Made by a program: the position numbers and the translations under genes
DNA from: PVC group bacterium
GTDB lineage: Bacteria > Omnitrophota > Gorgyraeia > B26-G9
Assembly (NCBI GenBank): GCA_024231215.1
Contig: JAAEQR010000206.1
Location: 3,112-67,111 of the forward strand
DNA length: 64,000 nt
Reading direction: 5' to 3'
Shown here: positions 1 to 64,000 of the stretch, piece by piece
Layout: every line of letters starts with the position of its first letter
Numbering within the stretch: position 1 is the stretch's first letter
Notes under the pieces: model-generated
Databases searched by the model: none
What the model was told of the DNA's origin: nothing
Seen by the model: the letters and a program-made list of their open reading frames with translations, nothing else

Positions 1-10
1 GAGGAATTAA

Positions 11-376
11 ATGAAATATTATGAAAAGTTAATAAAAGATTATGAAGAGTGGGAAAAAAGCGAGCCAAAAGAGGAGGCATATTTTAAAGCCTTTTTTTGT
101 TTTAAAGAGAAGGGAATATTATGCGTTTGGGAGTGTGATGTTGAGGTGCTTTTAATAGAAAGTAAAATAATAAAATTACAAAAATGGCTAGAAAAACCTA
201 CTGGCGAGCTTAAAATACATGGCAAAACGAAAGGTAACTGGTTAAGCCTAGAAATAGACAAAGCTGACAAAAAATATGTTAGCGGTTATATAGAGGATGG
301 GTGGGAAGAGCACAGTATTGCGGCTAACCGTACAAATTTAATAAAATGGCTTAAAAGGATGATGAGTGAGGTATGA
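11..376 (+). CDS. hypothetical protein (121 aa) at upstream edge of glycan locus segment
   Basis: Intact ORF on the same strand as the neighbouring genes. Its stop overlaps the next start (ATGA at 373-376). No motif recognised. Confidence 0.45.
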   Translation: MKYYEKLIKDYEEWEKSEPKEEAYFKAFFCFKEKGILCVWECDVEVLLIESKIIKLQKWLEKPTGELKIHGKTKGNWLSLEIDKADKKYVSGYIEDGWEEHSIAANRTNLIKWLKRMMSEV

Positions 377-894
377 AAAAATCTGAATTGAAATTTTTAA
401 AACATTCTATGATGTATGTGCCTAATTATGGAACTGTTGTGGAAATTGGCTCTTGGATGGGTAGAAGTTCTGAGCAATTGGTACGAGGAATAGACAAATA
501 TTGTCCTGAAGCAGATCTACGTTGTATTGATCCGTTTGATGCCGAATATTTCAAAAAAACACCCGGGTTGCAAAAGAAGACTAAAAAGAATGGTGTCACA
601 GATATTTACGGGTGTTTTAAAAAGCGAATGCGGCCATATAGCTACTCGCATATGAGAATGACATCTGTAGAAGCTGCAAAAAAAATTGTTGATGACGTTC
701 ATTTTGTATTTATAGATGGTAACCATGATTATGAATATGTTAAACAAGACATAGAGCTTTGGGGTGACAAATTAGAAGAAAATTGTGTAATGTGTGGACA
801 TGACTATCACAAACCTGGGGTAAAAAAAGCTGTTGATGAATTGTGTGAAAATGTAAGATTTCCAGCGGAAAGCATGTGGATGGTGGTAAAATGA
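373..894 (+). CDS. class I SAM-dependent O-methyltransferase, TylF/MycF-like (sugar O-methyltransferase family)
   Basis: Motif I-like VVEIGSWMGRSS (SAM binding). FIDGNHDYEY and GHDY resemble the metal-binding D..D/H..Y segment of macrocin-O-methyltransferase-like enzymes. Called from memory of the family. Confidence 0.5.
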   Translation: MKKSELKFLKHSMMYVPNYGTVVEIGSWMGRSSEQLVRGIDKYCPEADLRCIDPFDAEYFKKTPGLQKKTKKNGVTDIYGCFKKRMRPYSYSHMRMTSVEAAKKIVDDVHFVFIDGNHDYEYVKQDIELWGDKLEENCVMCGHDYHKPGVKKAVDELCENVRFPAESMWMVVK

Positions 895-1556
895 AAAAAA
901 CGATTATATTAACAACGGTTAATGATAATTTGTATTACCAAAATAATATGAAAGTTTTTCTTCAATCATTAAAGGAAAATGCTGCTGGAGAATTTGTAAG
1001 AATATATGTGGTTAATAATGAAAAAATTGAATGTGAATTAAAAAAAATAAACAAAAACATAGAAATCAAACATATAAATGAAAAGTTGAATCGTTCTCAA
1101 ATAATTATCAGAAACGCTTTATATTGCCATGAAGCATTAAAAGAAGGATATGAAAAAGTAGCTTGGATAGATAGTGATGTTATAATAAGGGCAAAATTAG
1201 GAGATTTTTGGGATGTTAAGCCCTGTGAATTAAAAGTGATTTACAGAAGAAAGAAAAAAGATCATATTAAGTTTCAGAGTGGTGTTTTTGTTATTGGGAA
1301 CTCATCAGAAATGAGAAAATATATTTGGAAATGGGCAAAAACGATTATTGATCTTAAAAAGGCCAAGTGGTATGATGGTCAGGAGTTAATGTGTGAATTG
1401 GTTTTAAAGTATAAAATAAAACAAATAGATATGCCTATTAAATATAATGATTCTAAGTTTAATGCCGATTCTGTAATTTGGCACTGCAAAAGTAGTCATT
1501 TTTCATATGAAAAGTATCAAAAGGAATATAGAAAATATCTTGAGGTAGTAAAATGA
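891..1556 (+). CDS. putative GT-A fold glycosyltransferase (DXD-type)
   Basis: N-terminal hydrophobic beta strand (IILTTVND) and an AWIDSDVII DXD-like motif. Start overlaps the previous stop (ATGA). The start at M891 is preferred over the 876 ORF start. Confidence 0.35.
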   Translation: MKKTIILTTVNDNLYYQNNMKVFLQSLKENAAGEFVRIYVVNNEKIECELKKINKNIEIKHINEKLNRSQIIIRNALYCHEALKEGYEKVAWIDSDVIIRAKLGDFWDVKPCELKVIYRRKKKDHIKFQSGVFVIGNSSEMRKYIWKWAKTIIDLKKAKWYDGQELMCELVLKYKIKQIDMPIKYNDSKFNADSVIWHCKSSHFSYEKYQKEYRKYLEVVK

Positions 1557-2179
1557 ATATATTTATAGATTGCGGAGCTTATAACGGTGATTCCATAAGA
1601 AAATTCCGTGAAAAGATAGATTATGAAAACAATAAAGATTCTTGGAGGTTTTACGCCTTCGAACCAAATCCTTATGTTGACATAGAATTGGAAAATGTTA
1701 TCATTATCAAGAAAGCTGTTTGGACAGAAGATTGTAAAAAGAAATTGTATTTCAGCAAAAGAAGCAAAAAAGATAATGTGACTACTCTGATGGAAAATAA
1801 AACCACACCACATTTGAATTTTAAAGATTATGCTGAGGTGGAATGTGTTGATTTGTCTTCGTGGCTATATAGAAATATAGACCTGGATGACCATGTAGTA
1901 TTGAAAATGGACATTGAGGGAGCTGAATATAATGTTTTGGCATGGATGGGCTACACTGATGTGTTGGCGTTGATTAATGAATTGTATTGTGAGTTTCACG
2001 TTAAAAAGTTAAAGATGGACCCACAAATACATTTAGATCTTATAAGAAGTCTCAAGGGAGAAACCTTAACATTGCACGGTGATCTAATCCCTTCAGTGAA
2101 ACATCCGGAATTTGCAGACATTGAGGCATATGTCAAATTAGGCGAAAGGCTTCTTAGAAAGTATAGGAGAGAAGCATGA
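1553..2179 (+). CDS. FkbM-family methyltransferase
   Basis: N-terminus FIDCGAYNGDSIRKF...FAFEPNP matches the FkbM domain signature (DxGAxxG ... xFEPxP). ATGA overlap with the upstream gene. Confidence 0.55.
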   Translation: MNIFIDCGAYNGDSIRKFREKIDYENNKDSWRFYAFEPNPYVDIELENVIIIKKAVWTEDCKKKLYFSKRSKKDNVTTLMENKTTPHLNFKDYAEVECVDLSSWLYRNIDLDDHVVLKMDIEGAEYNVLAWMGYTDVLALINELYCEFHVKKLKMDPQIHLDLIRSLKGETLTLHGDLIPSVKHPEFADIEAYVKLGERLLRKYRREA

Positions 2180-2667
2180 AAGGTAGACAGGCTTACCTTT
2201 TCGCTGGAGATACAAGGGTTGTGAAAACATACAAAAGTAATTACGTGAAGAACAAGCTGTCATCCGTAGAAAAAGAGATTGAGGTGTGGGGTGCTTTTAA
2301 TAGCAGACATTGCCCGGTTATTTATGATGTGTTTAACAATGGCTATATAATGGAAAAATACAACTATGCTTTAGGTGGCACCAAAGACATAAATATGGAT
2401 AGGGTTAAACAAACGCCTCTTGATTTAATCAAAGAATTAAACAGCATAGAAAGAGACTTAAAAAAATACAAGATAATCCACAGAGACATTAACCCCGGAA
2501 ACTTATTGTATTCTTCGAAGGAAAAATGTCTAAAGTTAATAGATTTCTACTGGGCTGTTTTTGAGGGTGAGAAATTGATAGATATACCAAAACTAAATAA
2601 ATACTATGGAAATGATAAAGAGGCTTTTGAAAAGTTAAGGAAACAGGTAAAATGGGCAAAGTCATAA
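2176..2667 (+). CDS. small protein-kinase-fold protein (Kdo/LPS-kinase or choline-kinase-like, putative sugar/alcohol kinase)
   Basis: Catalytic-loop motif IIHRDINPGNLL (HRDxxxxN) followed by LIDFYWA (DFG-like). Candidate beta3 lysine in VVKTYK. Only 163 aa, so it may be truncated or minimal. Confidence 0.4.
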   Translation: MKGRQAYLFAGDTRVVKTYKSNYVKNKLSSVEKEIEVWGAFNSRHCPVIYDVFNNGYIMEKYNYALGGTKDINMDRVKQTPLDLIKELNSIERDLKKYKIIHRDINPGNLLYSSKEKCLKLIDFYWAVFEGEKLIDIPKLNKYYGNDKEAFEKLRKQVKWAKS

Positions 2668-3560
2668 AGATATTATCAGAAACAGAAACAGAGAACTATA
2701 ATATATTTCCGCAAAGGCTGACATTGGAAAAGTGTGGTACGTTTCATTTGCATTATAGAAGCATTCGGATGGAATTTAAAGAAGAGGAATTTGTGGAATT
2801 TTGCAAATTAATCAAGAAAGGGTATTCTAACTGGAAAAATGGTGATGGAGTACCCGGTGACAAAGGGCATGTGTTTTTGAGCACTAAGCTTGTACCACCT
2901 GATGTTGTTGATAAAAACAAGTTAAAGGTTGAGTTATGTAACAATCAATACAAAAAACATGAAAAGGATATTTTTGGCAAGGATTCAAATTTCTTTAAAG
3001 ACAAAAGCTATATCCATGTTCACCACAGAAATATAAGACAAGAGTATTCATTGGCTGAGTTTAGAAAAATAATGGAATGTTATTCACGGGTGATATTGCC
3101 GTCGTCGGGATTGATAGAAATGTTTAAAAGTATACGATGCTTGGAGTATGTAGTTATAAGAAACTATGAAAATCTTCCTGAAAGTGTAGAATTTGGCCCT
3201 CACAGTGACTTGGATTTGCTTTTTGCTGATAAAGAAAATGTAAAAGAGTTTATAAGAATAACGAGTGCAGTGGCTACAAAAAAAGAGGGCTATAGAGTTC
3301 AGCACAAAGTTATGGTTGGGGATAATTTTATTTTGTGTGATTTGAGGGTTGTTGGTGATGATTATTTTCCCTATGAACTTGCAAGTTCGATGATAAATAA
3401 TCGAGTATGGTATAGACATTTTACTGTCCCAAGCGAGCAAGATCACTACGCAGGCTTATTATATCATGCACTTATTCACAAAAAAAGAGTATCAGAGGAT
3501 TATATGAAAAGATTGGGGCTGAAACGGCCTAAAGATAAGTCTGTGGGGTTTCATGTATAA
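2652..3560 (+). CDS. hypothetical protein; possible minimal nucleotidyltransferase fold
   Basis: FGPHSDLDLLF resembles the Pol-beta superfamily hG[GS]...DhD motif. Later GDDYFP. Weak. Overlaps the end of the kinase-like ORF by 16 nt. Confidence 0.35.
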   Translation: MGKVIKILSETETENYNIFPQRLTLEKCGTFHLHYRSIRMEFKEEEFVEFCKLIKKGYSNWKNGDGVPGDKGHVFLSTKLVPPDVVDKNKLKVELCNNQYKKHEKDIFGKDSNFFKDKSYIHVHHRNIRQEYSLAEFRKIMECYSRVILPSSGLIEMFKSIRCLEYVVIRNYENLPESVEFGPHSDLDLLFADKENVKEFIRITSAVATKKEGYRVQHKVMVGDNFILCDLRVVGDDYFPYELASSMINNRVWYRHFTVPSEQDHYAGLLYHALIHKKRVSEDYMKRLGLKRPKDKSVGFHV

Positions 3561-4923
3561 AGTAGGATTAATGGCAATTAGAGACTTCCCGTTGTGGAAA
3601 CAATGTTTGAAATCATTAGCATCACATGTTGATGAGCTGTATTTAAGATTCGACATGAGGACTGGTGATAAAAATATATTGCCGGAAATAGAGAGCTGTT
3701 GTGATGGCAAGCTAAAAAAGCTGATTAAAAGTGACATTGTTTGGGATAACCACAACTGGAAAGAGGAGTTACTAAGGATTTTAGATAGTGTACACCCGCG
3801 TGTTGTTTTGTTTCCTGATGAAGATGAAGAGTTTGACAGCGGAATAGAAAAAGACATTAAAAACTTTATGGATAGTGATTGCAAAGAAATGATATTTGAT
3901 TTTAAGACTATTCTACCAAAGGGTATAACAAAAGCCCCTTCTGAGGATGGGCGTGTATATCCTTTTACAAAACATGTAAAAGTTTTTAAGTGGAGGCCTG
4001 GATTAACATACATACCATACAAAAACAGAGGTAGGCTATTCACCTATTTGGATAATCCACAATATGAGGCAAAGTCAAAAATAACCCATTACCATTTTTA
4101 TACAATGGAACTTTACAACAAATGGAAAGACAGGCTACGCAACCGGTTTAAGCTGGAAGAAAATAAAAGGTTGTGCAACGGTCGAAAAACAATAGTTTAT
4201 ATTCTTGGCTCTACACGTAGTGGTAGTACAATGCTGGATTTGATGATTAGTTCCAATTCTGAATGTACAAGCTTGGGCGAGCTTTGCTTGTTACATAAAA
4301 GAGATTGTGGTTTTTGTGGAGCTAAATGCAAATATTGGAAAGAATACAAAAAGAAATTTAACGGCAATTACTATGAGACTGCATTTAAAGTGTTTAAAAA
4401 AGACATCCTTGTGGATTCCTCTAAGAAGTGGAAGTGGTTAAAAGAAAGGGCTGATAGTGAAAGCTATGAGTACAAAGTCATACATCTGGTTCGGAATGGT
4501 TTAGACAGGCTGAAGTTTAGAAAAGGAAAAAATGGGCACATAAAGCCTTATGTGGTGCAAGCCTGGGTTAACACTCACAGGAAGTGCGAGAAGGTACGAA
4601 AAAGGTATGGTGGGATATTGGTTAAGTATGAGGAAATCAACCAAGAAACTAATAGGATATATGAATATCTTGGTGTGAAATGGCAGGATAGAAAAGTGAA
4701 ATTTTGGGAGCACGAACACCACGGATTGCTAGGAAGCAAGACAGCCTATTCTTTAGTAAAAAAATGGCATAACAAAGAAAACGGTTGGTACAATATTTAT
4801 GCAGATGAACACGGATTTAATCTTAATCCACGCACTGGCCATGAATTTCTTAGCAAAGAAGATATTAAGGTGTTTAACAAATACGGTGGGCGTGAATTAA
4901 ATAAGGAGTTGGGGTATGAGTAA
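3553..4923 (+). CDS. two-domain protein with C-terminal sulfotransferase domain
   Basis: C-terminal half has a 5'-PSB-like loop IVYILGSTRSGSTMLD and a downstream 3'-PB-like HLVRNGLDR, as in PAPS-dependent sulfotransferases. The N-terminal 200 aa is unassigned and may be a glycosyltransferase-like domain. Confidence 0.5.
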   Translation: MYKVGLMAIRDFPLWKQCLKSLASHVDELYLRFDMRTGDKNILPEIESCCDGKLKKLIKSDIVWDNHNWKEELLRILDSVHPRVVLFPDEDEEFDSGIEKDIKNFMDSDCKEMIFDFKTILPKGITKAPSEDGRVYPFTKHVKVFKWRPGLTYIPYKNRGRLFTYLDNPQYEAKSKITHYHFYTMELYNKWKDRLRNRFKLEENKRLCNGRKTIVYILGSTRSGSTMLDLMISSNSECTSLGELCLLHKRDCGFCGAKCKYWKEYKKKFNGNYYETAFKVFKKDILVDSSKKWKWLKERADSESYEYKVIHLVRNGLDRLKFRKGKNGHIKPYVVQAWVNTHRKCEKVRKRYGGILVKYEEINQETNRIYEYLGVKWQDRKVKFWEHEHHGLLGSKTAYSLVKKWHNKENGWYNIYADEHGFNLNPRTGHEFLSKEDIKVFNKYGGRELNKELGYE

Positions 4924-5788
4924 AAAAGTACTTGTTACCGGAATCGCAGGCTTCCTGGGATCCCACATAGCAGAAAGATTAGTGGAGTTGGGATATGAGG
5001 TTGTAGGTGTAGATAATTTGTCTACTGGAAAACCAAAAAATATAAAGAAAATTTTTGATAAAATAGAATTCCATTGGATGAGCCTTGAACATTTTGATAT
5101 AGAAAACAAAGATATAGATATAATATGCCACCAAGCAGCGCTATGTAATGTCCCACATTCCATGAAAGACCCAGATGGATATTTTGAAAACAATGTAGCA
5201 GCAACACATAGAATGCTAATGGAAGCGCGTAAATACAATATCAAAAAAATAGTAATAGCTTCTTCAAGTGCTGCCGAAGAATGTATATCACCTTACGGAA
5301 TGTCTAAGAAGGTTACAGAAGATTATTCCAATCATTATAGAAACCTATATGATATGGATATAACAAACCTAAGATACTTTAATGTGTATGGCCCGAGGCA
5401 AAGCATGGACTCGCAACATTCTATGGTGATACCAATTTTTATCAATAAATTACTTAAAGGTGAAAGCCCAACTATTTATGGAGACGGAGAGCAAAGTCGG
5501 GATTTTATATATGTAGATGACGTGGTTGATGCTAATATTGCAGCAATTGAAGGCGATCATCAAGGCACTTGGGATGTGGGATCAGGGGAATCAACAAAAA
5601 TAATAGATTTATTTAACTGGATTAAAGCTTTAATTGGTGCTGAAGTTGATCCAATATTCACAAAAAAAAGGCCGGGAGATCCATTTGAAACGGAAGCGAT
5701 TGTGAGTGGTAGGTATTGGCAACCAAAAACAGACATGAGTGATGGACTTATAAAAACTATAGAATGGTGGAAGAATGAAAACGTGTAA
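4916..5788 (+). CDS. NAD-dependent sugar epimerase/dehydratase (short-chain dehydrogenase/reductase, SDR, family)
   Basis: Rossmann motif VLVTGIAGFLGSH (GxxGxxG), catalytic YGMSK (YxxxK), and length and architecture typical of UDP-sugar 4-epimerases. Confidence 0.8.
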   Translation: MSKKVLVTGIAGFLGSHIAERLVELGYEVVGVDNLSTGKPKNIKKIFDKIEFHWMSLEHFDIENKDIDIICHQAALCNVPHSMKDPDGYFENNVAATHRMLMEARKYNIKKIVIASSSAAEECISPYGMSKKVTEDYSNHYRNLYDMDITNLRYFNVYGPRQSMDSQHSMVIPIFINKLLKGESPTIYGDGEQSRDFIYVDDVVDANIAAIEGDHQGTWDVGSGESTKIIDLFNWIKALIGAEVDPIFTKKRPGDPFETEAIVSGRYWQPKTDMSDGLIKTIEWWKNENV

Positions 5789-5960
5789 AAATTGCACTTA
5801 TTGGGTTTCTAATAAAGACGAAAAAATGTTTTATCCAGAAACAGGTGATGGGCGATGCCATAGAAACGCTCCAATAGTAAGTAATGATGATCGTCACGAA
5901 TGGCCACCAACAATGGAAATGGATTGGTGTGGAGAATATAAAAAAAAGTTGGAAGAATGA
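5775..5960 (+). CDS. small Cys-rich protein (61 aa)
   Basis: CKNC...CHRNAP...WCGEY. Overlaps the epimerase stop. Member of a set of small Cys proteins scattered through the glycan locus. Confidence 0.4.
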   Translation: MKTCKNCTYWVSNKDEKMFYPETGDGRCHRNAPIVSNDDRHEWPPTMEMDWCGEYKKKLEE

Positions 5961-6104
5961 GTACGATTTACTCAAATGACATAGAAGTAATCTTAAAAGA
6001 TGGCAGCAGGCATAAAGGCACTATAGCCGCGATTAGATATATTGTTGACAAAGCTATTGATGAAAAGCTTGAGAAGATAATTAAAGAGTTGAGAGAGGCA
6101 AAGA

Positions 6105-7088
6105 ATGAGTAAAAATTGGCTCTTTTTAAGGGGTTATTTTGATCGCAACAACAAAAAATCACTAAAAAATGATTCTGACATGTGGGTACAATTGTTTTCC
6201 AAGTTAGTCCCGGATGGCATCACAATGCCAGATAGTGCAAACGGAGCAATATGCTATGTTGATTACAAGCAGACTATGCCGCAAATGTATGAGTATTTGC
6301 CAATAATTGGAAAAGAAAAAGCAAAGATGTTAGCAAAAGAATTTGACTACGTTTTCGCCAGAGGTGGCCACAAAGAATACGAGCCAATACTGAAGAAATG
6401 TAAAAACGCATACAAAATTTATTATGGTGCAGGAGCTCGCATAGTACCCGAAAAAGATTTAGGCTACAGTCTCATATTATGCGACTCTGAGGAACAGAAA
6501 AAGAAATGCAAGAAGAAATATCCACATATAAAAAGTTCTCTTTGGATAAAACCCGCAGCAAGACATTTCAAACCTGTTGAATGTGAAAAAGAATATGATG
6601 TATGTTACGTAGCTGATTGCCATAGTAAATTTCAGGAAAAGATTAAGCGCGTAAATTGGGTGTATAAGACAGCACCGAAAGACCTTAAAATACTTCATTT
6701 GGGGAAAAGTTCTATAAAACCGCCTAAGAATGTTACTGTTAAACGAGTGCAGAGGATTGATATGCCTAAGTGGTATTCTAAGTGTAAGGTGGGAATTGTT
6801 CCTTATAAGGGGTATGACAGTTGCCCTAGAGTAATTCCGGAGATGTTGGCTTGTGGGTTACCTTTGGTTGTTATGGATAGTGTTAATTTTTGGATAAAAA
6901 AGTATTTTTTCACATCCCCTTTCAAAGGTCGCAAAATAAACAAAAATGGGTTTTGGGAAATTGTTGGTGTTTATTTAAATCCTTACAAGCACAAAATAGA
7001 TTTTGTTGGCGAATTATCTGATTACTACCAAGAAAACCTCTCTCTCAAACCAGCAGCAGAACATTTAAGGAGTTTAATTAATGGATGA
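6105..7088 (+). CDS. putative GT-B fold glycosyltransferase (GT1/GT4-like)
   Basis: C-terminal VIPEMLACGLPLVVMDS resembles the conserved GT-B E..a.G.P motif. Size 327 aa. Confidence 0.45.
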   Translation: MSKNWLFLRGYFDRNNKKSLKNDSDMWVQLFSKLVPDGITMPDSANGAICYVDYKQTMPQMYEYLPIIGKEKAKMLAKEFDYVFARGGHKEYEPILKKCKNAYKIYYGAGARIVPEKDLGYSLILCDSEEQKKKCKKKYPHIKSSLWIKPAARHFKPVECEKEYDVCYVADCHSKFQEKIKRVNWVYKTAPKDLKILHLGKSSIKPPKNVTVKRVQRIDMPKWYSKCKVGIVPYKGYDSCPRVIPEMLACGLPLVVMDSVNFWIKKYFFTSPFKGRKINKNGFWEIVGVYLNPYKHKIDFVGELSDYYQENLSLKPAAEHLRSLING

Positions 7089-8310
7089 CAGAGCATTAGG
7101 ACAAATAATAACATTCTTTGAAGTGGTTAATGGCGCAAGTATGACAAGGACAAACAGGCCGCCTATGGGTGTATGGTTCTTAGAAAAAGAATCACTTATG
7201 GAATTTGTTATTAATAATAGAGTAATAACACCTATTAAAATAGGAATAACAGGCGCTCTTGATCCCAAAGCATTTGAAAAAATGTGTGAAAATTTCAGAG
7301 TGGGGTTTGAAGAAGGCAGAAAATGTAATTATATATTAAAAATAGAATCACAGACCGTATATGTTAATTTATACCAAGACAAAGGGTTTGGGAAGTTAAT
7401 AATAGCACCAAAAAGAATAATAGAAACAATAAACACAAGAAGAGACATGTCTATGTCAAGGTGGGGTACTTGGAAATATAAAATGGTTTATAATAAATGG
7501 TTTGAACTTTCTATACCATATAAATTTGGAACTGTTTTAGACATGCAGATACCTAACTGGATTACAAAGGTTAAGCATATTGAAAAAGAAAACTTAAACA
7601 AAAATGATAGTTTTTTTATTGGCAAGCGCGCTGAAAATGCTTTGGAATTAATGGCATTATTAAGAAGTTGTGCTACGGTGGCAGGGATTGAAAAGTATCT
7701 ATTTCTTGGATTTGGAACGTTGTTAGGTGTGGCTCGCGAAGGAGGTTTTATCCCCAATGATAGAGATTTAGACCATTGTGTGGCTGGTGAATATATAACA
7801 CCACACCAAGAAGAAAAGTTTCTTCAGGAAATAGCAAGGTCAAGAACTATTGACGGGAAAACTTATTCGAAAGGGCTGTATGAAGGAAGATGCAGAAAGC
7901 CAGTACGAAGGAGAGATGAGGGACAGCGGTTTTTGTGGACATCCTGTGGACACAAAAAAGTACACGGTCAAAAAGGGGTAAAATCATGCATATGGAAATT
8001 CTTTAAGCATGAAAAATATGATTGGCACTCAAAAGGCAGGCGCTGGATTAATACAAGAAAGTTTGATTATCAATTATATGATTATAATGGAGGTGAAGAT
8101 GCAATTGCAAAGGGAATACCAACAGGCTTGCTGGACCAGTTTAAAGAAATCAAATTTCATGGAGTCACAATAAACATACCCAAAAGAGTTGGTGCGTGTT
8201 TGGATGAATGGTATCCGGGTTGGGCACGACCAAAAAAAGGAGCAAGTGCAAAAAAGCATGTAATGGTTATTCCTGATTGGAAGAAGCCTAATGGGTGGAA
8301 GGTTTATTAG
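7081..8310 (+). CDS. LicD-family phosphotransferase-domain protein (CDP-alcohol phospho-group transferase)
   Basis: FLGFGTLLGVAREGGFIPNDRDLDHC matches the LicD/fukutin-like core (GTLLGAVRH.GFIPWDDDIDI). N-terminal about 180 aa unassigned. Confidence 0.5.
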   Translation: MDDRALGQIITFFEVVNGASMTRTNRPPMGVWFLEKESLMEFVINNRVITPIKIGITGALDPKAFEKMCENFRVGFEEGRKCNYILKIESQTVYVNLYQDKGFGKLIIAPKRIIETINTRRDMSMSRWGTWKYKMVYNKWFELSIPYKFGTVLDMQIPNWITKVKHIEKENLNKNDSFFIGKRAENALELMALLRSCATVAGIEKYLFLGFGTLLGVAREGGFIPNDRDLDHCVAGEYITPHQEEKFLQEIARSRTIDGKTYSKGLYEGRCRKPVRRRDEGQRFLWTSCGHKKVHGQKGVKSCIWKFFKHEKYDWHSKGRRWINTRKFDYQLYDYNGGEDAIAKGIPTGLLDQFKEIKFHGVTINIPKRVGACLDEWYPGWARPKKGASAKKHVMVIPDWKKPNGWKVY

Positions 8311-8327
8311 CACAAAACAAATAAAAG

Positions 8328-8356
8328 TTGACAAAATTAAGGAAATTATATATTAT
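8328..8356 (+). promoter_or_regulatory. sigma70-type promoter (TTGACA - 17 nt - TATTAT)
   Basis: Read directly: TTGACA at 8328-8333, 17-nt spacer, TATTAT at 8351-8356, in the gap after the last glycan-locus gene. Confidence 0.55.
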
Positions 8357-8362
8357 ATATGA

Positions 8363-8586
8363 ATAAGAGGACTATTCCAGATAAAACCGAAAGAGGGTTT
8401 CATTCATTAAAGCGGTTAAAGGAGAAAAGATTACCCGGTTCGATATGATTTCACACTAAAGGGCAAGGTGTTGTCGATCAAGTAGAGGTAAAATATAACT
8501 TAAAATAATTAACTAAAATAAACTGTTCACGTCAACGAAGGCGCTAGTTTGGGACTTAAGGTCTCAAGTTAGCGCCTTTTTTTATT
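8363..8586 (+). ncRNA. promoter-proximal leader transcript ending at an intrinsic terminator (lambda 6S/tR'-like arrangement), no ORF
   Basis: About 220 nt between the predicted transcription start and the terminator. It contains no ORF longer than 5 aa in the transcribed part. The next ATG (8588) follows the T-run directly. Confidence 0.3.
8539..8586 (+). terminator. rho-independent terminator
   Basis: GGCGCTAgtttgggacttaaggtctcaagtTAGCGCC stem followed by TTTTTTTATTT. Confidence 0.6.
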
Positions 8587-8587
8587 T

Positions 8588-8878
8588 ATGCCAAGACTAA
8601 TACGCTGCAGAAGCAAAATAAGACACAATACAAAATTTTCTCCTGAAGAAGATATTGGGGGAATGTTAATCGTTTTTGATGGTAATAGCATATACGCAAA
8701 ATGTAAGGGCTCAAACAATCACAACTGCAAGCGGTGGACAAAAATCGATGTGGATTTTCCAGGTATAAAAATAGACTTTGAAAAGGCAGCGTTAAAACAA
8801 ACTGCTATGCCAAAAAAATTCAGGTTTGAAATGGCCGGCAAAGATATTCAACATGCTCCTATTGTAATAGAGGATTAA
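8588..8878 (+). CDS. hypothetical small protein (96 aa), first gene after leader terminator
   Basis: ORF starting 2 nt after the terminator T-run. Basic, with scattered Cys/His (possible small zinc-binding regulator). No clear motif. Confidence 0.4.
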   Translation: MPRLIRCRSKIRHNTKFSPEEDIGGMLIVFDGNSIYAKCKGSNNHNCKRWTKIDVDFPGIKIDFEKAALKQTAMPKKFRFEMAGKDIQHAPIVIED

Positions 8879-8879
8879 T

Positions 8880-10934
8880 ATGCCAAACATAATGAGAGCA
8901 GATTTTAGAGCAATAAAATCATCTGATTTTCAACGTGTGCAACAAATCTTCAAAGAACGTGAGGACGCACGTATATACCACCAAAGCAGCATAGACAGAG
9001 GTTTGAGGGCGTGGCGGTATTATTTTGCCCTTTCCGGGTATCAGTGGCCTGAAAAAGAGCTTGCTGTCTTGAAGGATGAGGACAGGCTACCATATCAATA
9101 TGATGTTATCTCACCAAAAATTAACACTATGGCCGGTGCAATTATAACTGATATGCAGGAGCCTAATTGGGTTCCTATCGAAGGCGAAAAGACTACAACG
9201 ACTGAAGCGGTCATTGATTGCTTTAGCAGCGACAAAGAATTAACTAATTGGGATCCGGTTATGGTCCAATGTGTTCTTGGTGGGCTAATCCATGAGTCGT
9301 GGATACAAATGATTGAGACCACTGAGTATAACCCTAGTGGAAATATCGGCTTAGAATATATACGAGATGGCTCGTTGATTACTGATTCGTATTGGAAAAG
9401 TAATAGTGACAAACAACTTAAAAAAGCATGGAAAAGCCAGTATTTTACCGCTGAAGGCCTTGCACATAAATATGACAAAATGAGCGACAAGATAAGGCAG
9501 GCAATTGAGCAAGAAAAAAAAGGTGTTGACGGTGCGCCTACAGATGCTGTAGAACAAAGACAAAAGTTTGCCGGAAAAGTTGGAGCTGAATATGAAGTTA
9601 TAGAGGAAATGTGGCTTGAAATCATAAAAACAAAACGCTTGGTAGGCAGAAAAGAGGGTGAGTTTAAAAGGATTCCATTTCCTGTAACCGACAACCGCGA
9701 ATATTTGGAATTGTTTGCCGAACAAAACGGCATTGATTGGGAGACCGTAGACGCAGAGCCTTATAATGATATTGTATATCACGCAACTGCTATTTGTCCT
9801 TCATTAGATCCGCACATAATACTCAATGATGAAAAGCCGCGAATCCAAGTTAAGAGATTGCCTATATTTCTTTTTACCACAAAAAGGCATGATGGTAAAA
9901 ATAAAGGACTTGTAGAATCTATAATGGATTTGCAAACCACTCTAAACAAAAGAGTTAATTTAGAATCGGAGTTGATTGATAAAGCTAATGGGGGAATGAC
10001 GATATTAAATGAAGACCTTTTCGATGGTGATACCATAAAAGAAGCTGAACTTCAAAAAAACCTTAACAATCCAAAAAAATCAATGTTTGCTCGTTTTACA
10101 CCGGGGGTTCCGACCAGAGAAGAAATAACTCCAAAACAATACCCTTCACAGATTATGACACAAATTGAGTTAATGCTTAATACGTTGCTGCCTATTACAA
10201 GTGGCGTTTCTGATGCGTGGAGTTCTGAGAGTTCACAAGGTGAAAGCGGAGTCCTTTATGAGCGTAAAGTCCAAATGAATAAAATCGGGACTCTTATAAT
10301 GGACAAAGCTGTTAAGCAATTAATTAATAATCTTGGCGAGGCCTATTATTATCAATGGCAAATAACATACGCAAAACTACCGCGAGAAATAACAAAGCGC
10401 GGCGGAAAAGAGAAAATAATTTTAAACGAGAGTTTGCCGGATGGTTCCATAAAAAACTCTGTTGAGTATACGCCTCGATGCAGGGTAATAGTTACAGAAA
10501 ATTTGCAGTCTTCTACGCAACAATTAAGAAAAAGAACTATGGCAACTGAAATGCTACCACAAATTAACCCAGAAACAAACCAGCTTACATTTCAAAAGTT
10601 TTTGGGGATGTTGGTAAAAAATGTTGATGGATTGTCTGATGAAGAAAAAGATGAGTTTGAAGAGACTTTGAAACTTGAAGAAGCGGTTGCCATGACATCT
10701 AATATCAATTTAATATCACAAAATATAGCTGCAACGAGTGGCGCGAGAGTAGCAAATGAACAAAGTCAAATGATGTTGGCTAAGATGGGCAATGAGCCAG
10801 GGGCCGGACAGGTTCAAGAGCAGATTACGCCTCCAGGTGAGCAGGTTCAGGATGTGGTTACGCCACCACCTATACAGCAGCCACAAGAAGCAGCGGCGGC
10901 GACAAGCCCAGATACAGAAGAGGTAACAATTTAA
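8880..10934 (+). CDS. putative portal protein (positional inference)
   Basis: 684 aa. It directly precedes the scaffold-like and capsid-like genes. Q/P-rich C-terminal tail. No motif verified. Confidence 0.35.
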   Translation: MPNIMRADFRAIKSSDFQRVQQIFKEREDARIYHQSSIDRGLRAWRYYFALSGYQWPEKELAVLKDEDRLPYQYDVISPKINTMAGAIITDMQEPNWVPIEGEKTTTTEAVIDCFSSDKELTNWDPVMVQCVLGGLIHESWIQMIETTEYNPSGNIGLEYIRDGSLITDSYWKSNSDKQLKKAWKSQYFTAEGLAHKYDKMSDKIRQAIEQEKKGVDGAPTDAVEQRQKFAGKVGAEYEVIEEMWLEIIKTKRLVGRKEGEFKRIPFPVTDNREYLELFAEQNGIDWETVDAEPYNDIVYHATAICPSLDPHIILNDEKPRIQVKRLPIFLFTTKRHDGKNKGLVESIMDLQTTLNKRVNLESELIDKANGGMTILNEDLFDGDTIKEAELQKNLNNPKKSMFARFTPGVPTREEITPKQYPSQIMTQIELMLNTLLPITSGVSDAWSSESSQGESGVLYERKVQMNKIGTLIMDKAVKQLINNLGEAYYYQWQITYAKLPREITKRGGKEKIILNESLPDGSIKNSVEYTPRCRVIVTENLQSSTQQLRKRTMATEMLPQINPETNQLTFQKFLGMLVKNVDGLSDEEKDEFEETLKLEEAVAMTSNINLISQNIAATSGARVANEQSQMMLAKMGNEPGAGQVQEQITPPGEQVQDVVTPPPIQQPQEAAAATSPDTEEVTI

Positions 10935-10947
10935 AAAGGATAGAAAT

Positions 10948-11292
10948 ATGAAAAAAGTAGATTTGTTTGAGAAATTGACCAAAAAACAGATGGTTGAATA
11001 TTACAAGGGCCTTCCTAAGCTTAGTGCGAACACAAAAGATAGTGGCGGCGAAGAGCTGAAAAAGCTAAAAGCAGAGAATGAAAAGCTTAAAGCCGACTAT
11101 GCACGATTAACGAATATGTATAATGAGTTGGGGTCTCAGGCAGATGACAAAGAAGTTGAATCTGTTAAAGAGGTTGGGAGTTTACGATTAAGTGATATTC
11201 ACGACGAAGATAAGTTAGTTGAAGAATTAAAAAAAGCTTGTGGAACAATTACAAAACTAAGAAAAAAATTGAAAAAAAGAAAAATTAAATAA
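10948..11292 (+). CDS. coiled-coil protein (114 aa), head-assembly region
   Basis: Heptad-rich, K/E-rich sequence between the putative portal and the scaffold-like gene. Confidence 0.4.
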   Translation: MKKVDLFEKLTKKQMVEYYKGLPKLSANTKDSGGEELKKLKAENEKLKADYARLTNMYNELGSQADDKEVESVKEVGSLRLSDIHDEDKLVEELKKACGTITKLRKKLKKRKIK

Positions 11293-11414
11293 ATCTGAAG
11301 TGGAGTTGGAAGAATAATCATACACCCCCGGCATTGACCGGAGATTGTTTGGAAGACAACACCCCCACAAAGAAAATTTAAACGAGGCTATAGAAAGCCG
11401 GAAAGAAGGAAAGA

Positions 11415-12764
11415 ATGGAATTTGGAAGCGAAGAAGAGAGATTGGTAGCTATTGACGAAATTGACTCAAGCAATCCAGAGGAAGAGGGGAAGCTTGATGA
11501 AATTATGAATGCAGATATTGTTGAGAAGAGAGCGGAAGAGGAAGCGGACGATCAAACCCCCGCACAATCTGAAGCTGAAACTCCAGCAGAGGAAACGCCA
11601 CCAGCAGAGGAAACGCCTGCGGCGGAAACTCCAGCAGAAGAAGCGCCGGTTGATCCCAAAACTTACACAATTTCAGAAGGTGATTTGCCTGAAGGTTATA
11701 ATACGCCTGGAAAAGCTTTCAAGACTTTGGGAGAACAGAAAGATCTTATTTCAAAGCAAGGCGAGAGAATTCAAAAGGACATAGAAAAGTATAGTACTCT
11801 TGAGGAAGAAAACAAAAGGCTTAGAGAACAAATAAATAAGCCTGTTGAAACACCGCAAGAACAAACGGGTTCGATTGATTCTAACAAAATAGTTGAAATA
11901 AGTGGCAAACTCAAAAAGGCCAGGGAGGAAGACCCATATTCTGTTGATGCTTTAAATCTGCAATTGGAACTTGAAAATGCACAGTTCCGGTATACGCAGC
12001 GAGTGGAGCAGGATGGCAGGAAGCAGTTTGATGAGTATAAAAATCTTCAAGAGCAAACAAAACAACAAGAAGAAAGAAATGCAGCAGTAGAAAGGGAATA
12101 TAAAGACATATCTGAATTTGCAAATGAGTACAAAAATGAGTTTGAGTTGTCGAGGCCAGCGAAAGAAGTAGACCGAGACTACCAGAATTGGGCGGAAAGT
12201 GTGGCAGCGCAATATTACAAAAAAAATACTAAGGATTGGAATGAAATAGGAGTGGCTTTGAAAAATTTAGAATTAGGCTCCCCCACCTTAGTAAATAATT
12301 GTAAGTCTGCCAATGTTCCAACCGAAGCGCCTACTCAGGATGTAGCTAATTATATCAAAATATGTGAGGTAATGGCTTACAGAGAAGGTGTTAGGACAAA
12401 CCAAGATGGTTCAACTTATCGATTAACAAGATATGATCCTGTATTAGGGAAAGATATACCTGATAGATTCCCAAATCTTAAAGCTGCGTTCGAAGATAGA
12501 AGGGTGAGGGGCGGCTATTATAAACAACAGGCTGCTGAAAAATTTGATGAAGGAGTTAAGGCACAGCGAGCGGCATCACAAAAAAGAGATACTAATGTAC
12601 TTAGTAACGATTCAGATGCAAAAGCTGGCGGTGCACGAACTTTGGCGCAAATTGATCAAGATATAAGAAATATATCTCCCACACCCGAAAACGAAGAAAA
12701 ATTAGATCAGCTTTTAGAAGAGGCAAGATCTTTTACTAAGAGCGCTCAAGGAAGCGTCAAATAA
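11415..12764 (+). CDS. putative scaffolding protein
   Basis: Highly acidic, low-complexity N-terminus (EETPAEETP repeats) and long coiled coils. It sits immediately upstream of the capsid-like gene. Confidence 0.4.
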   Translation: MEFGSEEERLVAIDEIDSSNPEEEGKLDEIMNADIVEKRAEEEADDQTPAQSEAETPAEETPPAEETPAAETPAEEAPVDPKTYTISEGDLPEGYNTPGKAFKTLGEQKDLISKQGERIQKDIEKYSTLEEENKRLREQINKPVETPQEQTGSIDSNKIVEISGKLKKAREEDPYSVDALNLQLELENAQFRYTQRVEQDGRKQFDEYKNLQEQTKQQEERNAAVEREYKDISEFANEYKNEFELSRPAKEVDRDYQNWAESVAAQYYKKNTKDWNEIGVALKNLELGSPTLVNNCKSANVPTEAPTQDVANYIKICEVMAYREGVRTNQDGSTYRLTRYDPVLGKDIPDRFPNLKAAFEDRRVRGGYYKQQAAEKFDEGVKAQRAASQKRDTNVLSNDSDAKAGGARTLAQIDQDIRNISPTPENEEKLDQLLEEARSFTKSAQGSVK

Positions 12765-12782
12765 TTATTAATTGAGGATATT

Positions 12783-14024
12783 ATGGGAGTATTAAATACA
12801 CCCCCGCAGTTAGCAAACGCTAGTTTGATTGCGGGATTTGATAAGAAATTGCAGATGAAATCTTCTCTACTGGATATATATGAGAATTCTTCTGGTATGT
12901 ATGTTATGGAGAATAAGAAAATACCAAATGCAATAAGAATGATGGTTGACCAGAAAGTGGCAGATAAAAATAATATAACCATTACCTTTACAGGTGAATT
13001 GCAAGGGTTAGGTATATATGACCTAACCAGGGCACGAGGGTTGGAAAGGTATCCGATAACAAAGTCTGTTACAGTATATAGAAATATTGTCAGGAAAGTT
13101 GTTGGTGAGCCTGGGTATGGCCCTGATGAGCTTGACGCAAAACCTTATGGTCTGTATGAACAGTGGATAGACCAGTTAGGTGAATGGAACAGGCAGCATC
13201 ACGGCTTAAGTCTTAGACAGTGTGTTTTGGAGCAATATGGCGAGTCTTTGCAATATGGAAGAACGGCAGCTTTTTGCCCACGCAATTGGACACCTAATAT
13301 TTTGGTTGCAGGCCGCTCGCTGAGAAATATGCAAGTACCTTACCAAACTAATAGGGCTACCTATACAACTAATATTGTTAATGCTATTTTTGCAAGTGGC
13401 GCAAACAGCCTAACTCCATTAGTTACTCAAACTCTAAATATGCCAAACCTATCCAACGCACAAAACGCATGTTTGGGTATGCGAATAGAGAAACTTTCAA
13501 TTCCTGGCTTTAGTGCCGGTGGTTGGATTTTAACTATGAGTGAGCTGCAGGCGACCTATTTAACTGATCCGGTTTGGAGCACTCGGAATTTAGGAAGTCA
13601 GTACATGCAGTTTAACGACTTAAATGAAAAAGTTCAGAACTGGTATGGCGTAATGGGCCGATACAAGGATTTTCTCTTGGTTCAAGATATTCTTCAGCCT
13701 ACGTTGATCATATCTGGAACTTCTGCTCCCTGGGGTATGACGGCAGGTTATATGTATCCTGGCACTGATGACGACAGGGAGAGAGACGATGATGACACCA
13801 GAGATACGGCAAATATCTTAGGAAAAGCAGCCGTTATTGATTGGAACCCTCAGAAACTGCATCACATTAGTGATGACGACGATTATAAAATTACTCTGGG
13901 TCACGGAACGTCTCTTGTAGAGGGTGTTTCGCAGCCTATTTACGATGATGAGGCGCCGCGTTTTGGTTCTCATGAGCAATACACGTCTGCTGTAATGATT
14001 TGTGGATTGCCGGATTATGTTTGA
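12783..14024 (+). CDS. putative major capsid protein
   Basis: 413 aa ORF following the scaffold-like gene, with a strong SD (GAGGATATTATG). Acidic insertion DDDRERDDDDTRD. Positional inference only. Confidence 0.4.
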   Translation: MGVLNTPPQLANASLIAGFDKKLQMKSSLLDIYENSSGMYVMENKKIPNAIRMMVDQKVADKNNITITFTGELQGLGIYDLTRARGLERYPITKSVTVYRNIVRKVVGEPGYGPDELDAKPYGLYEQWIDQLGEWNRQHHGLSLRQCVLEQYGESLQYGRTAAFCPRNWTPNILVAGRSLRNMQVPYQTNRATYTTNIVNAIFASGANSLTPLVTQTLNMPNLSNAQNACLGMRIEKLSIPGFSAGGWILTMSELQATYLTDPVWSTRNLGSQYMQFNDLNEKVQNWYGVMGRYKDFLLVQDILQPTLIISGTSAPWGMTAGYMYPGTDDDRERDDDDTRDTANILGKAAVIDWNPQKLHHISDDDDYKITLGHGTSLVEGVSQPIYDDEAPRFGSHEQYTSAVMICGLPDYV

Positions 14025-14081
14025 TGTTTTGTTGGGGAGGGCTCGCCTCCCCTTTATTAACCTAAAAGGAAGGTATTAAAA

Positions 14082-14777
14082 ATGAGTGTTAGCTATGGAA
14101 ATGAAGCAGATGCAAAGTTTGAGAAAAGACAAAAAACTGCAATAAGAAGGAAAAGGAAGCATGTTAAATTGATTTTAGCGCCACATCAATCAGCAATGAA
14201 AAGGATAGCAGGCATTGAGTCTTTAAATGCTTTTGAGCGCTATGATAGAAAATCCAGCCAAAACACATGGGAATTTACAGAGACGGGGGCGGGACAAATC
14301 AGATGGGAAATAGACGAAAACGAAGAATATTCGACTTGGATACTATATAGTGAAAACAATAAAATGTTCCTTGCATCTCATTATTTGGCCAATATGTGGA
14401 TAATTGACGATCCTGTGATAGATAGGGAAATAAAAAAGCTTCATGAAAAAATGGCAAAAGGGATTAAGATAAAACAGGAATGTAGCTCAAGTTTGTTAGC
14501 TGAAATCAATGAGTTGACCGACGAATTAAAAGACAATGTCTCCGATAGAGAGGCGGCCCGAATACGCGCAAAGCTTTTGAGGCTAACAACCGAATTTCAA
14601 AAAGAGTGCGAGGGTGATGTCGTCGCCAAACCCTCAGATAGGTTGGGGTTTTTAAAGAGGCAGCTTAAAAGAGGTGGTTTATCCGAAACAAAAAGAACGG
14701 AATATGAGAGAGAGCTATCTCAACTAATTAATAAAAACGACAAAAAACCAGAAGAAAGCATTGTAACGGTAGAATGA
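14082..14777 (+). CDS. hypothetical virion/assembly protein (231 aa)
   Basis: SD-like AAAGGAAGG upstream. Lies within the structural module. Confidence 0.45.
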   Translation: MSVSYGNEADAKFEKRQKTAIRRKRKHVKLILAPHQSAMKRIAGIESLNAFERYDRKSSQNTWEFTETGAGQIRWEIDENEEYSTWILYSENNKMFLASHYLANMWIIDDPVIDREIKKLHEKMAKGIKIKQECSSSLLAEINELTDELKDNVSDREAARIRAKLLRLTTEFQKECEGDVVAKPSDRLGFLKRQLKRGGLSETKRTEYERELSQLINKNDKKPEESIVTVE

Positions 14778-15478
14778 ATACATATGAGTTTTTGAATTTA
14801 TTAGAGCTTAATACAGATGCAAATGGAATGCCTCGTGATGGGGATAATTCGTTGTTGTTTTTTACTAATCAGGCAATATCTTTATTAGGCCATTCACCAA
14901 CACAACAAAATATAGTTTTTGACGAAAATACTGGCCGCCTTCCTTTGTTAGCTACAAGGGAAGGCGTGTTTAGGTATGAAGCTCCAAATAATTATTGGAG
15001 AATAGAAGGGGTGCTGGTTGAATTTGGGGTACAGTGGAGCTTAGACAGTAGCGCTTTACCGACAACTGATTATGGAATATACACAAGAACCGGTGATGAA
15101 AACAAGGTAAAATATGTTACTATAGCTGGTGTAAAATATATAAGAATTCCATATATACGCTCACATAATGCAGGTGACAATAGTAATGCTTATATTGTTT
15201 TTACTATTGATCCGGGAACGACAGAAGAGATATACAGGTGGTTGGCTTACGAAATACCAACGGATGTATTATCAGATTCTATTCCATTGCCTATTGCACC
15301 GCCATATGATATGAGATTTCTGTTTCCTGCGACATTAGAATTGATACGAGGTTCTAAGTCTGGTGATATTTCAAAAGCTATAGAATATATAACAGAAAGA
15401 TTAAGTGTAAAATATAATAGAGAATTAAATAAAGGAGAACAGGGCGAGGACTCTGACACAGTTGATAGAGGGTTTTAA
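14774..15478 (+). CDS. hypothetical structural protein (234 aa), possible tail tubular/adaptor
   Basis: ATGA overlap with the upstream gene. Its position after the capsid gene matches podovirus tail tubular A. Inference only. Confidence 0.4.
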   Translation: MNTYEFLNLLELNTDANGMPRDGDNSLLFFTNQAISLLGHSPTQQNIVFDENTGRLPLLATREGVFRYEAPNNYWRIEGVLVEFGVQWSLDSSALPTTDYGIYTRTGDENKVKYVTIAGVKYIRIPYIRSHNAGDNSNAYIVFTIDPGTTEEIYRWLAYEIPTDVLSDSIPLPIAPPYDMRFLFPATLELIRGSKSGDISKAIEYITERLSVKYNRELNKGEQGEDSDTVDRGF

Positions 15479-17634
15479 TGCGGAAATTGTTGTGTCCCAC
15501 TACAGACCAGACAGACAAAGTCGCCCAGGATGATAGGGTTGAGTATTTTGCTCATGGTATAATTAAAGATGCGCCAGCATCTAAAATACCAAAAGGCGCG
15601 CTGTCAGATGGTTTTAATATTAGTACTTATCCCTCAGAAATAATAGGTCGCACTGGATCAGAGTTATATACCACAGAAGAAATTCCAGCAATACCAAGCT
15701 ATACAGGAATAACAGCTTACAAAATCGGCAATAGAATTATTGCAATGACTCCAATCTTTTTGCGGTTGCATGTGTCTAATTACTTTGTCTGGCCTGTTGA
15801 TGAAGATAATTTCGAACATGATGAAATAATACAATATGTTTCCACAACTGAAGTAGTTACGAAATTGTCTGGTGACAGAGAATTAACTCCATTTTGTTAC
15901 ATTAGAGGAAAAAACAATCAATTTGGGTTTCACAAGCAACGAAAAAAATGGGTGCGACAATTTTGGCGGAAATATTATTATTCTGACATAGATATGGATG
16001 ATTTTGAAGAGTCTATAATAATATCAAGAGATGTTCCAGCTAATTCCAAAAGTCATTATCAAGATTTAGATGATAATGCAGCGGCTTCATTTAATAGCAA
16101 TGGAATATTTAAGATTAGTTTCAAAGAAAGCCCATCCATAGCATATAAAATTAATTGCCCTGTGCCAAACACACCTATAGCACCAAAGCCAAAAACAGGA
16201 AACAGTGAGCACTCTTATAGGTATTGGTATTCAGCGGCTATATTAAGCGGAAACGACGTATTAAGGTCAAGGCTGGATAAAATAAAGATAGAAAGTGAAA
16301 CCGGAACCAATGATGAGGACCTGGAAACAACTGATGCAGGATTAGATGAGTTATGGACAAATAATGTCATTTCAACCTCTAACCCCAATGTTGTTGGTCC
16401 GCTATGGGTGCCTATTGTGCCTAATACTGATCCCCAGGAATACCAGTGGCATTATTCACACTATCCAATTTATCGTACTTTAGATATTCAAGGACGTTTA
16501 GAAGATCCTTATTACCGGGAATACAATGACCCAAATAGAGCGGTTTGGGCGCATGATTTAAGAATATCGGGGGCCTTTTATGCATATAAAACAAGAGGGT
16601 TAATAATAGCTGAGGTTGGTTTTTTTGAGATTGCTGATGTAGGTAGTACAATAGAAGACGAAGAAGGCAATAGAGATGAAATACTTGAATACATTAGCTC
16701 AAGAGTAGTAAGATATATGGATGTGGGGGAATACGACTACTTAGAAGAATCGCCTTTAATGGCGTACGCTATTGGAAATGGTAGGGTTATAAGGGCAAGC
16801 CAATCCGGTAATTTGGTTACACGTACAAATGGTGATACTTTTACAAGTGCAGACGTAAGAAAAACCCTTCAATGGGCTAATGGCTATAGAAATTATATAG
16901 TTGAAATAATTTCTGGAAATGTGGTTAGAGTTAGTGATGAAGTAGATAAAGAAACACAAGGCGTGACACTTGACCCACGTTATAGATATTTTAATGATAC
17001 AGTTACAGACGATCAGTTAAAATCAAGATTGCCGTACCCTACCCTTCTTTTAAATCATAGATTTTGGCAGCCTCTGCCTAATTGTAATATAGGCGTTGTC
17101 TCAGACGGGTTTATGACGGTAGCAATTCGAAACCAAAACATATATTATTATAGCCAGATATCCCAGGGTCTGGAATATACGGTAGGGTTTTACCATCCAA
17201 CAATTCAACTATCACGAACAATAAAAGATGATATTCAACTGTTATGGGTTTTCCCAAATAATATAGTTGTATGGACATCAAACAAAACATATGCTATTCA
17301 AACTAATCAAGCGGACATAGTAGCGGTTCCTCACATAGGTGAAGCGGTGGCGACATTGCCAGGGGCACAAACTCTTGACGGAGACAAAGGGTGTTTCGAT
17401 TGGGGGAGTGTGCAAGACATTGGTAATGGTGAAGTTGTGTTGTTGACTTCAGAACCTGGATTAGTTGGAATAAGAATATTTAATGGTGTAACTTATGGTA
17501 ATAACAGAGCTTATATAGATGAGTTGGGAATGGGTAGATTGTCGAGATTATTAAACAGCATTCAGCATGCAACCACTGCTATATATAACGCTCATGACGG
17601 ATATTTGGTATGGGGGTATAGAGAAGATGATTGA
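15478..17634 (+). CDS. large structural protein (718 aa), possible tail tubular B/nozzle
   Basis: Stop/start overlap (TAATG) with the upstream gene. Size and position are consistent with a podovirus tail tube protein. Not motif-verified. Confidence 0.4.
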   Translation: MRKLLCPTTDQTDKVAQDDRVEYFAHGIIKDAPASKIPKGALSDGFNISTYPSEIIGRTGSELYTTEEIPAIPSYTGITAYKIGNRIIAMTPIFLRLHVSNYFVWPVDEDNFEHDEIIQYVSTTEVVTKLSGDRELTPFCYIRGKNNQFGFHKQRKKWVRQFWRKYYYSDIDMDDFEESIIISRDVPANSKSHYQDLDDNAAASFNSNGIFKISFKESPSIAYKINCPVPNTPIAPKPKTGNSEHSYRYWYSAAILSGNDVLRSRLDKIKIESETGTNDEDLETTDAGLDELWTNNVISTSNPNVVGPLWVPIVPNTDPQEYQWHYSHYPIYRTLDIQGRLEDPYYREYNDPNRAVWAHDLRISGAFYAYKTRGLIIAEVGFFEIADVGSTIEDEEGNRDEILEYISSRVVRYMDVGEYDYLEESPLMAYAIGNGRVIRASQSGNLVTRTNGDTFTSADVRKTLQWANGYRNYIVEIISGNVVRVSDEVDKETQGVTLDPRYRYFNDTVTDDQLKSRLPYPTLLLNHRFWQPLPNCNIGVVSDGFMTVAIRNQNIYYYSQISQGLEYTVGFYHPTIQLSRTIKDDIQLLWVFPNNIVVWTSNKTYAIQTNQADIVAVPHIGEAVATLPGAQTLDGDKGCFDWGSVQDIGNGEVVLLTSEPGLVGIRIFNGVTYGNNRAYIDELGMGRLSRLLNSIQHATTAIYNAHDGYLVWGYREDD

Positions 17635-17809
17635 CATTGAAATGTTTTTAGGAAATGCAACGGCAACACCTAGAGAGGGTGGTGCACCATTGGAAGTGCA
17701 GTTTGCGCCTGGAAACCCATATGATGTTATAATTGAAAAGACCAATGGTACTGAGTATATGATAGTAGAAAAAAGTGATTCAGATTATATAATAGTAGAA
17801 GGAAGGTAG
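17627..17809 (+). CDS. small protein (60 aa)
   Basis: ATGATTGA overlap with the upstream gene. Start at M17627 is preferred over the 17567 ORF start. Confidence 0.35.
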   Translation: MIDIEMFLGNATATPREGGAPLEVQFAPGNPYDVIIEKTNGTEYMIVEKSDSDYIIVEGR

Positions 17810-17812
17810 TGT

Positions 17813-19513
17813 ATGTCAGCAAATGAAATTGATATTCCTGTTGTTAGAAGGCATTTTTCAAACAGGGCAACTGGAGAAGCAGAAATTGAAGCAGGAATAA
17901 ACGGGACCGTATATAGGCAACAATGGATATATGCTGAAGATGACGATTATTTAGACATATTACGTTCCAATGGAAGCTGGAGAAGGATAGCGCCACATGC
18001 AGTATTAAGACCCGGCGGAACTGTTAGCGAGGTGCTTATTGCTGACGTGAATGATAATATAGGAATAAACACAACGCCAGATACTGAATGGGACCCTACA
18101 GCAAATGTAATACAGTTTGAGGAAGGCACCGGGGCTTATGCTGGTTCAGTAACTTCTATTAATGGCTCCATGTACTTGTGTCACAATTTGAGATATGACG
18201 ACACAGATAACAGATGGGAGCGGGGAGGCAATTCATGGGCTAACATGGTAATGATGACGGCTTCTAACGTCCAATTGTATGCGTTTGCAACTGGTGCTGC
18301 CGATAGTTTAGCAGACACAGCGGCCACTTCAACTAATGCACTAACTGTTTCTTCGGGTATTGGTACGTTTGTTAATCATAACGAAGGCGACCATAATTTC
18401 TCAGTTAATTACAACGGAGGAGGGGGAACACCTGCGTTTTATGTTGATGGTGGTACAGCTAATATAGGTATTAGAGATTTTCCAGATGCTGAATGGGACC
18501 CAAGCGCTTATGTAATACAATTTGGTGAAGGTGCCGGGACATATGGCGGGTCATTGGTTAGTATAAACGGCTCCATGTATTTGTCCCAAAACCTACGATA
18601 CGATGACACAGATAACCGGTGGGAGCGGGGAGGCAATTCATGGGCTAACATGGTAATGATGACGGCTTCTAATATACAACTGTATGCGTTTGCAACTGGT
18701 GCTGCCGACAGTGCGGCGGACACAGCGGCTGTTACAACAAATTCATTAACCGTTTCTTCTGCTGTCGGTACGTTAATAAATAGCAATGCAGGAGACCATG
18801 ATTTCTCAGTTAATTATAGTGGTGGCTCTGTGCCTTCTATTTTTGTAGAGGGTAGCACCGGGCTTGTTGGTAGTTTGACAGTAACACCATTTCTAGCCGT
18901 GGGTGGTGCTACCGGTGATTTTTATAGTGCTGGTGTCACATATGGAATGCATCTAAAAAGTGATACTGATGTTGGTGATCAGATTTATATGATTTTGGAG
19001 GGTGTTGGAGATGCTGCAAACGGAGCATCTGGTTTAAACGGGTGCCACTTGGTTTTTGCTACAAGAAATGGTGCCGCAAACCTGAAAATGTGTGAGTGGG
19101 TGTCAGGCGGTGGTTTGAGTATTTTCAGAGCATTAAATGATGATACGACAGTAAAGACGGCTGACATACTTGTTCTTGACTATGATGCTGGAAACGTAGG
19201 AATCGGAACACAAACCATTCAAGCGGCCTGTGTAAATAATTTAGCAATAAAAGAAGGGACGGCACCCGGCGGGGCTACTGCTGACCAAGGTTATATATGG
19301 GCACAGGATGACGGCGGAACCGCTGAAGTGTATGTGCAAGATGGAGCTGGAAACCAGCTTAAAATTAGTCCCCATAGTCAAGTAGGCGAGTGGGAATTTC
19401 AATGCAAAAACGTAAAAACAGGAAGAGTATTAAATATACAAATGGAACAACTGGTTAAATTTTTAGACAAGAAATTTGGAACGAAGTTTTTAACTGAATC
19501 ACAACCTTTATAA
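17813..19513 (+). CDS. tail fiber-like protein with internal 136-aa tandem duplication
   Basis: Two near-identical segments (DTEWDP...SVNYNGG and DAEWDP...SVNYSGG). Gly/Ala/Thr-rich beta-rich composition typical of fibers. Confidence 0.5.
   Translation: MSANEIDIPVVRRHFSNRATGEAEIEAGINGTVYRQQWIYAEDDDYLDILRSNGSWRRIAPHAVLRPGGTVSEVLIADVNDNIGINTTPDTEWDPTANVIQFEEGTGAYAGSVTSINGSMYLCHNLRYDDTDNRWERGGNSWANMVMMTASNVQLYAFATGAADSLADTAATSTNALTVSSGIGTFVNHNEGDHNFSVNYNGGGGTPAFYVDGGTANIGIRDFPDAEWDPSAYVIQFGEGAGTYGGSLVSINGSMYLSQNLRYDDTDNRWERGGNSWANMVMMTASNIQLYAFATGAADSAADTAAVTTNSLTVSSAVGTLINSNAGDHDFSVNYSGGSVPSIFVEGSTGLVGSLTVTPFLAVGGATGDFYSAGVTYGMHLKSDTDVGDQIYMILEGVGDAANGASGLNGCHLVFATRNGAANLKMCEWVSGGGLSIFRALNDDTTVKTADILVLDYDAGNVGIGTQTIQAACVNNLAIKEGTAPGGATADQGYIWAQDDGGTAEVYVQDGAGNQLKISPHSQVGEWEFQCKNVKTGRVLNIQMEQLVKFLDKKFGTKFLTESQPL
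18077..18835 (+). repeat. in-frame tandem duplication (2 x about 405 bp) inside the fiber-like gene
   Basis: About 85% amino-acid identity between the two copies. Both include the identical run RYDDTDNRWERGGNSWANMVMMTASN. Confidence 0.6.
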
Positions 19514-19531
19514 ACCCAATAGGAGGGAATA

Positions 19532-19750
19532 ATGAAAGACTCTAAGAGCAACAAAGCAAGTTTTGCAAAAAGCAAAGTAGCAGGTCAAAAGCCAGTAACA
19601 CCAGCGCAAAAAGGTACGATTGATTTATCGACAATTACGGATATAGACAAAATCAAGTCTATGATATTAGACATACTTGATCAAGTAAAATTGCTACAGC
19701 AACAAGAACAAATGCTTAGAAATAGGGCTGTACAATTGATGGGAAAATAA
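19532..19750 (+). CDS. small coiled-coil protein (72 aa)
   Basis: SD GGAGGGAATAATG. Possible fiber assembly/chaperone by position. Confidence 0.4.
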   Translation: MKDSKSNKASFAKSKVAGQKPVTPAQKGTIDLSTITDIDKIKSMILDILDQVKLLQQQEQMLRNRAVQLMGK

Positions 19751-21172
19751 ATGGATTTTAAATGTCATTGGTATTTTGGGGATGGAGAAGAAAGTACTGA
19801 GTATTCGCCTGTACATGTATATAAAATGGCAGGCGAGTACGATGTGTTACTTATTAGAACATTTACCAATGACCTTGTGGCGAGAAGTACATTTGTAATT
19901 TATGTGTATGCGTGGCAAGTGGGCTTAAGTCCCACTTATACTAATAAATGCATAAGGGATGCAATAAAGCTTATGCAGGGTACAAGTATGTGTGAATGGG
20001 GCAACCGGCATTGGTTATGGCCTGAAGCGCAAGTGGGTGCATGTAACGGATACAGAAAAAACAATGAAGTAGTATCTATTGTATTAGACACTTATTCGGG
20101 AAAGCATTACAGAATAGGCCAGCGAGACCAGTGGCAAGACAGGTTGGACAACCTAGGATATACAAAAGGTGGATTTGAAATACCTTGCAGATGGAAGATG
20201 CATGAATATACTGCACCACCTGGAGAGTATCAGGACGTAAGACAGGTTGAGGCTCATGCTTATTTAAGGCCGTTTTGGGAAGAAGACCGAGAAAAAGAAG
20301 GGCATAATCCAGAAACAGGGTATAGAGTTGATTTTAAGCTAACAGCGAGGATGTATAAAGACGGCAACTTGGATATGGAAACAGAAACAAAAGATGTGCC
20401 TATGTTAGCTGATATAACCTACCCAAAAGAAATTGTAGGACCCAGGATTCAAGCTGAGTTTGAAACAAGCACATCAAGTTTTAGGTGTGTAGGTGTTCAA
20501 CAGCAGATTGAAAGCAGGGACAAAAAAAGAGGGCCATTATTAAACACTAAAAATGAAACAATATGGGCAAGAGAGTTTTCAAGACTTAATTTTTGGTTGT
20601 CGAGAAATAGTGTAAATCCATTAATTAACAGAGCAAATGCAATAGAGGTTGCTGGCTCATTTAATAGTTTGATAACGGGTGCTGATAGTGTCTCTGATTC
20701 TGCGTTATTGTTTGGGGCTAATGATGGGCTGTCTATAAACTTTGATGCAATTAACAACAACCATGTGTTGAGTTGGTGGAGTAGTCGAATTACTGTTGAT
20801 TCTGTTGTTTGGAATTTTGGCACTGGACATACCATATCCTTAGTTTTTGGTAACGGATATGAGTTGGTTTTGAACAATGGCAGTGAATCAACTACAATTC
20901 CACTAGAGTATGACGGCAGAGATTGGATTTTAATAGCTATAAAAATGTATAGTGATAGCGTAAGGGTTTACGCAAACAAAGAAGATTATGGAATAAAAAA
21001 TATAAATTTTAGAAACTACAGTGGCTTAACAAGAATAATGAATAATACAGCAGGTGGGTTATTTGATGTGAGAAGAACCTCAAGAGATGTATCAAAAGAG
21101 GCATTGAATTACTACTATGATTGTGTTGCAAGAGATAATGGTGTAACCGGTTTTTTACCGACTATGAGATAA
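19751..21172 (+). CDS. structural protein (473 aa), unassigned
   Basis: Directly abuts the upstream stop (TAAATG). Confidence 0.45.
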   Translation: MDFKCHWYFGDGEESTEYSPVHVYKMAGEYDVLLIRTFTNDLVARSTFVIYVYAWQVGLSPTYTNKCIRDAIKLMQGTSMCEWGNRHWLWPEAQVGACNGYRKNNEVVSIVLDTYSGKHYRIGQRDQWQDRLDNLGYTKGGFEIPCRWKMHEYTAPPGEYQDVRQVEAHAYLRPFWEEDREKEGHNPETGYRVDFKLTARMYKDGNLDMETETKDVPMLADITYPKEIVGPRIQAEFETSTSSFRCVGVQQQIESRDKKRGPLLNTKNETIWAREFSRLNFWLSRNSVNPLINRANAIEVAGSFNSLITGADSVSDSALLFGANDGLSINFDAINNNHVLSWWSSRITVDSVVWNFGTGHTISLVFGNGYELVLNNGSESTTIPLEYDGRDWILIAIKMYSDSVRVYANKEDYGIKNINFRNYSGLTRIMNNTAGGLFDVRRTSRDVSKEALNYYYDCVARDNGVTGFLPTMR

Positions 21173-21173
21173 T

Positions 21174-24100
21174 ATGTATAGATCAGAATTACAAGTACAA
21201 AACACGCCCAGGCTACCTGATCCTAATATGATCGAGAGGCAAGGTGATTTATACAAAACTATTCGAGAAATTGCTACAGCTACCAAACAATTGTGGCGCT
21301 CAAAAACTAATATTGATAATAGGCTAAAAGTACTTGAAGAAGTCGGTAAGCGGCACTGGTTTCACAATATTGAAATTTACAACGACAACAAAAGCCTTAT
21401 TCTTCCGGTAACATTTCAGCAAGACGGCGATGGTGATACCGGTATGTGTATGACGGTTAAGGATACACTATCTTTTGGGCTTGGCATAGACCAAAGCAAT
21501 GAAGTGTTTAAGATTTCCCCTGAGTGTCCGCTAACAGATGATTATTATTTTGCGATGAATTCGAATGGTCAAATAAGAGTAAATGAAGGTGTTTACATAG
21601 ATGATTTTTCAGATGATGATACCTTTGCAGATTTAAGCGCAACGGCATTAGTGACCGAAAGAGCTATTGGGGCTTATGTGGCAGCGGTTACTTATTGGGA
21701 TAGGAATGCGGTTTTAGGCTATCTTTATCCGAGAACAATAACGGACAGTGTAGGGATTGGAACTATACAAGAGCCAGAATCGATGTTGCAGGTTGTAGGT
21801 GACATTACGCAGCCAACCGGCCAGAGCATTATTAGGCAAGTGCTACCGGGAAGTAAGCAAGTTTTTGCCGGAAACAATGGGTTTGGTCAGGGGCTTTTGG
21901 CGAGAAATATATGGATGACACCTGTAACAGATTCTTATACTTGTGGAAACGACACATTGTCCGGCGGTTGTTTTGATGGTGAACATATTTGGATGGCCCC
22001 TTCTGATTCTGTCAATATTTTAAGGGTAAACCCGGCAGATGGATCTATAACAGAATATGTACACGGAAAAGGTGTCTTAGCATTTAATGGCGCTGTTTGG
22101 GATGGCACCTATGTTTGGTTTGTCCCTTTTAACTCTGATGACATTATAAGGTTAGACCCAAACAATCCCGCCGCATTTGATAGCTACGCACACGGAAAAG
22201 GAAACGCAGCTTTTTTTGGAGGCACGTTTGATGGTACACATGTATGGATGGCACCTGTAGACTCTACCGATATTATAAGAGTTACTCCAGCAACTGGAGC
22301 AATTACTTCGTATGCACACACTTATGGGGGCGATGCTTTTAGGGGCGCGGTATGGGATGGCGTTATGATTTGGCTTATCCCAAATGATTCAGCAGATATT
22401 GTTGGGTTTGAACCTGCAACACCAGCCAACAGGACTGAATATGCACATGGTTATGGTGCTAATAGTGTATTTGCTGGAGGTGTTTTTGATGGAGTTGATT
22501 TATGGTTAATTCCTCGTGAATCAGATTATATAGTGCAGTTTGATGTGACGAATGTAGCTGTTTTGAATGCGTATGCACATGGCTATGGTGCAAATGCCTT
22601 TTCCGGCGGATGTTTTGACGGTGAACATATTTGGTTGTCGCCACACACTGCAACTGATTATGTTAAGGTTAATCCATTAAATGGTGATATAACAGGCTAT
22701 GCACATGGAAAGGGAGCGGTTGCTTTTTATGGCGCTATTTGGGACGGCACATATGTTTGGTTTGTACCTTATCAATCTGCAGATATTGTAAGGCTAAGGC
22801 CACAGGAATTTGGAAGGGACTCAATTTACACAGGCGATACTCTTAATGTGGGTGGAACCGGATACTTTGCAACTGATTTAGGAGTGGGGACTATAGCACC
22901 TGTTTCATTGCTTGAAATCTGGGATGACGATGCACACCCGATATTAAGCATAACCGCAGACCATGCAAACGCATATGACCCACAGATACAGTTTCGCACG
23001 GATACTCCAGACACGGTTAAATTTTCTATAGGTGTTGATGCTGCTGATGATAGCCTTAAGATATTCTCCGGTACTGGAATTGGCGGCACAGATGAGGTTG
23101 TGATTGACACAGTTGGAAGATTATCTGTAACAACACAGACAGCGGGTTATCCTCCTATAAAAGCGGTTCGGGAAACATCTGATGTTACTGGGGCACGAGG
23201 ACTTGTGCAATTTATGAATCGAACAGACCAAAATATGATTGATGGTTATGGTGCTAGAATTGACTTCGGGATTGAGGATAATACCTCTGGTGAGTTTAAT
23301 ATTGGACACATAGGAGTAGCAAGGGAGGGGCATGACCGTTCGGGAAAAATGATAATTTGGTCAGAAAATGCAGGTGTTGAAAATGTTGGTTGGTGTTTAA
23401 CGCCAGTTAATTACGCGGGTATCAACACGGCGAACCCTGTGTCTATACTTGAGTTGTGGCATGACAGCGAGCACCCGATATTAAGTATAACGGCTGACCA
23501 TGCATCAAACTTCGATCCACAGATACAGTTTCGCACTGATACGCCTGACACAGTCAAATTTTCAATGGGAGTTGATGCAGCCAATGACTTTTTTAAGATT
23601 TACTCTGGTACTGGTGTTGGTGGAACCACCGAATTCGTTATTGATACAACTGGACAATTAGCATTAGGAATAGGAGTTCCAACAACTAATTTTCACATAT
23701 ACGAAAGCAATGTAGAAACTGAGCCAGCATTTAGAATAGAGCAGGGCGGTGCAGGAGATGCAAGTATTGAATTTGACACTCCTGGAGATGAAGCCGCTTT
23801 AAAATATGTAATAGGAATAGATGATAGCGCAGAAGTTTTTAAGATATCCGCAAATGTGGATGCTTTAGGTGCTGAGACTTCATTTTGTATGGACATTGCG
23901 GGGCGTGTGGGGTTAGGAGTGATTCCTTCTGCTGATGTGTTAGAGGTAAATGGAAATATCGCACATATAGCAGACAATCAATACAATTACTTTGGTGCTG
24001 ATAATGATGCGCGCATTACTTATGATGGCACTGACTTGATTATTGACCCGGATATAGTTGGTAGTGGAATAGTTAGGATAGGTGCTACAGGTGACAATAG

Positions 24101-25259
24101 ATTACACGCTAGGTTTCTTGGTTTAGGTACAGTGCCTGCAACATATGTTTTTGTAAGAATATTAGATGCCGCGGTAGTTACAAACGCCTCCGTTTTTGGT
24201 GTTCGCTCAACCATAACAAAGACAGCGGGGGCAACAAATGCAGGTGATAAAATGTATGGGTACGATAACCAAATAATATTAAACCAAGCTGGCGGAGTTG
24301 TTGGCTCTATATATGGAGCGCGAAATTTTCCTCAATTACTAGATGGAACAACCAATAATATGTGGGGTGCCGATTACCAATTGACAGTAAACGGAACTGT
24401 TAATACATCAATATTTGGTGTGCGAGCTTTTCTCAACATAAATGCCCCGGCAACGGTAAATGATTGCTACGCTTTATATGCTTATGCAGATAATGATGCA
24501 GGCACGAGAAACGGAACCACATATATGGTATACCTAAATGAAAATAGCAATGTAGATTATGGGATATACCAAAGTGGCACAGCAATAAATTTTTTTGGTG
24601 GTGCAATACAAATTGATTCAGACACAAACGGTCTTATTCTGGGCGCATCACAAGATGTCAGCGCCGTGTTTAATGGCACTGACATGGTTCTTGATTATGA
24701 TTTACTCAATGCCGGAACTACTGATTTTAGAATACAAGAAGATGGTGTTGACATGTTTGTTATCACCACAGGCGGAGTAGTGTCCACCAATACCAATATT
24801 AATTGCGGTGGCATGGTTCGCATGAATAACATTTGGCATGCATACGGAGGTTTTGAGGATGAGGCTGAAACAATTGCTTGTGGTGTTGGTGATTGGAATC
24901 ATATTACTAATGGTGCAAATGATTTATGGAATTTAGATGAAGCCGATAATATAACGGAGGTAGCAGATGTATTTACACTTGTGGACACCGGTGATTACAA
25001 TGGCGTATTATCTTTAAGTATATCAGCCTTAAATGGTAAAGATTTTCATGTAAGGGTTTACAACAATACACAGGCAAGGGTTGAAGGTAGACCGATTGGG
25101 ATATCTACAACAGGCGCAAACAATGAAATGAATATATGTGTACCTATTTATATAGAGGGTACGGCTGGAGATGCTATACAGTTTGAGATAATGAGCGCGG
25201 ATGGCACTGATCCGGTAGTAGATGACGCAATATTTTGGTTGGCTTATTTACATGACTAA
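21174..25259 (+). CDS. giant tail spike/fiber protein (1361 aa) with beta-propeller-like repeats
   Basis: About 9 consecutive ~48-aa repeats (pattern YAHG.G..AF.G..WDG..VW..P..S.DI.R). A separate ~180-aa tandem duplication (ILSITADH...QIQFRTDTPDTVKFS). Gly/Thr/Asn-rich C-terminus. Confidence 0.5.
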   Translation: MYRSELQVQNTPRLPDPNMIERQGDLYKTIREIATATKQLWRSKTNIDNRLKVLEEVGKRHWFHNIEIYNDNKSLILPVTFQQDGDGDTGMCMTVKDTLSFGLGIDQSNEVFKISPECPLTDDYYFAMNSNGQIRVNEGVYIDDFSDDDTFADLSATALVTERAIGAYVAAVTYWDRNAVLGYLYPRTITDSVGIGTIQEPESMLQVVGDITQPTGQSIIRQVLPGSKQVFAGNNGFGQGLLARNIWMTPVTDSYTCGNDTLSGGCFDGEHIWMAPSDSVNILRVNPADGSITEYVHGKGVLAFNGAVWDGTYVWFVPFNSDDIIRLDPNNPAAFDSYAHGKGNAAFFGGTFDGTHVWMAPVDSTDIIRVTPATGAITSYAHTYGGDAFRGAVWDGVMIWLIPNDSADIVGFEPATPANRTEYAHGYGANSVFAGGVFDGVDLWLIPRESDYIVQFDVTNVAVLNAYAHGYGANAFSGGCFDGEHIWLSPHTATDYVKVNPLNGDITGYAHGKGAVAFYGAIWDGTYVWFVPYQSADIVRLRPQEFGRDSIYTGDTLNVGGTGYFATDLGVGTIAPVSLLEIWDDDAHPILSITADHANAYDPQIQFRTDTPDTVKFSIGVDAADDSLKIFSGTGIGGTDEVVIDTVGRLSVTTQTAGYPPIKAVRETSDVTGARGLVQFMNRTDQNMIDGYGARIDFGIEDNTSGEFNIGHIGVAREGHDRSGKMIIWSENAGVENVGWCLTPVNYAGINTANPVSILELWHDSEHPILSITADHASNFDPQIQFRTDTPDTVKFSMGVDAANDFFKIYSGTGVGGTTEFVIDTTGQLALGIGVPTTNFHIYESNVETEPAFRIEQGGAGDASIEFDTPGDEAALKYVIGIDDSAEVFKISANVDALGAETSFCMDIAGRVGLGVIPSADVLEVNGNIAHIADNQYNYFGADNDARITYDGTDLIIDPDIVGSGIVRIGATGDNRLHARFLGLGTVPATYVFVRILDAAVVTNASVFGVRSTITKTAGATNAGDKMYGYDNQIILNQAGGVVGSIYGARNFPQLLDGTTNNMWGADYQLTVNGTVNTSIFGVRAFLNINAPATVNDCYALYAYADNDAGTRNGTTYMVYLNENSNVDYGIYQSGTAINFFGGAIQIDSDTNGLILGASQDVSAVFNGTDMVLDYDLLNAGTTDFRIQEDGVDMFVITTGGVVSTNTNINCGGMVRMNNIWHAYGGFEDEAETIACGVGDWNHITNGANDLWNLDEADNITEVADVFTLVDTGDYNGVLSLSISALNGKDFHVRVYNNTQARVEGRPIGISTTGANNEMNICVPIYIEGTAGDAIQFEIMSADGTDPVVDDAIFWLAYLHD

Positions 25260-25268
25260 AGGAATAAA

Positions 25269-25577
25269 ATGTCAAAAAGATATGATTTGGACAGAATAGA
25301 TAAATTGTTTGGTAGAATAATATTTAATCATGATGAAATTGATGAAGATGGAAATGTAGTATACTATATAATTAGAGTGGTGTTTTTCGGCCACGCGGTT
25401 AATGGAGGAGCTAAAAAAGATGGCGTTGCGGGGATAAATGATGGTTCACCAAGTACCGTAAAATTCACAGGCAAACAAATATACCAAAGGCTAAAACAAA
25501 TTATGCCGCTGTCAGTTGCAAACTTATTAAAAGAATTGTATTTGGATTTAATTGATGATGATATAAGCGAAGAATAA
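25269..25577 (+). CDS. hypothetical protein (102 aa)
   Basis: SD AAGGAATAAAATG. Confidence 0.4.
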   Translation: MSKRYDLDRIDKLFGRIIFNHDEIDEDGNVVYYIIRVVFFGHAVNGGAKKDGVAGINDGSPSTVKFTGKQIYQRLKQIMPLSVANLLKELYLDLIDDDISEE

Positions 25578-25597
25578 TTACAAAAAGGAGGCATTAA

Positions 25598-25912
25598 ATG
25601 CCATCAGCAAGAAGAAGTGTAAGGATTACAGATGATTGGATGGGAGCTAATAAAACAGGGACATTTAATGTCGCGCCCCTTCCAAAGGGTGGTAGGGTTT
25701 CTCATAACAAAGAAAATTTCATACCGCAATTTGTATTAATTAGCAGGGCAACAGGTGGGGGAAATTACGCAGAAATAGATGGTGTGTTGTTTGGTGAAAA
25801 CGAAACAGATTACAGGGTGTACAGGCTTGCGGTAGGTGTAATACACGAAATTGGTTTTAGAGCAATTAGAATACAAAATACAAGCGGAAGAGAAATAACG
25901 ATATTCGAATAA
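25598..25912 (+). CDS. hypothetical protein (104 aa)
   Basis: SD AAAGGAGGCATTAAATG. Confidence 0.45.
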   Translation: MPSARRSVRITDDWMGANKTGTFNVAPLPKGGRVSHNKENFIPQFVLISRATGGGNYAEIDGVLFGENETDYRVYRLAVGVIHEIGFRAIRIQNTSGREITIFE

Positions 25913-25925
25913 AGGACGATAAAAA

Positions 25926-28628
25926 ATGGCTAATTTTGACTGGCTAAAAGAGAAGAAAAGACAGGCAAAACAACAAAAATTGCAGCAGCAACCACAACAT
26001 AGTTTTGGTGCACCGGTTGGGGCACGCTATGGTAATGATACCGGTTATGGAAATGATGGTAGATTACAAACAAATATGCCTGTTATGATGGTTCGGACAC
26101 AGCAAGGGCCTAGAATGATTCATGAGGGTGAGCAGTTTAGGCCCGGTGCTAATGGTGGCGTGAATGTTATACCTCAACAGCAGTTATTGGCAGAGGAAAG
26201 ACAACACAATATACCAGGGTTTCAGACCGGTGGAAATTTTATTCCTCCAGGAGGTGGGCGTGACACCTTTGATCTTAATAAGCAACAAAAAACGCCATTG
26301 ATAGGGCGCCCTGATGATGTTAATCAGAATAAAACGCAGTTGATTGGAAGGCCGGATGACATTACAAGGCCAACACAACCACCCGTAGTTGGTGGCCCAT
26401 CACAAAGAGTGAATCAAGCAATTAGGCCAAATTTAGTACAGCCAAATATTCAGAACATAACAGGCCCAGGGCAAAAAACGCAACCAGGAATTACAGCACC
26501 TAATATTATTGACCCAATGACCGGGCAAACAATTAAAAAGGCGGGACAGGCCAGCTTTGGAACAACAACGCCTCCAGGGGCAAGAAGAGCGGAGTTTCAA
26601 TCCGTGCAACCGGAAGCAAGAAAAACAGAATTCCAATCTGTACAACCTGAGGCAAGGAAAGGCGAATTTGAATTCACTCCATTTGTTCCACCAGGAGCAC
26701 GGAGAGGCGAGTTTGAATCTACTCCATTTGTGCCACCAGAAGAGCAGCCTGAGCAGGTGTCTCCTGTAACTCCTACACCAGACGAAAGCCAGTTCAGCGA
26801 TTCAGTAAAATTTGCTTTAGCAGAATTAAGAAGGTTGTATGAAGGGGGAAGCCCCGCACAAAGAGCAGCATATGAGAAAAGAATAAATGATTTGAAGGCT
26901 ACACAAGCAACGGGCAGAAGAGTGGCCGCACAACAAGCCGCACAAGCGGGAATAGGCGGTGTTGAAGCATATACAAGAGAATTAGTAGCTGCAAGAGATG
27001 CGGGGTCACAATTAGCTGAGGCAACCGCCCAAATGGGTATTGCTGATATGCAGGTAAGAGAAAACGCATTACAGACTATGGCACAAATTGGATTGCAAGG
27101 GCAACAAATAGAACAGGCCGCTGACCAATGGCAGCAGCAATTTGATTTTGCAAAACAAAAATACGGTGATGTAGAAGGCCAGAGAATATTTGCTGATATA
27201 AATGCTGGTATGACATTTGACCAAATACAAGCAAAATATCCGAATGTGACACAAGAAGATTATGAGAGCATGCAGAATGCTACACCAAATAGCCAATGGG
27301 AAAGAGCTTTCGGGCTTTCCAAAGAGCAATGGGAAAAACAATTCGGCCTCTCTAAGGAACAGTGGGAAAAGCAATTTGGTTTTGGAAAAGAACAATTTGA
27401 GAAAACCCTTGAACTTCAAAGGGATAAGTTTGGCCTTAGCAAAGAGCAGTGGGAGGAAGCTAAGAAAAACTATGACTTTGATAAAAAGCTTAGTGCAATC
27501 AATACTCTTATGGCTCAGGGTGGTAAAGAGAATATTAAAGAGGCGTCTAAGCTGTTTAAGGACATGTTTGGCCAGGACATTGACTTCAGCAATGCAATAA
27601 ACGAAGGGAATGTACAGAATTTCAATGATGGCATGGCGCAAATGAGTAGCTATCTTGCCTCCGGTATGGACTGGAAGACAGCTAAGAAGGCTATGGAGCA
27701 AGATGGTACATTTGAAAAGCTTGGTATGTTGAAATCCGACATCAAGAAAATGTACCAGGGTATGGAATTACAATCTAATCCTATTTACCAAGCAGATAAA
27801 ATGTATCAGGACCTTGTTGATAATGGCTTTATGACCGAGAAAGAAAAAGAAGGCGCTATGGATGTAATAATGTTTATGACGAACAATCCAGAAGGTTTAG
27901 ATGTTGGTGATAAATATGTTGTTAAGGATGAAAACGGAAAAGTCCAGGGTGTTTTTGAAACTGAAGATGAAGCCAATGCACTGACAAAAAAGAACAAAAA
28001 ATGGGGTACGGAGTTCATGGAAGGCTATATTCAGTTAGCTGATCCGGGGACTGGTACTACTGGTGATACAGGGACTACCGGGGGTGGTCAAGTAGATGAA
28101 AACCAGCAATATGCAGCCTTTGAAGGCGAGTTGCCTGACCCGGATCTAATCGGGGTAGTAACACAAGCCGCATGGGTTGCAGCAGGTAAGCCCAAAACTT
28201 GGAAAGAATTTCAGAGCGCTAATATTTTGGGTAACATAGATAGCCTTCTAGATAAAGATGGAAATGTAATCACAAAAGAAAGCATTGATAAAGTTTTTGA
28301 TGCTATTCAGATGCAAAACACCCAGGCAATAAATAACTTTAAAATGGATAGTAAATTTGAAAGCACTATAGAAGATATTGAAGTTAACAACGAAAGAATA
28401 GAAGGTGATGAAGCAAAAAAAATACGAAAAAAACTTCAAAAAAACGTAGGGAAAATATTTCATTTTCCAGGAAACGAATACAATCCAGAGGGTGACTATG
28501 TAATAAAAGATGTTGTCAAAAGAGTTGTAAAAAAACAAGGTGGCGGCACATACACCTATACAATTGTTGAGGCAATGAATGTAGACACGAGAAAGATTGA
28601 AAAAATAGGCTTACCAGTAGAATATTAA
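25926..28628 (+). CDS. large virion protein (900 aa) with 11-residue periodic repeats; tape-measure-like or internal/ejection protein
   Basis: Q/P/G-rich N-terminus with GRPDD repeats. Central FGLSKEQWEKQ x4 (11-aa period with aromatic residues, as in tail-length tape-measure proteins). Mostly alpha-helical composition. Confidence 0.45.
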   Translation: MANFDWLKEKKRQAKQQKLQQQPQHSFGAPVGARYGNDTGYGNDGRLQTNMPVMMVRTQQGPRMIHEGEQFRPGANGGVNVIPQQQLLAEERQHNIPGFQTGGNFIPPGGGRDTFDLNKQQKTPLIGRPDDVNQNKTQLIGRPDDITRPTQPPVVGGPSQRVNQAIRPNLVQPNIQNITGPGQKTQPGITAPNIIDPMTGQTIKKAGQASFGTTTPPGARRAEFQSVQPEARKTEFQSVQPEARKGEFEFTPFVPPGARRGEFESTPFVPPEEQPEQVSPVTPTPDESQFSDSVKFALAELRRLYEGGSPAQRAAYEKRINDLKATQATGRRVAAQQAAQAGIGGVEAYTRELVAARDAGSQLAEATAQMGIADMQVRENALQTMAQIGLQGQQIEQAADQWQQQFDFAKQKYGDVEGQRIFADINAGMTFDQIQAKYPNVTQEDYESMQNATPNSQWERAFGLSKEQWEKQFGLSKEQWEKQFGFGKEQFEKTLELQRDKFGLSKEQWEEAKKNYDFDKKLSAINTLMAQGGKENIKEASKLFKDMFGQDIDFSNAINEGNVQNFNDGMAQMSSYLASGMDWKTAKKAMEQDGTFEKLGMLKSDIKKMYQGMELQSNPIYQADKMYQDLVDNGFMTEKEKEGAMDVIMFMTNNPEGLDVGDKYVVKDENGKVQGVFETEDEANALTKKNKKWGTEFMEGYIQLADPGTGTTGDTGTTGGGQVDENQQYAAFEGELPDPDLIGVVTQAAWVAAGKPKTWKEFQSANILGNIDSLLDKDGNVITKESIDKVFDAIQMQNTQAINNFKMDSKFESTIEDIEVNNERIEGDEAKKIRKKLQKNVGKIFHFPGNEYNPEGDYVIKDVVKRVVKKQGGGTYTYTIVEAMNVDTRKIEKIGLPVEY

Positions 28629-28638
28629 GGAGGTTTGA

Positions 28639-29010
28639 ATGGGTACAATAATAGCTGCAATAATAGCAGGGGCGGTAATGATTGGTACCACAGTTGCAGG
28701 CGCAAAGGCACAAAAGGATTTGACTGAAGATGCAAACCAGAAGTCCTTGAGAATGTGGGAGCAACAAAGGGCGGATGAAAAAAAGATTAGAGAAGAAAAG
28801 GCTAGTTTGGCGAGATGGGACAAAAGGTTTGGGCAACAGCAATTTAGCTTTCAAAAAGAAGAGGCTAAAAAGAATCGCGCTGAACGAAAAGAAGCATCAG
28901 ATTATCAAAAAAGACAGCAGCAATTTGCTACGAGTTTAGGTATATTAAACTCAAATCAGCAAGCAAAGAACACATTTTTCAATATTTGGAATAGAAGGGC
29001 AGGGAAATAA
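28639..29010 (+). CDS. small membrane-anchored Q/K/E-rich protein (123 aa)
   Basis: N-terminal hydrophobic segment IIAAIIAGAVMIGTTVAGA followed by a charged helical region. Confidence 0.4.
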   Translation: MGTIIAAIIAGAVMIGTTVAGAKAQKDLTEDANQKSLRMWEQQRADEKKIREEKASLARWDKRFGQQQFSFQKEEAKKNRAERKEASDYQKRQQQFATSLGILNSNQQAKNTFFNIWNRRAGK

Positions 29011-30356
29011 TGCCACAAATACCAACGTTGCGAGTGCCTGATATAGGCGGCGCAATACAAAGAAGTGGGCAAATAGCAGGCAATGTCATTAGTTCGATAC
29101 CGGGACTGAAACAACAGGCCGATGAACAAGAAAGGCAAAGGTCTTTGTTTGAGCAGGCAGCAAATGCGGCAAAACAGGACTGGCGACAAATGGAAACAGC
29201 TTACAAAGGAATTAAGGAGACCCTAACAGAACAATTGCAGCCATTGGTAGACCAAGGTTTAATGTCTGAGGAGGAAAGAGAGACAAGCTTAAAAAGGTTT
29301 CGGATGCCGTTAAGCGCTGACCAGAAAGACCCTGTTAAATATATGACCGAGTTAAATAGTGTAGTAAAAGAAATATCAGCAGATGCAAGTAGCCGAATAG
29401 AAAAAGGAAAACAGCAAAAGTCTCAGGGTCAGGCGAGTGAGTTTGTGGAAAGCAGAATTGCGGGAAGCCGAAGGAGGCCGGTTGTGGAACCAGTCGGCCC
29501 AGAGCAAGAAACCGGGAGGGGTTTTACTGAGCAAGATATACAATCTACGGGGTTTATGCGACCAGCAGTACCACCGGCACAATTCCAAGAGGATCTCACA
29601 GGAGGCACCCCAGAAGAGTTTACCCCTGGGCAACAAAAAATGGTAGCAGAAAGCCCGAAAACCCTTTCTTTGCCTACAAGGCTTGAAGACCAAAAAAGAA
29701 AAATGGAAGAAAGAAAACAAACAGATTTAGAGCGACATAGAAGAGTGATGGAGGGCAAAGGATATAGTGCCGACACAATGAAACAAAGCACTGCAAAATT
29801 TAAGATATTATTGGATGGCCGCGAAGACTCATCCGGCAAAGAAATACAATTGACTGACAAAAAACGGTCGGCGTTATCATTGTTAAACCGTGTACAAAAA
29901 GGCGAACAACTAAAGGAGCAAGAAATAGCTAAGGCAGAATTCTACGGAATAGACACACAATCTGCTTTAGAAGGTGGCCAAGAACTTGCGGTACAACTTA
30001 AAAATGTTATAAAGAAAATAGATGCGCAAATAAAAGCGCAGAACAAAATAAGCAAAGACATAGAAAATACTATTGTTGAAATTGCCGATGATCCAAACAT
30101 TGATTTACCTAACGCATTAATTCAAGGCCAGAAAACCGTATTTCCTGATCAACCGGAAAGGCAATTGTCTAGGCCTCCGGCTTTGGGTGGTACTGCTCAA
30201 ATAGGAAAAGGAGTTGCACCAGCGGTTGAAGCGCCAGGAGCAGCGACTGCACCAACAAGAGAAGAAATTATAAAAATATTAGAAGAAAAGGGTTTGAGTG
30301 CGCAGGAAATAAACGAGTATCTTTTTTATCGAGGCATGAAAGGCGGGGTAAGATAA
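29010..30356 (+). CDS. virion-associated protein (448 aa), unassigned
   Basis: ATGA-type overlap (TAATG) with the upstream gene. Charged and Q-rich. Confidence 0.45.
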   Translation: MPQIPTLRVPDIGGAIQRSGQIAGNVISSIPGLKQQADEQERQRSLFEQAANAAKQDWRQMETAYKGIKETLTEQLQPLVDQGLMSEEERETSLKRFRMPLSADQKDPVKYMTELNSVVKEISADASSRIEKGKQQKSQGQASEFVESRIAGSRRRPVVEPVGPEQETGRGFTEQDIQSTGFMRPAVPPAQFQEDLTGGTPEEFTPGQQKMVAESPKTLSLPTRLEDQKRKMEERKQTDLERHRRVMEGKGYSADTMKQSTAKFKILLDGREDSSGKEIQLTDKKRSALSLLNRVQKGEQLKEQEIAKAEFYGIDTQSALEGGQELAVQLKNVIKKIDAQIKAQNKISKDIENTIVEIADDPNIDLPNALIQGQKTVFPDQPERQLSRPPALGGTAQIGKGVAPAVEAPGAATAPTREEIIKILEEKGLSAQEINEYLFYRGMKGGVR

Positions 30357-33300
30357 ATGCCTACTATGCAAGAAAAGTTTGCAGATATTGATGCATTGTT
30401 TGGTTTTGAGCCGCCAAAAACGACTAGTAAATTTGAGGAACTTGACAATTTCCTTGGGTTGCCACCAGTTGAGCAAGCGCCATCAAAAGTTATTGAGCCA
30501 GAAAAAGTAAGACGCTTTAAGGAATTTGATCATGAATTTGGGTTAGAGCCTGTTAAGGAACCTGATGCAATTGATACGCTACCTGTACCACAAGTACAAG
30601 CCCCACAATTTCAACCAGAAGTCTCCACGACAACAGCGGTGGATGTTGGAGGCCCACAAGGTGAGTTGTTGCCAGAATTTGCACCCGCAAGGGCGTTGGG
30701 CAAAGGCGTTACTTTGGAGCCTGGAAAAACAACAGAAGAAATACCGACACGGGCACCTATTCCAAGCACACCGCTGGCTGGAACTGCTGTAGGCGTAGCT
30801 GAAAGCATTCCATTTATAGGTCCCGAAGGTGCGGACGTAGAACAAATAAAGGAAGAGCAGGCTGGGTCAGTAGTTGCAGGCCAAATATTAGGTACAACAG
30901 CACAGGCACTAGCTGGTGGAGCTGGCGTTGCAAAGGTGCTTGCAAAAACAGCCGTTAAAAAGTCTCCTATACTTATGAGTGCACTTTCAAGAGTAATTCC
31001 AGCAACAACGTTAAGAGGCGCACAATCTGTTGACGAAATATCAAAAGGCAAAACAGAGGTTAAGGATGCATTGATGAATACCATTGTTGAATCGGGTGGT
31101 GGTGCAGCATTTTCAATGATTCCTGAAATTATAATGCCTCCAGGTGTAGCACAATTAATAGCCCAACCATTAGCAGATGTTATTTACCAAGCCGGTGTTG
31201 ATAAGCTTAAAGGCGAAAAGGGCGTACTTACAAAGGAATGGTTTGTGCGTCAAATTCCAACCATAGCAGCAAGTTTTGCCTTTGCTATAAAAGATGTTGC
31301 GGGTGGCAAGGAATTCATTAAACAGCAAAAGGCTATGAGAGAAGAATTAGGTATCAAAGCAAAAGAAATAGAAGTGCCACCAACAGACTTTTTACCAAAG
31401 CCACCCGAAAAACCAATCGAGGTCGAGAAGCCACCAGAGAAGCCCGTAGAGGCAATAAAAGTTGAGCCTACCCCAGAGGTCACTAAGGTAGAAACAGCGC
31501 CTAAAAAGCTTGTCCCTGAGCCAGTTGAGGCAACGGTAGAGGAGTCGCCTGTTGTGTCGACTAAGAAAGCTGGAACGTTGGAGGTGGAGGCCAAGAAGTA
31601 TAAAAGTGCTGAAGATTTTGTAAAGAGTAAAGATTTGCTATACAAAGGGTTGCCTAAAAAGGATTGGCGCACAGGGAAAGAAATTGTTGAAATAGATGCG
31701 ACTAAGGCCGGTAAAAAAATGGCTGGTTTTTTTACCACCAATCAAAAGGTTGCTCAAAAATTTGCAGATACTATAGTTAAAAAAGGCTTTGGGAAGGTGG
31801 TGGAGGCCAATGTTGATATTAAAAACCCTTTTGTTGTTGACGCAAAGGGTGAAAAAGCCAACAAATTTATGTCTGATGCGTTAGACCCGAAAAACAACAA
31901 CAAAGCAATTGTGAATGCAATTGAATCCAAAAAATATGACGGTGTAATAATAAAAAATACAGCAGATGAAGGAGATATTATTATACCACAAAAAGCCTCC
32001 CAAATCAAAACAAAAGAACAACTAACAGAAATATGGAACGAAGCAAAAAAGCCCAAACTAACACCGGAGGAAAAAGGATTTGTCGAAAAAGTTAGCCCGG
32101 AAGTTACAGTTAAAAAAGAAGTCAAAAAGCCTGAGATTAAGAAGCCTGAGAAAGTTAAACCTGTTGTTGAGAAAGAAATCAAAAAACCAGAGGTAAAACC
32201 AATAGAGAAGGATAAGCCAGAGCAATTTGAAACACCACAAAGGGAGGGGTTGTTAGAAAGTGAAAAAGGTGCCGTGAGATTAGATTTAGAAACAAGGGGC
32301 AATGTAGTTTCTGGAATGAAAAAGTTTCTCAAAAGAGAGTTTACGACAAAGGGCGACTTGCCCGAAGAAGTGTTTAGGGAAAAAATAAAAAAAGATGCGT
32401 GGGTAAATGCTGAAATAAAGGATATAGAAAATACAGTAAAAAGGTTTAGGTCAGAGGCAAAAAAAGGATATAAAACAAAAAAGCTCACAGATAAACAAAG
32501 TTTTGAAATAGATGCCGTGTTAAAAGGGAATGAAGATATATCAAAATTGCCTGAAAATGTGCGACCTTTAGTTAAAACAATGAGAAATCACATTGATGCG
32601 TTATCACAAAAAATGATTGATGAGGGTTTAGTCGAAGGAGATTTGAAGGCAAAAGTATTGGAAAATATGGGTTTCTACGCAACAAGATCATATAGGGTTC
32701 ATGATGATCCAAAATGGGCAGAGAAAGTGCTACCGGCGGTAAGAAACCGAGCAAAAGCATTTATCAGACAAGAAGCTAGTGATTTTTATAATAGAAAAGT
32801 TGAGGTTACAAACGATGTTATTGCCAATTTGCAGAGTGTTAAAACACAAATCGAAGCCAAGCTAAAAAACCCGTTGTCTGTTGAGCAGAAATTGAACTTT
32901 GAAGAAAAAATAAATGAGTTAGACACAAAAATAGATGAGCTTTTAACACAAAAAGAGGACATTGGTTTTGATGTTGAGGGTGAAATAAATGACGCCGCAA
33001 AATCTATTCTTGATATCAGGTTTGGCGAACAACGGATTTCTGAGACTGATAGAGAATTTGGGTTTTATCAAGAAAAGATTGATCGTTTAAATAAAAAAAT
33101 AGACGATTTGGCCGCTGGAAAAAGAACCAAAAAAATTGATGAGACTATAAAAGAACATGAAAACAAGATTGCTCAATTTGAAGAAAAGATTCAAAGGCCA
33201 TTGACCGGAACACAAATAGACAGTTACCAAAAAAAATTAGAAAAAATAAATAGTAGAATTGATAAGCTTGTTGAGAAAATTCCTGAATTTCAAAGAAAGT

Positions 33301-35279
33301 CTCAACCAACCGAAGGTGAATTGCGTGGTCAAATAAATGAGCTTCTATATAAAAAAGAAGCGCCTGTCAGCGTCCTTGCAAGTGGTGGCAAGTTGGGTTC
33401 AAAAAACTTAAGCATACTTAAGCGCAAGAAGGATATACCAGTAGAAATAAGATCTCTTTGGGGTGAATATAAAGATGCTGATGTTAATTACGCAAAAAGT
33501 GTTTCAAAGATGGCTAACTTGATAGCTAGTAATAGATTTTTAAATGAAGTAAAAACCAAAGGAAAAAATAAGTTCTTTTTTGATAACCCTGTGGTTGAAG
33601 GTGGTAAAAGTTATGATGTAAAAATATCAGCAGACAAATCCCCTACAATGGCACCTTTGAATGGTTTATACACAACCAAAGAAATAGAAGAAGCATTTGA
33701 CAGCATAAACAAAAGAGATGTACCGGGTACTTTATACAGGCTTTATTTGAAAGTAAATTCTGCTGCTAAATATGCAAAAACAATCGGGTCGCCAATGACA
33801 CACGTAAGAAATGTTACTGGAAACGTTGGTTTTGCTATAGCTAACGGGCATTTCAATTTAAAAGAAGCCCCTAATGCGATTAAAACTACATTTCAAGACC
33901 TAAGAGGGAAATCCGTAGGCGAAACAAAAAAATATATAAGGGAGCTAACAGAACTCGGTGTAATTAGTGATGGCGCAAGGGCCGGTGAGATAAGAGATAT
34001 AATTAAAGATGCTACACAGGGCGACTTAGATGTTTTAATTGGAACAGGCCCTAAGCATGCTTATAAAAAAGCATTAAAAGCAATAGAAAAGCTTTATGGG
34101 GCTGAAGATGATGTGTGGAAAATTTTTGCTTATGAGAATGAATTAAAACGATATAAAAAAGCGCTGCCAGATATGCCAGAAAAAGAACTAAAACAAAAAG
34201 CGGCAAATATTGTGAGGGATACCTATCCTACATATTCAATGATACCGAGTGCAATAAAAAAATTGCGTAGATTTCCACTGGTTGGCACATTTGTTTCTTT
34301 TCCTGCGGAAGTAGTAAGAACAGCAAATAATACCATAAAATTAATGGCTTCTGAATTAAAAAGCTCTAATCCAGAAATAAGAAAAATAGGCGCACAAAGA
34401 CTTGTAGGTTTGACTTTGGCGGCTACAATTACGGCGGGGCTCGGTGCTGCAAGTAGATTTAGAACAGGGACTACTAAAGAAAAAGAGGACGCAGCCAGGG
34501 AATTTATGGCCCCCTGGACTAAGAATAGTCAAATAATTTGGGCGAGTAGTATAGAAAATGGCAAAGCAAATTATGTTGATTTGGGCTATTCTGACCCTCA
34601 TTCTTATTTGAGAAAACCTTTGCTTGCTTTTTTAAATGGGGAAGATTGGAAAGAAAAAGCTTTTGAGGCTGGCGCTGAATTGCTTTCTCCGTTTCTTGGT
34701 GAAGACATGCTCGCGCAAAAGCTTTTGAATATAAAAAGAAACAAAACCCCTGATGGGCAAAATGTGTATAACCCACAAGATAAATTAACAAACCAAACAA
34801 TAGATAAGCTCAACCATTTAATAGAGGGTATGGAGCCTGGAGCAATAGCATCTTTAAGGCGAATTTATAAATCAACAAAAGACGTAGAGGGACAATATGG
34901 TTCTGGGTATGACACCAAAACAGAAGTTGCTGCTATGGGCACTGGTATTAGAATAAATGTTTTAGACACAAAAAGATCACTACGCTTCAAGGGGTGGAAG
35001 TTTTCTAGGGACATAAGAGATGCTTCTCGGTTGGCAAGAAAAAGAGGTGTTGAACTATCGTTTGAGCAAAAAAAGAAAATATATGACAGGTTTGAAAAGA
35101 CGGTACAGTCAGCAAGGATAGTAGGACTAACAGACAGGGAGATATTCAAATCATTAAGAGATTCAGGAATGTCAGAAACCAATGCTATCGCTTTTTTAAA
35201 AAACAGCTATGAAAGTATTTTGAAAATAGGCGAAAAAAAAGCAAAGTTGAAAGAAAAGCTACCGAAAGGAATAAAATAA
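30357..35279 (+). CDS. giant virion protein (1640 aa); internal/ejection or tape-measure-like
   Basis: Pro/Glu/Lys-rich spacer (PEKPIEVEKPPEKPVE), extended coiled coils and a hydrophobic Gly/Ala segment (GLTLAATITAGLGAAS). Largest ORF in the window. Confidence 0.5.
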   Translation: MPTMQEKFADIDALFGFEPPKTTSKFEELDNFLGLPPVEQAPSKVIEPEKVRRFKEFDHEFGLEPVKEPDAIDTLPVPQVQAPQFQPEVSTTTAVDVGGPQGELLPEFAPARALGKGVTLEPGKTTEEIPTRAPIPSTPLAGTAVGVAESIPFIGPEGADVEQIKEEQAGSVVAGQILGTTAQALAGGAGVAKVLAKTAVKKSPILMSALSRVIPATTLRGAQSVDEISKGKTEVKDALMNTIVESGGGAAFSMIPEIIMPPGVAQLIAQPLADVIYQAGVDKLKGEKGVLTKEWFVRQIPTIAASFAFAIKDVAGGKEFIKQQKAMREELGIKAKEIEVPPTDFLPKPPEKPIEVEKPPEKPVEAIKVEPTPEVTKVETAPKKLVPEPVEATVEESPVVSTKKAGTLEVEAKKYKSAEDFVKSKDLLYKGLPKKDWRTGKEIVEIDATKAGKKMAGFFTTNQKVAQKFADTIVKKGFGKVVEANVDIKNPFVVDAKGEKANKFMSDALDPKNNNKAIVNAIESKKYDGVIIKNTADEGDIIIPQKASQIKTKEQLTEIWNEAKKPKLTPEEKGFVEKVSPEVTVKKEVKKPEIKKPEKVKPVVEKEIKKPEVKPIEKDKPEQFETPQREGLLESEKGAVRLDLETRGNVVSGMKKFLKREFTTKGDLPEEVFREKIKKDAWVNAEIKDIENTVKRFRSEAKKGYKTKKLTDKQSFEIDAVLKGNEDISKLPENVRPLVKTMRNHIDALSQKMIDEGLVEGDLKAKVLENMGFYATRSYRVHDDPKWAEKVLPAVRNRAKAFIRQEASDFYNRKVEVTNDVIANLQSVKTQIEAKLKNPLSVEQKLNFEEKINELDTKIDELLTQKEDIGFDVEGEINDAAKSILDIRFGEQRISETDREFGFYQEKIDRLNKKIDDLAAGKRTKKIDETIKEHENKIAQFEEKIQRPLTGTQIDSYQKKLEKINSRIDKLVEKIPEFQRKSQPTEGELRGQINELLYKKEAPVSVLASGGKLGSKNLSILKRKKDIPVEIRSLWGEYKDADVNYAKSVSKMANLIASNRFLNEVKTKGKNKFFFDNPVVEGGKSYDVKISADKSPTMAPLNGLYTTKEIEEAFDSINKRDVPGTLYRLYLKVNSAAKYAKTIGSPMTHVRNVTGNVGFAIANGHFNLKEAPNAIKTTFQDLRGKSVGETKKYIRELTELGVISDGARAGEIRDIIKDATQGDLDVLIGTGPKHAYKKALKAIEKLYGAEDDVWKIFAYENELKRYKKALPDMPEKELKQKAANIVRDTYPTYSMIPSAIKKLRRFPLVGTFVSFPAEVVRTANNTIKLMASELKSSNPEIRKIGAQRLVGLTLAATITAGLGAASRFRTGTTKEKEDAAREFMAPWTKNSQIIWASSIENGKANYVDLGYSDPHSYLRKPLLAFLNGEDWKEKAFEAGAELLSPFLGEDMLAQKLLNIKRNKTPDGQNVYNPQDKLTNQTIDKLNHLIEGMEPGAIASLRRIYKSTKDVEGQYGSGYDTKTEVAAMGTGIRINVLDTKRSLRFKGWKFSRDIRDASRLARKRGVELSFEQKKKIYDRFEKTVQSARIVGLTDREIFKSLRDSGMSETNAIAFLKNSYESILKIGEKKAKLKEKLPKGIK

Positions 35280-35564
35280 ATGCCAACAAAAGACCTATGT
35301 GAAGCCCACCATCAAAAATTATTGGGAATAGACAAGAAAATAGATGTTCAAATAGCCAAATTTGATGAAATAAACACTATACTTTGCGGTGGGCCTGATA
35401 AAGAAGGTAGGTTTCAAGTAGGATTTCTTTCTAAGTTAAAATGGGTTGAAAAAAAACAGGCCATTATTACAGGTGTATTCATATCCGTAATAACAGCCGT
35501 TGTAATTGCTGGTATTTTGTATGTTCCTACACTAATTAAAGCCGCTGAGATTGTTGGGAAGTAA
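35280..35564 (+). CDS. small protein with C-terminal transmembrane helix (holin-like candidate, weak)
   Basis: 94 aa. C-terminal ITGVFISVITAVVIAGILYV transmembrane segment. Last gene of the + strand block. Confidence 0.35.
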   Translation: MPTKDLCEAHHQKLLGIDKKIDVQIAKFDEINTILCGGPDKEGRFQVGFLSKLKWVEKKQAIITGVFISVITAVVIAGILYVPTLIKAAEIVGK

Positions 35565-35571
35565 TTTAATT

Positions 35572-35742
35572 TTCAAAAAAACTACATTCCTCGGCAAGTT
35601 TCTGAGCCTCGATTGCGATTTCATCTTCTTCACGGACTGAATAACCTTTTGCGTTAAGAAGGACATTTGTGTGCTGGTGTAACAGACCCGCCTTGTCGCA
35701 TGGCTTATAATGAATACAATCTTTACAATTAGCTCCTTCCAT
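35572..35742 (-). CDS. small Cys-containing protein (56 aa), not in ORF track (under 60 aa)
   Basis: Strong SD CCAGGAGGAATAAATG. MEGANCKDCIHYKPCDK... Reading frame checked by hand. Confidence 0.35.
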
Positions 35743-35925
35743 TTATTCCTCCTGGTTAATTAATTTAAGGGACCATAATTGCGCTTGCTCCAAATTGGTA
35801 AGAACAAGTGCTTTTGCCCTAATGTTACAATTAGGGGAATTAAAATTTTTTAACTCCTGTATTATCTTATCGATAGATCTGTTAGTGTCGTTAACCGGAA
35901 ATGTTATTTCTTCTCCCATATCCAA
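35743..35925 (-). CDS. small hypothetical protein (60 aa)
   Basis: SD GGAGGTTGGATATG. Abuts the downstream small gene. Confidence 0.4.
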   Translation of the reverse strand: MDMGEEITFPVNDTNRSIDKIIQELKNFNSPNCNIRAKALVLTNLEQAQLWSLKLINQEE

Positions 35926-35996
35926 CCTCCTATAGTAAAATTAATAACCAAACCACTCCTATTAGAGAGGCAATTAATGTTATATATATTATTGTT

Positions 35997-37583
35997 TTAT
36001 CGTGCATTGATTTCATATAATTCGCTGTTGTGTATAAAACATGTTTTGTGTAGTTCTACAAGTCTGCAATCGTTGTATATTGGTGTGTTTTCAAATACTT
36101 TTGCATCACCTCTTAAATCAGCAAATAGCTCCAGCTTGCAATCCTCTGAATTAAAAACAACCACATCATTTTTTTTCACTAACATGTTAACACTTAAAAA
36201 ATCGACATTTTCTATTATGGAACATTCGTATTGAGTATAGTTGTTTTTTAAATTAGCTATTAAGCAATTTGTTTTTGTGTCTTTTTTGTAAACCACAAAC
36301 AGCCATTTTCCCTGTCTATTAGCATCAACAATTATAGTGTTGTCCAATTCATGAATTTTTATATTAGAGCACTTGTCAAGTTCATATGGAATTGTAGCGG
36401 TGTATTTGCCAAAAATATCTTGTAGTATCACTCCTTGATATATTTTAGAACTGTTATAAGCTACTGTTGAAATGCATTTTTGTACTGGTATTATTTTGCA
36501 AAACTTTTCATATGTGGTTTGTAAAATTCCGATTTTTGCTATACTGTATATTGCGTTATTAAAAGAAGTGCCTTTTTCTTGTAAAACATCATCTAAAAAA
36601 AACATTAAATGTGTGGTGCCGGTATTAGGAAGATATAGTCTGTCGTTTTTATAAATAGATTTTTGTGTTAACACGTATCTATTACCATTTCTATATACTG
36701 CGTCCAAAATATTAGAATCATATTTAAATATTAATGTCGCCTTGATATCTGATTTATCGTCAACAAATAGTTTTCTTGTGACTTGTATATTCTCAGCACC
36801 CTCAGATTTTGGCGGAACATCTCTTTCTTTATTTACAAAAACCCTTTTAAAATAATCTAAATGGTTTTTCGGAATTGTGTTAAAGTCAATGTTCTTTGGC
36901 ACAGTGACAGTTTTGTCAAAAATAGATACATTTTTATTCATTCTATCTTCGAAGCCCAATGCATGTTTTCCCTTATATGGGTGTAGCCCAATATAAAGTT
37001 GAAAAGATATCAACGACCAAGAAAACCAATCCGATTGTTTTTTAAATGTGCCTAAAGGGTATAACCTGTCTCTGTATTGGTGCATTATGGCGTTGCATTT
37101 GAACGATTTGGTTTGAAAAGAATCTGTATCTATGTAATAAACTGTATTTGGAAATGTAATTAAAAAATTCATTTCATTGTAATCACCCACGATTATATTT
37201 TTTTCATGGATTTTAATTAATGTGTCTCGCATGCTATCCACAACGTCAGATATATTTTTAATGCTAAGATTGTTTCGTGTCTTGTACGATTTTGTAAACA
37301 GTTTACACAGGTATTCATAATTATCTATATAGCTTAACGTAAATCCTATTCGTTCGCTTTTCTCACTGTAAACACTTTCTTGAGGTATGACAATGTTTTT
37401 AATGGAGGCCAGATCCCGGAGTTCATATATTTTTTGTTCTGGGATCAACGTTGTTTTGTCGTGGTAAATTTTAAAAATAGTATTATCTTTTAAGAAGATG
37501 CTGCCCTGGCCTCCTTTGGCTTTGTAATCAGATTCTTTTAGGTATATTTTTTTACCACTTACAACAACGTTCTGAGACTTCAT
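35997..37583 (-). CDS. eukaryotic-like protein kinase fold protein (putative Ser/Thr kinase) with C-terminal extension
   Basis: Gly-rich loop KGGQGSIF. Catalytic-loop-like NIIVGDYNEMNFLI (compare HGDLHPGNIL). DFG-like YYIDTDSF. Subdomain IX-like WSLISFQLYIGLHPYKG (compare D.WSLG..LYEL..G..PF). Confidence 0.45.
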   Translation of the reverse strand: MKSQNVVVSGKKIYLKESDYKAKGGQGSIFLKDNTIFKIYHDKTTLIPEQKIYELRDLASIKNIVIPQESVYSEKSERIGFTLSYIDNYEYLCKLFTKSYKTRNNLSIKNISDVVDSMRDTLIKIHEKNIIVGDYNEMNFLITFPNTVYYIDTDSFQTKSFKCNAIMHQYRDRLYPLGTFKKQSDWFSWSLISFQLYIGLHPYKGKHALGFEDRMNKNVSIFDKTVTVPKNIDFNTIPKNHLDYFKRVFVNKERDVPPKSEGAENIQVTRKLFVDDKSDIKATLIFKYDSNILDAVYRNGNRYVLTQKSIYKNDRLYLPNTGTTHLMFFLDDVLQEKGTSFNNAIYSIAKIGILQTTYEKFCKIIPVQKCISTVAYNSSKIYQGVILQDIFGKYTATIPYELDKCSNIKIHELDNTIIVDANRQGKWLFVVYKKDTKTNCLIANLKNNYTQYECSIIENVDFLSVNMLVKKNDVVVFNSEDCKLELFADLRGDAKVFENTPIYNDCRLVELHKTCFIHNSELYEINAR

Positions 37584-37606
37584 TATAAACTCCGGGGAAA
37601 AGAGGG

Positions 37607-38323
37607 TTAAATATTCAACGATGCTGCTTGACCAGTACCTAAAACCATACTGGTAGAACTTACAGCATTCTCAATAAAATCAGATAATTTATCTATATCA
37701 TCAATTTTAAGATAGTGATTAAAACTGGCTTTACGATGAAACTCGTTTAGATAGTTAGAGCATTCGCCAGCATTAACACCGATTAAGATACTCATTGTGG
37801 ATTCTAAATCTTTAGATCGTCTTATTTCATCCATTGCATTTTTTATACTCTTTAAATCTGCTGTATTAGATGAGTTTTCATCTCCATCCGTTAAAACGAA
37901 ATAGATGGTATTAAGACAATCAATATTACCCGAAGCCATCAAATTCACCGCATAATCTTTTGTTGTTTCAATAGAATCCTGGGTTGCATCATGGAGAGGA
38001 GTTCCTCCATTAGGATCGAGTTCGTATTTTGTTGTATCTACTGATCCAATTGGAGTAAATCCGTGAATTTCTCGAATGCCTTTATAGCTATCAAAAGTAG
38101 CAACACGCAAAAGCAAGTTTTCACTTTTGGGGTGGCGTTGAAGGTTGTTAATAATCTTTTTAATACCTTCCTCCATTTCATCTTTAAACTCAAAAACAGA
38201 GCCAGTGGTATCAACCAGGATATTCACAATTGTATATTCCATTGCACCTAATTCATCCATAGGTACTGCGGAATAATTAAATTGATTTGGTGTTTCAAAC
38301 GTGTCAAAATTTTGTGCTTCCAT
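37607..38323 (-). CDS. von Willebrand factor A (vWA) domain protein
   Basis: Metal ion-dependent adhesion site (MIDAS)-like ILVDTTGS (DxTxS), GGTPLHDAT and VLTDGDEN motifs in vWA order and spacing. Confidence 0.55.
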   Translation of the reverse strand: MEAQNFDTFETPNQFNYSAVPMDELGAMEYTIVNILVDTTGSVFEFKDEMEEGIKKIINNLQRHPKSENLLLRVATFDSYKGIREIHGFTPIGSVDTTKYELDPNGGTPLHDATQDSIETTKDYAVNLMASGNIDCLNTIYFVLTDGDENSSNTADLKSIKNAMDEIRRSKDLESTMSILIGVNAGECSNYLNEFHRKASFNHYLKIDDIDKLSDFIENAVSSTSMVLGTGQAASLNI

Positions 38324-38331
38324 AGTTACTC

Positions 38332-39129
38332 CTATTTAAAATATTCAGTTGTTTTAGATATTTGCATACCTTTTGCAGTCATTTCATTCACAAAATCATC
38401 TCCCAAGTTTTCAAGCCCTGGTGCATTAACACAAGAACAAGCATCTTCAAGAAGCACAAACTTTTTCACTTCATCTTCAGAAAATTCATTTGCAATATCT
38501 CTTATTGTATTGGCAACACAAAAGTCTAATGCTTCGCCAGTAACAAGAATATCTTGCCCTGTTTTCAACATGTTAATAACCTGAGTGTTTAACATTGTTG
38601 TTGGGTCACCTGGGTATTCCACGTCTGCACGAACAGCGCTATAGTGTTCTGTATACACACAACTACCCTTTGGGACATAATTAAGCTTCTTAAATGTGGT
38701 TTCCCAAATCAAAAAAGCTTCTCTCAATTCTGGAACAATGGTAAAGCCCATATCAGCAATAAGACAATGGGGCGGCCATATACACAACACATAGCGACAA
38801 TTGTCTTTAAGTGATTTGACATAATCCAAAGACCATTGTTGCATGTTTGGATTGTATGCTTTCCATGTTCCATTTTCAACATCATCTACATTTATCACAG
38901 TAAACGGTGATGGGTGTTGGTTTTTGCTATCTTTCCACCACACAGGGTGCGCAATATGCACAGGGTGGTGACTATCTAATGTCGCGTGAATAGCTGAAAT
39001 TTGTGGTATGTTTTCACGTACCATTTTAGACAGCCGCGACATATCTTTGTCGGCACCTTGCACAAACAGTGCTCCGTTTGGGTCACAAAAATCGTATTGA
39101 CCATCAATGGTTAATAATTGAACAGCCAT
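38332..39129 (-). CDS. pncA: nicotinamidase/isochorismatase-family hydrolase (PncA-like)
   Basis: LLTIDGQYDFCDPNGALFV (compare E. coli PncA LLLVDLQNDFCAGGALAV). DSHHPVHIAHP (metal-binding His cluster). IWPPHCL (compare FWPDHCV). Catalytic-Cys motif VTGEALDFCVANT (compare VMGLATDYCVKFT). Confidence 0.7.
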   Translation of the reverse strand: MAVQLLTIDGQYDFCDPNGALFVQGADKDMSRLSKMVRENIPQISAIHATLDSHHPVHIAHPVWWKDSKNQHPSPFTVINVDDVENGTWKAYNPNMQQWSLDYVKSLKDNCRYVLCIWPPHCLIADMGFTIVPELREAFLIWETTFKKLNYVPKGSCVYTEHYSAVRADVEYPGDPTTMLNTQVINMLKTGQDILVTGEALDFCVANTIRDIANEFSEDEVKKFVLLEDACSCVNAPGLENLGDDFVNEMTAKGMQISKTTEYFK

Positions 39130-39511
39130 AGAACCTCCTTTAAAAAAACGTTCGGCCCCGGAAATCGGCTAAGAAAACCTAAGTAAGCTAAACTACGGTA
39201 TAGGCTACTGTAGTATAGTTACCGAACGTGTATATCTATTTGAATAAGCCGATTTTTTCATATTAATTAATTTAATTCATTTTTTATAAAAGTCAACAGT
39301 TATTTTTTTTCTCAAATAATAAAACTAAATTAATAAAAGAGAGCCCCTCGTATTGCACAACACAACTCTACTATATCGGCTTAGTGGGTATCTTGATAAA
39401 CAAGTACAACAAAGGGTATTATTATTAATGCCGATTTTTTTGGCAGTGTGGTAAGGCCTGCTTCCCCCACATCTTTTTTTCCACCCGTAAGGATCTGCCA
39501 TAGAGTAACCC

Positions 39512-40258
39512 TTAATTTTGTTTATGTTTACAACCACAAAAGACTCTCTTTGTTTCCACTAATAAAACTAAATTATAAATAAAAAACGTTGCTATTATAC
39601 CCAGGTATGGAGTCATTTCAACAGGGACACCGAGTAGCCACCAATCACAAAACATACCGGATTCTCTAAGGTATATCCATTGTTGATGTTTCCCCACTGC
39701 CCAATGGTCCCATATAAATTCCATTGGTATAATTATTATTGCCATACGTGTAAAATGTGCTGTATCAAATTTATCAAAATTAATTACAAACATTATTATT
39801 GCTGGTATTCCATAACAAATTGCTATTGATTTTCCACAATTACCAAACGCGACTAAGCCATACACCACAGACAATATTAACAATGGCAACAGTACTAATT
39901 TTAGCCAGTCAGCTTTAAAATCAATCCACTTTTTAAGGGGGTCCCAAAAATATAGAGTAATAAAAAAACTGCCTGTAATAGGATAAAAAAACCAATCCTC
40001 TATGTGAATTCCGAAGATCACAATACCTGTAACTGCATCTTCTGGAAATATCCAGGCTGGAAAGTTGCCGGCTTTGGTTAGATACCAATTCCAGCCCCAA
40101 CCTAAAGGCGTCCCTATTGCCATACAAATCCAATACACACGCCAATTTATTTTATTTCTGAAAAATATTATTACATTCACAACTGCAATTACAGCTAATG
40201 TGATAGGATATCCAGCCCTTCCTAATTTTGATTTAGGTTTTGGTGTTTTTGTGTTCAT
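39512..40258 (-). CDS. polytopic integral membrane protein (248 aa, Trp-rich)
   Basis: At least 6 hydrophobic helices and many Trp/Phe. Basic N-terminus. No catalytic motif recognised. Confidence 0.5.
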   Translation of the reverse strand: MNTKTPKPKSKLGRAGYPITLAVIAVVNVIIFFRNKINWRVYWICMAIGTPLGWGWNWYLTKAGNFPAWIFPEDAVTGIVIFGIHIEDWFFYPITGSFFITLYFWDPLKKWIDFKADWLKLVLLPLLILSVVYGLVAFGNCGKSIAICYGIPAIIMFVINFDKFDTAHFTRMAIIIIPMEFIWDHWAVGKHQQWIYLRESGMFCDWWLLGVPVEMTPYLGIIATFFIYNLVLLVETKRVFCGCKHKQN

Positions 40259-40758
40259 TTTCCCTTCTCAATCATTGTTTTTATTTCTTTTTGGTATGCT
40301 TCAATTAATTTATTAGTGGATGAATTATACGTTCCCCATATACCCAAAAACAGACTAATTGCAATTATAACAAGCGTAATTATTACCTTAAACAGGTCAC
40401 CACTTTTATTTTTAACAAAATCAAAAACCACTTTTCCTATTCCATCTATTGTTTTTCCTATTTTTTCATGGTGTTCATCATTTTCTTTTCGATTTTCTTT
40501 GAGGTTGCTTTCTATTCCTTCTATTGATTTTTCAATGTAATCAATTTTTAGCCCATGGAGAGATGTTACTTTTTCTGTTTCTGTTTGTTTATCCTCATTT
40601 ACCTCTGTTCGTGTTTTTAATTTATCGATAGCCTCAAATATTTTTTGATGTTCTACCAATTCTGATACTTTTTCAATCGTATAATTTGCTTTTATGCTTA
40701 CATCTTCTACTTGATCTGTCAAAATATCTACTTTTTTTTCTATGTTTTCTTTAGCCAT
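40255..40758 (-). CDS. coiled-coil protein with C-terminal transmembrane anchor (167 aa)
   Basis: Heptad-rich N-terminus, then a transmembrane segment IITLVIIAISLFLGIWG near the C-terminus. ATGA overlap with the downstream gene. Confidence 0.45.
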   Translation of the reverse strand: MAKENIEKKVDILTDQVEDVSIKANYTIEKVSELVEHQKIFEAIDKLKTRTEVNEDKQTETEKVTSLHGLKIDYIEKSIEGIESNLKENRKENDEHHEKIGKTIDGIGKVVFDFVKNKSGDLFKVIITLVIIAISLFLGIWGTYNSSTNKLIEAYQKEIKTMIEKGK

Positions 40759-40908
40759 AATAATAATTTATATCAGAATGTGTTTTTTTTCAACCTTACA
40801 TTAAATTCAACAACGTTAGGGCAAATGGTGCTGTTACGCTTTACCAATGGCATCCATTTGATCTGTTGTGTATTGTAAAAATTATTTCCATATTCTTTAG
40901 TGAGCGAT

Positions 40909-41100
40909 TTAAATACAACCACCACAATGCCAGTGTTCTCCACATGATGGACAACTTCCACATCCACAATATTGGCAAACTTCACACTCTTCTTCACATT
41001 GACTATCAACAACATTATCTTCTGTTATCACTGTGCCACACCCACATTTAAGAGGTAATTCGCATGGCCCACATGGATAATTTTCAGCAACATTTTTCAT
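40909..41100 (-). CDS. very Cys-rich small protein (63 aa, about 17 Cys), metallothionein-like/zinc-binding
   Basis: CGPCELPLKCGCG...CEEECEVCQYCGCGSCPSCGEHWHCGGC. SD GGAGGAAATTATG. Confidence 0.45.
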   Translation of the reverse strand: MKNVAENYPCGPCELPLKCGCGTVITEDNVVDSQCEEECEVCQYCGCGSCPSCGEHWHCGGCI

Positions 41101-41173
41101 AATTTCCTCCAGCGAACGGTTTATAATTTAAGAATAATTTTTATTGTACACAACTATATAAAGGGTCGACAAA

Positions 41174-41605
41174 TTAAACAAAATCTAATATTCTTTGTAC
41201 TTCGTCCTTCAACTCTTCTTCTGTACTTGCTGGCAAAAAATGATTTATGATAACATCAATAGCTTTGGAGTACAATTCCTCAAATTCAATATCATCCATT
41301 TTGTTAAATGCGATTGATTTTACCATATATATTTCTTTGCCTTTTATGGTTGTATGGATATTATAATATCCACAACGAAGAGTAATTTCACGTCTTAGCG
41401 CTTCCTTTGAATCATACTTTTCTTGGTTTGGAAACACAACTTGATTTATAAGGACAAAAAATTTTCTGTGTTTAATTTGGTCTCTGGGTTTCCATATTTC
41501 TGCTGTATATGTTTGGCCATGCTTGTATTTTTTCATAATATTGTACGACTCTTCATCGGCTGCTTCAAATTTTCCAAACACTTTTTTAACGTAAAATCTG
41601 GCCAC
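41174..41605 (-). CDS. hypothetical protein (143 aa)
   Basis: Intact ORF in the operon context. No motif. Confidence 0.45.
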   Translation of the reverse strand: MARFYVKKVFGKFEAADEESYNIMKKYKHGQTYTAEIWKPRDQIKHRKFFVLINQVVFPNQEKYDSKEALRREITLRCGYYNIHTTIKGKEIYMVKSIAFNKMDDIEFEELYSKAIDVIINHFLPASTEEELKDEVQRILDFV

Positions 41606-41623
41606 ACTTATTATCCTTTATAA

Positions 41624-42175
41624 TTAGTTGGATTCATTTTTCATAACTTCTTGGTCTATGTGATCGTCAACCCGTTGCATAATTTTGCGCTCTCTCTCAT
41701 ACATTCTTTGCTTTTGATTGTACACAATAGCTTCTTTTAATCCCCATATTCGTTTTGCACATACCCTATTGGCCTCATACACTTCATCTTGTGACCATTG
41801 ATATCGTGATTTTATCACTGCCTCCCTTATTTTTCTTACTTTTAGTGTGCCTGGATAATACATAGACTCACACACAACAAGTATTCCCGCTTTTTCTGGA
41901 ATATAGCCTATGTGTTTTTCCAAATAATGCGGAATAGCAAAATATAGTTTTTTAATTTTTGGGCTGTCATGGGTATGATATTTTTCACTATCTCTTTTCA
42001 GGTCTTGAAGGCTTACTTTAATTTCTACTTCATACGCATACCTACTCCCTGTTATAATTAGTAAGTCCAATTCATAATTAAACATACTCCAAAAAATATT
42101 AGGAACAATAGTGTTTCTTCTTATCCCAAAATACTTAGCTATTTCACACTCCATTTCAAGCGTTGTTATTTTCAT
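41624..42175 (-). CDS. possible PD-(D/E)xK-fold nuclease (183 aa)
   Basis: ELDLLIITGSRYAYEVEIK fits a D...ExK core. Weak. Confidence 0.3.
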   Translation of the reverse strand: MKITTLEMECEIAKYFGIRRNTIVPNIFWSMFNYELDLLIITGSRYAYEVEIKVSLQDLKRDSEKYHTHDSPKIKKLYFAIPHYLEKHIGYIPEKAGILVVCESMYYPGTLKVRKIREAVIKSRYQWSQDEVYEANRVCAKRIWGLKEAIVYNQKQRMYERERKIMQRVDDHIDQEVMKNESN

Positions 42176-42293
42176 TTTTTTTACTCTTCCTCAAATACAA
42201 ACCTTTTTTCTATCATATCACACACCTGATTTTTGGCTATTTTTGTTAGTGATACAATACAATCAGATGAAATTTCTCCACTAAATAATTTAT

Positions 42294-42608
42294 TTAATCT
42301 CTGACATTTTTTTCAATTTCTTTTTCATAATCAAATTGTCGCTCAATTTCTTTTTTATAAATTCCAGGTTCTATTGTTTGTTTGCCATGCTCTTGATGAT
42401 CAATTTCTAAATTTTTTAACACGTTTAGATATATATTCTCATCAGACACAAAAACTTCTAAATTTTTTGTGTCATTAATAACATGAGTATGTGTTCCCTC
42501 GCCTTTTTCAACGACATATTTGTTTTTAATACGAATTTTTTTAGAATTAATCGGCAATTTTTCTACTTTTTTCAACAAAACATCTCCGTGTTGATTGGTA
42601 ATCATCAT
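42294..42608 (-). CDS. hypothetical protein (104 aa)
   Basis: Intact ORF, SD-like GGAGATAATG. Confidence 0.45.
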   Translation of the reverse strand: MMITNQHGDVLLKKVEKLPINSKKIRIKNKYVVEKGEGTHTHVINDTKNLEVFVSDENIYLNVLKNLEIDHQEHGKQTIEPGIYKKEIERQFDYEKEIEKNVRD

Positions 42609-42614
42609 TATCTC

Positions 42615-43874
42615 CTATGTTAATTGTTTGGGTAATTTATTTATTAAAGTTTTTTCATTTTCATCAGAAATTTTCCCTAGATCGTTTCTTTCAATAATTT
42701 TGAGTTTCCACAATCGCGCCTGAGCTGCTGTTGGTGTTTCTGGTGGGACTGGTTGTGCATAATAATACCCAGAAATAGAAGCATGTTCATAATACAAATA
42801 CAATCTATCCATATCGTTTGCCTTTAGATTTAACAACTCATACCCACGCCCTGTGTTCGGGTCAGTCCATTTGTTTATACATTTAGCGTTTAATTTTTTT
42901 AATACAATATCTGCACCTATTTTATTTATTATTTCTCGCTGTACATCTACATTTTTTTCAGATAATATTAAGTTTGGATCTAATTTATCACCTGGGGTTT
43001 CAACTATATTTTGAGGCACATTAACACCGTTTAACATATACAGCCCATATCCGTCACTATAACGTAGCGCCATTTTATTTTCGTGATTAAGTTGGCCACG
43101 ATTATTTATATATATATATTGAGGCCGCTCACAAACAAATACAATATTTTCAAAATTATAACACCACCCACATGATTTTGATAAAACATACCAATCATTA
43201 ATTATTTCAAAATTATAATCAGTGTTTAATAGTTTATATTTTTGATAAAATAAATAGTATCCAATCCAACTAATATCATGCTGACCATATGACCACGTTT
43301 GGGTTATATCTGTATTATCCCAGATATTATCCCAGATATTAGCCCCGATATTATCCCCGATATTATCCCTGATATTAGCCCTGATATTATCCCAGATATT
43401 AGCCCTGATATTATCCCCGATATTATCCCCGATATTATCCCTGATATTAGCCCTGATATTATCCCAGATATTATCCCAGATATTAGCCCTGATATTATCC
43501 CCGATATAATCCCTGATATTAGCCCTGATATTATCCCAGATATTATCCCCGATATTATCCCTGATATTAGCCCCGATATTATCCCAGATATTAGCCCTGA
43601 TATTAGCCCCGATATTATCCCCGATATTATCCCTGATATTATCCCTGATATTATCCCTGATATTATCCTTGATATTAATAATTATATTTGCTTGTAATGG
43701 ACTTTGGCAATACCAATATTTAGGATTTTTATATCCTAAAATATTATAAAATTTATTCCAAATTTTTTCTACATTTTTTTTATCAGTTTTTTCTGTTGAG
43801 CGTCCTATTTCTAAACAGTGTTTTTGCCACTCGTTTATTTTGTTCTCCAAATTGTCTACATGTGTTATTTTCAT
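42615..43874 (-). CDS. tetrapeptide tandem-repeat protein: [W/G/R]-[D/A]-N-I x about 30, flanked by unique N- and C-terminal domains
   Basis: Read directly: about 120 aa of a strict 4-residue period (…RDNIRDNIGDNIGANIRANIWDNI…). 65-aa unique N-terminus and about 230-aa unique C-terminus. The reading frame is continuous with the flanks. Confidence 0.5.
   Translation of the reverse strand: MKITHVDNLENKINEWQKHCLEIGRSTEKTDKKNVEKIWNKFYNILGYKNPKYWYCQSPLQANIIINIKDNIRDNIRDNIRDNIGDNIGANIRANIWDNIGANIRDNIGDNIWDNIRANIRDYIGDNIRANIWDNIWDNIRANIRDNIGDNIGDNIRANIWDNIRANIRDNIGDNIGANIWDNIWDNTDITQTWSYGQHDISWIGYYLFYQKYKLLNTDYNFEIINDWYVLSKSCGWCYNFENIVFVCERPQYIYINNRGQLNHENKMALRYSDGYGLYMLNGVNVPQNIVETPGDKLDPNLILSEKNVDVQREIINKIGADIVLKKLNAKCINKWTDPNTGRGYELLNLKANDMDRLYLYYEHASISGYYYAQPVPPETPTAAQARLWKLKIIERNDLGKISDENEKTLINKLPKQLT
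43313..43676. repeat. 12-bp tandem repeat array (about 30 copies; GATATTAKCCCN on + strand) inside the CDS
   Basis: Units differ at essentially two nucleotide positions (NGG codon 1: T/G/A; GMT codon 2: A/C). This gives W/G/R and D/A alternatives. Confidence 0.75.
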
Positions 43875-44224
43875 TTTGTACCTCTAACGTTAAATTTTTT
43901 TGCTAATTCTCCAGCTATTTTTCTCACTTCTGCTTGTTCTTGGCCAGTAGGTTTTTTCCCCGGATCAAAAGTATTACACGTTTTTTTTGTGGCTTCAACG
44001 GCCTGTCTAAAATCATACATGTTCGGGAATTTATTGTATTTCGAGTCATGGTTTAGCTTTAGCCAATTACAAGCATTATCTAATTTTTCATATGAATATT
44101 TTTCCACATATGGCCAGAGTATTGTATCAGCAAATAATTTATCTGTTCTGGCATTGGGAGAATTAAGAAGGTTTAATTCAACAACTAATTGTTTTATTCT
44201 TTTATCAAATTGTGTTTTGTTCAT
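43871..44224 (-). CDS. hypothetical protein (117 aa)
   Basis: ATGA overlap with the repeat-protein gene. Confidence 0.45.
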   Translation of the reverse strand: MNKTQFDKRIKQLVVELNLLNSPNARTDKLFADTILWPYVEKYSYEKLDNACNWLKLNHDSKYNKFPNMYDFRQAVEATKKTCNTFDPGKKPTGQEQAEVRKIAGELAKKFNVRGTK

Positions 44225-44415
44225 GTAGCTTTCCTTTCTAAACAGTCCAAGAGATAGTTTGCAAGTTCGTGCTGTTCTTCTAATTCTCGCTTGTACCTTT
44301 CCTCCTGTCTCCCATATTTAATAATCCCAGGGAATAAGAAAAGGAATCCATGTAAATTTCGAATCCCATATGGTTTATTGTCGTTGTAAATTATTTTCAA
44401 ATCATTCATTATCAA
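44221..44415 (-). CDS. small hypothetical protein (64 aa)
   Basis: Overlapping start/stop on both sides (operon packing). Confidence 0.35.
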
Positions 44416-45119
44416 TCATCCCATACTGTTTTTTGTTGAAGTTGGTTGCAATCTTTTTTCAACCACTTGCCAGCAGTTAAAAATAGGCTTATATAGTTAG
44501 TATTTTTACGATAGTTTTCAATCCTATCTAAAACATCATCAATCTGTTCTTTTGAATAAGCTTTGTTTAGTTTTTCAAATTCACAATTGGTTATTTTCAA
44601 ATGACGGAATTTTCTATATACGTTATTGCTAGTAACTATCTTACTAGGTATATCATTATCATAGTTATATTCATATTCATATTCATTTTCATAGAAAGTT
44701 TTGTCAAACTTTTCAAAAACTTTATATAAAGTTTTCCTAAACTTTGGATAAGTGTCTAAAAAACAATGCCATAGAGTGGTACGGAAATCATATACGTCTC
44801 TAAGTATTGATTTCTCTATGAGATCTGGTCTCCCAATCCTTTGACCGTTATACCTGTAGAAGTTTTTAACAAACACATAACTACCATCTTTATCATAAAA
44901 AATATTAGGGTGTATACTTAATAGTGTCTTTTTCACTTTATCAGATTTCCAGTTAAGGACAAAGCCTATTTTTTTAAATGATATTTTGTAGATACCAGAC
45001 TCAGTACATTTACTATTTGTTATGAGATAAAAGAAGAGTGTTTTTTGTGCATCAGTGTATTTTAAAAACTTATCTTCATCATCCCAGATTGCTATATATA
45101 CAGGTCTATATCTTGCCAT
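44412..45119 (-). CDS. hypothetical protein (235 aa)
   Basis: Intact ORF with ATGA overlaps. Tyr/Asn-rich. Function unknown. A replication-associated role is possible by position only. Confidence 0.45.
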
Positions 45120-45534
45120 TACATTCCTTTATTGCTTTATGTATTGCCTCTATACAAAAATCATACTTTGTGACAAAAAACATTATTTCGTCTTTGAAAG
45201 ATTTTTTGTCTGCATAAAAATGCAAGTTTTCGCTTATATAAACTAGCTCTCTTGATAAAAATCCGTTGCCTCTCATATCACTACTAAAAATAGATAGGTT
45301 TTCATACAATCCATTGTGTTCGTCTTTGTGGCATTTATCACAAAGTGTTATTATTTGGTAGTTGTAATATTCCCAAGGATACAATTCCTCATAGTAAACA
45401 GTATGGTGGGCATGTAGTTGATCATCTTTAGATTTACACAATCTGCAAGTAAATTCATCTCGCTCCAATATCTCAAGCCGTTTCTTTTGCCATTTAGGAT
45501 CTTTGAAACTATTAAAGTATTCTTTCTTGGTCAT
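45106..45534 (-). CDS. HNH endonuclease
   Basis: CRLC...[11 protein letters not shown]...CDKCHKDEH: HNH motif with paired Cys zinc knuckles. Confidence 0.6.
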
Positions 45535-45562
45535 TTTATTTACCTTTAGCGGTTATCACCCA

Positions 45563-45853
45563 TTATCCGTAATATCCTAATCCTGTGTGTTGTCGAGGGT
45601 TTTTAAATATTTTTTTAATTAATTCTATATTACATTTTTTCCTATGTAACTGAGTTTTACCTTTTTTAGGATGATTTATTACTGTTGAAATAGTTAGTGT
45701 AGACATGTAGACATTTATCCGTACACCATTTTTTTGATAGCTCACCATAAAATTAGGTTTATTTTCAAATGTTTTTTTGTAACCATTTTCAGAAGCAATT
45801 TTGTTAACCGCTGTTTTATTTTCTTTTATTTCGGTTTGGTCTGGTTTGGACAT
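45563..45853 (-). CDS. hypothetical basic protein (96 aa)
   Basis: Intact ORF. Lys-rich. Confidence 0.4.
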   Translation of the reverse strand: MSKPDQTEIKENKTAVNKIASENGYKKTFENKPNFMVSYQKNGVRINVYMSTLTISTVINHPKKGKTQLHRKKCNIELIKKIFKNPRQHTGLGYYG

Positions 45854-45880
45854 TATTAATCCTGTTTATTTGGTATTAAT

Positions 45881-45953
45881 TTCATTCAAATAAAGAAGGG
45901 ACTCAATACAGCCCGAAAGCAAGGGACTAACTTGCTACTGTATCAAGCCCTTC
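45881..45953 (-). terminator. rho-independent terminator on - strand (long hairpin + U-run)
   Basis: On the - strand: GAAGGG ... (inner GCAAGT..CTTGC hairpin) ... CCCTTC followed by TTTATTTGAA. Arms at 45895-45900 and 45948-45953. Confidence 0.45.
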
Positions 45954-46063
45954 ATAATTTTCTTATTCATTGATTTAGTCCTTTTGTAGTTGAGACTATT
46001 TCGGTTTATCTCTATTCCCCTATAATATAACACAATTATAATTAATTTACAATGGTTTTAAAT

Positions 46064-46444
46064 TTAAAAAGGCAAATCATCCATTGTTCCAAAATCCGAA
46101 CGTTTTTTATCTATTTTTGAGGTACTATAAGAAATTTCAGTATTCACAGCAACTTCAAATTCATTTTCGCAGTCCTCACATTCCAATTTACCGGATGAAT
46201 AATCCCAGGAATCGGCAAATTCATAGCCGCAATAAGGGCAAATAATTTCACCTGTAAATTGTGTTTCACCGCCAAACTTTTCAATTCTTTTTTCTACTCT
46301 ATTTTTGTGGCAACTATAACACAATAAACCCTCTATATAGTAACATAAATTTTCTTTTGTTTTACAATCGGCGCAAAAATAGTGTTTCTCGCACCTATCC
46401 AAATGTTCAGGGTCTTTTTTGGCGCATATTTCACATTTAAACAT
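46064..46444 (-). CDS. Cys-rich zinc-ribbon protein (126 aa)
   Basis: Multiple CxxC pairs (CEIC, CADC, CYSC, CPYC, CEDC). Confidence 0.45.
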   Translation of the reverse strand: MFKCEICAKKDPEHLDRCEKHYFCADCKTKENLCYYIEGLLCYSCHKNRVEKRIEKFGGETQFTGEIICPYCGYEFADSWDYSSGKLECEDCENEFEVAVNTEISYSTSKIDKKRSDFGTMDDLPF

Positions 46445-46462
46445 AATTATTGCCTCTCTGTG

Positions 46463-46672
46463 TTAACTAATTATACATTCATTGGCGTACGCAGGTGTTA
46501 TACAAATGCTATCTTTGTTTCCCAACAAATCAATTTTGTTTATTCGGACGCTATCGTCAACGTCAAGTGTAATTGTCAATTGTTTATTTCCAACTTGTAT
46601 GACAATACGTTCTAATGGGTTATTAATATTTTTATCAGAATTTAGCCTTGTTAAAAACATTTGTGATTTCAC
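46463..46672 (-). CDS. small hypothetical protein (69 aa)
   Basis: ATGA overlap with the upstream VRR-NUC gene. Confidence 0.35.
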   Translation of the reverse strand: MKSQMFLTRLNSDKNINNPLERIVIQVGNKQLTITLDVDDSVRINKIDLLGNKDSICITPAYANECIIS

Positions 46673-47151
46673 AATTCAATTCCTTTCTCTTCGCAGAGTT
46701 TTTTAATTTTCTCAGCAACTTCAATATATTCCTCAACTAATTTAATTACCGCATCAGGGTCTTTCATTTTATTCACAGCGACATCCCGCGCCCATAACTT
46801 TTGTTTTCCGTGCAATCGACCTTTTTTTGATTTTAATTCGAGCATGAGATTTAAATTAAATTTTTCACCTAATCTGATAAAACATGGGTTGTCTGGGCAC
46901 CCGGCAAGGCCGTTATTGTATTTGCCATTTCTGCCTCGTGCGCCTCCTGATAGTAATGCACACACTTTCGGGGCGTTTAGCGTTAACCATTTCCACACAC
47001 CATCCGGAATGTGGAAGTTTTTTATTTTTCTAACAGACAACAAATCATCCACAAGCTTCTGTAAATCTGCCTCAGTAATATCAACTTTGCCGATATTATT
47101 TTCACCCTTATAATATCTTCCGCATTGCTTTTTTTTAGATATTGGGTTCAT
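46669..47151 (-). CDS. VRR-NUC domain nuclease
   Basis: PDGVW ... LMLELKSKKGRLHGKQKLW matches the VRR-NUC PD-(D/E)xK core (D...ELK..KG.LS..Q). Confidence 0.5.
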   Translation of the reverse strand: MNPISKKKQCGRYYKGENNIGKVDITEADLQKLVDDLLSVRKIKNFHIPDGVWKWLTLNAPKVCALLSGGARGRNGKYNNGLAGCPDNPCFIRLGEKFNLNLMLELKSKKGRLHGKQKLWARDVAVNKMKDPDAVIKLVEEYIEVAEKIKKLCEEKGIEL

Positions 47152-47505
47152 TTAATTAATCCTTTGGTAATTAGATATGGAGAGCAGCCCAAGTAGTCCG
47201 GTTGCGTAAGCGGACTGACAGTTTATTACTCCCTTGTAGCCGGGCTGGCCTTGTCGAGGGCTAGGCGATTATTTTTTTCATCCTGAACCACTCCCCATTT
47301 TTTCATTTTTGCCTCTTTTTTATTCTTAATGCCTTTCGTGCTTTTGCAATTTCTTGAGCATCGAATTTTTTACTGTTGTAATTATTGCCACAATAATAAT
47401 ATTTTTTTGAATTACCTGACAATAGCGCTGCTGCCATTAGGCCGGCATAATGTTGTATTTTCATAATTTAACACCCTCAATAGTTAATTGTTATGTGTTT
47501 AATTG

Positions 47506-48108
47506 TTAACTCCTATACTTTTCAACAATATTATTTAGCTCATCAATAAATAATTCAATTTCTATTCTAAGCAAACGAATAAAGGCATCATTTCTCTCCC
47601 ACCTTACAATTAAAGGCTTAAAACCTCTACAGTAGCTCACCAAATCCCACCATTGGCGACCGGTAACCAATAGACACCCCTGTACCTGCTGGAAATGTTC
47701 GGACTCCGACCACCCATTTTCGAGCCTGTCGAGGTGAACATGTGGAGCTGCATTTTTCGTTTCAAACCCGCCATGCTCACCGACAAGCCCATCAGGAGAA
47801 CAACCAAAAGTTTTATTTTTGTCGAAGAAGCAAAATCCGACTTGTTCAACTTTGACTTCATTAATAAACTCATACATTTTTCTGGATTCATCTTCACGCT
47901 CGTGCCCAAGCTCCATATTTGCATTTGTGTATCCATTTGCCTTTTCACCGGTAACTATTTCACCAGCCAACTCATACAAGTATTTTTTTCGTTGAGATGA
48001 TCTTTTTCCGGTAGACGTAACAATCTTTTTGAAGTTAGAAGCTGTCGGCTTGCCCAATCTGGCTTGATACCATTCATCACTATTCTGTTCACAATCAATT
48101 ATTATCAT
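47506..48108 (-). CDS. YqaJ-type viral recombinase exonuclease (lambda-exonuclease-like)
   Basis: N-terminus QNSDEWYQARLGKPTASNF matches the YqaJ signature (Q.S.EWL..R.GkiTASe). Confidence 0.6.
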   Translation of the reverse strand: MIIIDCEQNSDEWYQARLGKPTASNFKKIVTSTGKRSSQRKKYLYELAGEIVTGEKANGYTNANMELGHEREDESRKMYEFINEVKVEQVGFCFFDKNKTFGCSPDGLVGEHGGFETKNAAPHVHLDRLENGWSESEHFQQVQGCLLVTGRQWWDLVSYCRGFKPLIVRWERNDAFIRLLRIEIELFIDELNNIVEKYRS

Positions 48109-48892
48109 TGGTTTTCTCCTTTTTTGTCTCCTTTTTTATTTTTTTTATGGTTTCATTGGCATTCAAAGCGATTATTGCAATATTATGCATTTTTTTTGGA
48201 ATTGATTCGATATTTGCTACACCAAGACAATTTAAAAATTTTTCAACATTGGCTTCAGTGTGTGCAATCATATCAAGGATTTGATGTTTTTGCTCGTCAT
48301 CTATATATTCTTCCATCTCACCACTAGACCCGTCATCATCTTGGTCGTGTGTTGCTAACCCGGTTAGTGACAACAATGTATATCGTTGTAGATAGGTATT
48401 TGTTGAACCTATTGCCTGTAAATTGTTTTTCCGCCCTGAGTTATCTGCACCGGCAGAAAGCGAAGTACTTTCGCTGTAGCCCATTGAATGCGTTATGGTG
48501 CATGTTACTGTAATATTGCCGTCTTTCTGGTCTGTTTGCCATGCCGCCGATAGTCCATGTGTAGCTAATGCGCTATTGATTGTATTGGTGACATTACCAA
48601 GGCTTGCATGGGTGTATCCAGTAGCGCTCCCATCTTTATTGTTATATCCAACTTTTTTATCTTTTACAATTTTGGGTGGATCGCTTTTAAAATTTGCCAT
48701 AGCTTGAGTATAAGCTTTTTTAGCTTGCATATCATCCCACTTAGCTTGTAATTCAAGCATTTTTTCCATTTTTCCAAGATCAATATCTTTTGACATGGCC
48801 ATTTGCAATACTGCTATGGGCGAGCCATTGGACTCTATTGCTTCGATTTGTGTTTCTGCCGGAGTCTCTGCTAATTCAAATTTATTCTCCAT
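48095..48892 (-). CDS. putative single-strand annealing protein (ERF/RecT-like) partnered with the exonuclease
   Basis: Adjacent to and overlapping the YqaJ gene (classic exo + SSAP pair). GSTNTYLQRYTL segment. Family not resolved by eye. Confidence 0.4.
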   Translation of the reverse strand: MENKFELAETPAETQIEAIESNGSPIAVLQMAMSKDIDLGKMEKMLELQAKWDDMQAKKAYTQAMANFKSDPPKIVKDKKVGYNNKDGSATGYTHASLGNVTNTINSALATHGLSAAWQTDQKDGNITVTCTITHSMGYSESTSLSAGADNSGRKNNLQAIGSTNTYLQRYTLLSLTGLATHDQDDDGSSGEMEEYIDDEQKHQILDMIAHTEANVEKFLNCLGVANIESIPKKMHNIAIIALNANETIKKIKKETKKEKTNDNN

Positions 48893-49094
48893 GATAATTT
48901 TCCTCTCTATCTGCTTGATTTTCTATTTGGATAGCTTCTTTTATTTCATTCATTAGTTTAATTCCTTTTCGTAAGTTGCTCAAAACATTAAGGTTATCGG
49001 TGGCCATCTTTCTTGGGCAACATCGTCCTATTGCATTTGTAATATCCTCAACTGTTTCACTATTCCAGTTCTTAATCTGTAAGTTCATGGACAT
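48882..49094 (-). CDS. small hypothetical protein (70 aa)
   Basis: Overlapping start/stop with neighbours. Confidence 0.35.
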   Translation of the reverse strand: MSMNLQIKNWNSETVEDITNAIGRCCPRKMATDNLNVLSNLRKGIKLMNEIKEAIQIENQADREENYHGE

Positions 49095-49272
49095 CTCCTA
49101 TGTTTGGTGGTAATTCTTTTATTGGTCTAAAATGTTCCTCGATTACATCGCCTTCACCACATTTACAATAGTATAGCGCGGTTTCTTTGTCTTTTACCTC
49201 TTTGATTAGATATTTAAATAATCCAGGTATGGTAAAACGTACATCAACAATATAATTATTTAATACTATCAT
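49072..49272 (-). CDS. small hypothetical protein (66 aa)
   Basis: SD GGAGGAATAAATG. Confidence 0.4.
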   Translation of the reverse strand: MIVLNNYIVDVRFTIPGLFKYLIKEVKDKETALYYCKCGEGDVIEEHFRPIKELPPNIGDVHELTD

Positions 49273-49432
49273 TTATTCCTCCTCGTCAAGGATTTCATTA
49301 AAATTATCATATATTCTATGTGTTATACCAATGATATCCCCGGAATCAAAATTATGATTGGAAAAATATTTTGTGAGGATGTTGTCATTAATATAAGTGT
49401 ATAGTTTCATTTGTGTGTCATTGCTAAGGCTA

Positions 49433-49684
49433 TCAAATGGTTTCATTTTTGGTTTCCTTTTCTATGGATATTCTAATCTTGCCATTATCATACGTTATTA
49501 AACTATTACTACTTCTATGGTATTCGTCTATGTCGAGATAGTCAAGCGCGTCTTGTTCAGCTATCAAGCTATAAGGAGTACCGTACTTATTGTAATCAAT
49601 CGTCCAAAACCCTAATTTATATAGTTTTTTTATAGCTCTTTTCTTGGCTAATTTTAGCAAATCATCTGGTGTAAGTTTTTTCAT
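49433..49684 (-). CDS. small protein, paralog A (83 aa)
   Basis: Shares KLGFW.IDYNKYGTPYSL ... KIRISIE with the adjacent 91-aa ORF. Confidence 0.45.
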   Translation of the reverse strand: MKKLTPDDLLKLAKKRAIKKLYKLGFWTIDYNKYGTPYSLIAEQDALDYLDIDEYHRSSNSLITYDNGKIRISIEKETKNETI

Positions 49685-49697
49685 ATTGTTTTTTCCT

Positions 49698-49973
49698 TTA
49701 ATTAAGAGCGATTACAATTTGTATTTTATTATTTTTATATATTAGTCGTACAGTGTCTTTGTCTGTTTTTTCTTCACCATTATAAAAAGTATAGTAATCT
49801 ACAAGCTTTTCTTTGTCTTTTATGTTTCTGTGTGCTTGATGGCCGCCAAGAAGGCTGATTCTGGGTGTTTCGCTTTGATAGTATTGATATTTCCAGAAAC
49901 CTATTTTGTTTACTATGGCATCAATGTCATATTTTTCGGCTAATTCACATATTTCTGATAGTGTGTATTTCAT
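49698..49973 (-). CDS. small protein, paralog B (91 aa)
   Basis: KIGFWKYQYYQSETPRISL ... KIQIVIA. Tandem paralog of the 49433-49684 gene. Confidence 0.45.
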   Translation of the reverse strand: MKYTLSEICELAEKYDIDAIVNKIGFWKYQYYQSETPRISLLGGHQAHRNIKDKEKLVDYYTFYNGEEKTDKDTVRLIYKNNKIQIVIALN

Positions 49974-50191
49974 ATTTCCTCCACAATAATATGAGTAGAA
50001 TTATCTGGTGTGTTATACCAGAAAATAACCTTTTTCCCTTTGTTTTTTTGTAGTGCTATAACGGTAAAGCTATGATTCATGTCGACATTAGACAGTAACT
50101 GTATACCTCTAGGTTCTCCAAGTTTTCTGTTTTTGTTGGCTTTTTTAACTGCTTTGTGAATCATTCTTACTTTTTGGGCGTATGATATCAT
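49970..50191 (-). CDS. small hypothetical protein (73 aa)
   Basis: ATGA overlap with the downstream gene. Confidence 0.4.
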   Translation of the reverse strand: MISYAQKVRMIHKAVKKANKNRKLGEPRGIQLLSNVDMNHSFTVIALQKNKGKKVIFWYNTPDNSTHIIVEEI

Positions 50192-50390
50192 GATTATCCT
50201 CCTGAAAAATAGATGGTGTATTGTTCAGTTTTTCCAGTAACAGGTTGATTGCATCGTCCACAACCTCAGTCCGGTATGGTGGTTTTTTGAGATATTTTTT
50301 TTCATAGATTCTTCGGATAATCTCAATTTTTGTTTTCGTAACACGCCATACTCTTACATTTGGTAGATTTTTGCTGTTTTTATATTCCAT
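50145..50390 (-). CDS. small hypothetical protein (81 aa)
   Basis: Intact ORF. Overlaps the downstream ORF out of frame. Confidence 0.35.
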   Translation of the reverse strand: MEYKNSKNLPNVRVWRVTKTKIEIIRRIYEKKYLKKPPYRTEVVDDAINLLLEKLNNTPSIFQEDNHDIIRPKSKNDSQSS

Positions 50391-50468
50391 TAGTTTTCCT
50401 TATGATTCCCCCACCCCAACCAAAACAAAAAGGATTGGTGAGGCGGAGGATATGAATTTATTTAGTGA

Positions 50469-50699
50469 TTATTGCACTCTGCAAGCTGGTGTAAGCTTAT
50501 AGCTGTTGAATCCGTTGAGAAAACTGTTTAATTGATCCCTGTTGTTTTTTATCAAGCCTGCTTTGATGGCTTTGGAAGCTGCCTCCCAACAAGAAAAAAC
50601 TAAAGGGTTATTAAGTTTATATTCCTCTCCCCTGGCGTAACACTTGTTAAGCTTGCGTTGCTGTTGTATTGTTGGCTTGTTTTCGTATAGTGTCATCAT
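50469..50699 (-). CDS. small basic protein (about 76 aa; start at MMTLYE preferred)
   Basis: The conserved leader AAAACAAAAAGGAGAAGAATC precedes ATGATG at 50699. The longer ORF start at 50807 lacks an SD. Confidence 0.4.
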   Translation of the reverse strand: MMTLYENKPTIQQQRKLNKCYARGEEYKLNNPLVFSCWEAASKAIKAGLIKNNRDQLNSFLNGFNSYKLTPACRVQ

Positions 50700-50734
50700 G
50701 ATTCTTCTCCTTTTTGTTTTGTTTAGATTATATT

Positions 50735-51208
50735 TTAGCACCCGCAATAATCGTCTTGCGCTCTGCTCTGTTTTTCTTCTAATGTTTCGCCACCATTGTC
50801 CAGCCAATGTGTGGTGTGGCTACATTCCCAACAAGTGTATGTTGGATGTAGCCGCGCAAATACAATGTCCAATTCAATAGATTCAATTATTAGTATCGTG
50901 TTGCAGTCTTTTTGTGATGGTTTTTTTGTGAAAATATAAGTGGTACAATTTATTCCATCAATATCATATCGTATCCACTTTTCCAGGCAATACCGTTTTT
51001 TTCCATCAATTACATATTCGTATAGCGTTTCATTTTCTGCGGCATTGTGCCGAACCTCTTTAACATTGATTTCTTCTCCTATTTTTTTCACAACATCGGC
51101 AAAAAACAGCTCTTCACCGCTGTTACACCCCATATAGCCAATATTATTTTTAATTTTTGAAAGATATTTTTTTGTTCTTTCGTCTGTTTTTGTGTCATTT
51201 TTCCACAT
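50735..51208 (-). CDS. hypothetical protein (157 aa)
   Basis: Preceded by the conserved leader ...CAAAAACAAAAAAGGAAAACGATCATG. Confidence 0.45.
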   Translation of the reverse strand: MWKNDTKTDERTKKYLSKIKNNIGYMGCNSGEELFFADVVKKIGEEINVKEVRHNAAENETLYEYVIDGKKRYCLEKWIRYDIDGINCTTYIFTKKPSQKDCNTILIIESIELDIVFARLHPTYTCWECSHTTHWLDNGGETLEEKQSRAQDDYCGC

Positions 51209-51263
51209 GATCGTTTTCCTTTTTTGTTTTTGGTTTGTTGTTTTAATCTAACAATGATTTATA

Positions 51264-51626
51264 TTAGATAACATTTTTTTTAGATTGTCTATTTTCTTCT
51301 ATGTCATCTAATAATTGTTCTGTCACAGACGGAATATCATTAAATTCTACGTGGATATTATTATTGATGTAAATTTCTTCCGCTTCTGTCAATTCCATAT
51401 TATATTTTCTATTTTCAGCATTTTCATACTCTTCTAAATATGTTTCCCACCAATCATAGTTTTCTTGGTCTGACACATATATTTGTTCTTCGTCGTCCCA
51501 TACAAATTGTCCGTCTGAGGTGGCGAGAGTACCACCAATTAAGTCATCACTCCATTCCGTGCCTGTCTCAGGATTAATAATTATCAACTCTTCTGCTTTT
51601 CCGGTCTCTTTGATTTTTACTTTCAT
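51264..51626 (-). CDS. acidic hypothetical protein (120 aa)
   Basis: Preceded by the conserved leader CCCAAAACAAAAAGGAGAAGGATTATG. Very acidic (D/E-rich), a feature often seen in DNA-mimic proteins, but unproven here. Confidence 0.45.
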   Translation of the reverse strand: MKVKIKETGKAEELIIINPETGTEWSDDLIGGTLATSDGQFVWDDEEQIYVSDQENYDWWETYLEEYENAENRKYNMELTEAEEIYINNNIHVEFNDIPSVTEQLLDDIEENRQSKKNVI

Positions 51627-51652
51627 AATCCTTCTCCTTTTTGTTTTGGGTA

Positions 51653-51991
51653 TTAAAATCGTGTATTTTCAAGAATGGCTCCACTGAGGTTAGCTCCCCT
51701 GAGGTTAGCTCCACTGAGGTTAGCTCCACTGAGATCGGCTCCACTGAGGTTAGCTCCCCTGAGATCGGCTCTGACGAAATTAACTCTACTGAGATCGGCT
51801 CTACTGAGATCGGTATTAAAAAGCCGCGCGTCACTGAGATTGGCTCCACTGAGATCGACATTACTGAGGTTAGTTCCTGCAAGGTCAGCATCACTAAGGT
51901 TAGTTTTGTGTTGTACCACAAAATCAGCATATGATATGTTTTCATCAGTTTCCGCAATCACATTGTCTGTATTCCAAATTTGATGTTCCAT
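51653..51991 (-). CDS. pentapeptide-repeat protein (16 x A[D/N]LSG)
   Basis: Read directly: [25 protein letters not shown] ... [10 protein letters not shown]. First gene of the - strand block. Preceded by the conserved leader. Confidence 0.6.
51681..51905. repeat. 15-bp tandem repeat array (CTGAGGTTAGCTCCA-type) encoding the pentapeptide repeats
   Basis: Periodic nucleotide repeat visible on both strands. It generates multiple overlapping ghost ORFs in the track. Confidence 0.7.
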
Positions 51992-52027
51992 AATATTACT
52001 CCTTTTTGTTTTGGTTTGTTTTGGTTA

Positions 52028-52036
52028 TGCTATAAT
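52028..52036 (+). promoter_or_regulatory. extended -10 element TGcTATAAT (candidate rightward promoter of the terminase/late block)
   Basis: Read directly. No good -35, as is usual for extended -10 promoters. The AT-palindromic context could also serve the leftward direction. Confidence 0.35.
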
Positions 52037-52050
52037 ATATCGCAACTATC

Positions 52051-52082
52051 ATGCCACACAAATGATGCATTATTGTGGCATA
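52051..52082. promoter_or_regulatory. 32-bp inverted repeat ATGCCACA-n16-TGTGGCAT (operator candidate)
   Basis: Perfect 8-bp arms flanking caaatgatgcattat. It lies between the divergent first genes. Confidence 0.45.
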
Positions 52083-52090
52083 TTTGATAG

Positions 52091-52175
52091 GCAATAATTG
52101 CCTGTGTAAAGAATTCCGACGCCTAAAAATAGACTATGTTATAAATCAATGAGTTAACGTGTAAAGAATTCCGAC
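52091..52175. promoter_or_regulatory. direct repeats GTGTAAAGAATTCCGAC x2 (55-bp spacing) plus GGCAATaATTGCC palindrome
   Basis: Copies at 52104-52120 and 52159-52175 are identical over 17 bp and each contains the palindrome GAATTC. Confidence 0.45.
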
Positions 52176-52366
52176 AACGATTAAGGAAAAGTTTACACCA
52201 TCTTTTAAGTATTTGATTTAAAAGAAAATAAATAAAACTATAGACAAAACACATACATTGAAGTATATTAATATAGAGATGTGTTATTTTTTATGATGTG
52301 AAAAAAATATGGGGAAGGGGTGGAATAATCAACCACCCCTTATTATAATGTAGAGTAGGAGTTTCG

Positions 52367-52636
52367 ATGGGTAAGAGATGGCATGCGTGGGACAAACAGC
52401 CCTTGTTTCAGGTCAAAACGCCTGATGGCCATGAATATAATATACACTCTAATGGCGAAGTAGAGGGGTTTCCTGCCGGTCGAGATATCTGCAATTGTAT
52501 CCCAATGTATCGTTTAGAAATAATTAGGGAGTATGGCCACAATTCATTAGGGTTGGTTAAGTTGTCTCGTTTATTAAAGGAAATATTTAAGCGTTTGCGT
52601 TGGATGATCCGGCGCAGCTTTAATAATAAAGAATAA
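52367..52636 (+). CDS. hypothetical protein (89 aa), first gene of rightward block
   Basis: SD GTAGGAGTTTCGATG. Confidence 0.4.
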   Translation: MGKRWHAWDKQPLFQVKTPDGHEYNIHSNGEVEGFPAGRDICNCIPMYRLEIIREYGHNSLGLVKLSRLLKEIFKRLRWMIRRSFNNKE

Positions 52637-52662
52637 AATACATTATATAAGCTAACAGAAAG

Positions 52663-53244
52663 TTGATTAATGTGGCTACAAGAAAGAAAATATCCTCAAG
52701 AAAACTAACCCAAATGGAGCTTGCGTTCTGCTATGAATATGTAGCAAACAAGTTCAACGGGAAGCAGGCCGCAATAGCCGCTGGATACAGTGTAAAGACA
52801 GCAGAAGTACAAGCATCGGACTTATTAAGTAGACCTAAGCTGAAACTCAAGGTAAAGCAGCTCACAGATAAGTATCTAAAAAAGGTAGAATATACCGGCG
52901 AATCCATTCTAAACGAATTAGCAATATTAGGGTTTTCTGATATGAATGATATGTTAAACGAGGATGAAAATGGTGATTTAACATTGAAATCATTAAAAGA
53001 TATGGGATATAACACACGGTGCATCCAACAATTGGAAATAACTAATACAACGCGATCATTTAAGGACTCCACAGAGACCCAAACAGACCAAAAAATCAAA
53101 TTTAAGCTGTATGATAAGAGAGCAACATTAGAATTAATAGGAAAAAACCTACAGCTATTCACGGATAGAATACACCACACAGGTGAAGTGAACAACACAG
53201 TACAAGTATACATTCCTGATAATGGCCGAAATAACAAGGATTAA
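52663..53244 (+). CDS. terminase small subunit
   Basis: Immediately upstream of and overlapping the large terminase. N-terminal HTH-like segment KLTQMELAFCYEYVANKFNGKQAAIAAGYS, typical of small terminase subunits. Confidence 0.5.
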   Translation: MINVATRKKISSRKLTQMELAFCYEYVANKFNGKQAAIAAGYSVKTAEVQASDLLSRPKLKLKVKQLTDKYLKKVEYTGESILNELAILGFSDMNDMLNEDENGDLTLKSLKDMGYNTRCIQQLEITNTTRSFKDSTETQTDQKIKFKLYDKRATLELIGKNLQLFTDRIHHTGEVNNTVQVYIPDNGRNNKD

Positions 53245-55180
53245 ACCGCAGGCCGGCCCTCAAGAAAAGTTTTTATCATCCAATGCAGATATAGTAATAT
53301 TTGGTGGTGCAGCATACGGCGGAAAGTCATTTGGGTTGTTGCTGGAATCAATTAGATATATACAAGATCCACGATATAATGGAGTAATATTTCGAAGGGA
53401 ATCACCACAAATAACATCCGGTGGAGGATTATGGGATACGGCGGGGCAGATATATCCTCATGTGGGCGGAATAGCGAACGAGGGGAAATTAAAATACACA
53501 TTTCCTACAGGGGCATACAATAAATTCACTCATTTACAATATGAAAAAGATAAGCTTAATCACCAGGGTGCACAATATGTTTTTATAGGATTTGACGAAT
53601 TAACTCATTTTTCAGAAACACAATTTTGGTATCTGCTCACACGTAACCGCCCACCATCAGGATGTAATATCAGGCCATATTGTCGATGTACAACGAATCC
53701 GGAGGCTGATAGTTGGGTAAGAGAGCTAATAATATGGTGGATTGATGAAAACACAGGGTATGCTATACCTGATAGGTCTGGAATTGTACGATATTTTACG
53801 CGAATTGACGAAGAAATCATATGGGTGGATAAGGATTGGACAGATGAAAGCGGAAATAAGGCAAGGTCTATTACATTTATACCTTCATTTTTAGAAGATA
53901 ATCCATTGGGTATAGCTGCTGACCCTATGTATCAGAGCAACTTACAAGCACAAGATAAAGTAACACGTGAACGGCTATTGAAGGGAAATTGGAATATAAC
54001 ATATAAGGGTGGAATGATGAATCCAGGCTGGTTTAAGATCCTAGAAAATTTCCCGCCTATGAAATATGTACGGTATTGGGATAGGGCCGCGACTGAGCCC
54101 AAAGACGAAAATGATGACCCAGATTGGACGGTGGGGGCTAAGTGTGGGATGCATGGAGGGGAGTTATATATAGAGGATATAGTCCGTTTCCGTGATACTC
54201 CAGCCCAAAATGAGGAAAAAATATTAAATTGTGCGGATAATGACGGCTATGATGTGTCTATTGGGTATGAAATAGAACCTGGAAGCGCTGGCGTTGAAGT
54301 CGCCGAACATTATCAAACTAAGATATTGAAAGGTTATACGGTAATATTAGACAGGCCAAAAGGTAATAAAGTGGAGCGGTGTAAGCCCTGGGCGGCACTT
54401 GCGGAACATGCACATGTATACATCAAAAAAGCCGCTTGGAATAGGCAATTTCTTGCTGAAATAGGCAGTTTTCCACTTGAAAAAAAAGACCAAGTAGACG
54501 CGGTGTCCGGTGGATATAAGATGCTGACAAGAGATAAGTATATTTTTCCAGCATTTAAATTGTCGGATACAAAAAAAATAACAATAGAATGGGAACCCAA
54601 GAAAAGTAAGGCCCATATGCACCATTACGGAGCAATGGTACAACTGCCGGACATGAGCCTGTGGATGCTGGAGGTGTTGTATCATGCAATTGATAACAAA
54701 ATGTATGTATATGGGTGCTGGAAAACCAATAATCCGGCTCCTGCGCTGGTTGTGCCTGTGATAATTAGCAGAATGCATCTCAAAGAGTTCATGATTAAGC
54801 GCTTGTTGGTCTCAGATCACATAATGCATGCCATAGCGCCAAAAAAAGCACCGTATTATTTTTACCGCAAGGAATTTATCAAGAAAAAATGTAGGCCGAA
54901 ATTAAGTGAAAGTATATTATACGATGAATCAGGCTCAATTGTGATGGCTACTGAAATGTTTATGAGGCAGCAAATAATATTTAGCCATGAAGCTAAACCA
55001 GCAGCACAGCAGGTGTCGGGCTGGACAATTGACAAGGGGAAGCCGTCTAAGGAGAACAGTGCGTATTGCGAAGGCCTGCTAATGATTATATCAGAGCTGA
55101 AAAGGATGAGAATAATACAGAAAAAGCCACCCAAACCAAGGGATTATAAAATAGTTAGAACAGTTGCAAGAAATTTTTAA
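53222..55180 (+). CDS. terL: terminase large subunit
   Basis: Walker A-like ADIVIFGGAAYGGKSF near the N-terminus. Walker B-like FIGFDELTHF. 652 aa with a C-terminal nuclease-sized domain. Confidence 0.75.
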   Translation: MAEITRIKPQAGPQEKFLSSNADIVIFGGAAYGGKSFGLLLESIRYIQDPRYNGVIFRRESPQITSGGGLWDTAGQIYPHVGGIANEGKLKYTFPTGAYNKFTHLQYEKDKLNHQGAQYVFIGFDELTHFSETQFWYLLTRNRPPSGCNIRPYCRCTTNPEADSWVRELIIWWIDENTGYAIPDRSGIVRYFTRIDEEIIWVDKDWTDESGNKARSITFIPSFLEDNPLGIAADPMYQSNLQAQDKVTRERLLKGNWNITYKGGMMNPGWFKILENFPPMKYVRYWDRAATEPKDENDDPDWTVGAKCGMHGGELYIEDIVRFRDTPAQNEEKILNCADNDGYDVSIGYEIEPGSAGVEVAEHYQTKILKGYTVILDRPKGNKVERCKPWAALAEHAHVYIKKAAWNRQFLAEIGSFPLEKKDQVDAVSGGYKMLTRDKYIFPAFKLSDTKKITIEWEPKKSKAHMHHYGAMVQLPDMSLWMLEVLYHAIDNKMYVYGCWKTNNPAPALVVPVIISRMHLKEFMIKRLLVSDHIMHAIAPKKAPYYFYRKEFIKKKCRPKLSESILYDESGSIVMATEMFMRQQIIFSHEAKPAAQQVSGWTIDKGKPSKENSAYCEGLLMIISELKRMRIIQKKPPKPRDYKIVRTVARNF

Positions 55181-55296
55181 CAAACAAATAGACAAAACAT
55201 ATATTAAGGATTATATTACTATTATGACCACAAAACGCGAATCTAAGCTTTCAATTTTTGGCTATTTTTGGTATTAGAAATTTGGGGTATCCCACA

Positions 55297-55330
55297 GGGG
55301 AGGTTATTCGCGTTTCCTCCCCACTTTTAT
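55297..55330 (+). terminator. stem-loop GGGGAGG-n12-CCTCCCC followed by ACTTTTAT (weak terminator/attenuator)
   Basis: Perfect 7-bp GC-rich stem after the large terminase. The T-run is short, so partial termination at most. Confidence 0.3.
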
Positions 55331-55343
55331 AAGGAGATGTGAC

Positions 55344-55547
55344 ATGTATTTTGTGTATTACGGTGGCTCCGGAGAGGTAAGCGCATTGATAAATTTCGAG
55401 ACAATGTCAGGGGCTACTAATTACATCGAGGGAAAAATAGAGCAGGGACACTATTTGTCCGACTTTGTTGTGATATGTGGAAGAAGAAAAAAACTGAGAA
55501 TGGAGCCAGTTATAATTAAAACGGGAATAGAGATAGTAGATGAATAA
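55344..55547 (+). CDS. small hypothetical protein (67 aa)
   Basis: SD TAAGGAGATGTGACATG. Confidence 0.35.
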   Translation: MYFVYYGGSGEVSALINFETMSGATNYIEGKIEQGHYLSDFVVICGRRKKLRMEPVIIKTGIEIVDE

Positions 55548-55902
55548 ATCACCAGCAATAAAAGTAAAGCCCAATATATGGGATAGCAAAGAGTTTGAGA
55601 AGCCCTACCACGGGGCAAGGAGAAATAGAGGGATGCCTAGCGCGATGGAGCCAATACAGGAATATACAGAGCAGGGCCGCAAGAATTTCGACAAGTGTTT
55701 CAAGCAGGAAGACAAGGTAAACAATTGCGGTAAAGTGAAAAAATGTAAGAAAAATTGCGAATATCGCAGCATGAGAACTGAGAGCGAGTGTGCGTGGTAT
55801 ATTGATATTGACAAGTGCGATACGAAGAAAGTAAAGAAGCCTAAACTACTAAAGGTAGATTACAGGCCGCCACTAACGGGAATGGGAATATATGATAAAT
55901 AA
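55540..55902 (+). CDS. Cys-containing basic protein (120 aa)
   Basis: Intact ORF, ATGA overlap. CGKVKKCKKNCEYRS ... C..C. Confidence 0.4.
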   Translation: MNKSPAIKVKPNIWDSKEFEKPYHGARRNRGMPSAMEPIQEYTEQGRKNFDKCFKQEDKVNNCGKVKKCKKNCEYRSMRTESECAWYIDIDKCDTKKVKKPKLLKVDYRPPLTGMGIYDK

Positions 55903-56269
55903 GAAAGATATAAATGTATTAATCAGAGATCCACTACCAGGAAGATCTTTTCGCTGGCCTATTACATATAAGGAGAAAGAGATTGGAACGATATTATTTA
56001 ATTGTTGGCCCAAAGAGTCGGATTCAAAAATAATTACTGGGGTGAGGAAAGAAGCTAAGATGATGTGTACATTGGAACATATTGAGGTGTTTGAAGAGTA
56101 TAAGCGGCAGGGAGCTGCATACAGGGCTCTTGTGTTGTGGCTTCCCGGCTTTGATCGAGTTGACACACGGGCGAACTCATGGGCAGCCATGAAGCTAATT
56201 GTAAAAGCTGGTTTTCGCACAGGAAATAGTGTGGATTATATATGGGAGAGAGAAAAAAAAGATGATTGA
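55892..56269 (+). CDS. possible GNAT-type acyltransferase (weak)
   Basis: VFEEYKRQGAAYRALVLWL resembles GNAT motif A. Low certainty. Confidence 0.3.
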   Translation: MINKKDINVLIRDPLPGRSFRWPITYKEKEIGTILFNCWPKESDSKIITGVRKEAKMMCTLEHIEVFEEYKRQGAAYRALVLWLPGFDRVDTRANSWAAMKLIVKAGFRTGNSVDYIWEREKKDD

Positions 56270-56501
56270 TGAGCGTATATATAAAAATGCGTATAAGCCC
56301 TATGATATCGTGACCAACGAAATCGGAGACGTGGGAGTTATAACAGAGACCAGTGTGGATGAATAAACCTGTTGGTGGTAGAAAAAATCCCGCATATTTT
56401 TGTGTTCGTGATTCAGAAAATTATTATTCATCCGGCATGGGCTGGACAATACCTGTTGACACAGAAGGTCTCATTGTTGTTACATTAAGAGAGGTGAAGA
56501 A

Positions 56502-56795
56502 GTGAAAAGTAGTACCATAACAATAGTAGAAACCGCTGATTATCCGGAAAGCTATGTGGAATTTGTCGCGTGGGTTACTAAGTGGGTTCGGAAAATACCA
56601 GAGGAGTATTTAAATAAGGCAGAAATATCATTTAACCAAACAGCCTGGGATGGTGTAGCAGTTGAAATATATTACAAAAACATGGAGATTGAAGAAGCAA
56701 ATAGGCTAATAAAGAAGTTTGAAGTAGAGGAAAAAGAGATAGCTGAATATCTTAGGCTACGTGAAAAATACAAGTACCATAGGAATTTAGAGTGA
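56502..56795 (+). CDS. hypothetical protein (97 aa)
   Basis: SD GAGAGGTGAAGAAGTG, with GTG or ATG start uncertain. Overlaps the next gene. Confidence 0.35.
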   Translation: MKSSTITIVETADYPESYVEFVAWVTKWVRKIPEEYLNKAEISFNQTAWDGVAVEIYYKNMEIEEANRLIKKFEVEEKEIAEYLRLREKYKYHRNLE

Positions 56796-57658
56796 AAACA
56801 GCAATAACAACATTAGTAAGCTCAGATAAGTTTCAACATTATCTACCACTATATATATATGTAGTACGCAAGGAGTATCCTGAGTATTTTCTAAAGACAT
56901 TTATCACGGGAAAAATTAATCCATTAGTTGCCAAGGCGCTTGATTATCTAAGGAGCCAGGGGGTGCGGTTTGATGAGCCCATAGAGGTATTTAAGGATAT
57001 TAAGCTAATTGATTCCACTGCTAACAGCTTAAGGTTCTTGACAAGTGAGAGATATTTTGAGGGCATGGATAATGTAATATATACCGATGCTGATTTGTTA
57101 TTGTTTCGAAATAGCCCCACATTAGAACAATGGCATATCAAAAGAATGAAAAAAATGAAAACATGTTATGCAGGACATCACGGGCCTTGGAGGAAAAAGT
57201 ATAGGCCGGAAATATCTAAGGCAGGTTGGAGGGGCAATTTTGAGCGGGTTTCAGCAGGATTTGTCATGGTTACACAGCAATGGTTTAAGAAGACGAGAAA
57301 AGCCAGGAAATCCTTTTTGAATAAAGCTAAGAAGGGTAAATTAGGAGGGTTCAGGGAATTTGATGAGGTTATGTTGGGGTGCATTGTGAAAAGCTCTGGC
57401 CTTCCTATGCCTCCATTTAGGTTTTGTAAGAAGCAACGGGGAATCCATCTGGGAGATTTTAAAAAGCAGATGAGTCGTAGATTTACAAGAAAAAAGAAAA
57501 TGAAAAAATGTGTAGCACCTCAACCAGTATTACAATTTCAGGCCTTGGAAAAGGACCCTATTTGGGTTGGGGTGCTAAGGATAATGGAAAAATGCCCATA
57601 TCTAATGGAAATAATAGATAATGCAAGAAAACGTTTAAGGCGGAGGTTGAAGTATTGA
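56792..57658 (+). CDS. putative GT-A-like glycosyltransferase/nucleotide-sugar transferase (288 aa)
   Basis: VIYTDADLLLF DXD-like motif. Very basic C-terminal tail. Weak. Confidence 0.3.
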   Translation: MKTAITTLVSSDKFQHYLPLYIYVVRKEYPEYFLKTFITGKINPLVAKALDYLRSQGVRFDEPIEVFKDIKLIDSTANSLRFLTSERYFEGMDNVIYTDADLLLFRNSPTLEQWHIKRMKKMKTCYAGHHGPWRKKYRPEISKAGWRGNFERVSAGFVMVTQQWFKKTRKARKSFLNKAKKGKLGGFREFDEVMLGCIVKSSGLPMPPFRFCKKQRGIHLGDFKKQMSRRFTRKKKMKKCVAPQPVLQFQALEKDPIWVGVLRIMEKCPYLMEIIDNARKRLRRRLKY

Positions 57659-57984
57659 TGTTTAGTTTCATGAGCAAAAAAAAGGCTAAAGAAGAGATAA
57701 AATCTCTGGTGAAAGACTGGGGTGACATCAGAGGTAAAGAGATAAAAAAATGGTTGAAAGACGAGCTTGAACTTTTATTTGGGTGGGGTGAAAGTGGCGA
57801 CTATTACGATTGGGACAACGACGGTGATTCAAAAATAAAAAGAATAATGTTTAATATATTTGATGAAAAGTTGGAAAAGGCACTTAAAAAAGCTGTTGAA
57901 AAACATATTAACGGTGAAGAGTTTGTTGATAAAATTATTGAACGTATTAACAGAAAGCAGTTGGGAAGGAAGAGATGGGAATAA
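57655..57984 (+). CDS. hypothetical protein (109 aa)
   Basis: ATGA overlap. K/E-rich. Confidence 0.4.
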   Translation: MMFSFMSKKKAKEEIKSLVKDWGDIRGKEIKKWLKDELELLFGWGESGDYYDWDNDGDSKIKRIMFNIFDEKLEKALKKAVEKHINGEEFVDKIIERINRKQLGRKRWE

Positions 57985-58256
57985 AAAGCGAAACTGAATG
58001 CCCTAAGTGTAGGGCAACGTATCATAACATAAAGCATATAAGAAAAGCAAACAAAGTAATGATTGTATGTTCCGATTGTGCCTATGAGTGGAGTGTATCT
58101 GCGCTGGACAAAAAAGTTATAACAGAGGAAGCGGCTATAAAAATAATAAGCAAAAGCGATTTAGCAGAAATGAAAGCAATTGTGTCGGAAAATATGGTGG
58201 AAAAAATTGTAGATGTAATGCTGAATAAGATTATCGGTTTGGTAGACGACGAATGA
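57975..58256 (+). CDS. small zinc-ribbon protein (93 aa)
   Basis: CPKC...(19 aa)...CSDC motif. Confidence 0.4.
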   Translation: MGIKSETECPKCRATYHNIKHIRKANKVMIVCSDCAYEWSVSALDKKVITEEAAIKIISKSDLAEMKAIVSENMVEKIVDVMLNKIIGLVDDE

Positions 58257-58639
58257 TACAACAAAAACCAAAAACAGCCAAGGGGTACTACTACTATCAT
58301 AGATTGATGTGGAGTAGGCTGGTTAAGGAGATGGAAAAGGGGAAAGTTCTTGACACTGGCTTAAAATACAGTGTATGGAATAGTTTGTTTGATTTTGATG
58401 GCGAGGAGTGCAATCACTGCTTTGCTTGCATGTGGAAAGATGATGATGTGACGGTTCGGGAGTATGTGTACTATATCGCCGAAGATGGCGATTGTGAAGA
58501 TGAGTGTTTGTTGCATTATACGCCAGAAGATGGAAAGTGCTTAGGTGGATTATACGAAGCAGCAACCGGAGTAAGTCAATACAGAATAGAAGCGGCTAAG
58601 GAAATACGTGATTTACCTATGAAGGATAAGTGGAAATGA
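58253..58639 (+). CDS. Cys-rich hypothetical protein (128 aa)
   Basis: CNHCFAC...CEDEC. ATGA overlap. Confidence 0.4.
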   Translation: MIQQKPKTAKGYYYYHRLMWSRLVKEMEKGKVLDTGLKYSVWNSLFDFDGEECNHCFACMWKDDDVTVREYVYYIAEDGDCEDECLLHYTPEDGKCLGGLYEAATGVSQYRIEAAKEIRDLPMKDKWK

Positions 58640-59367
58640 AATTCCAATTAATAATAAGAGGACGCAACTGCACAAAGTACGTTAAAAAATGTCTTGATTC
58701 GGTGTTAGCACAGACACATAAGGATTGGAAAGCAACTGTATGCCTCGATGCTCCTACGGATAATAGTTATGAAAAAGCTATAAAATATACGAAGGATAAA
58801 AGAATATCTGTATATCGCAACAAAAAACGGCTTGGTGTAGCACACAACATGGTAGAGACTATAATGTTAGCAGCACCTGACGACACCGATATATTAGCTA
58901 TAGTAGACGCGGACGATGAAATACCAAAAAATGCTTTACATATGGTAAATAAAGAATATGAAAAGAACCCTCTATTGAGATTGACGTATGGCTCTTTCTG
59001 GCGGTTGGACAAGAAGAGACGTACGAAGACGAGTAGAAGATATAAGAGCAATGTTAGTGTTAGAAAACAGGATTGGCATGGGAGCCATTTAAAGACGTTT
59101 CGCTATGATCTATACAAACGTATTCCACACAGGTATTTTAAACATGACAACAACAATAAGTGGTTTATGGCGGCGTCGGATTTGGCTCTCATGTTTCCTC
59201 TGTTTGATTTGTTAGGTGTTGATCGGTATAAAACACACACGAAATACGTAAAAGAAATAACGTATAAATGGAATAGAACATCGGATAAAACGCGAGGGCA
59301 TGAACAATACAGGAACAAGCAATTGATTAAGAAAAAGAAACCATTGAAGAGGTTGGAGCATGTGTAG
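58630..59367 (+). CDS. family-2-like glycosyltransferase (GT-A)
   Basis: N-terminal LIIRGRN...CLDSVLAQTHKDWKATVCLDAPTDNS ... AHNM resembles the GT2 core (S..Q.....e.i.vDD.S.D ... N.G). Confidence 0.5.
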   Translation: MEMKFQLIIRGRNCTKYVKKCLDSVLAQTHKDWKATVCLDAPTDNSYEKAIKYTKDKRISVYRNKKRLGVAHNMVETIMLAAPDDTDILAIVDADDEIPKNALHMVNKEYEKNPLLRLTYGSFWRLDKKRRTKTSRRYKSNVSVRKQDWHGSHLKTFRYDLYKRIPHRYFKHDNNNKWFMAASDLALMFPLFDLLGVDRYKTHTKYVKEITYKWNRTSDKTRGHEQYRNKQLIKKKKPLKRLEHV

Positions 59368-59662
59368 CAGTTGCGATCAAAAAGAAAAGTGTGACAAGAA
59401 AAATAAGACAGAACTACCGAACAAATACATTAAGGATGTTGTGGGTGTGTTTGCCGATTGGCTGAAAAAGGAAGCGCCCAATATGATTAAGAAAGGTGAG
59501 CTGAATAGGAGATGTTATTCTATCAATAGAAGCTTTAAAACAAAAAGGCAGGCCATGTTTTACAATCCACTGAAAAGAGATGCAGAAAAATTTAAAGGCG
59601 TGTCAGTGCATATGCTAGTGGAATTTGATTTTGAAAAGATTCCAAAGATGGAGGATGAGTGA
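59360..59662 (+). CDS. small Cys-containing protein (100 aa)
   Basis: MCSSCDQKEKCDKK N-terminus. Overlaps neighbours. Confidence 0.4.
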   Translation: MCSSCDQKEKCDKKNKTELPNKYIKDVVGVFADWLKKEAPNMIKKGELNRRCYSINRSFKTKRQAMFYNPLKRDAEKFKGVSVHMLVEFDFEKIPKMEDE

Positions 59663-60045
59663 GTACAATATTATTTTCAGGGAGATTTGACAGGCCGCAT
59701 ATAGGGCATATGATTACTATTGGCAGGTTGGGACAGCAATATGATAAGGTAATTATTGTGGTGTTGGATTACCCAGAGCAGAAGTATCCAATAGATGAGC
59801 GGGTAAATACTTTGCGTAATGCTCTGTACCTAATGAGAATGAGAGGATCATATCAAATTGTGGTCTCAAAACACCATTTTGGTGAAATAGAGACAAAACA
59901 ATTAAAAGAAGAAATCCCCTGGTTTGATGTGTATGGCAGTGGCAATAGAGAGGTTTTGGAGAATATGAAACAAAATATATATCCAACACAAAGAGTAGAA
60001 CACATACCCCGATACCCCGGATATTCAGCGAGTGAGGAAGGGTGA
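59659..60045 (+). CDS. cytidylyltransferase-family nucleotidyltransferase (TagD/LicC-like, HxGH motif)
   Basis: ILFSGRFDRPHIGHM matches the (T/H)xGH signature of the cytidylyltransferase superfamily (GtFDllHaGH). 128 aa. Confidence 0.55.
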   Translation: MSTILFSGRFDRPHIGHMITIGRLGQQYDKVIIVVLDYPEQKYPIDERVNTLRNALYLMRMRGSYQIVVSKHHFGEIETKQLKEEIPWFDVYGSGNREVLENMKQNIYPTQRVEHIPRYPGYSASEEG

Positions 60046-60821
60046 AAACACTATTGGTATTATCGGTAGGCGTAGAATTTGGGTGGCTGCTATGCACTTT
60101 TATTCCAGCTATACGTTACAAATCACGTGGATATAACAGGACAGTAATTGTATGCGACCCAGAACATAGATACTTATACCAGGATTTTGCAACGGATTTT
60201 GTGAATTATAATAAGAAGATAGAGGGTGTGGGCTACTATGGCTGGTCTCCGAAAAAGAAACTAAAAATGCCAAGAGGAATATCAAGAAAATATCCAGGGG
60301 CTAAAATAATAACACCAACAAAAAAAATATGCACTGATGCACCAATGGTGTATTATAAGTATGGAAAATATAATGACAAATTGCATTCAGATATAATTAT
60401 TCATGCACGGTCTGAGGCAAAATTCAACAGAGAGAAACGAAATTGGCCTATACACCATTATGTAAAACTAATTAAAAAGCTGAGGGCACACAGGGATTTA
60501 TCTGTGTGTTCGGTGGGGACGAAGGAAGGCGCGCACCATATACCGGGCACATTGGATTTGAGAGGAATCCCATTAGAGGCGTTGTGTAATAGAATGGCGA
60601 GTAGTTCAGTAGTTGTAGGTTGTAGCTCGGGGCCTCTTCATTTGGCGAGTTTGTGCGGATGCCCCCATGTGGTATGGACTGACAAGAAATATCAGGAAGC
60701 GATTAAGGGTACAAATAAGGATAGGTATAAAAAATTGTGGAACCCATTCGGTACACCGGTGAAAGTTATAGATGTGGGGTGGCAACCGAGCATTGAGGTT
60801 GTTTATGAGGTATTAAGATGA
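60042..60821 (+). CDS. putative GT-B glycosyltransferase (GT9 heptosyltransferase-like)
   Basis: ASSSVVVGCSSGPLHLASLCGCPHVVW resembles the GT9 motif (gnDSGpmHlAaA.g.P.v.l). Confidence 0.4.
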   Translation: MKTLLVLSVGVEFGWLLCTFIPAIRYKSRGYNRTVIVCDPEHRYLYQDFATDFVNYNKKIEGVGYYGWSPKKKLKMPRGISRKYPGAKIITPTKKICTDAPMVYYKYGKYNDKLHSDIIIHARSEAKFNREKRNWPIHHYVKLIKKLRAHRDLSVCSVGTKEGAHHIPGTLDLRGIPLEALCNRMASSSVVVGCSSGPLHLASLCGCPHVVWTDKKYQEAIKGTNKDRYKKLWNPFGTPVKVIDVGWQPSIEVVYEVLR

Positions 60822-60991
60822 AAGATGATATGAAAAAAACTACAGGGGTGTGTGATTCGTGTGGAGACAAGGAGTGCATAGAATGTGGTAGTAAATTACA
60901 CATAATAGAAATAAGTTTTTATAATGACGAAGAAGACAACGCCTGTTTGTGTAGAAGATGTTTAAGGAGTGCTTTGGAGATGTTGAAATGA
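60818..60991 (+). CDS. small Cys-rich protein (57 aa), paralog of the 61097-61297 gene; not in ORF track
   Basis: CDSCGDKECIECG...CLCRRCLRSALEMLK, compare ...CSICI...WICKDCLKKALEALK. Frame and stop verified by hand. Confidence 0.35.
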   Translation: MKDDMKKTTGVCDSCGDKECIECGSKLHIIEISFYNDEEDNACLCRRCLRSALEMLK

Positions 60992-61089
60992 AAATAACGT
61001 TCTGCGGAAATAATAGAAAATGGGGTGGTGTGGCGATCAAAGATATTTATGATTTCTTGTATTGTCAAGATTGTTTGAAAATTTTATAA
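60988..61089 (+). pseudogene. truncated duplicate of the N-terminus of the downstream glycosyltransferase (33 codons)
   Basis: MKITFCGNNRKWGGVAIKD..., compare MKITFFGNNKKWGGLANNG at 61294. The nucleotide similarity is visible directly. Confidence 0.5.
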
Positions 61090-61096
61090 GGGAATT

Positions 61097-61297
61097 ATGC
61101 CAAGAGAAGTAAACCAAAAAAACTATTATCAAGGCCCGGACAACGGTGCTATATATTATCAGGGTGAAAACGAATGTAGTATATGCATTACCCAAACAGA
61201 TGTAGTGGCATTAGAAAATGATATTATAGATGATAATGGTCATTTGATATGGATTTGCAAAGACTGCCTAAAGAAAGCGCTGGAGGCGTTAAAATGA
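61097..61297 (+). CDS. small Cys-rich protein (66 aa)
   Basis: CSICI...ICKDCLKK. Stop overlaps the glycosyltransferase start (ATGA). Confidence 0.4.
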   Translation: MPREVNQKNYYQGPDNGAIYYQGENECSICITQTDVVALENDIIDDNGHLIWICKDCLKKALEALK

Positions 61298-62265
61298 AAA
61301 TAACATTTTTTGGAAACAATAAAAAATGGGGTGGCTTGGCCAACAATGGGGGTAGTCGAACCATACTCCTAAGTGCTGAGACATTGCGTGAATTAGGACA
61401 CGGGGTGAATGTAGTAGCATGTAGTGATAAATTTACATGGTTTCCACATCCACCAATTAAGCATAAGGTATCAAGCAATACAGATGTTGTAATTGCTATA
61501 TCAATAAGTGATGTTAAAGATATAATGGATAAGTATCCGGGTAAAAAATTAGCGTATTGGGCTCGTCCGTGGGAGAGTTGGCATAGTTCAGAAAAGAAAT
61601 GCCTTAAATTGTTAAAAAGGTTTAGATTGTTTGGCGGGACAATAATGGTTAATAGTGGCTGGCAGAAAGATTATTTAGAAACTAAAAACATTACAAGCCA
61701 TTTGGTGTATTCAGGACAGGATATAGAATGGAAGATGGAGTCGGGTTACAATCAACCGTATGATAGGATGGTAATAGGCTGCCAATATTCAAGTAAACCA
61801 CGTAAGGGCTGGAAGGAATTTAAAAAGATAGCCAAGTTATTAGGTGATAAATATGAATATGTAGCCTTTGGGTCTGAGAAGTGTAAGAATAAATTTATAA
61901 GCAGATATCTTAGAAATCCAGCAAGGGAGAAATTGAATGAATTTTACCGATCAATGGACGTATTTTTCATAGGAAATCAACTTGAAGGTTTTCTAAATGT
62001 CGGCTCTGAAGCAGTAATCAACGGCGCTTTGTTAATATGTAATAGCAATCCAAGAAGTGGAGCACATGACTATTGCAATGAAGAAACAGCGCATATGTAT
62101 AATTATACTGGTGATGGTAAGCGCACAGGGCTATTAGGTTTTCAAATAATGCGAATAATGGACAATTTAGATTTTACAAAAGTAGCCAAATGCCAAAAAT
62201 TAATACGTGAGAAGATTGGTACGAGAAAAAAGAATATGGAGAGGATGATTGAGGTGTTGGAATAA
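61294..62265 (+). CDS. putative GT-B glycosyltransferase (GT4-like)
   Basis: Start at MKITFFGNN (61294) is preferred over the 61249 ORF start. Gly-rich N-terminal Rossmann-like segment GGLANNGGSRT. 324 aa. Confidence 0.45.
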   Translation: MKITFFGNNKKWGGLANNGGSRTILLSAETLRELGHGVNVVACSDKFTWFPHPPIKHKVSSNTDVVIAISISDVKDIMDKYPGKKLAYWARPWESWHSSEKKCLKLLKRFRLFGGTIMVNSGWQKDYLETKNITSHLVYSGQDIEWKMESGYNQPYDRMVIGCQYSSKPRKGWKEFKKIAKLLGDKYEYVAFGSEKCKNKFISRYLRNPAREKLNEFYRSMDVFFIGNQLEGFLNVGSEAVINGALLICNSNPRSGAHDYCNEETAHMYNYTGDGKRTGLLGFQIMRIMDNLDFTKVAKCQKLIREKIGTRKKNMERMIEVLE

Positions 62266-62636
62266 TGGCAATACTATGTTTTTTTTATATGGGAAATTGT
62301 GCGCATTGCAAAAAAAAGAATGTGGAATGTGTGTATTTAGAAGAAGATTATGAGGATAAAATTATCTATCTTTGCAAAGAGTGTTTTGGCGAGGCATTTA
62401 AAAAAACTAATTATGTTATAAAACAATGTGATCACGGTAACTGTTGCCTTCGACAGCCAGAGGACGAATGGTTTGTCAAAGAAGACTTAACTGAATGTAT
62501 ACATATAAGCAAAAATTTTGATTATTATTTATGCAAAAAGTGTGTAAAGGAAAAGGTTGAAAAAGTTAACAAACATAAATTTGATGGGAAAAGTCTGTCG
62601 CCAGCAGAATATGAGGGGCCTTGGGGAGGCTTTTAA
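62265..62636 (+). CDS. Cys-rich protein (123 aa) of the same small-protein family
   Basis: CAHCKKK...YLCKECFGEAFKK...CDHGNCC...YLCKKCVKEK repeats the (W/Y)(I/L)CK.C motif. Confidence 0.45.
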   Translation: MAILCFFYMGNCAHCKKKNVECVYLEEDYEDKIIYLCKECFGEAFKKTNYVIKQCDHGNCCLRQPEDEWFVKEDLTECIHISKNFDYYLCKKCVKEKVEKVNKHKFDGKSLSPAEYEGPWGGF

Positions 62637-62654
62637 TTTAATGGAGGATATTTT

Positions 62655-63272
62655 GTGATTAAACTAAGCGGACATTTAGTAAGGAAGCCAAGAGCGCAGA
62701 TAGCAGCACCTGTAGATGGGTGCCACAGAAACGGATCTGACGGTTTTTTGAAGGGGGCTCATGCTATGTACCTTAATGGTAAGCTTTTCATGCCACATGG
62801 GATGGTGTCTATATATTATTACACAAGTGGTGACAAAGGATTAAAAATATACGTATCTGCAAAACATGGATGGCATAGCAAAAAGAAGTATGTAAGAGCT
62901 GTTAGAAATCGAATGAAGAAATATCATGAGAAAGGTATTTGTCCTAAGCCATATAAAATAATATCGGTAGAGGTAGACTTTAATTATAAAAACAAAGCTG
63001 TCTATCACAAAAAGGTATGGGGTTTAGAGGTAGATCATTGTTTTTGGCCGGAAGATTTTGAGGATTACGCAAATGGCTACCCATTAACTTGGTGTGAGGG
63101 AAAGTATCCCGGCTACTCTCCAGAGGGATTCAAGAAGTTCAAGAAAAAATTAGATAAAATACTGTCACACGAGGATAAGAAAACACTAAGAAAGCTTGGT
63201 GACTCATACAAATGTGGAGATGTAATGTACTGTACTAAAAAACTAAAATGGGAATTTGTGGATTTGGGCTAA
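62655..63272 (+). CDS. hypothetical protein (205 aa)
   Basis: Intact ORF with SD-like GGAGGATATTTTGTG (GTG start possible). Confidence 0.4.
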   Translation: MIKLSGHLVRKPRAQIAAPVDGCHRNGSDGFLKGAHAMYLNGKLFMPHGMVSIYYYTSGDKGLKIYVSAKHGWHSKKKYVRAVRNRMKKYHEKGICPKPYKIISVEVDFNYKNKAVYHKKVWGLEVDHCFWPEDFEDYANGYPLTWCEGKYPGYSPEGFKKFKKKLDKILSHEDKKTLRKLGDSYKCGDVMYCTKKLKWEFVDLG

Positions 63273-63435
63273 TATATGAACAAAACCAAAGACGGGATAC
63301 AGCAACTCAAAATGTCTGAGTTGCAAGAAATTGCAAGAAGAAGCGGCGAAGAGAAGGAGGCAAGCATGATTATAGAGCTTAAAAAGGAGATGACGAAATT
63401 TGACAAGCTAATTTTAGAAGCGCAGAAAAATATTT

Positions 63436-64000
63436 ATGAGATACTCTAAAAAACATAAGAAGCTATTTGTTCACATACCACGTTGTGCAGGCAAATCAAT
63501 AGTTGTAATGATGAAATCTCATTACAAAGATGTAAGGCTTGTAAATAAGTCGTGGACTCATTCCAGACTTAAAGACGTGCGGAAGAATATCGATCTCTCT
63601 AAATACGAGAAAATAGCAGTGGTAAGAAATCCCTGGGAACGAATGGTAAGCTTATATTGTTTTCTTAGGCAGAGAAAAGCTTGGTTTGACACCAGAAAAG
63701 GGAAGAAAGTGTTAAATAAGAATATGCCTGAATTCACTGACTGGCTTATAAATTACGGAAAGAAATCACACAATATAAAAACATCTGACACCCCACAATT
63801 TGATTGGGTTTCATTGAATGGAAAGGTAGCGGTTGACCATCTCATAAGATATGAAAAGTTAGAAAAGGGTGTTAAAAAAGCATTTGGATTCTGTGATTTG
63901 GCGGAGTCACACACAACTTATCATTCACACTGGAAAACATACTATAATGAAAAAAGTGATAAATACATAAGAAGAATATTTAAGAAAGATATTGAGGTGT
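63436..64000 (+). CDS. sulfotransferase-family protein (partial, runs off window end)
   Basis: N-terminus LFVHIPRCAGKSI matches the Sulfotransfer_2/3 start (fvHIPKtgGTS, PAPS 5'-phosphate loop). Confidence 0.45.
   Translation, partial: MRYSKKHKKLFVHIPRCAGKSIVVMMKSHYKDVRLVNKSWTHSRLKDVRKNIDLSKYEKIAVVRNPWERMVSLYCFLRQRKAWFDTRKGKKVLNKNMPEFTDWLINYGKKSHNIKTSDTPQFDWVSLNGKVAVDHLIRYEKLEKGVKKAFGFCDLAESHTTYHSHWKTYYNEKSDKYIRRIFKKDIEV

Follow-up and report, generated by a model that had tools for sequence, protein, structure and literature searches.

A PP2C-less nicotinamidase, vWA protein and kinase operon in a phage, with a probable role in NAD+ salvage

Results

A three-gene operon in a phage genome

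The locus was analysed within a window of 64 kb, the whole stretch of DNA studied here, which covers most of a 71.9-kb contig from a phage of ~72 kb. The window carries portal, large terminase and ERF/YqaJ recombination genes, and its phage context is clear. The assembly places the sequence in a MAG labelled 'PVC group bacterium', viral-contig and MAG classifications both being imperfect. Three genes lie between positions 35997 and 39129, all on the minus strand and with open reading frame limits that match the first-pass annotation exactly. Gene A (38332–39129, 265 aa) encodes a predicted divergent nicotinamidase of the PncA/Pnc1-like type with an isochorismatase fold. Gene B (37607–38323, 238 aa) encodes a vWA protein of the TerY/YegL type, which has a MIDAS motif and a conserved C-terminal tail rich in Ser and Thr. 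The product of gene C (35997–37583, 528 aa) is a Hanks-type Ser/Thr kinase fused to an all-beta domain that is specific to its family. The three genes are tightly packed, in the manner of an operon. A ribosome-binding site, AAAGGAGG, precedes gene A; the stop codon of gene A is followed by TAGGAG and the ATG of gene B 8 nt on, and that of gene B by GGAG and the ATG of gene C 23 nt on. A word-index search at E ≤ 1e-3 returned 1665 homologues for A, 19 for B and 234 for C, and these numbers, together with a gene order that is conserved in more than 100 independent loci, argue that the set is not a chance arrangement. At the DNA level the region 35500–40500 gave no blastn match among 50,697 phage records, and so no annotated relative could be used for comparison.

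Upstream of gene A lies an AT-rich intergenic gap of 382 bp (39130–39511), which had been described as a 380-bp regulatory region. The gap itself is real, but it is featureless and its length is not shared by relatives, the equivalent gap being 53 bp and 168 bp in two related phages (L001 and L166). We found nothing notable in it in searches for tRNAs, Rfam families and repeats, and no terminator-like site; its predicted RNA fold had a z-score of -0.65. Sigma-70-like sites were not enriched across 35300–40400, with 31 observed compared to 24.4 ± 4.6 in shuffled sequence. With none of these scans giving a notable result, the idea of a regulatory gap was dropped. Early expression of the operon, which had also been proposed, is suggested only by the neighbouring recombination genes. 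We also considered a 60-aa reading frame downstream of gene C (35743–35925) as a candidate sponge protein, on the strength of a weak match to the Pfam family Acb2_Tad1_hairpin (E 0.0075). Searches of PDB sequences did not link it to Acb2 or Tad1, PHROG gave no match, and the candidate was rejected.

Gene A has the active site of a nicotinamidase

The assignment of gene A as a nicotinamidase, made from motifs in the first-pass annotation, is supported by invariant catalytic and metal residues, by its similarity to yeast Pnc1 and by the NAD genes that adjoin its relatives. All of the motifs originally named are present and align with Pnc1, namely D9, D52/H54, the WPxHC motif W118-P-P-H121-C, K154 and the oxyanion motif G198-x-A200-x-x-x-C204. 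The Asp-Lys-Cys triad of D9, K154 and C204 aligns with D8, K122 and C167 of Pnc1, and the Asp-His-His metal site of D52, H54 and H121 with D51, H53 and H94. Similarly, F14, W118 and the G-x-A-x-x-x-C motif align with F13, W91 and G-V-A-L-E-Y-C167. Ten residues (D9, F14, D52, H54, W118, H121, K154, G198, A200 and C204) were invariant in 30 diverse homologues. The combination of an Asp-His-His metal site with a Phe/Trp cage around the pyridine ring sets nicotinamidases apart from other isochorismatase-fold enzymes. Searched against the PDB, the single sequence matched yeast Pnc1 (2h0r) with an E-value of 8e-4 and the family profile did so at 4e-15; nicotinamidases made up six of the seven best profile matches.

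Gene A also differs from PncA and Pnc1. The protein is ~50 residues longer than canonical PncA (~265 compared to 180–216 aa), with longer stretches separating the metal-site motifs and following the catalytic cysteine. Given these additional residues, a larger pyridine-carboxamide is conceivable as the substrate. A-type proteins form a separate and tightly conserved clade, with 50–86% identity, and gene A scores far under the curated PncA model (NCBIfam NF008623, E = 1.6e-7, 31.3 bits against a cut-off of 174). It also falls under the cut-off for the Pfam Isochorismatase family PF00857 (15.3 bits against 27), a match that is precomputed for many of its homologues.

Genes B and C encode a vWA protein and a kinase

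Gene B carries an intact MIDAS site, made up of D38-T-T-G-S42, T108 and T145-D146-G. Within the family D38, T108 and D146 do not vary, the conservation of S42 is 90% or higher, and the tail retains the motif S-S-T-S-x-x-L-G-S-G. The NCBI name for the protein is 'VWA domain-containing protein', one homologue carries a YegL/TerY-type annotation from JGI, and 6 of 20 family members reached the Pfam VWA model. The vWA profile of the family gave no match to PDB sequences, so a comparison of folds was needed. An AF2 model (pLDDT 87.5) was searched against the PDB with Foldseek, and the best 50 matches listed were all vWA or integrin I domains or vWA-containing proteins, with E-values of 1e-8 to 4e-6, in agreement with the original vWA call. 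ArnB, which acts with ArnA in the repression of archaeal motility, is a cytoplasmic vWA protein that is phosphorylated by eukaryotic-like kinases, with a phosphatase counteracting them. The solved ArnAB complex (8s05_B) was among the structural matches, at 15% identity. The likeness of B to ArnB is at the level of the fold only; the partner of ArnB is the FHA protein ArnA and its output is archaellum expression.

Gene C was proposed to be a kinase partly from a subdomain-IX-like stretch, and it does have a stretch of this kind (SDWFSW) along with an intact set of catalytic residues. The Hanks-type kinase domain spans approximately residues 1–260 and contains G24-G25, K38, D134...N139 and D152. 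The remainder, approximately residues 280–528, is predicted to be an all-beta domain of ~250 aa with ~24 strands. This domain matches mostly proteins of ~480–585 aa, at their C-terminal end, and is shortened by ~35 residues in the present phage lineage.

The operon is a reduced form of a four-gene module

The three genes had been viewed as a self-contained phage cassette. Instead, they are a reduced copy of a module that also occurs in bacterial chromosomal NAD-salvage operons, with housekeeping flanks and NrtR. The full module consists of a nicotinamidase, a vWA protein, a PP2C phosphatase and a kinase (A-B-P-C), and was found on at least 181 viral contigs and in ~395 bacterial species. Unlike canonical pncA, members of the A clade almost always have vWA, PP2C and kinase genes downstream. 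We counted the partner genes in 65 unique viral loci whose downstream flank reached 8 kb or more. B occurred in 58 of these loci, PP2C in 53 and C in 55, and the 50 loci that carried all three always had the order A-B-P-C. All three were likewise found in 23 of 45 genomic loci, 22 of them in this order. Overall, the A-B-P-C order recurs in more than 70 independent loci, from phages and several bacterial phyla. In the reciprocal test, viral loci seeded with the kinase (n = 73) contained PP2C in every case and A and B in 70 each, showing that this kinase family almost never occurs without A.

We also clustered the neighbouring genes in an unbiased manner. A, B, C and P ranked first, followed by pncB (54 loci) and NrtR-type Nudix regulators (29 loci), with Metallophos, PARP, a 307-aa Nudix protein, NadE, NADAR, RNA ligase and RtcB lower down. 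At least one of pncB, nadE or nadD lies within 10 kb in 27 of 65 viral and 19 of 45 genomic loci. A bacterial contig of 2.28 Mb carries pncB-nadE-A-B-PP2C-C-NrtR, a Capsulimonadaceae chromosome has A-B-P-C-pncB within housekeeping flanks, and a phage-like contig of 234 kb has pncB-nadE-nadD-Nudix followed by A-B-PP2C-C. Many of the loci bearing the module are jumbo-phage contigs with Preiss-Handler genes, and many phages of ~60 kb have the module with no such genes nearby.

In the present phage the phosphatase is missing, and a search of all 64 kb of the window gave no PP2C match. Phages of this form make up a genuine sublineage: B and C lie 17–24 nt apart in the window as well as in L001 and L166, and L168, the nearest outgroup phage found, retains PP2C. 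No pncB, nadD, nadE or Nudix gene was found in the 64-kb window. Pfam searches of the minus-strand arm and 41 further window ORFs gave no PRPP-synthetase-like, NAMPT/NAPRT, PnuC or NadR match. The window contains one CTP_transf_like match (E 6e-6) that is unmatched by our local NadD profile, in addition to choline-kinase and LicD matches.

The module is widespread and apparently undescribed. A search of the literature available to us returned no paper tying a nicotinamidase to a vWA-PP2C-kinase triad, and nothing relevant on a phage nicotinamidase as an anti-defence factor or on NrtR regulons with kinases.

Discussion

We consider it probable, at roughly 60%, that A-B-C is a PP2C-less derivative of a four-gene module dedicated to NAD+ salvage through the deamidated route. 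Every enzyme that cleaves NAD+ yields nicotinamide, including the SIR2/TIR-type defence NADases and ADP-ribosyltransferases. From the conservation of its active site and its genomic context, gene A would be a metal-dependent nicotinamidase converting nicotinamide to nicotinate and ammonia. The nicotinate would then enter the Preiss-Handler pathway (PncB, NadD and NadE) and be returned to NAD+; these enzymes would be supplied by the host in the case of this phage, and are encoded beside the module in ~40% of related phage loci. The third and most tentative step draws on the analogy with TerY-P triads: B and C would act together as a phosphorylation switch, either controlling A or serving as its scaffold, the link to A being suggested by gene order. 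The private all-beta domain of kinase C may be the sensor for a signal, on which the kinase would phosphorylate a partner, the most plausible substrate being the Ser/Thr-rich tail of B, with the MIDAS site of B providing metal-dependent partner binding. In most relatives PP2C would reset the switch. The loss of PP2C and the shortening of the beta domain in this lineage may have left a one-way switch, adequate for a lytic infection. The phage would gain a steady supply of NAD+, and possibly a means to recover when defences deplete it. A cost is also conceivable, in that the loss of nicotinamide would free SIR2-type NADases from product inhibition and could thereby harm the phage. The function we hold likeliest is a phospho-regulated form of Preiss-Handler salvage that returns nicotinamide to NAD+. 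Counter-defence, which the first-pass annotation put forward, is plausible by inference.

Three phage pathways of NAD+ reconstitution have been described since 2024, NARP1 (Adps and Namat), NARP2 (Nampt and Nmnat) and NARP3 (PnuC and NadR). As in the present module, these are phage-borne genes acting on NAD+ breakdown products or precursors, and both would raise NAD+ during infection. In contrast, the predicted entry point of the module is the deamidation of nicotinamide to nicotinate, leading into a four-step Preiss-Handler route of which this phage supplies only the first enzyme; NARP1–3, as described, include neither this deamidation nor a kinase/vWA signalling layer. Gut jumbo phages encode pncA, pncB, nadD and nadE (PMC11662467), and the module-bearing jumbo-phage contigs resemble them in having those genes. 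The terms kinase, phosphatase and vWA do not occur in that study, and the phage described here differs in its size of ~72 kb and in having a nicotinamidase without the rest of the pathway.

The second comparison is with TerY-P, a triad of a TerY-like vWA protein, PP2C and a Ser/Thr kinase (Anantharaman 2012 and Gao 2020, as summarised in PMC11090510). The likeness to TerY-kinase pairs proposed initially is stronger than was claimed, because PP2C sits between B and C in nearly all relatives and completes a vWA-PP2C-kinase triad with the same order and three-component logic; the vWA protein is of the TerY/YegL type with its MIDAS intact. The analogy did not extend to the PADLOC TerY-P models, which were matched by none of 20 B-family members, 3 PP2C members and 4 kinases. 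Weak matches to the PD-T4-6 kinase were the only similarity of A, B, PP2C or C to any PADLOC defence model. The copy in the window also lacks PP2C, and the partners of the triad in the module are a nicotinamidase and NAD salvage genes in place of restriction or ter genes. TerY-P kinases end in a zinc ribbon in the CoCoNuT-linked form or an OB fold in the defence form, according to PMC11090510, whereas the module kinase ends in its private all-beta domain.

It is possible, although we think it rather unlikely, that the purpose of the module is to remove nicotinamide instead of rebuilding NAD+. With less free nicotinamide, NAD+-consuming enzymes on which the phage depends, such as ADP-ribosyltransferases, PARP-like enzymes and sirtuins, would be released from product inhibition, or host sirtuin activity would change; the kinase and vWA protein would time the activity of A. 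Yeast Pnc1 activates Sir2 by a parallel logic. The recurrence of PARP (WGR and PARP catalytic domain), NADAR, Macro, Nudix and Metallophos proteins beside the module in phage loci would fit this explanation, as would the many ~60-kb phages without nearby Preiss-Handler genes. However, the window ORFs that were scanned gave no match to an NAD+-consuming enzyme family, and the strongest recurrent neighbours are the biosynthetic genes pncB, nadE and nadD and the regulator NrtR. Nicotinamide removal and salvage largely overlap and are compatible with one another.

An improbable alternative is a conflict system of the TerY-P type, in which the triad would detect infection or superinfection and activate A, whose effector role would be to destroy the nicotinamide pool that NARP1 and NARP2 of competing phages need. 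This would amount to superinfection exclusion when phage-borne and to defence when bacterial. vWA-PP2C-kinase triads are a recognised conflict architecture and TerY-P-like modules act as stand-alone anti-phage systems (PMC11090510); NARP1 and NARP2 both consume nicotinamide, and the anti-defence gene Apyc1 lies near the module in one phage. Yet the unmatched PADLOC models and the absence of a zinc ribbon or OB fold from the kinase speak against it, and the surroundings of the bacterial copies are housekeeping genes with pncB and NrtR rather than defence islands. Moreover, PncB still channels nicotinate into NAD+ synthesis, which means that the pool would be converted and not destroyed. Finally, A could be a generic hydrolase of the isochorismatase family with a different amide or ester as its substrate, its adjacency to the vWA protein and kinase being meaningless. 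This reading is disfavoured and very improbable: the sub-threshold Pfam and NCBIfam scores and the insertions relative to PncA are outweighed by the invariant Asp-His-His site and Phe/Trp cage, the predominance of nicotinamidases among the profile matches, the recurrent A-B-P-C order and a kinase that is so rarely found without A.

Salvage of nicotinamide into NAD+ therefore remains our preferred explanation. A broader proposal, which we advance tentatively and at well below even odds, is that the module is a phosphorylation-gated entry to NAD+ salvage common to bacteria and phages, and, in phages, a fourth strategy of NAD+ reconstitution that takes the deamidated route. The sensor domain of the kinase would detect NAD+ breakdown or the state of infection and switch the nicotinamidase on, allowing phages to outlast SIR2/TIR-type depletion. 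Were this phosphorylation-gated reading true, an enzymatic output would for the first time have been identified for a TerY-P-like triad. Depletion of NAD+ is a prominent theme in bacterial immunity, and the coupling we observe between a nicotinamidase clade and a vWA-PP2C-kinase triad is almost obligate and often lies inside pncB/nadE/NrtR operons. With only three genes, the form carried by this phage is a naturally occurring minimal version that would suit experiments. If the coupling is functional, TerY-P-like triads would gain a concrete and assayable output, and NAD+ salvage in bacteria would be under post-translational control.

A three-gene operon in the leftward arm

The window is a fragment of a phage genome, drawn from a 71,941-bp contig that had been placed in a MAG labelled 'PVC group bacterium'. 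It encodes a portal protein (8880-10934) and both the large (53222-55180) and small terminase, and its leftward arm carries ERF (48095-48892) and YqaJ (47506-48108) together with HNH, DUF1367 and DUF6745 genes. No GenBank phage record was alike to the cassette region at the DNA level. The cassette lies at the distal end of this arm, and the boundaries proposed in the first-pass annotation, 35997-39129, fit exactly to three minus-strand ORFs, encoding a predicted nicotinamidase (gene A, 38332-39129, 265 aa), a vWA protein (gene B, 37607-38323, 238 aa) and a Ser/Thr kinase (gene C, 35997-37583, 528 aa). The genes are packed as an operon, with spacers of 8 nt between A and B and 23 nt between B and C, each of which holds a ribosome-binding site. 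Two small ORFs separate the cassette from the structural operon, whose convergent end lies at 35564. The one immediately following the kinase gene (35743-35925, minus strand) has a strong AGGAGG ribosome-binding site, and its true start is likely the ATG at 35919. Its Pfam match to the Acb2/Tad1 hairpin domain is weak (E=0.0075), and it is probably not a sponge protein, with no Acb2/Tad1 match in the PDB and no PHROG match.

The intergenic gap upstream of gene A (39130-39511, 382 bp) had been described as regulatory. The gap is real but featureless in our scans: it contains no tRNA, Rfam match or unusual RNA structure and no terminator-like site, promoter-like sites are not in excess, and the equivalent spacer is only 53 and 168 bp in the related contigs L001 and L166, respectively. 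The gene directly beyond it (39512-40258, minus strand) encodes a 248-aa protein that spans the membrane several times and carries lycopene-cyclase-type domains (TIGR03462, E=2e-9, just below the cut-off; Pfam PF18916, E=4e-4); it found no match in a PDB sequence search. Such a gene is unusual in a phage. It is missing from L001, where DUF1367 immediately precedes gene A. Between DUF1367 and this gene the window also holds a 63-aa ORF (40909-41100, minus strand) that is rich in cysteines and contains several CxxC pairs.

Elsewhere, we observed a sugar or head-group modification cluster on the plus strand at 1-8310, and possibly also at 55540-63272. An NAD-dependent sugar epimerase/dehydratase is encoded at 4916-5788 (PDB 6dnt, 5e-52). 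The remaining matches, assigned by region and not per ORF, were GT2 and GT1 glycosyltransferases, FkbM-type and other methyltransferases, LicD, a choline/ethanolamine-kinase-like protein, a CTP_transf_like cytidylyltransferase and a sulfotransferase.

A divergent nicotinamidase, a vWA protein and a kinase

NCBI annotates gene A merely as a 'hypothetical protein'. Searched as a single sequence, it reached E=8e-4 with yeast Pnc1 (2h0r) and 1.6e-7 with the NCBIfam PncA model, under the curated thresholds. Using a family profile built from 30 diverse homologues against the PDB, nicotinamidases made up six of the seven best matches, led by Pnc1 (4e-15) and followed by the Leishmania, M. tuberculosis, Pyrococcus and Acinetobacter enzymes. 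The alignment pairs the catalytic triad Asp9, Lys154 and Cys204 with Asp8, Lys122 and Cys167 of Pnc1, the metal ligands Asp52, His54 and His121 with Asp51, His53 and His94, and the aromatic pair Phe14 and Trp118 with Phe13 and Trp91. Neither these residues nor the G198-x-A200 motif vary across the family. The metal site sets nicotinamidases apart from other members of the isochorismatase fold, and on the strength of this site and the other invariant residues we regard A as a nicotinamidase, albeit a divergent one. Members of the clade exceed the canonical enzymes by about 50 residues, and their conservation is unusually high: the top 120 of 1665 matches share 50-86% identity.

Gene B of the window is unrecognised by Pfam, although six of 20 relatives reach the VWA model and NCBI names it a VWA domain protein. 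In a Foldseek search with its AlphaFold2 model (pLDDT 87.5), all 50 best matches shown were vWA/integrin I domains or vWA-containing proteins. The MIDAS residues Asp38, Ser42, Thr108 and Asp146 are conserved. The C-terminal tail, which includes S222-S225, also follows a conserved pattern, S-S-T-S-x-x-L-G-S-G, and is a plausible phospho-acceptor.

In gene C the glycine loop (Gly24, Gly25), the beta-3 lysine (Lys38), the catalytic loop (Asp134, Asn139) and the metal-binding Asp152 are invariant across 53 homologues, so the kinase is probably active. Residues 280-528 form an all-beta domain of ~24 strands, for which HMMER returned 312 proteins at E<=1e-3 from 1.84 billion representative proteins. 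Most of the 150 listed are ~480-585 aa long and matched at their C-terminal end, which is the arrangement of the C kinase family; shorter matches may be fragments. The NCBI entry for C (GY853_13915) is only 314 aa long and covers residues 215-528, and thus leaves out the whole kinase domain. All three original domain calls hold.

A four-gene module shared by phages and bacteria

Homologues of A occur on at least 181 IMG/VR contigs, many of 200-480 kb, and in ~395 GTDB species. Bacterial carriers include Armatimonadota (complete Capsulimonadaceae chromosomes), Pyrinomonadaceae, Desulfobacterales, Thiotrichaceae and Spirochaetota. To scan 166 loci we built local profiles of A, B, C, PP2C, PncB, NadE, NadD and Nudix. 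Co-occurrence was counted in those unique loci (65 viral, 45 genomic) whose downstream flank measured 8 kb or more. B was present in 58 viral and 35 genomic loci, the PP2C phosphatase in 53 and 24, and C in 55 and 29. All three accompanied A in 50 of the 65 viral and 23 of the 45 genomic loci, and the order was A-B-PP2C-C in 50/50 and 22/23 of these. The reverse test, seeded on the kinase in 73 viral loci, recovered PP2C in every one and A and B in 70 each; of the three in which A was missing, two are jumbo phages with the module spread over more than 10 kb. The module is common to bacteria and phages and widespread. It is also carried by L159, a 31-kb contig binned to a Promethearchaeota (Asgard archaeon) MAG, which could represent either a true archaeal copy or, like the window itself, a mis-binned viral contig.

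Unbiased clustering of all neighbouring ORFs put the four module genes at the top, followed by pncB (54 loci) and next by a 231-aa Nudix protein (29 loci) identified by Pfam as NrtR, an ADP-ribose-responsive NAD regulator. Metallophos phosphoesterases, PARP (WGR and catalytic domains), a 307-aa Nudix protein, NadE, RNA ligase, NADAR and RtcB ranked lower. At least one of pncB, nadE and nadD lay within 10 kb in 27/65 viral and 19/45 genomic loci. Examples are pncB-nadE-A-B-PP2C-C-NrtR on a 2.28-Mb spirochaete contig, A-B-PP2C-C-pncB between housekeeping flanks in Capsulimonadaceae chromosomes, pncB-nadE-nadD-Nudix followed by A-B-PP2C-C on a 234-kb phage-like contig, and Macro-...-Metallophos-A-B-PP2C-C-...-Apyc1 on a 30-kb phage contig. 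The 64-kb window encodes no pncB, nadE, nadD, Nudix or PP2C, and its scanned ORFs include no PARP, Macro, Sir2 or NADAR family member.

In related phage loci the module sits amid further genes of NAD+/ADP-ribose metabolism, namely WGR-domain PARP, NADAR and Macro, and one related locus has the known anti-defence gene Apyc1 near the module. Neighbours of these kinds were noted at 5852-7138 in L035, 4137-4616 in L012, and 3655-4101 and 11577-12392 in L167. This suggests NAD+/ADP-ribose 'islands' in these phages.

A lineage without the phosphatase

The compact A-B-C form is common to the window, L001 (85-kb contig; A 76% identical to the window) and L166 (64.6-kb contig; B 74% identical). It lacks PP2C, has a B-C spacer of 17-24 nt and a kinase beta domain ~35 residues shorter. 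The nearest outgroup found, the 61.5-kb phage L168 (A 69% identical), keeps A-B-PP2C-C, so PP2C appears to have been lost secondarily, within a small lineage of ~60-85-kb phages. The L166 cassette likewise lies amid ERF, SSB and Sipho_Gp157 genes; this recombination-gene setting is consistent with the label 'early' given to the cassette, and carries no evidence of timing.

A proposed role in phospho-regulated nicotinamide salvage

The first-pass annotation had interpreted the cassette as a self-contained counter-defence or host-takeover unit linked to NAD+, which is partly right. The link is well supported by genomic context, but the cassette is a reduced member of the widespread module, and it may plausibly have a counter-defence role. 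The best-supported reading is phospho-regulated nicotinamide salvage. We strongly infer that A deamidates nicotinamide; from the context, nicotinate would then proceed to NAD+ via PncB, NadD and NadE, supplied by the host for the window phage and by the phage itself in many relatives. Judging from gene order and analogy, B and C, usually with PP2C, may constitute a TerY-P-like switch that acts on A or together with it. The conserved Ser/Thr-rich tail and intact MIDAS site of B suggest that it could be both substrate and adaptor, and the private beta domain of C is a likely sensor. Absence of PP2C would leave the switch one-way.

Alternatively, nicotinamide may be removed to relieve inhibition of NAD+-consuming enzymes. 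This would draw on the same activity of A, and PARP is found beside the module, at a lower rank than pncB. It is also possible that the module is a TerY-P-like conflict system with nicotinamide destruction as its effector. TerY-P triads combine a vWA protein and PP2C with a kinase bearing a zinc ribbon or OB fold, and are either linked with restriction systems or function in defence on their own (PMC11090510); the neighbours ranked next after the module genes here are pncB and NrtR. That A is a generic hydrolase with unrelated neighbours, as its sub-threshold single-sequence matches might allow, sits poorly with the invariant metal site and the recurrent gene order.

Among known phage routes of NAD+ reconstitution, NARP1 and NARP2 involve no nicotinamidase (bioRxiv 10.1101/2024.02.11.579819), and neither does NARP3, which consists of PnuC and NadR (PMC13464706). 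PncA, isochorismatase, TerY and PP2C go unmentioned in a survey of viral NAD+/ADP-ribose systems (PMC9503650) and in a jumbo-phage survey (PMC7824862). Complete Preiss-Handler sets are reported in gut jumbo phages but, unlike the module, without a kinase, phosphatase or vWA partner (PMC11662467). In the literature searched, which covered few subscription journals, we found no nicotinamidase tied to a vWA-PP2C-kinase triad. The joining of a nicotinamidase to a TerY-P-like triad is a strong and broad association that is apparently undescribed, and, if the coupling is functional, the nicotinamidase would give this triad architecture an assayable output.

Follow-up and report, generated by a model that had tools for sequence, protein, structure and literature searches.

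A tandem tetrapeptide array within a phage gene

The minus strand of the window, by which we mean the whole stretch of 64,000 nucleotides analysed here, contains at positions 42615–43874 an open reading frame of 419 codons plus stop, with an ATG start, the product of which is composed of an N-terminal domain, an array of 30 units and a C-terminal part carrying the DUF6745 domain. The N-terminal domain (aa 1–68; 43671–43874, minus strand) has two helices and a strand at residues 52–56 and ends in WYCQSPLQANIIINI; it is followed by the tandem array (aa 69–188; 43311–43670, minus strand), in which a 12-bp unit encoding [R/G/W][D/A]NI is repeated 30 times, the encoded segment having a net charge of −7, and by the C-terminal globular region (aa 189–419; 42618–43310, minus strand), which matches Pfam DUF6745 over aa 224–394 (nt 42693–43205). 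Tandem Repeats Finder reports a single array at 43313–43677, with period 12, 30.4 copies, 89% matches and zero indels. Counting in frame gives 30 units, in agreement with the initial annotation of about 30 copies of a strict 12-bp, 4-residue repeat within a 419-aa protein: RDNI, GDNI, RANI and WDNI occur six times each and GANI three times, while KDNI (unit 1), RDYI (unit 14) and WDNT (unit 30, the last) are found once each and WANI is absent from all 30 units.

Per-position counts over these 30 units also confirm that variation is limited to two nucleotide positions, namely nt1 (A in 14, G in 9 and T in 7 units, giving AGG, GGG or TGG for Arg, Gly or Trp) and nt5 (A in 21 and C in 9, giving GAT or GCT for Asp or Ala). 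All remaining positions are invariant or deviate in one unit, and there are no synonymous differences between the 30 units. The core 11-mer GATATTATCCC, allowing at most one mismatch, has 29 copies in the window, 29/29 within the array, against 1.3 expected and a maximum of 4 in shuffled sequence. An open reading frame of IPDI repeats on the plus strand (43299–43697) was rejected as a gene, being the antisense shadow of the array.

Several known identities were considered for this repeat. Membership in the pentapeptide repeat family, already doubted in the initial annotation, is rejected on the period of 12 bp (4 aa) with zero indels over 30 units and on the absence of any match to PF00805, PF13576 or PF13599 at E ≤ 1 in the protein, whereas a true pentapeptide protein encoded in the same phage module (51653–51991), serving as positive control, matches PF00805 with E = 2.2e-37; moreover, the quadrilateral β-helix fold is not seen in AlphaFold2 (AF2) models, which predict only helix in the array (pLDDT 50–86). 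Resemblance to the β-helix of T4 gp5 (P0010 against Gp5_trimer_C, 27.3 bits with a cut-off of 30.9) covers the repeat only and was taken as compositional. The matches to Cas2, AriA and AAA_15 are spurious, since they stay below threshold, fall inside the repeat and comprise at most one significant stretch. An SMC/Rad50-like ABC ATPase was likewise discarded, as reading the N-terminal domain by eye reveals no GxxxxGK[ST] motif and the AAA_15 match over the repeat scores 17.3 bits where 32.1 are required. Variation introduced by diversity-generating retroelements (DGRs) is adenine-specific and typically affects AAY codons. Mutagenesis of this type was rejected because no unit copy that could form a template repeat/variable repeat pair lies outside the array in the window, no reverse transcriptase domain is present in the scanned part of the window's ORFs, and 29/30 units carry the same AAT (Asn) codon, with variation only at nt1 and nt5.

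Genomic context of the gene

The start codon of the gene overlaps the stop codon of an upstream ORF in the sequence ATGA (43871–43874), while 6 nt separate its own stop from the next ORF; these arrangements, together with the lack of any terminator-like site on the minus strand from 45899 to 41000, indicate an operon. Promoter scanning produced as many matches as expected by chance. The upstream ORF (43871–44224, minus strand) encodes 117 aa without family match and has no homolog in related loci. The downstream gene (42294–42608, minus strand), encoding a 104-aa protein of phrog_27831, is instead a frequent neighbour of DUF6745 genes: homologs lie directly 3' of the DUF6745 gene in loci L001-4/L009-13 (34% identity), L005 (30%), L017 and L033/34 (30%), as well as, with a weak match, in L015. 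Yet no such homolog follows the DUF6745 genes of L006, L008 and L014, and L016 has the homolog without DUF6745, so that an obligate pair is rejected in favour of a frequent, not universal, association.

The surrounding module of the window includes ERF, YqaJ, HNH, a DnaD-like organiser and NinB, and in relatives the DUF6745 gene comes after DnaB, primase or RepA. The window gene sits in a tailed-phage replication/recombination operon of the 'nin-like' accessory kind, and its location within such a module makes its earlier description as an 'early' protein plausible. In the L001 lineage, a gene for an anti-Thoeris Lockin sponge lies three genes downstream of the DUF6745 gene (PMC12265669).

The DUF6745 family and its variable insert

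The gene product belongs to the DUF6745 family. Its C-terminal domain matches PF20530 with 64.1 bits (cut-off 27; E = 1.5e-17), aligning aa 224–394 with profile positions 28–196 of 206, and phrog_31813 with E = 1.6e-10. Residues P251, L262, H263, D274, G283, N308 and G320 (window numbering) are at least 90% conserved in 113 sequences, and the alignment finds the ExP, LH, DG and NG motifs of the domain in the window protein. The N-terminal domain of about 68–70 aa is kept in nearly all homologs, and among the 150 best family representatives the DUF6745 match starts no earlier than residue 71, apart from approximately 20; these 20 or so short proteins, matching from near their first residue, are probably fragments. 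An N-terminal domain and variable insert ahead of DUF6745 is a feature derived in this analysis, outside the Pfam definition; the window protein follows this order of conserved N-terminal domain, variable insert and DUF6745, and 116 homologs share the three-part architecture with it. We hold the assignment of family and architecture with high confidence. The flanking domains are consequently not unique, as had been suggested, but consist of a conserved N-terminal domain and Pfam DUF6745.

Searching with the C-terminal domain profile retrieved 9,539 cluster representatives (50%-identity clusters), 5,903 of them at E ≤ 1e-10. Most of the family sits in replication or accessory modules, in phages and prophages that come from many phyla, and its range comprises phages of bacteria and, apparently, also of archaea. 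No PDB match to the C-terminal region emerged from sequence search or Foldseek, PADLOC gave no defence-system match, no papers mentioning DUF6745 or PF20530 were found in the literature, and nothing relevant was found on tetrapeptide or intragenic repeats in phages. The best relative of the window protein is merely 44–61% identical; no close relatives of the window phage were recovered by megablast of the phage collection or exact-protein look-up, nor from IMG/VR, where the best value was 51%. The window gene adds a new member to a family that is catalogued yet unstudied.

Arrays at the DUF6745 insertion point are a family-wide trait. A period-4 array of the form [R/G/W/E]-x-[N/Q/S/E]-[I/V/L], with D, A and other residues at the second position, occupies one and the same insertion point with 0 to 73 units across the family, and at least six units are present in 76 of 135 new top matches of the C-terminal domain profile. 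Among 3,282 units from 147 proteins, the first position is occupied by R (27%), G (23%), W (17%) and E (8%), the second by D (27%) and A (24%), the third by N (57%), Q (14%) and E (9%), and the fourth by I (53%), V (28%) and L (18%). The W/G/R mix is kept even where the other unit positions have diverged, for example in gp38 of the Mycobacterium prophage prophiGD102-1, with 47 units of [W/R/G][G/D]QL, and in siphovirus MW202476, with 30 units of [W/G/R/E]SSL; the arrays of relatives also use the helix-favouring units DQLR, NEVR and QNIR. Fewer than eight units are present, however, in approximately 45% of the family members sampled, and gp174 of Microcystis phage Ma-LMM01 has a non-repetitive insert at the array site, from which we deduce that the core function does not need the array, which may be neutral.

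Length alleles and concerted evolution of the array

The initial annotation had envisaged a variable repeat stalk diversified by recombination or slippage, and this fits what is found in relatives, for which all length alleles derive from short-read metagenome assemblies. One related lineage presents alleles of 35, 28, 28', 18 and 11 units between flanks that are 100% (693 + 3,172 bp) or 99.9% identical. Units 1–8 followed by units 26–35 of the 35-unit allele make up the 18-unit allele exactly, with units 9–25 missing, and the 11-unit allele, found in two samples, corresponds to units 1–8 plus 26–28 of a 28-unit allele; the 35-unit allele is identical across four samples. In a second lineage, alleles of 27 and 10 units differ at a junction with just 3 bp of microhomology. 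In favour of these alleles, the longest exact internal repeats, of 59 and 46 bp, are shorter than reads and k-mers; against them count their origin in short-read assemblies and the fact that three of them differ by exactly 204 bp. Whole-unit blocks have changed within single phage lineages while the flanks remained unchanged, which points to gain and loss of units by recombination or slippage; that this recombinational length variation is real we regard as likely. All length alleles stay in the reading frame. The comparison with a contingency locus does not hold for the classical type, since a unit length that is a multiple of three (12 bp) allows no ON/OFF frameshift.

Codon usage in the units adds a further aspect. 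The window array uses AGG/GGG/TGG, GAT/GCT, AAT and ATC; the L001 units have the same codons except AAC for AAT; a Niabella prophage has CGG/GGG/TGG, GCC/GGC/GAC and AAC; and the mycobacterial prophage has CGG/GGG/TGG, GAC/GGC, CAG and CTC. Synonymous sites are thus homogenised within each array and fixed differently between lineages (AAT vs AAC, AGG vs CGG), whereas the nonsynonymous positions nt1 and nt5 are polymorphic in every lineage, a situation of concerted evolution with maintained polymorphism.

Predicted structure of the array

AF2 models the full protein with pLDDT 84 and pTM 0.70, the N- and C-terminal domains exceeding 90 (95–98 in the former; mostly 91–97 in the C-terminal region, declining to 88 at its end). 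In this model the array forms a helix at residues 59–121, a loop and a second helix at 133–186, with pLDDT 50–70, while the array modelled alone is a single helix over residues 3–137 (pLDDT 61–86). These predictions, together with the helix-favouring units of relatives, speak against the narrow β-solenoid or DNA mimic proposed in the initial annotation; a β-solenoid never appeared. On the basis of the models, the array is probably a long α-helical arm. Against it stand the low model confidence in the array and its composition, 49% Asn, Asp and Gly, residues of poor intrinsic helix propensity. The spacing of its aliphatic residues is exactly 4.0 over 120 residues, whereas canonical coiled coils have a hydrophobic periodicity of 3.5–3.67 residues (heptads or hendecads); a canonical coiled coil is therefore rejected, which also counts against the packing of a hairpin.

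Most likely, the array would double back on itself to give a two-helix hairpin, some 9 nm long for 30 units, projecting from one globular body that the N- and C-terminal domains may build jointly. We infer the contact between these domains solely from DSSP strands in the model, in which the array-flanking strands 52–56 and 195–197 would be part of that body. Complementarity of unit k with unit N+1−k as Arg/non-Arg pairs along the hairpin was also considered: it appears in 14/15 pairs at one register of the window array (corrected p = 0.022), but 0/15 other arrays show the pattern, which we attribute to chance.

Proposed function and alternative explanations

In evolutionary terms, how could an array so strict in period be so variable in length? 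The explanation that we prefer, combining family and architecture, length variation, helical arm and function, seems to us, as a whole, slightly better than an even bet. It proposes that unequal recombination, single-strand annealing or replication slippage among the 12-bp units alters both the length of the arm and the order of its units, a process alongside which the phage's own recombination genes ERF, YqaJ and NinB may be named. Selection would retain N and I/V/L for structure, and the mix of Arg, Gly and Trp (plus Asp/Ala) at exposed positions. The product would then be a cytoplasmic accessory protein at the phage–host interface, involved for instance in counter-defence or escape from recognition, with the arm providing a spacer or binding surface that can be re-tuned quickly, our best guess being a host-interaction arm. 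The cytoplasmic location is suggested by reading the protein by eye, in which neither a signal peptide nor a hydrophobic segment stands out, and the function at the phage–host interface is the weakest step, which we put forward only tentatively. A bolder version, which we consider quite unlikely, takes the DUF6745 arrays as a hitherto unrecognised type of programmable protein surface of phages: the order of R/G/W and D/A would be a combinatorial 'barcode' on a helical arm of unusually strict 4.0-residue period, maintained by selection, that tracks or evades a host partner that evolves fast, for instance an immune sensor, and is rewritten by unit shuffling, perhaps with the help of the phage's annealing proteins or of mutation biased towards nt1 and nt5. 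Such arrays would be functional analogues of DGR targets and variable lymphocyte receptors, differing from them in the use of tandem-unit recombination.

Could the array be instead a neutral, tolerated minisatellite, a selfish or accidental 12-bp expansion in a surface loop of DUF6745 that has no function and drifts in length by slippage? Consistent with this are the range from 0 to 73 units without obvious optimum, nearly half of sampled members having fewer than eight, as well as the non-repetitive insert in Ma-LMM01 gp174 and the low AF2 confidence in the array. Nevertheless, we deem it unlikely: the period and the position-specific usage of residues recur despite wholly different unit DNA (DNI, GQL, SSL, NEV), Trp takes 17% of position 1, nt1 and nt5 are polymorphic in every lineage while synonymous sites are homogenised, and the frame is never broken. 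Dominance of R, G and W at one unit position family-wide, an array pLDDT of 50–70 and the placement of the gene in a replication module could also suit a largely disordered 'sticker-spacer' array establishing multivalent Arg/Trp (cation-π) contacts, for example in condensates or in nucleic-acid binding within the replication compartment. This possibility appears improbable given the strict period with conserved aliphatic and amide/acid residues, which suggests regular structure, the uninterrupted helix in two independent AF2 runs and the net charge of −7, unfavourable to nucleic-acid binding.

The pentapeptide repeat consensus is A-(D/N)-L-x-x, and by eye the unit [D/A]-N-I-x resembles it less one residue; this resemblance, the abundance of N, D and G in a net acidic array and the true pentapeptide protein of the same phage are compatible with a narrow β-solenoid or pentapeptide-like DNA mimic. 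We judge such a fold very unlikely, however, in view of the missing PF00805 match and the absence of AF2 strands in the array, of the mostly polar or charged residues at unit position 2, which make burial impossible, of the helix formers (E, Q, K, A, L) that relatives place at all positions, and of the rigidity of a 30–73-unit solenoid, which would keep the flanking domains apart. A role of the 12-bp array at the DNA level, as protein-binding iterons or an origin inside the coding region, might be suspected from the DnaD-like organiser gene lying 540 bp upstream of it, some phage origins being intragenic, as in lambda O. But amino acid pattern and reading frame, not DNA, are conserved across lineages, units spaced 12 bp apart do not keep in phase with the turns of the DNA helix and the unit is nowhere else in the window, rendering this role extremely improbable.

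Returning to the preferred host-interaction arm, its wider interest lies in a family of some 9,500 clusters (50% identity) in which a shared insertion point repeatedly hosts a length-hypervariable tetrapeptide array with an Arg/Gly/Trp signature. When an accessory early-region gene varies rapidly, in frame and shaped by selection, as here, its product is typically engaged in the phage–host arms race, which makes DUF6745 a sensible choice for screens of anti-defence or host-takeover functions. The strict helical periodicity of 4.0 residues is a structural question of interest in itself, and even if the array were neutral, the locus would still be a useful strain-level VNTR marker for phage populations.

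Comparison with known systems

The nearest counterparts of the window protein are DUF6745 proteins such as Ma-LMM01 gp174, prophiGD102-1 gp38 and UOF77368 of MW202476 (Caudoviricetes), which share with it the N-terminal domain, the insertion site and the C-terminal domain, and the genes of which are likewise placed after replication genes. Both gp38 and UOF77368 have period-4 arrays with W/G/R at position 1, as in the window, but the remainder of the unit differs (DNI in the window, GQL in gp38, SSL in UOF77368), while gp174 departs further in having a non-repetitive insert in place of the array. Outside the family, domain II of E. coli TolA has in-frame intragenic tandem repeats in a long helical region, with a copy number that varies between strains, and the number of repeats is reported to modulate stress tolerance (PMC3477136). 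TolA is, however, a non-homologous cellular envelope protein with another repeat unit. The predicted topology of a body formed by N- and C-terminal parts with a fold-back helical arm of variable length recalls SMC, Rad50 and SbcC, from which the window protein differs in having no Walker motifs, a 4-residue repeat rather than a heptad coiled coil and no homology. Pentapeptide repeat proteins of the Qnr/MfpA type (PF00805) similarly repeat a short unit in tandem, in which D or N comes before a central aliphatic residue; yet their period is 5 and their fold a quadrilateral β-helix, whereas the window array has period 4 and predicted helix. Size-variable repeat proteins such as the streptococcal alpha C and M proteins, together with simple-sequence contingency loci, offer a parallel in their tandem-unit recombination or slippage leading to rapid allelic variation, likely under arms-race pressure; unlike contingency loci, the window array, which is phage-encoded and presumably cytoplasmic, would change only in size and composition, with no phase switching.

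The Repeat Gene and Its Family

The repeat protein is a new member of DUF6745 (PF20530), a family catalogued in Pfam and so far unstudied; our literature search found no paper mentioning either name. Its gene, on the minus strand at 42615..43874, encodes 419 aa from an ATG start, precisely the ORF proposed by the initial annotation, which was also right in seeing about 30 copies of a 12-bp repeat that varies at only two nucleotide positions. Tandem Repeats Finder detects a single 12-bp array at 43313-43677 (30.4 copies, zero indels), and the in-frame count gives 30 units of four residues (aa 69-188, nt 43311-43670). RDNI, GDNI, RANI, and WDNI occur six times each and GANI three times, together with three units that occur once: KDNI in first position, RDYI as unit 14, and WDNT in last position. 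The polymorphism is limited to nt1 of the unit, where A14/G9/T7 produce AGG/GGG/TGG and hence R/G/W, and to nt5, where A21/C9 produce GAT/GCT and hence D/A; synonymous differences among the 30 units are zero. The core 11-mer occurs 29 times in the window, always inside the array, versus 1.3 times expected by chance. A plus-strand ORF at 43299-43697 was rejected as a gene, being merely the antisense image of the repeat, and the PADLOC matches of the protein were dismissed as spurious and driven only by the repeat.

The domains flanking the array had been considered unique, but they match a catalogued family and a conserved N-domain. Residues 224-394 match DUF6745 with 64 bits, versus a gathering score of 27, and also phrog_31813. 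A word-indexed search retrieved 116 homologs, nearly all annotated with PF20530, which have one architecture in common: a conserved N-domain of about 70 aa with the pattern LTxxQE...W...CL.IG..T.P..K......Y...G...P.F.YCQSPLQAQIIINI, then a period-4 repeat, and then DUF6745. The family is large, because a HMMER profile of the C-domain only matched 9,539 of 1.84 billion cluster representatives with E<=1e-3, of which 5,903 reached E<=1e-10. In most of the best 150 matches the DUF6745 match starts at a distance of 71-385 residues from the N-terminus; some 20 of the 150 are short, match from near residue 1, and are probably fragments. At least six period-4 units are present in 76 of the 135 new family proteins, with a maximum of 73. 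Homologs also lie on contigs binned as Asgard (Heimdallarchaeaceae, Hermodarchaeota) and Woesearchaeota archaea (protein P0050, loci L022 and L030), which suggests either that the family is present in archaeal viruses too or that these contigs are mis-binned.

Length Alleles in Related Phages

Diversification by slippage or recombination, as initially proposed for the array, is supported by length alleles in related phage lineages; for the lineage of the window itself, none of the collections searched contained a close relative, and an exact look-up returned no record of the repeat protein, which the source annotation may have missed or called in another form. An identical 35-unit array is found in contigs L001-L004, from four JGI samples, while the array has 18 units in contig L011 and 11 units in L012/L013, from two ENA samples; flank identity is 100% over 693 + 3,172 bp for L011 and 99.9% for L012/13. 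The 18-unit allele corresponds exactly to units 1-8 plus 26-35 of the 35-unit allele, and the 11-unit allele exactly to units 1-8 plus 26-28 of a 28-unit allele (protein P0020), which amounts to a deletion between two copies of a block of six units. Unit order differs in a second 28-unit allele (P0019). Three more lineage pairs vary, with 16 versus 19, 39 versus 26, and 27 versus 10 units, and their flanking protein sequence is identical or nearly so.

Could these differences arise from assembly? In the pair with 27 versus 10 units (L033/L034), a mere 3 bp of microhomology is seen at the junction, and the upstream flanks are 4% divergent; therefore, a de Bruijn-graph shortcut is not a plausible cause. 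The longest exact internal repeats, 59 bp in the window and 46 bp in L001, are below typical reads and k=141. The length alleles, all from short-read assemblies, are thus most probably real. Exactly 17 units (204 bp) separate the members of three independent pairs, L001/L011, P0020/P0033, and L033/L034, with junction microhomology of 27 bp, a 6-unit block, and 3 bp, the short alleles all coming from ENA k141 assemblies; behind this coincidence could be a repeat of higher order, selection of one length class, or an artefact.

Unit Signature and Concerted Evolution

We tallied 3,282 units from 147 proteins having at least eight units each. Position 1 is occupied by R (27%), G (23%), W (17%), and E (8%); position 2 by D (27%), A (24%), N (11%), and S (10%); position 3 by N (57%), Q (14%), E (9%), and S (8%); and position 4 by I (53%), V (28%), and L (18%). 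At position 1, R, G, and W remain mixed even when the other three positions are replaced: gp38 of the Mycobacterium abscessus prophage prophiGD102-1 has 47 [W/R/G][G/D]QL units, and a freshwater siphovirus (MW202476) has 30 [W/G/R/E]SSL units. The codon of position 1 is NGG in all lineages, and synonymous sites, uniform within each array, differ between lineages. The unit codons are AGG/GGG/TGG, GAT/GCT, AAT, and ATC in the window; the same in L001/L010, except AAC in place of AAT; CGG/GGG/TGG, GCC/GGC/GAC, and AAC in a Niabella prophage; and CGG/GGG/TGG, GAC/GGC, CAG, and CTC in the mycobacterial prophage. Such a codon pattern is that of concerted evolution, with the copying and homogenisation of units outpacing the divergence of lineages.

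On top of this homogenisation, polymorphism at two non-synonymous sites is retained in every lineage. We infer a structural role for the aliphatic residue and for N (or Q/E/S), and selection as the force that maintains the mixtures of Arg/Gly/Trp and Asp/Ala. A site-biased mutation process is a possible but less likely source of the variation: in each lineage one of the four bases is never used at nt1, which suits the shuffling of a few unit types better than it suits random mutagenesis. In the literature that could be searched, we found no description of the tetrapeptide array as a trait of the whole family, of its Arg/Gly/Trp signature, or of its allelic length variation.

Predicted Structure

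The AlphaFold2 model of the full protein, built upon a 113-sequence alignment, has a mean pLDDT of 84.4 and a pTM of 0.70, with pLDDT of 95-98 in the N-domain (aa 11-60) and mostly >90 in the C-domain (aa ~190-419), falling to 88 at its C-terminal end. The N-terminal part has a sole strand, 52-56, and a short strand, 195-197, directly follows the array. Since DSSP gives the strand label only to H-bonded residues, the partners of strand 52-56 must be strands in the C-domain; given this pairing and the position of strand 195-197, the N- and C-domains of the model would form one body, with the array as a fold-back excursion from it. For this body, phmmer and profile searches found no relative of solved structure, the best Foldseek match in the PDB had E=0.6, and a BFVD search matched other DUF6745 proteins only.

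The array itself, for which a narrow beta-solenoid or novel fold had been envisaged, is modelled as helix 59-121, loop 122-132, and helix 133-186 (pLDDT 50-70) in the full protein, and as a single unbroken helix (residues 3-137, pLDDT 61-86, pTM 0.29) in a second run, restricted to the array and aligned with 20 in-register arrays; neither run yields beta structure in it. Helix is also favoured by the units of some relatives (DQLR, NEVR, QNIR, [RWGE][DA]KV), rich in E, Q, K, A, and L. Yet N, D, and G, which are poor helix formers, constitute 49% of the window's units, and the hydrophobic period of exactly 4.0 residues makes the aliphatic stripe wind ~40 degrees per unit round an alpha-helix, a winding at odds with canonical coiled coils. 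At present the helical arm is the prediction to prefer, though not a secure one, and these two caveats make its geometry tentative. A simple arm-to-arm complementarity, positive in the window array (p=0.022 after correction), was rejected because it is absent from 15 other arrays.

Genomic Setting

The window is a tailed-phage genome with 32-42% GC, whose genes include those for the portal, the large terminase, and a virion protein of 1,640 aa. The product of the 104-aa gene next to the repeat gene is 100% identical to GY853_13955, an NCBI hypothetical protein from a MAG labelled 'PVC group bacterium' (71.9-kb contig), so this phage DNA was probably assigned to a bacterial MAG during binning. 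Among genomic sequences, the C-domain has its nearest relatives on Planctomycetes MAG contigs. The repeat gene belongs to a minus-strand operon, free of terminator-like sites, which begins with ERF, YqaJ exonuclease, HNH, a DnaD-like replisome organiser, and a 117-aa ORF joined to the repeat gene by an ATGA overlap, and continues after a 6-nt gap with a 104-aa ORF, a phrog_2776/DNA-repair-like gene, and NinB. DUF6745 genes of other phages and prophages are placed similarly: after DnaB and methylase genes in L005 and L006, after primase in the Niabella prophage, after Gam/ERF/RepA in the M. abscessus prophage, and adjoining uracil-DNA glycosylase in Ma-LMM01. In the L001 lineage the homolog follows PDDEXK/AAA_24/DUF669 and lies three genes upstream of a Lockin (PF26760) gene (L001 7840-8166, L011 7672-7962, L012 2027-2353, L013 4313-4639), of an experimentally verified anti-Thoeris sponge family (PMC12265669); no Lockin was found among the window ORFs scanned. 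The 104-aa neighbour (phrog_27831; 42294-42608, minus strand; counterpart at L015 5723-6037), with HG[DE]V...NV[AR]D ends, has a homolog as the next gene after DUF6745 in five or more additional lineages; others lack it, and one has it without DUF6745. The corresponding ORF of MW202476, a weak match (E=3e-4), is left unannotated in GenBank.

Other features of the window deserve mention. The same early/recombination module encodes a 112-aa pentapeptide-repeat protein (51653-51991, minus strand; PF00805, E=2e-37), with a 15-bp tandem repeat at 51677-51813 and no PADLOC match; phage-borne proteins of this kind are candidate DNA mimics. The 1,640-aa virion protein (phrog_22602; 30357-35279, plus strand) has an ART-PolyVal ADP-ribosyltransferase domain at aa 439-552 and resembles a 'polyvalent' protein, possibly one injected into the host. 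A 405-bp unit (x1.8, 80% identity) at 18077-18816, within a 566-aa structural-module ORF (17813-19513, plus strand) next to an ORF with a PKD domain, probably represents a tandem domain duplication in a tail or fibre protein. Several short in-frame tandem repeats with periods of 36, 45, and 33 bp lie at 26580-26739 and 27285-27376, in a 900-aa ORF without family match that is possibly tape-measure-like (25926-28628, plus strand); a further tandem repeat (33/18 bp), at 11577-11641, lies inside ORF 11415-12764. Plus-strand genes at 1553-7088 and 56792-59367 form a cluster of sugar-modifying enzymes (FkbM methyltransferase, sulfotransferase-like, NAD-dependent epimerase/dehydratase, and glycosyltransferases of families 1 and 2), unusual gene content for a phage genome this large. 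The 652-aa large terminase (53222-55180, plus strand) is covered by terminase models only over aa 1-450, leaving a C-terminal extension of ~200 aa; its best match in the phage collection searched is Methanoculleus virus L4768/Blf4, with 44% identity.

Functional Interpretation

Support is good for the domain architecture, for the assignment to the family, and for an array that is labile in evolution. What the protein does can be proposed with low confidence: it may be a cytoplasmic host-interaction protein, whose arm would provide a re-tunable binding surface or spacer. This proposal derives from the position of the gene among accessory genes where the replication module ends, the wide distribution of the family in phages, the known anti-defence gene nearby in one lineage, and the signature of rapid variation shaped by selection. 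The main rival is that the array is a neutral minisatellite which the protein tolerates: length alleles fit this explanation too, and the two non-synonymous polymorphisms retained in every lineage fit selection better. A disordered sticker-spacer, compatible with the modest pLDDT of the array and the R, G, and W of position 1, is less likely, the models being helical; so is a beta-solenoid or DNA mimic, given the helix in both runs. DNA iterons are also less likely, the lineages having in common the residue pattern and the frame of the units and not their DNA.

On the evidence so far, the repeat gene does not represent a novel type of system; its significance is that of a well-defined, testable candidate for an arms-race protein, the array of which poses an unusual problem of repeat structure.

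Follow-up and report, generated by a model that had tools for sequence, protein, structure and literature searches.

A short, repeat-only pentapeptide-repeat protein beside a strongly acidic neighbour at the head of a phage replication and recombination block

Introduction

MfpA, EfsQnr, QnrB1, AhQnr, AlbG, and PENT are pentapeptide-repeat proteins (PRPs) of about eight coils that form head-to-head dimers via a C-terminal α-helix (PMC8145042, PMC10886550). Every structurally characterised gyrase-interacting PRP packs about eight coils into 180-220 aa, and the MfpA dimer is held to be necessary for DNA mimicry (PMC8145042, PMC10886550). Viruses hold about 1.4% of the PRP sequences in Pfam (PMC8145042).

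Several of the viral PRP genes lie in early operons. In phages L and ST64T, the early left operon includes the PRP gene orf232, within which the two phages differ by a 15-bp repeat indel (PMC8022706). Salmonella phage vB_SosS_Oslo encodes a 194-aa PRP, gp46, in an early-left operon ordered N/sieB, PRP, and cIII-kil-arf-erf-abc2. In Listeria phage LP-HM00113468, the PRP gene follows those of a Cro-like repressor and a ‘host nuclease inhibitor’ and precedes a methyltransferase gene, with Gam-like and Sak4 genes further along. The virulent Listeria phage CKA15 carries a PRP-like gene among its terminal-repeat genes, which as a group reach peak expression at 5 min (PMC12282133). Finally, gp60 of Vibrio phage 24 (KJ572844, 12900-13322, 140 aa) has an architecture like that of Oslo gp46, including the C-terminal domain. 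According to a preprint, deletion of its gene, 24_60, renders phage 24 far more sensitive to Sucellos, a RexAB-like abortive-infection system, and the mutations of Sucellos escapers map to the same gene (bioRxiv 10.1101/2024.07.02.601686).

The locus described here encodes a PRP of 112 aa on the minus strand (51653..51991) of a 64,000-nucleotide stretch of DNA, which was analysed as a whole and is referred to below as the window. A first-pass annotation, made from the sequence, had proposed this protein as a DNA mimic of the Qnr/MfpA type that would bind gyrase. The gene, its surroundings, and its predicted product are compared below with the phage and gyrase-interacting PRPs.

Genomic Context

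The window is a phage genome, with the terminase genes TerS (52663-53244) and TerL (53222-55180) and a P22-like portal gene (8880-10934). Proteins encoded next to the PRP gene match GenBank entries at 100% identity, from a MAG contig with the label ‘PVC group bacterium’ (locus tags GY853_14055 and GY853_14075); since the content is that of a phage throughout, this host label comes from binning alone. A megablast search against GenBank phages returned nothing, and the scans of IMG/VR for relatives by gene order yielded no loci with TerL and one distant locus with TerS. The closest match to TerL is 44% identical and belongs to Methanoculleus viruses. The TerL ORF (plus strand) encodes 652 aa, of which approximately residues 1-443 alone align with other large terminases, and the C-terminal portion of about 200 aa is an extension without explanation.

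Many sugar- or polysaccharide-type enzymes are encoded on the plus strand downstream of TerL (55540-64000) and upstream of the P22-like portal (1-8310). They include a GT2, two methyltransferases (one of the FkbM type), a small kinase-like protein, sulfotransferase-like and GT1-like proteins, LicD, and an NAD epimerase/dehydratase (E 2e-53). Should the ends of the window be contiguous in the genome, the terminase and portal genes would flank this set, an arrangement unusual for a phage in both position and content.

The leftward block on the minus strand (35997-51991) carries the genes for an ERF single-strand annealing protein (48095-48892; Pfam ERF, E 7e-18), a YqaJ-like exonuclease (47506-48108; Pfam YqaJ, E 2e-20), an HNH endonuclease (45106-45534), a DnaD-like replisome organiser, or loader (44412-45119), and NinB (41174-41605), the last three recognised through PHROGs matches. 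Because of these genes, it is read as a replication and recombination block. At its promoter-proximal end, the block opens with the PRP gene. Between this gene and the first ORF on the plus strand, towards the packaging genes, lies a 375-nt non-coding gap, and the PRP stop codon is 26 nt from the next gene of the block. By position, the first-pass annotation was right to place the PRP gene at the start of the early block, as this is the first minus-strand gene past the non-coding gap. Judging by gene order alone, transcription of the PRP gene would begin early and would include the acidic gene downstream.

The same block also contains, as had been reported, the gene of a tetrapeptide-repeat protein (42615-43874, minus strand). 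In this ORF of 419 aa, the tetrapeptide (D/A)NI(R/G/W) recurs about 30 times, reflecting a 12-nt DNA repeat of 30.4 copies with 89% matches (43313-43677), and a DUF6745 domain follows the repeats (E 1.5e-17).

The Pentapeptide Array and Its Gene

The PRP ORF consists of 112 codons and a stop (51653..51991, minus strand), preceded by the Shine-Dalgarno sequence AAAGGAG (51999..52005, minus strand) at a spacing of 7 nt from the ATG. Residues 30-109 form 16 consecutive in-register pentapeptides, in the register with L or F at the central position. The broad PRP pattern accommodates every one of the 16, nine fit A[DN]Lxx, and four are exact A[DN]LSG units; the 16 tandem A(D/N)LSG pentapeptides announced in the first-pass annotation are therefore real as in-register units, with the exact motif in four of them. 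When the protein sequence was shuffled 100,000 times, no run of this length arose, and the longest was 7. The Pfam Pentapeptide model (PF00805) is matched at 126.6 bits (cut-off 20.2; E 2.2e-37), and this match, together with a predicted β-helix of about 4.25 turns described below, bears out the designation as a classic pentapeptide-repeat protein. A six-frame comparison across the window found a run of at least seven pentapeptides in no other ORF. Three ORFs that overlap the gene (51574-51957 on the minus strand, 51641-51934 and 51675-51983 on the plus strand) are low-complexity shadows of the repeat. The product is cytoplasmic, with an overall pI of 4.5.

At the DNA level, Tandem Repeats Finder detected a tandem repeat over the last nine or so pentapeptides (51677..51813, minus strand), with periods of 15, 30, and 60 nt and 77-87% matches, which indicates recent intragenic expansion of part of the array. 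The number of repeats is probably labile in evolution through slippage of the 15-nt units.

No close orthologue was found among 5.8 billion clusters, where the best matches are 58-62% identical and repeat-driven; conservation is therefore unusable as a guide for this protein. Its exact sequence is also not present in a collection of 15 billion proteins, whereas those of its neighbours are, and the deposited annotation may have missed the gene or assigned it another start.

The Upstream Non-Coding Region

A repeat search picked out two kinds of repeated sequence in the gap that divides the PRP gene from the packaging genes. The first is a near-perfect palindrome, ATGCCACACAAATG/CATTATTGTGGCAT (52051..52081), with 14-nt arms that are 86% complementary, located 60-90 nt 5' of the PRP start codon. 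It may serve as an operator or as a hairpin in the 5' leader; as RNA, its fold is not significant (z = -1.0). The second is the 17-mer GTCGGAATTCTTTACAC, present on the minus strand in two exact copies (52104-52120 and 52159-52175) that are 55 nt apart, each with a TTTACA hexamer resembling a -35 element; the palindrome lies between these copies and the ribosome-binding site. With up to 3 mismatches allowed, the 17-mer occurs in the window at just these two places, against 0.12 expected. The pair is a candidate for tandem promoters or regulator sites of the leftward operon, and the 17-mers and the palindrome in this divergent region are probably promoter and operator elements.

A scan for sigma-70 sites showed no enrichment (10 sites against 9.5 expected) and left the 17-mer pair as the only conspicuous feature; one sigma-70-like site begins at 52165. 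Searches upstream of the PRP gene for known RNA families, and at 50400-52800 for terminator-like sites, found none. A GC-rich hairpin (GGGGTGG-N9-CCACCCC, 52318-52340) followed by a T-rich run on the minus strand has the appearance of a terminator. There is no minus-strand gene upstream of it, and it directly precedes a small plus-strand ORF (52367-52636).

Relationship to Early-Operon Phage Proteins

PRP-like sequences were detected by tblastn in 474 of 50,697 GenBank phage records. Against Oslo gp46, BLASTP aligned residues 2-112 of the window protein at 47% identity, pairing its EHQIW with EHKVW and its LENTRF with LPDLTF. The latter pair are instances of an L-x-(D/N)-x-x-F cap that closes the repeats, and phage 24 gp60 also has LPDLTF. 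Nevertheless, the 47% identity to early-operon PRPs is largely repeat-driven.

The resemblance to this set of phage proteins covers both product and gene. Like orf232 of phages L and ST64T, ST104 ORF19, Oslo gp46, and phage 24 gp60, the window PRP is small and cytoplasmic. It has in common with early-operon phage PRPs the consensus A(N/D)L(S/R)G repeats and the end cap, perhaps also an H-x-x-W just N-terminal to the repeats, as well as placement in early or accessory gene strings beside recombination and anti-nuclease genes and a probable instability of repeat number. The differences lie at the two ends. Among the 120 best database matches, 42 have an N-terminal (I/L)(I/L)xxHxxW motif and 49 a C-terminal GC...W domain. 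Of the N-terminal motif, the first half is missing from the window protein, which has just the five residues EHQIW, in a region with pLDDT below 50; it also lacks the C-terminal domain of about 75-80 aa (GCQ..T.EEW...), its stop codon following directly after the cap. Its repeats outnumber those of phage 24 gp60. Judged on its sequence, it is best described as a repeat-only relative of the early-operon phage PRPs minus their C-terminal domain. In length, it is at the short extreme of viral PRPs: the top 77 viral PRP ORFs in IMG/VR have a median of 252 aa, and 4 of them alone are of 130 aa or fewer.

Such a short protein might be a decaying or neutral passenger, the truncated remnant of a longer early-operon PRP whose repeats have been growing by slippage. 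This would suit its length relative to the viral median, the loss of a C-terminal domain seen in gp60 and in the 49 matches, the failure to find orthologues, and the near-identity of the 15-nt DNA repeats. We nonetheless regard decay as unlikely. The ORF is intact, has a strong ribosome-binding site, and occupies the most promoter-proximal place; the predicted helix is of very high confidence and closes with a proper cap motif. In addition, no remnant of a C-terminal domain is found 3' of the gene, as the next gene begins 26 nt on, and complete short repeat-only PRPs occur in other viral contigs, one example (L037) being of 126 aa.

Predicted Fold and Surface Charge

An AlphaFold2 model built on an alignment of 41 sequences divides the protein in two. 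Residues 1-27 (51911-51991, minus strand) form an acidic tail that is predicted to be disordered (pLDDT below 50). Residues 28-112 (51656-51910, minus strand) have pLDDT above 94, a β bridge at each fifth residue, and no helices. These 85 ordered residues correspond to about 17 pentapeptides in an uninterrupted right-handed quadrilateral β-helix of about 4.25 coils, without loop insertions or a C-terminal helix, and the chain ends 3 residues past the last unit. The first-pass annotation had anticipated a right-handed quadrilateral β-helix and had named a prediction of fewer than two turns as grounds for rejecting its proposal; the fold came out as expected, with about 4.25 turns. By this model, the protein is a bona fide quadrilateral β-helix.

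Foldseek comparison of the model with the PDB returned PRPs exclusively. The top match was NP275 of Nostoc, with a TM-score of 0.73 and an rmsd of 0.7 Å over 83 residues; MfpA followed with a TMq of 0.56, and QnrB1 and AlbG were weaker. By sequence, the closest matches in the PDB are HetL/All3740 and NP275. The latter (Nostoc punctiforme; PDB 2J8I) is 46% identical and resembles the window protein in its similar size, its uninterrupted coils, about four in number, and its missing dimerisation helix. In contrast, NP275, Alr5209, and Rfr23 are cellular cyanobacterial proteins, and the acidic disordered tail is found on the window protein only.

The charge distribution was derived from the sequence. 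The β-helix has 9 D/E and 8 K/R, a net charge of -1, and its four faces, counted over the residues that point outward, carry -1, +1, 0, and -3. The disordered tail, at net -6, accounts for six of the seven net negative charges of the protein.

Comparison with Gyrase-Interacting Proteins

The proposal that this is a Qnr/MfpA-type protein, whose β-helix would mimic DNA, bind the host gyrase, and alter host DNA topology early in infection, draws on a real likeness: the window protein has the same quadrilateral right-handed β-helix built from pentapeptide repeats as MfpA, QnrB1, EfsQnr, AlbG, and McbG, and Foldseek assigns a probability of 1.0 to the fold it has in common with MfpA and QnrB1. The pI of 4.5 also agrees with such a role, and small phage inhibitors of gyrase, Igy and Gip, do exist (PMC10886550).

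The family models, however, did not recognise it. In NCBIfam, it scored 34.1 bits for Qnr (cut-off 240), 35.9 bits for MfpA (cut-off 360), and 23-36 bits for QnrA/B/C/D/E/S/VC and SmQnr (cut-offs 425-500), so that its scores of 23-36 bits lie ten-fold under the curated Qnr/MfpA thresholds of 240-500. Its predicted structure differs as well. It is about half as long as MfpA, QnrB1, EfsQnr, AlbG, and McbG, with about 4.25 coils in 112 aa compared with about 8 coils in 180-220 aa, and by sequence its helix is near-neutral (net -1). The loop insertions of Qnr and AlbG are missing, as is the C-terminal dimerisation helix in the AlphaFold2 model, and the protein would therefore not form a head-to-head dimer of that type. 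The first-pass assignment to the gyrase-binding DNA mimics of Qnr/MfpA type thus failed on the curated models, the halved number of coils, and the missing C-terminal helix, and the near-neutral charge of the helix, taken from the sequence, also speaks against it. Homology to Qnr/MfpA in the family sense is not supported, and we consider gyrase mimicry of this kind very unlikely.

The best NCBIfam scores were obtained with the cyanobacterial families Alr5209 (77 bits; cut-off 125) and HetL (65 bits; cut-off 260), both below threshold. HetL of cyanobacteria shields a protein from an inhibitor and serves as an example of an immunity-type PRP. A comparable immunity function, or modulation of the recombination and replication proteins of the phage or of other host processes, would be in keeping with a sequence that is nearer to these cyanobacterial PRPs than to Qnr/MfpA and with a gene that is co-operonic with those of ERF, the exonuclease, and NinB. 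On the other hand, neither of the two cut-offs is reached, the similarity to cyanobacterial PRPs is one of consensus-like repeats, and a partner is not identifiable by sequence. A role as such a modulator or immunity protein therefore appears unlikely.

The Acidic Neighbour and Anti-Restriction

The next gene (51264..51626, minus strand) encodes a protein of 120 aa with 31 D/E and 9 K/R, a net charge of -22, and a pI of 4.05, in agreement with its earlier description as strongly acidic. Its family is marked by the motifs MKVKIKETG...QETYDWW. A word-indexed search placed 51 clusters in this family, and an exhaustive search at E <= 1e-3 gave 969 representative clusters, a figure counted at 50% identity. 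Members occur in genomes of Paenibacillus, Pseudodesulfovibrio, Desulfatitalea, and Erysipelotrichaceae. In one phage contig (L085), a member and RadC share an operon that diverges from the small terminase gene. The neighbour matched no Pfam or PHROG family, and longer members of its family are without Pfam domains. Its AlphaFold2 model (pLDDT 92.7) shows a small sheet followed by three helices, for which no significant fold match was found in PDB and BFVD. On these grounds, it is a candidate for a new family of acidic decoys or DNA mimics, and it may be the more novel item of the two.

The possibility that the two genes form a conserved pair was also considered and was rejected, given that a convincing PRP was found nearby in none of 12 other loci with an acidic homologue. 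The pairing seen here is therefore not a conserved module.

The charge of this neighbour bears on a further reading of the PRP, namely as an Ocr/ArdA-type DNA mimic acting against Type I restriction-modification or BREX-like systems. As with Ocr and ArdA, the PRP gene is a small, promoter-proximal phage gene, it is first in its operon and adjoins the gene of a very acidic protein, and the literature has considered DNA mimicry for PRPs (PMC7261183, PMC2731889). Unlike those mimics, the PRP has a folded body that is nearly uncharged (9 D/E against 8 K/R). Ocr-like size and charge belong to the acidic neighbour, which at net -22 is the better candidate for charge mimicry, and neither protein has fold similarity to known mimics. 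The standard coil rise puts the PRP helix at about 20 Å, far below the DNA footprint of a Type I enzyme. PADLOC defence models gave no matches for the PRP or its neighbours. Moreover, McbG and QnrB, which are bona fide DNA-mimic PRPs, did not relieve BREX (PMC7261183), so that DNA mimicry by a PRP need not in itself imply anti-restriction activity. Anti-restriction through DNA mimicry by the PRP is accordingly judged highly improbable.

Proposed Function

A small protein that counters host defence or binds a host protein is a likelier identity for the PRP than a gyrase DNA mimic in the style of Qnr/MfpA. The reading that we tentatively favour, at a little under an even chance, is that of an early-expressed decoy or inhibitor that binds a host protein, as distinct from a Qnr/MfpA-type mimic of gyrase-bound DNA. 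The PRP gene would be transcribed early, with the acidic gene, at the onset of infection. Its product, a rigid rod offering a surface for protein binding, would then serve as decoy or inhibitor for a host factor encountered as infection starts. The likeliest target would be a sensor of defence or abortive infection, or a DNA-processing enzyme. These are preferred to gyrase because placement beside anti-nuclease and recombination genes recurs among phage PRPs and because of the precedent in phage 24.

Both grounds carry limited weight. PRPs have many unrelated roles, and gene placement is for this reason weak evidence of function. An anti-defence role would have, by analogy, a weak precedent in 24_60 of phage 24, since the C-terminal domain of gp60, which is missing from the window protein, could be the active part.

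Conclusions

The PRP gene is an ordinary kind of phage accessory gene, unusually short, and PRPs of phage early operons were already known. It should not be annotated as a Qnr-type quinolone-resistance determinant or as a gyrase inhibitor on the basis of fold alone.

A more far-reaching reading, which we hold to be quite improbable, joins the two genes into an early anti-defence cassette made up of a minimal PRP devoid of the C-terminal domain and the founding member of a new class of mimics or decoys. If this were true, a bare β-helix with an acidic tail would be enough to act against a host sensor or nuclease, such as a RexAB-like abortive-infection system, and the acidic neighbour would be the first characterised member of a widespread class of DNA mimics or decoys.

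Phage PRP genes are common and recur in early operons, and one preprint on escape from a RexAB-like system offers the single lead to their function. Within this group, a PRP of 112 aa that consists of repeats only would be a handy minimal test case for whether activity resides in the β-helix alone.
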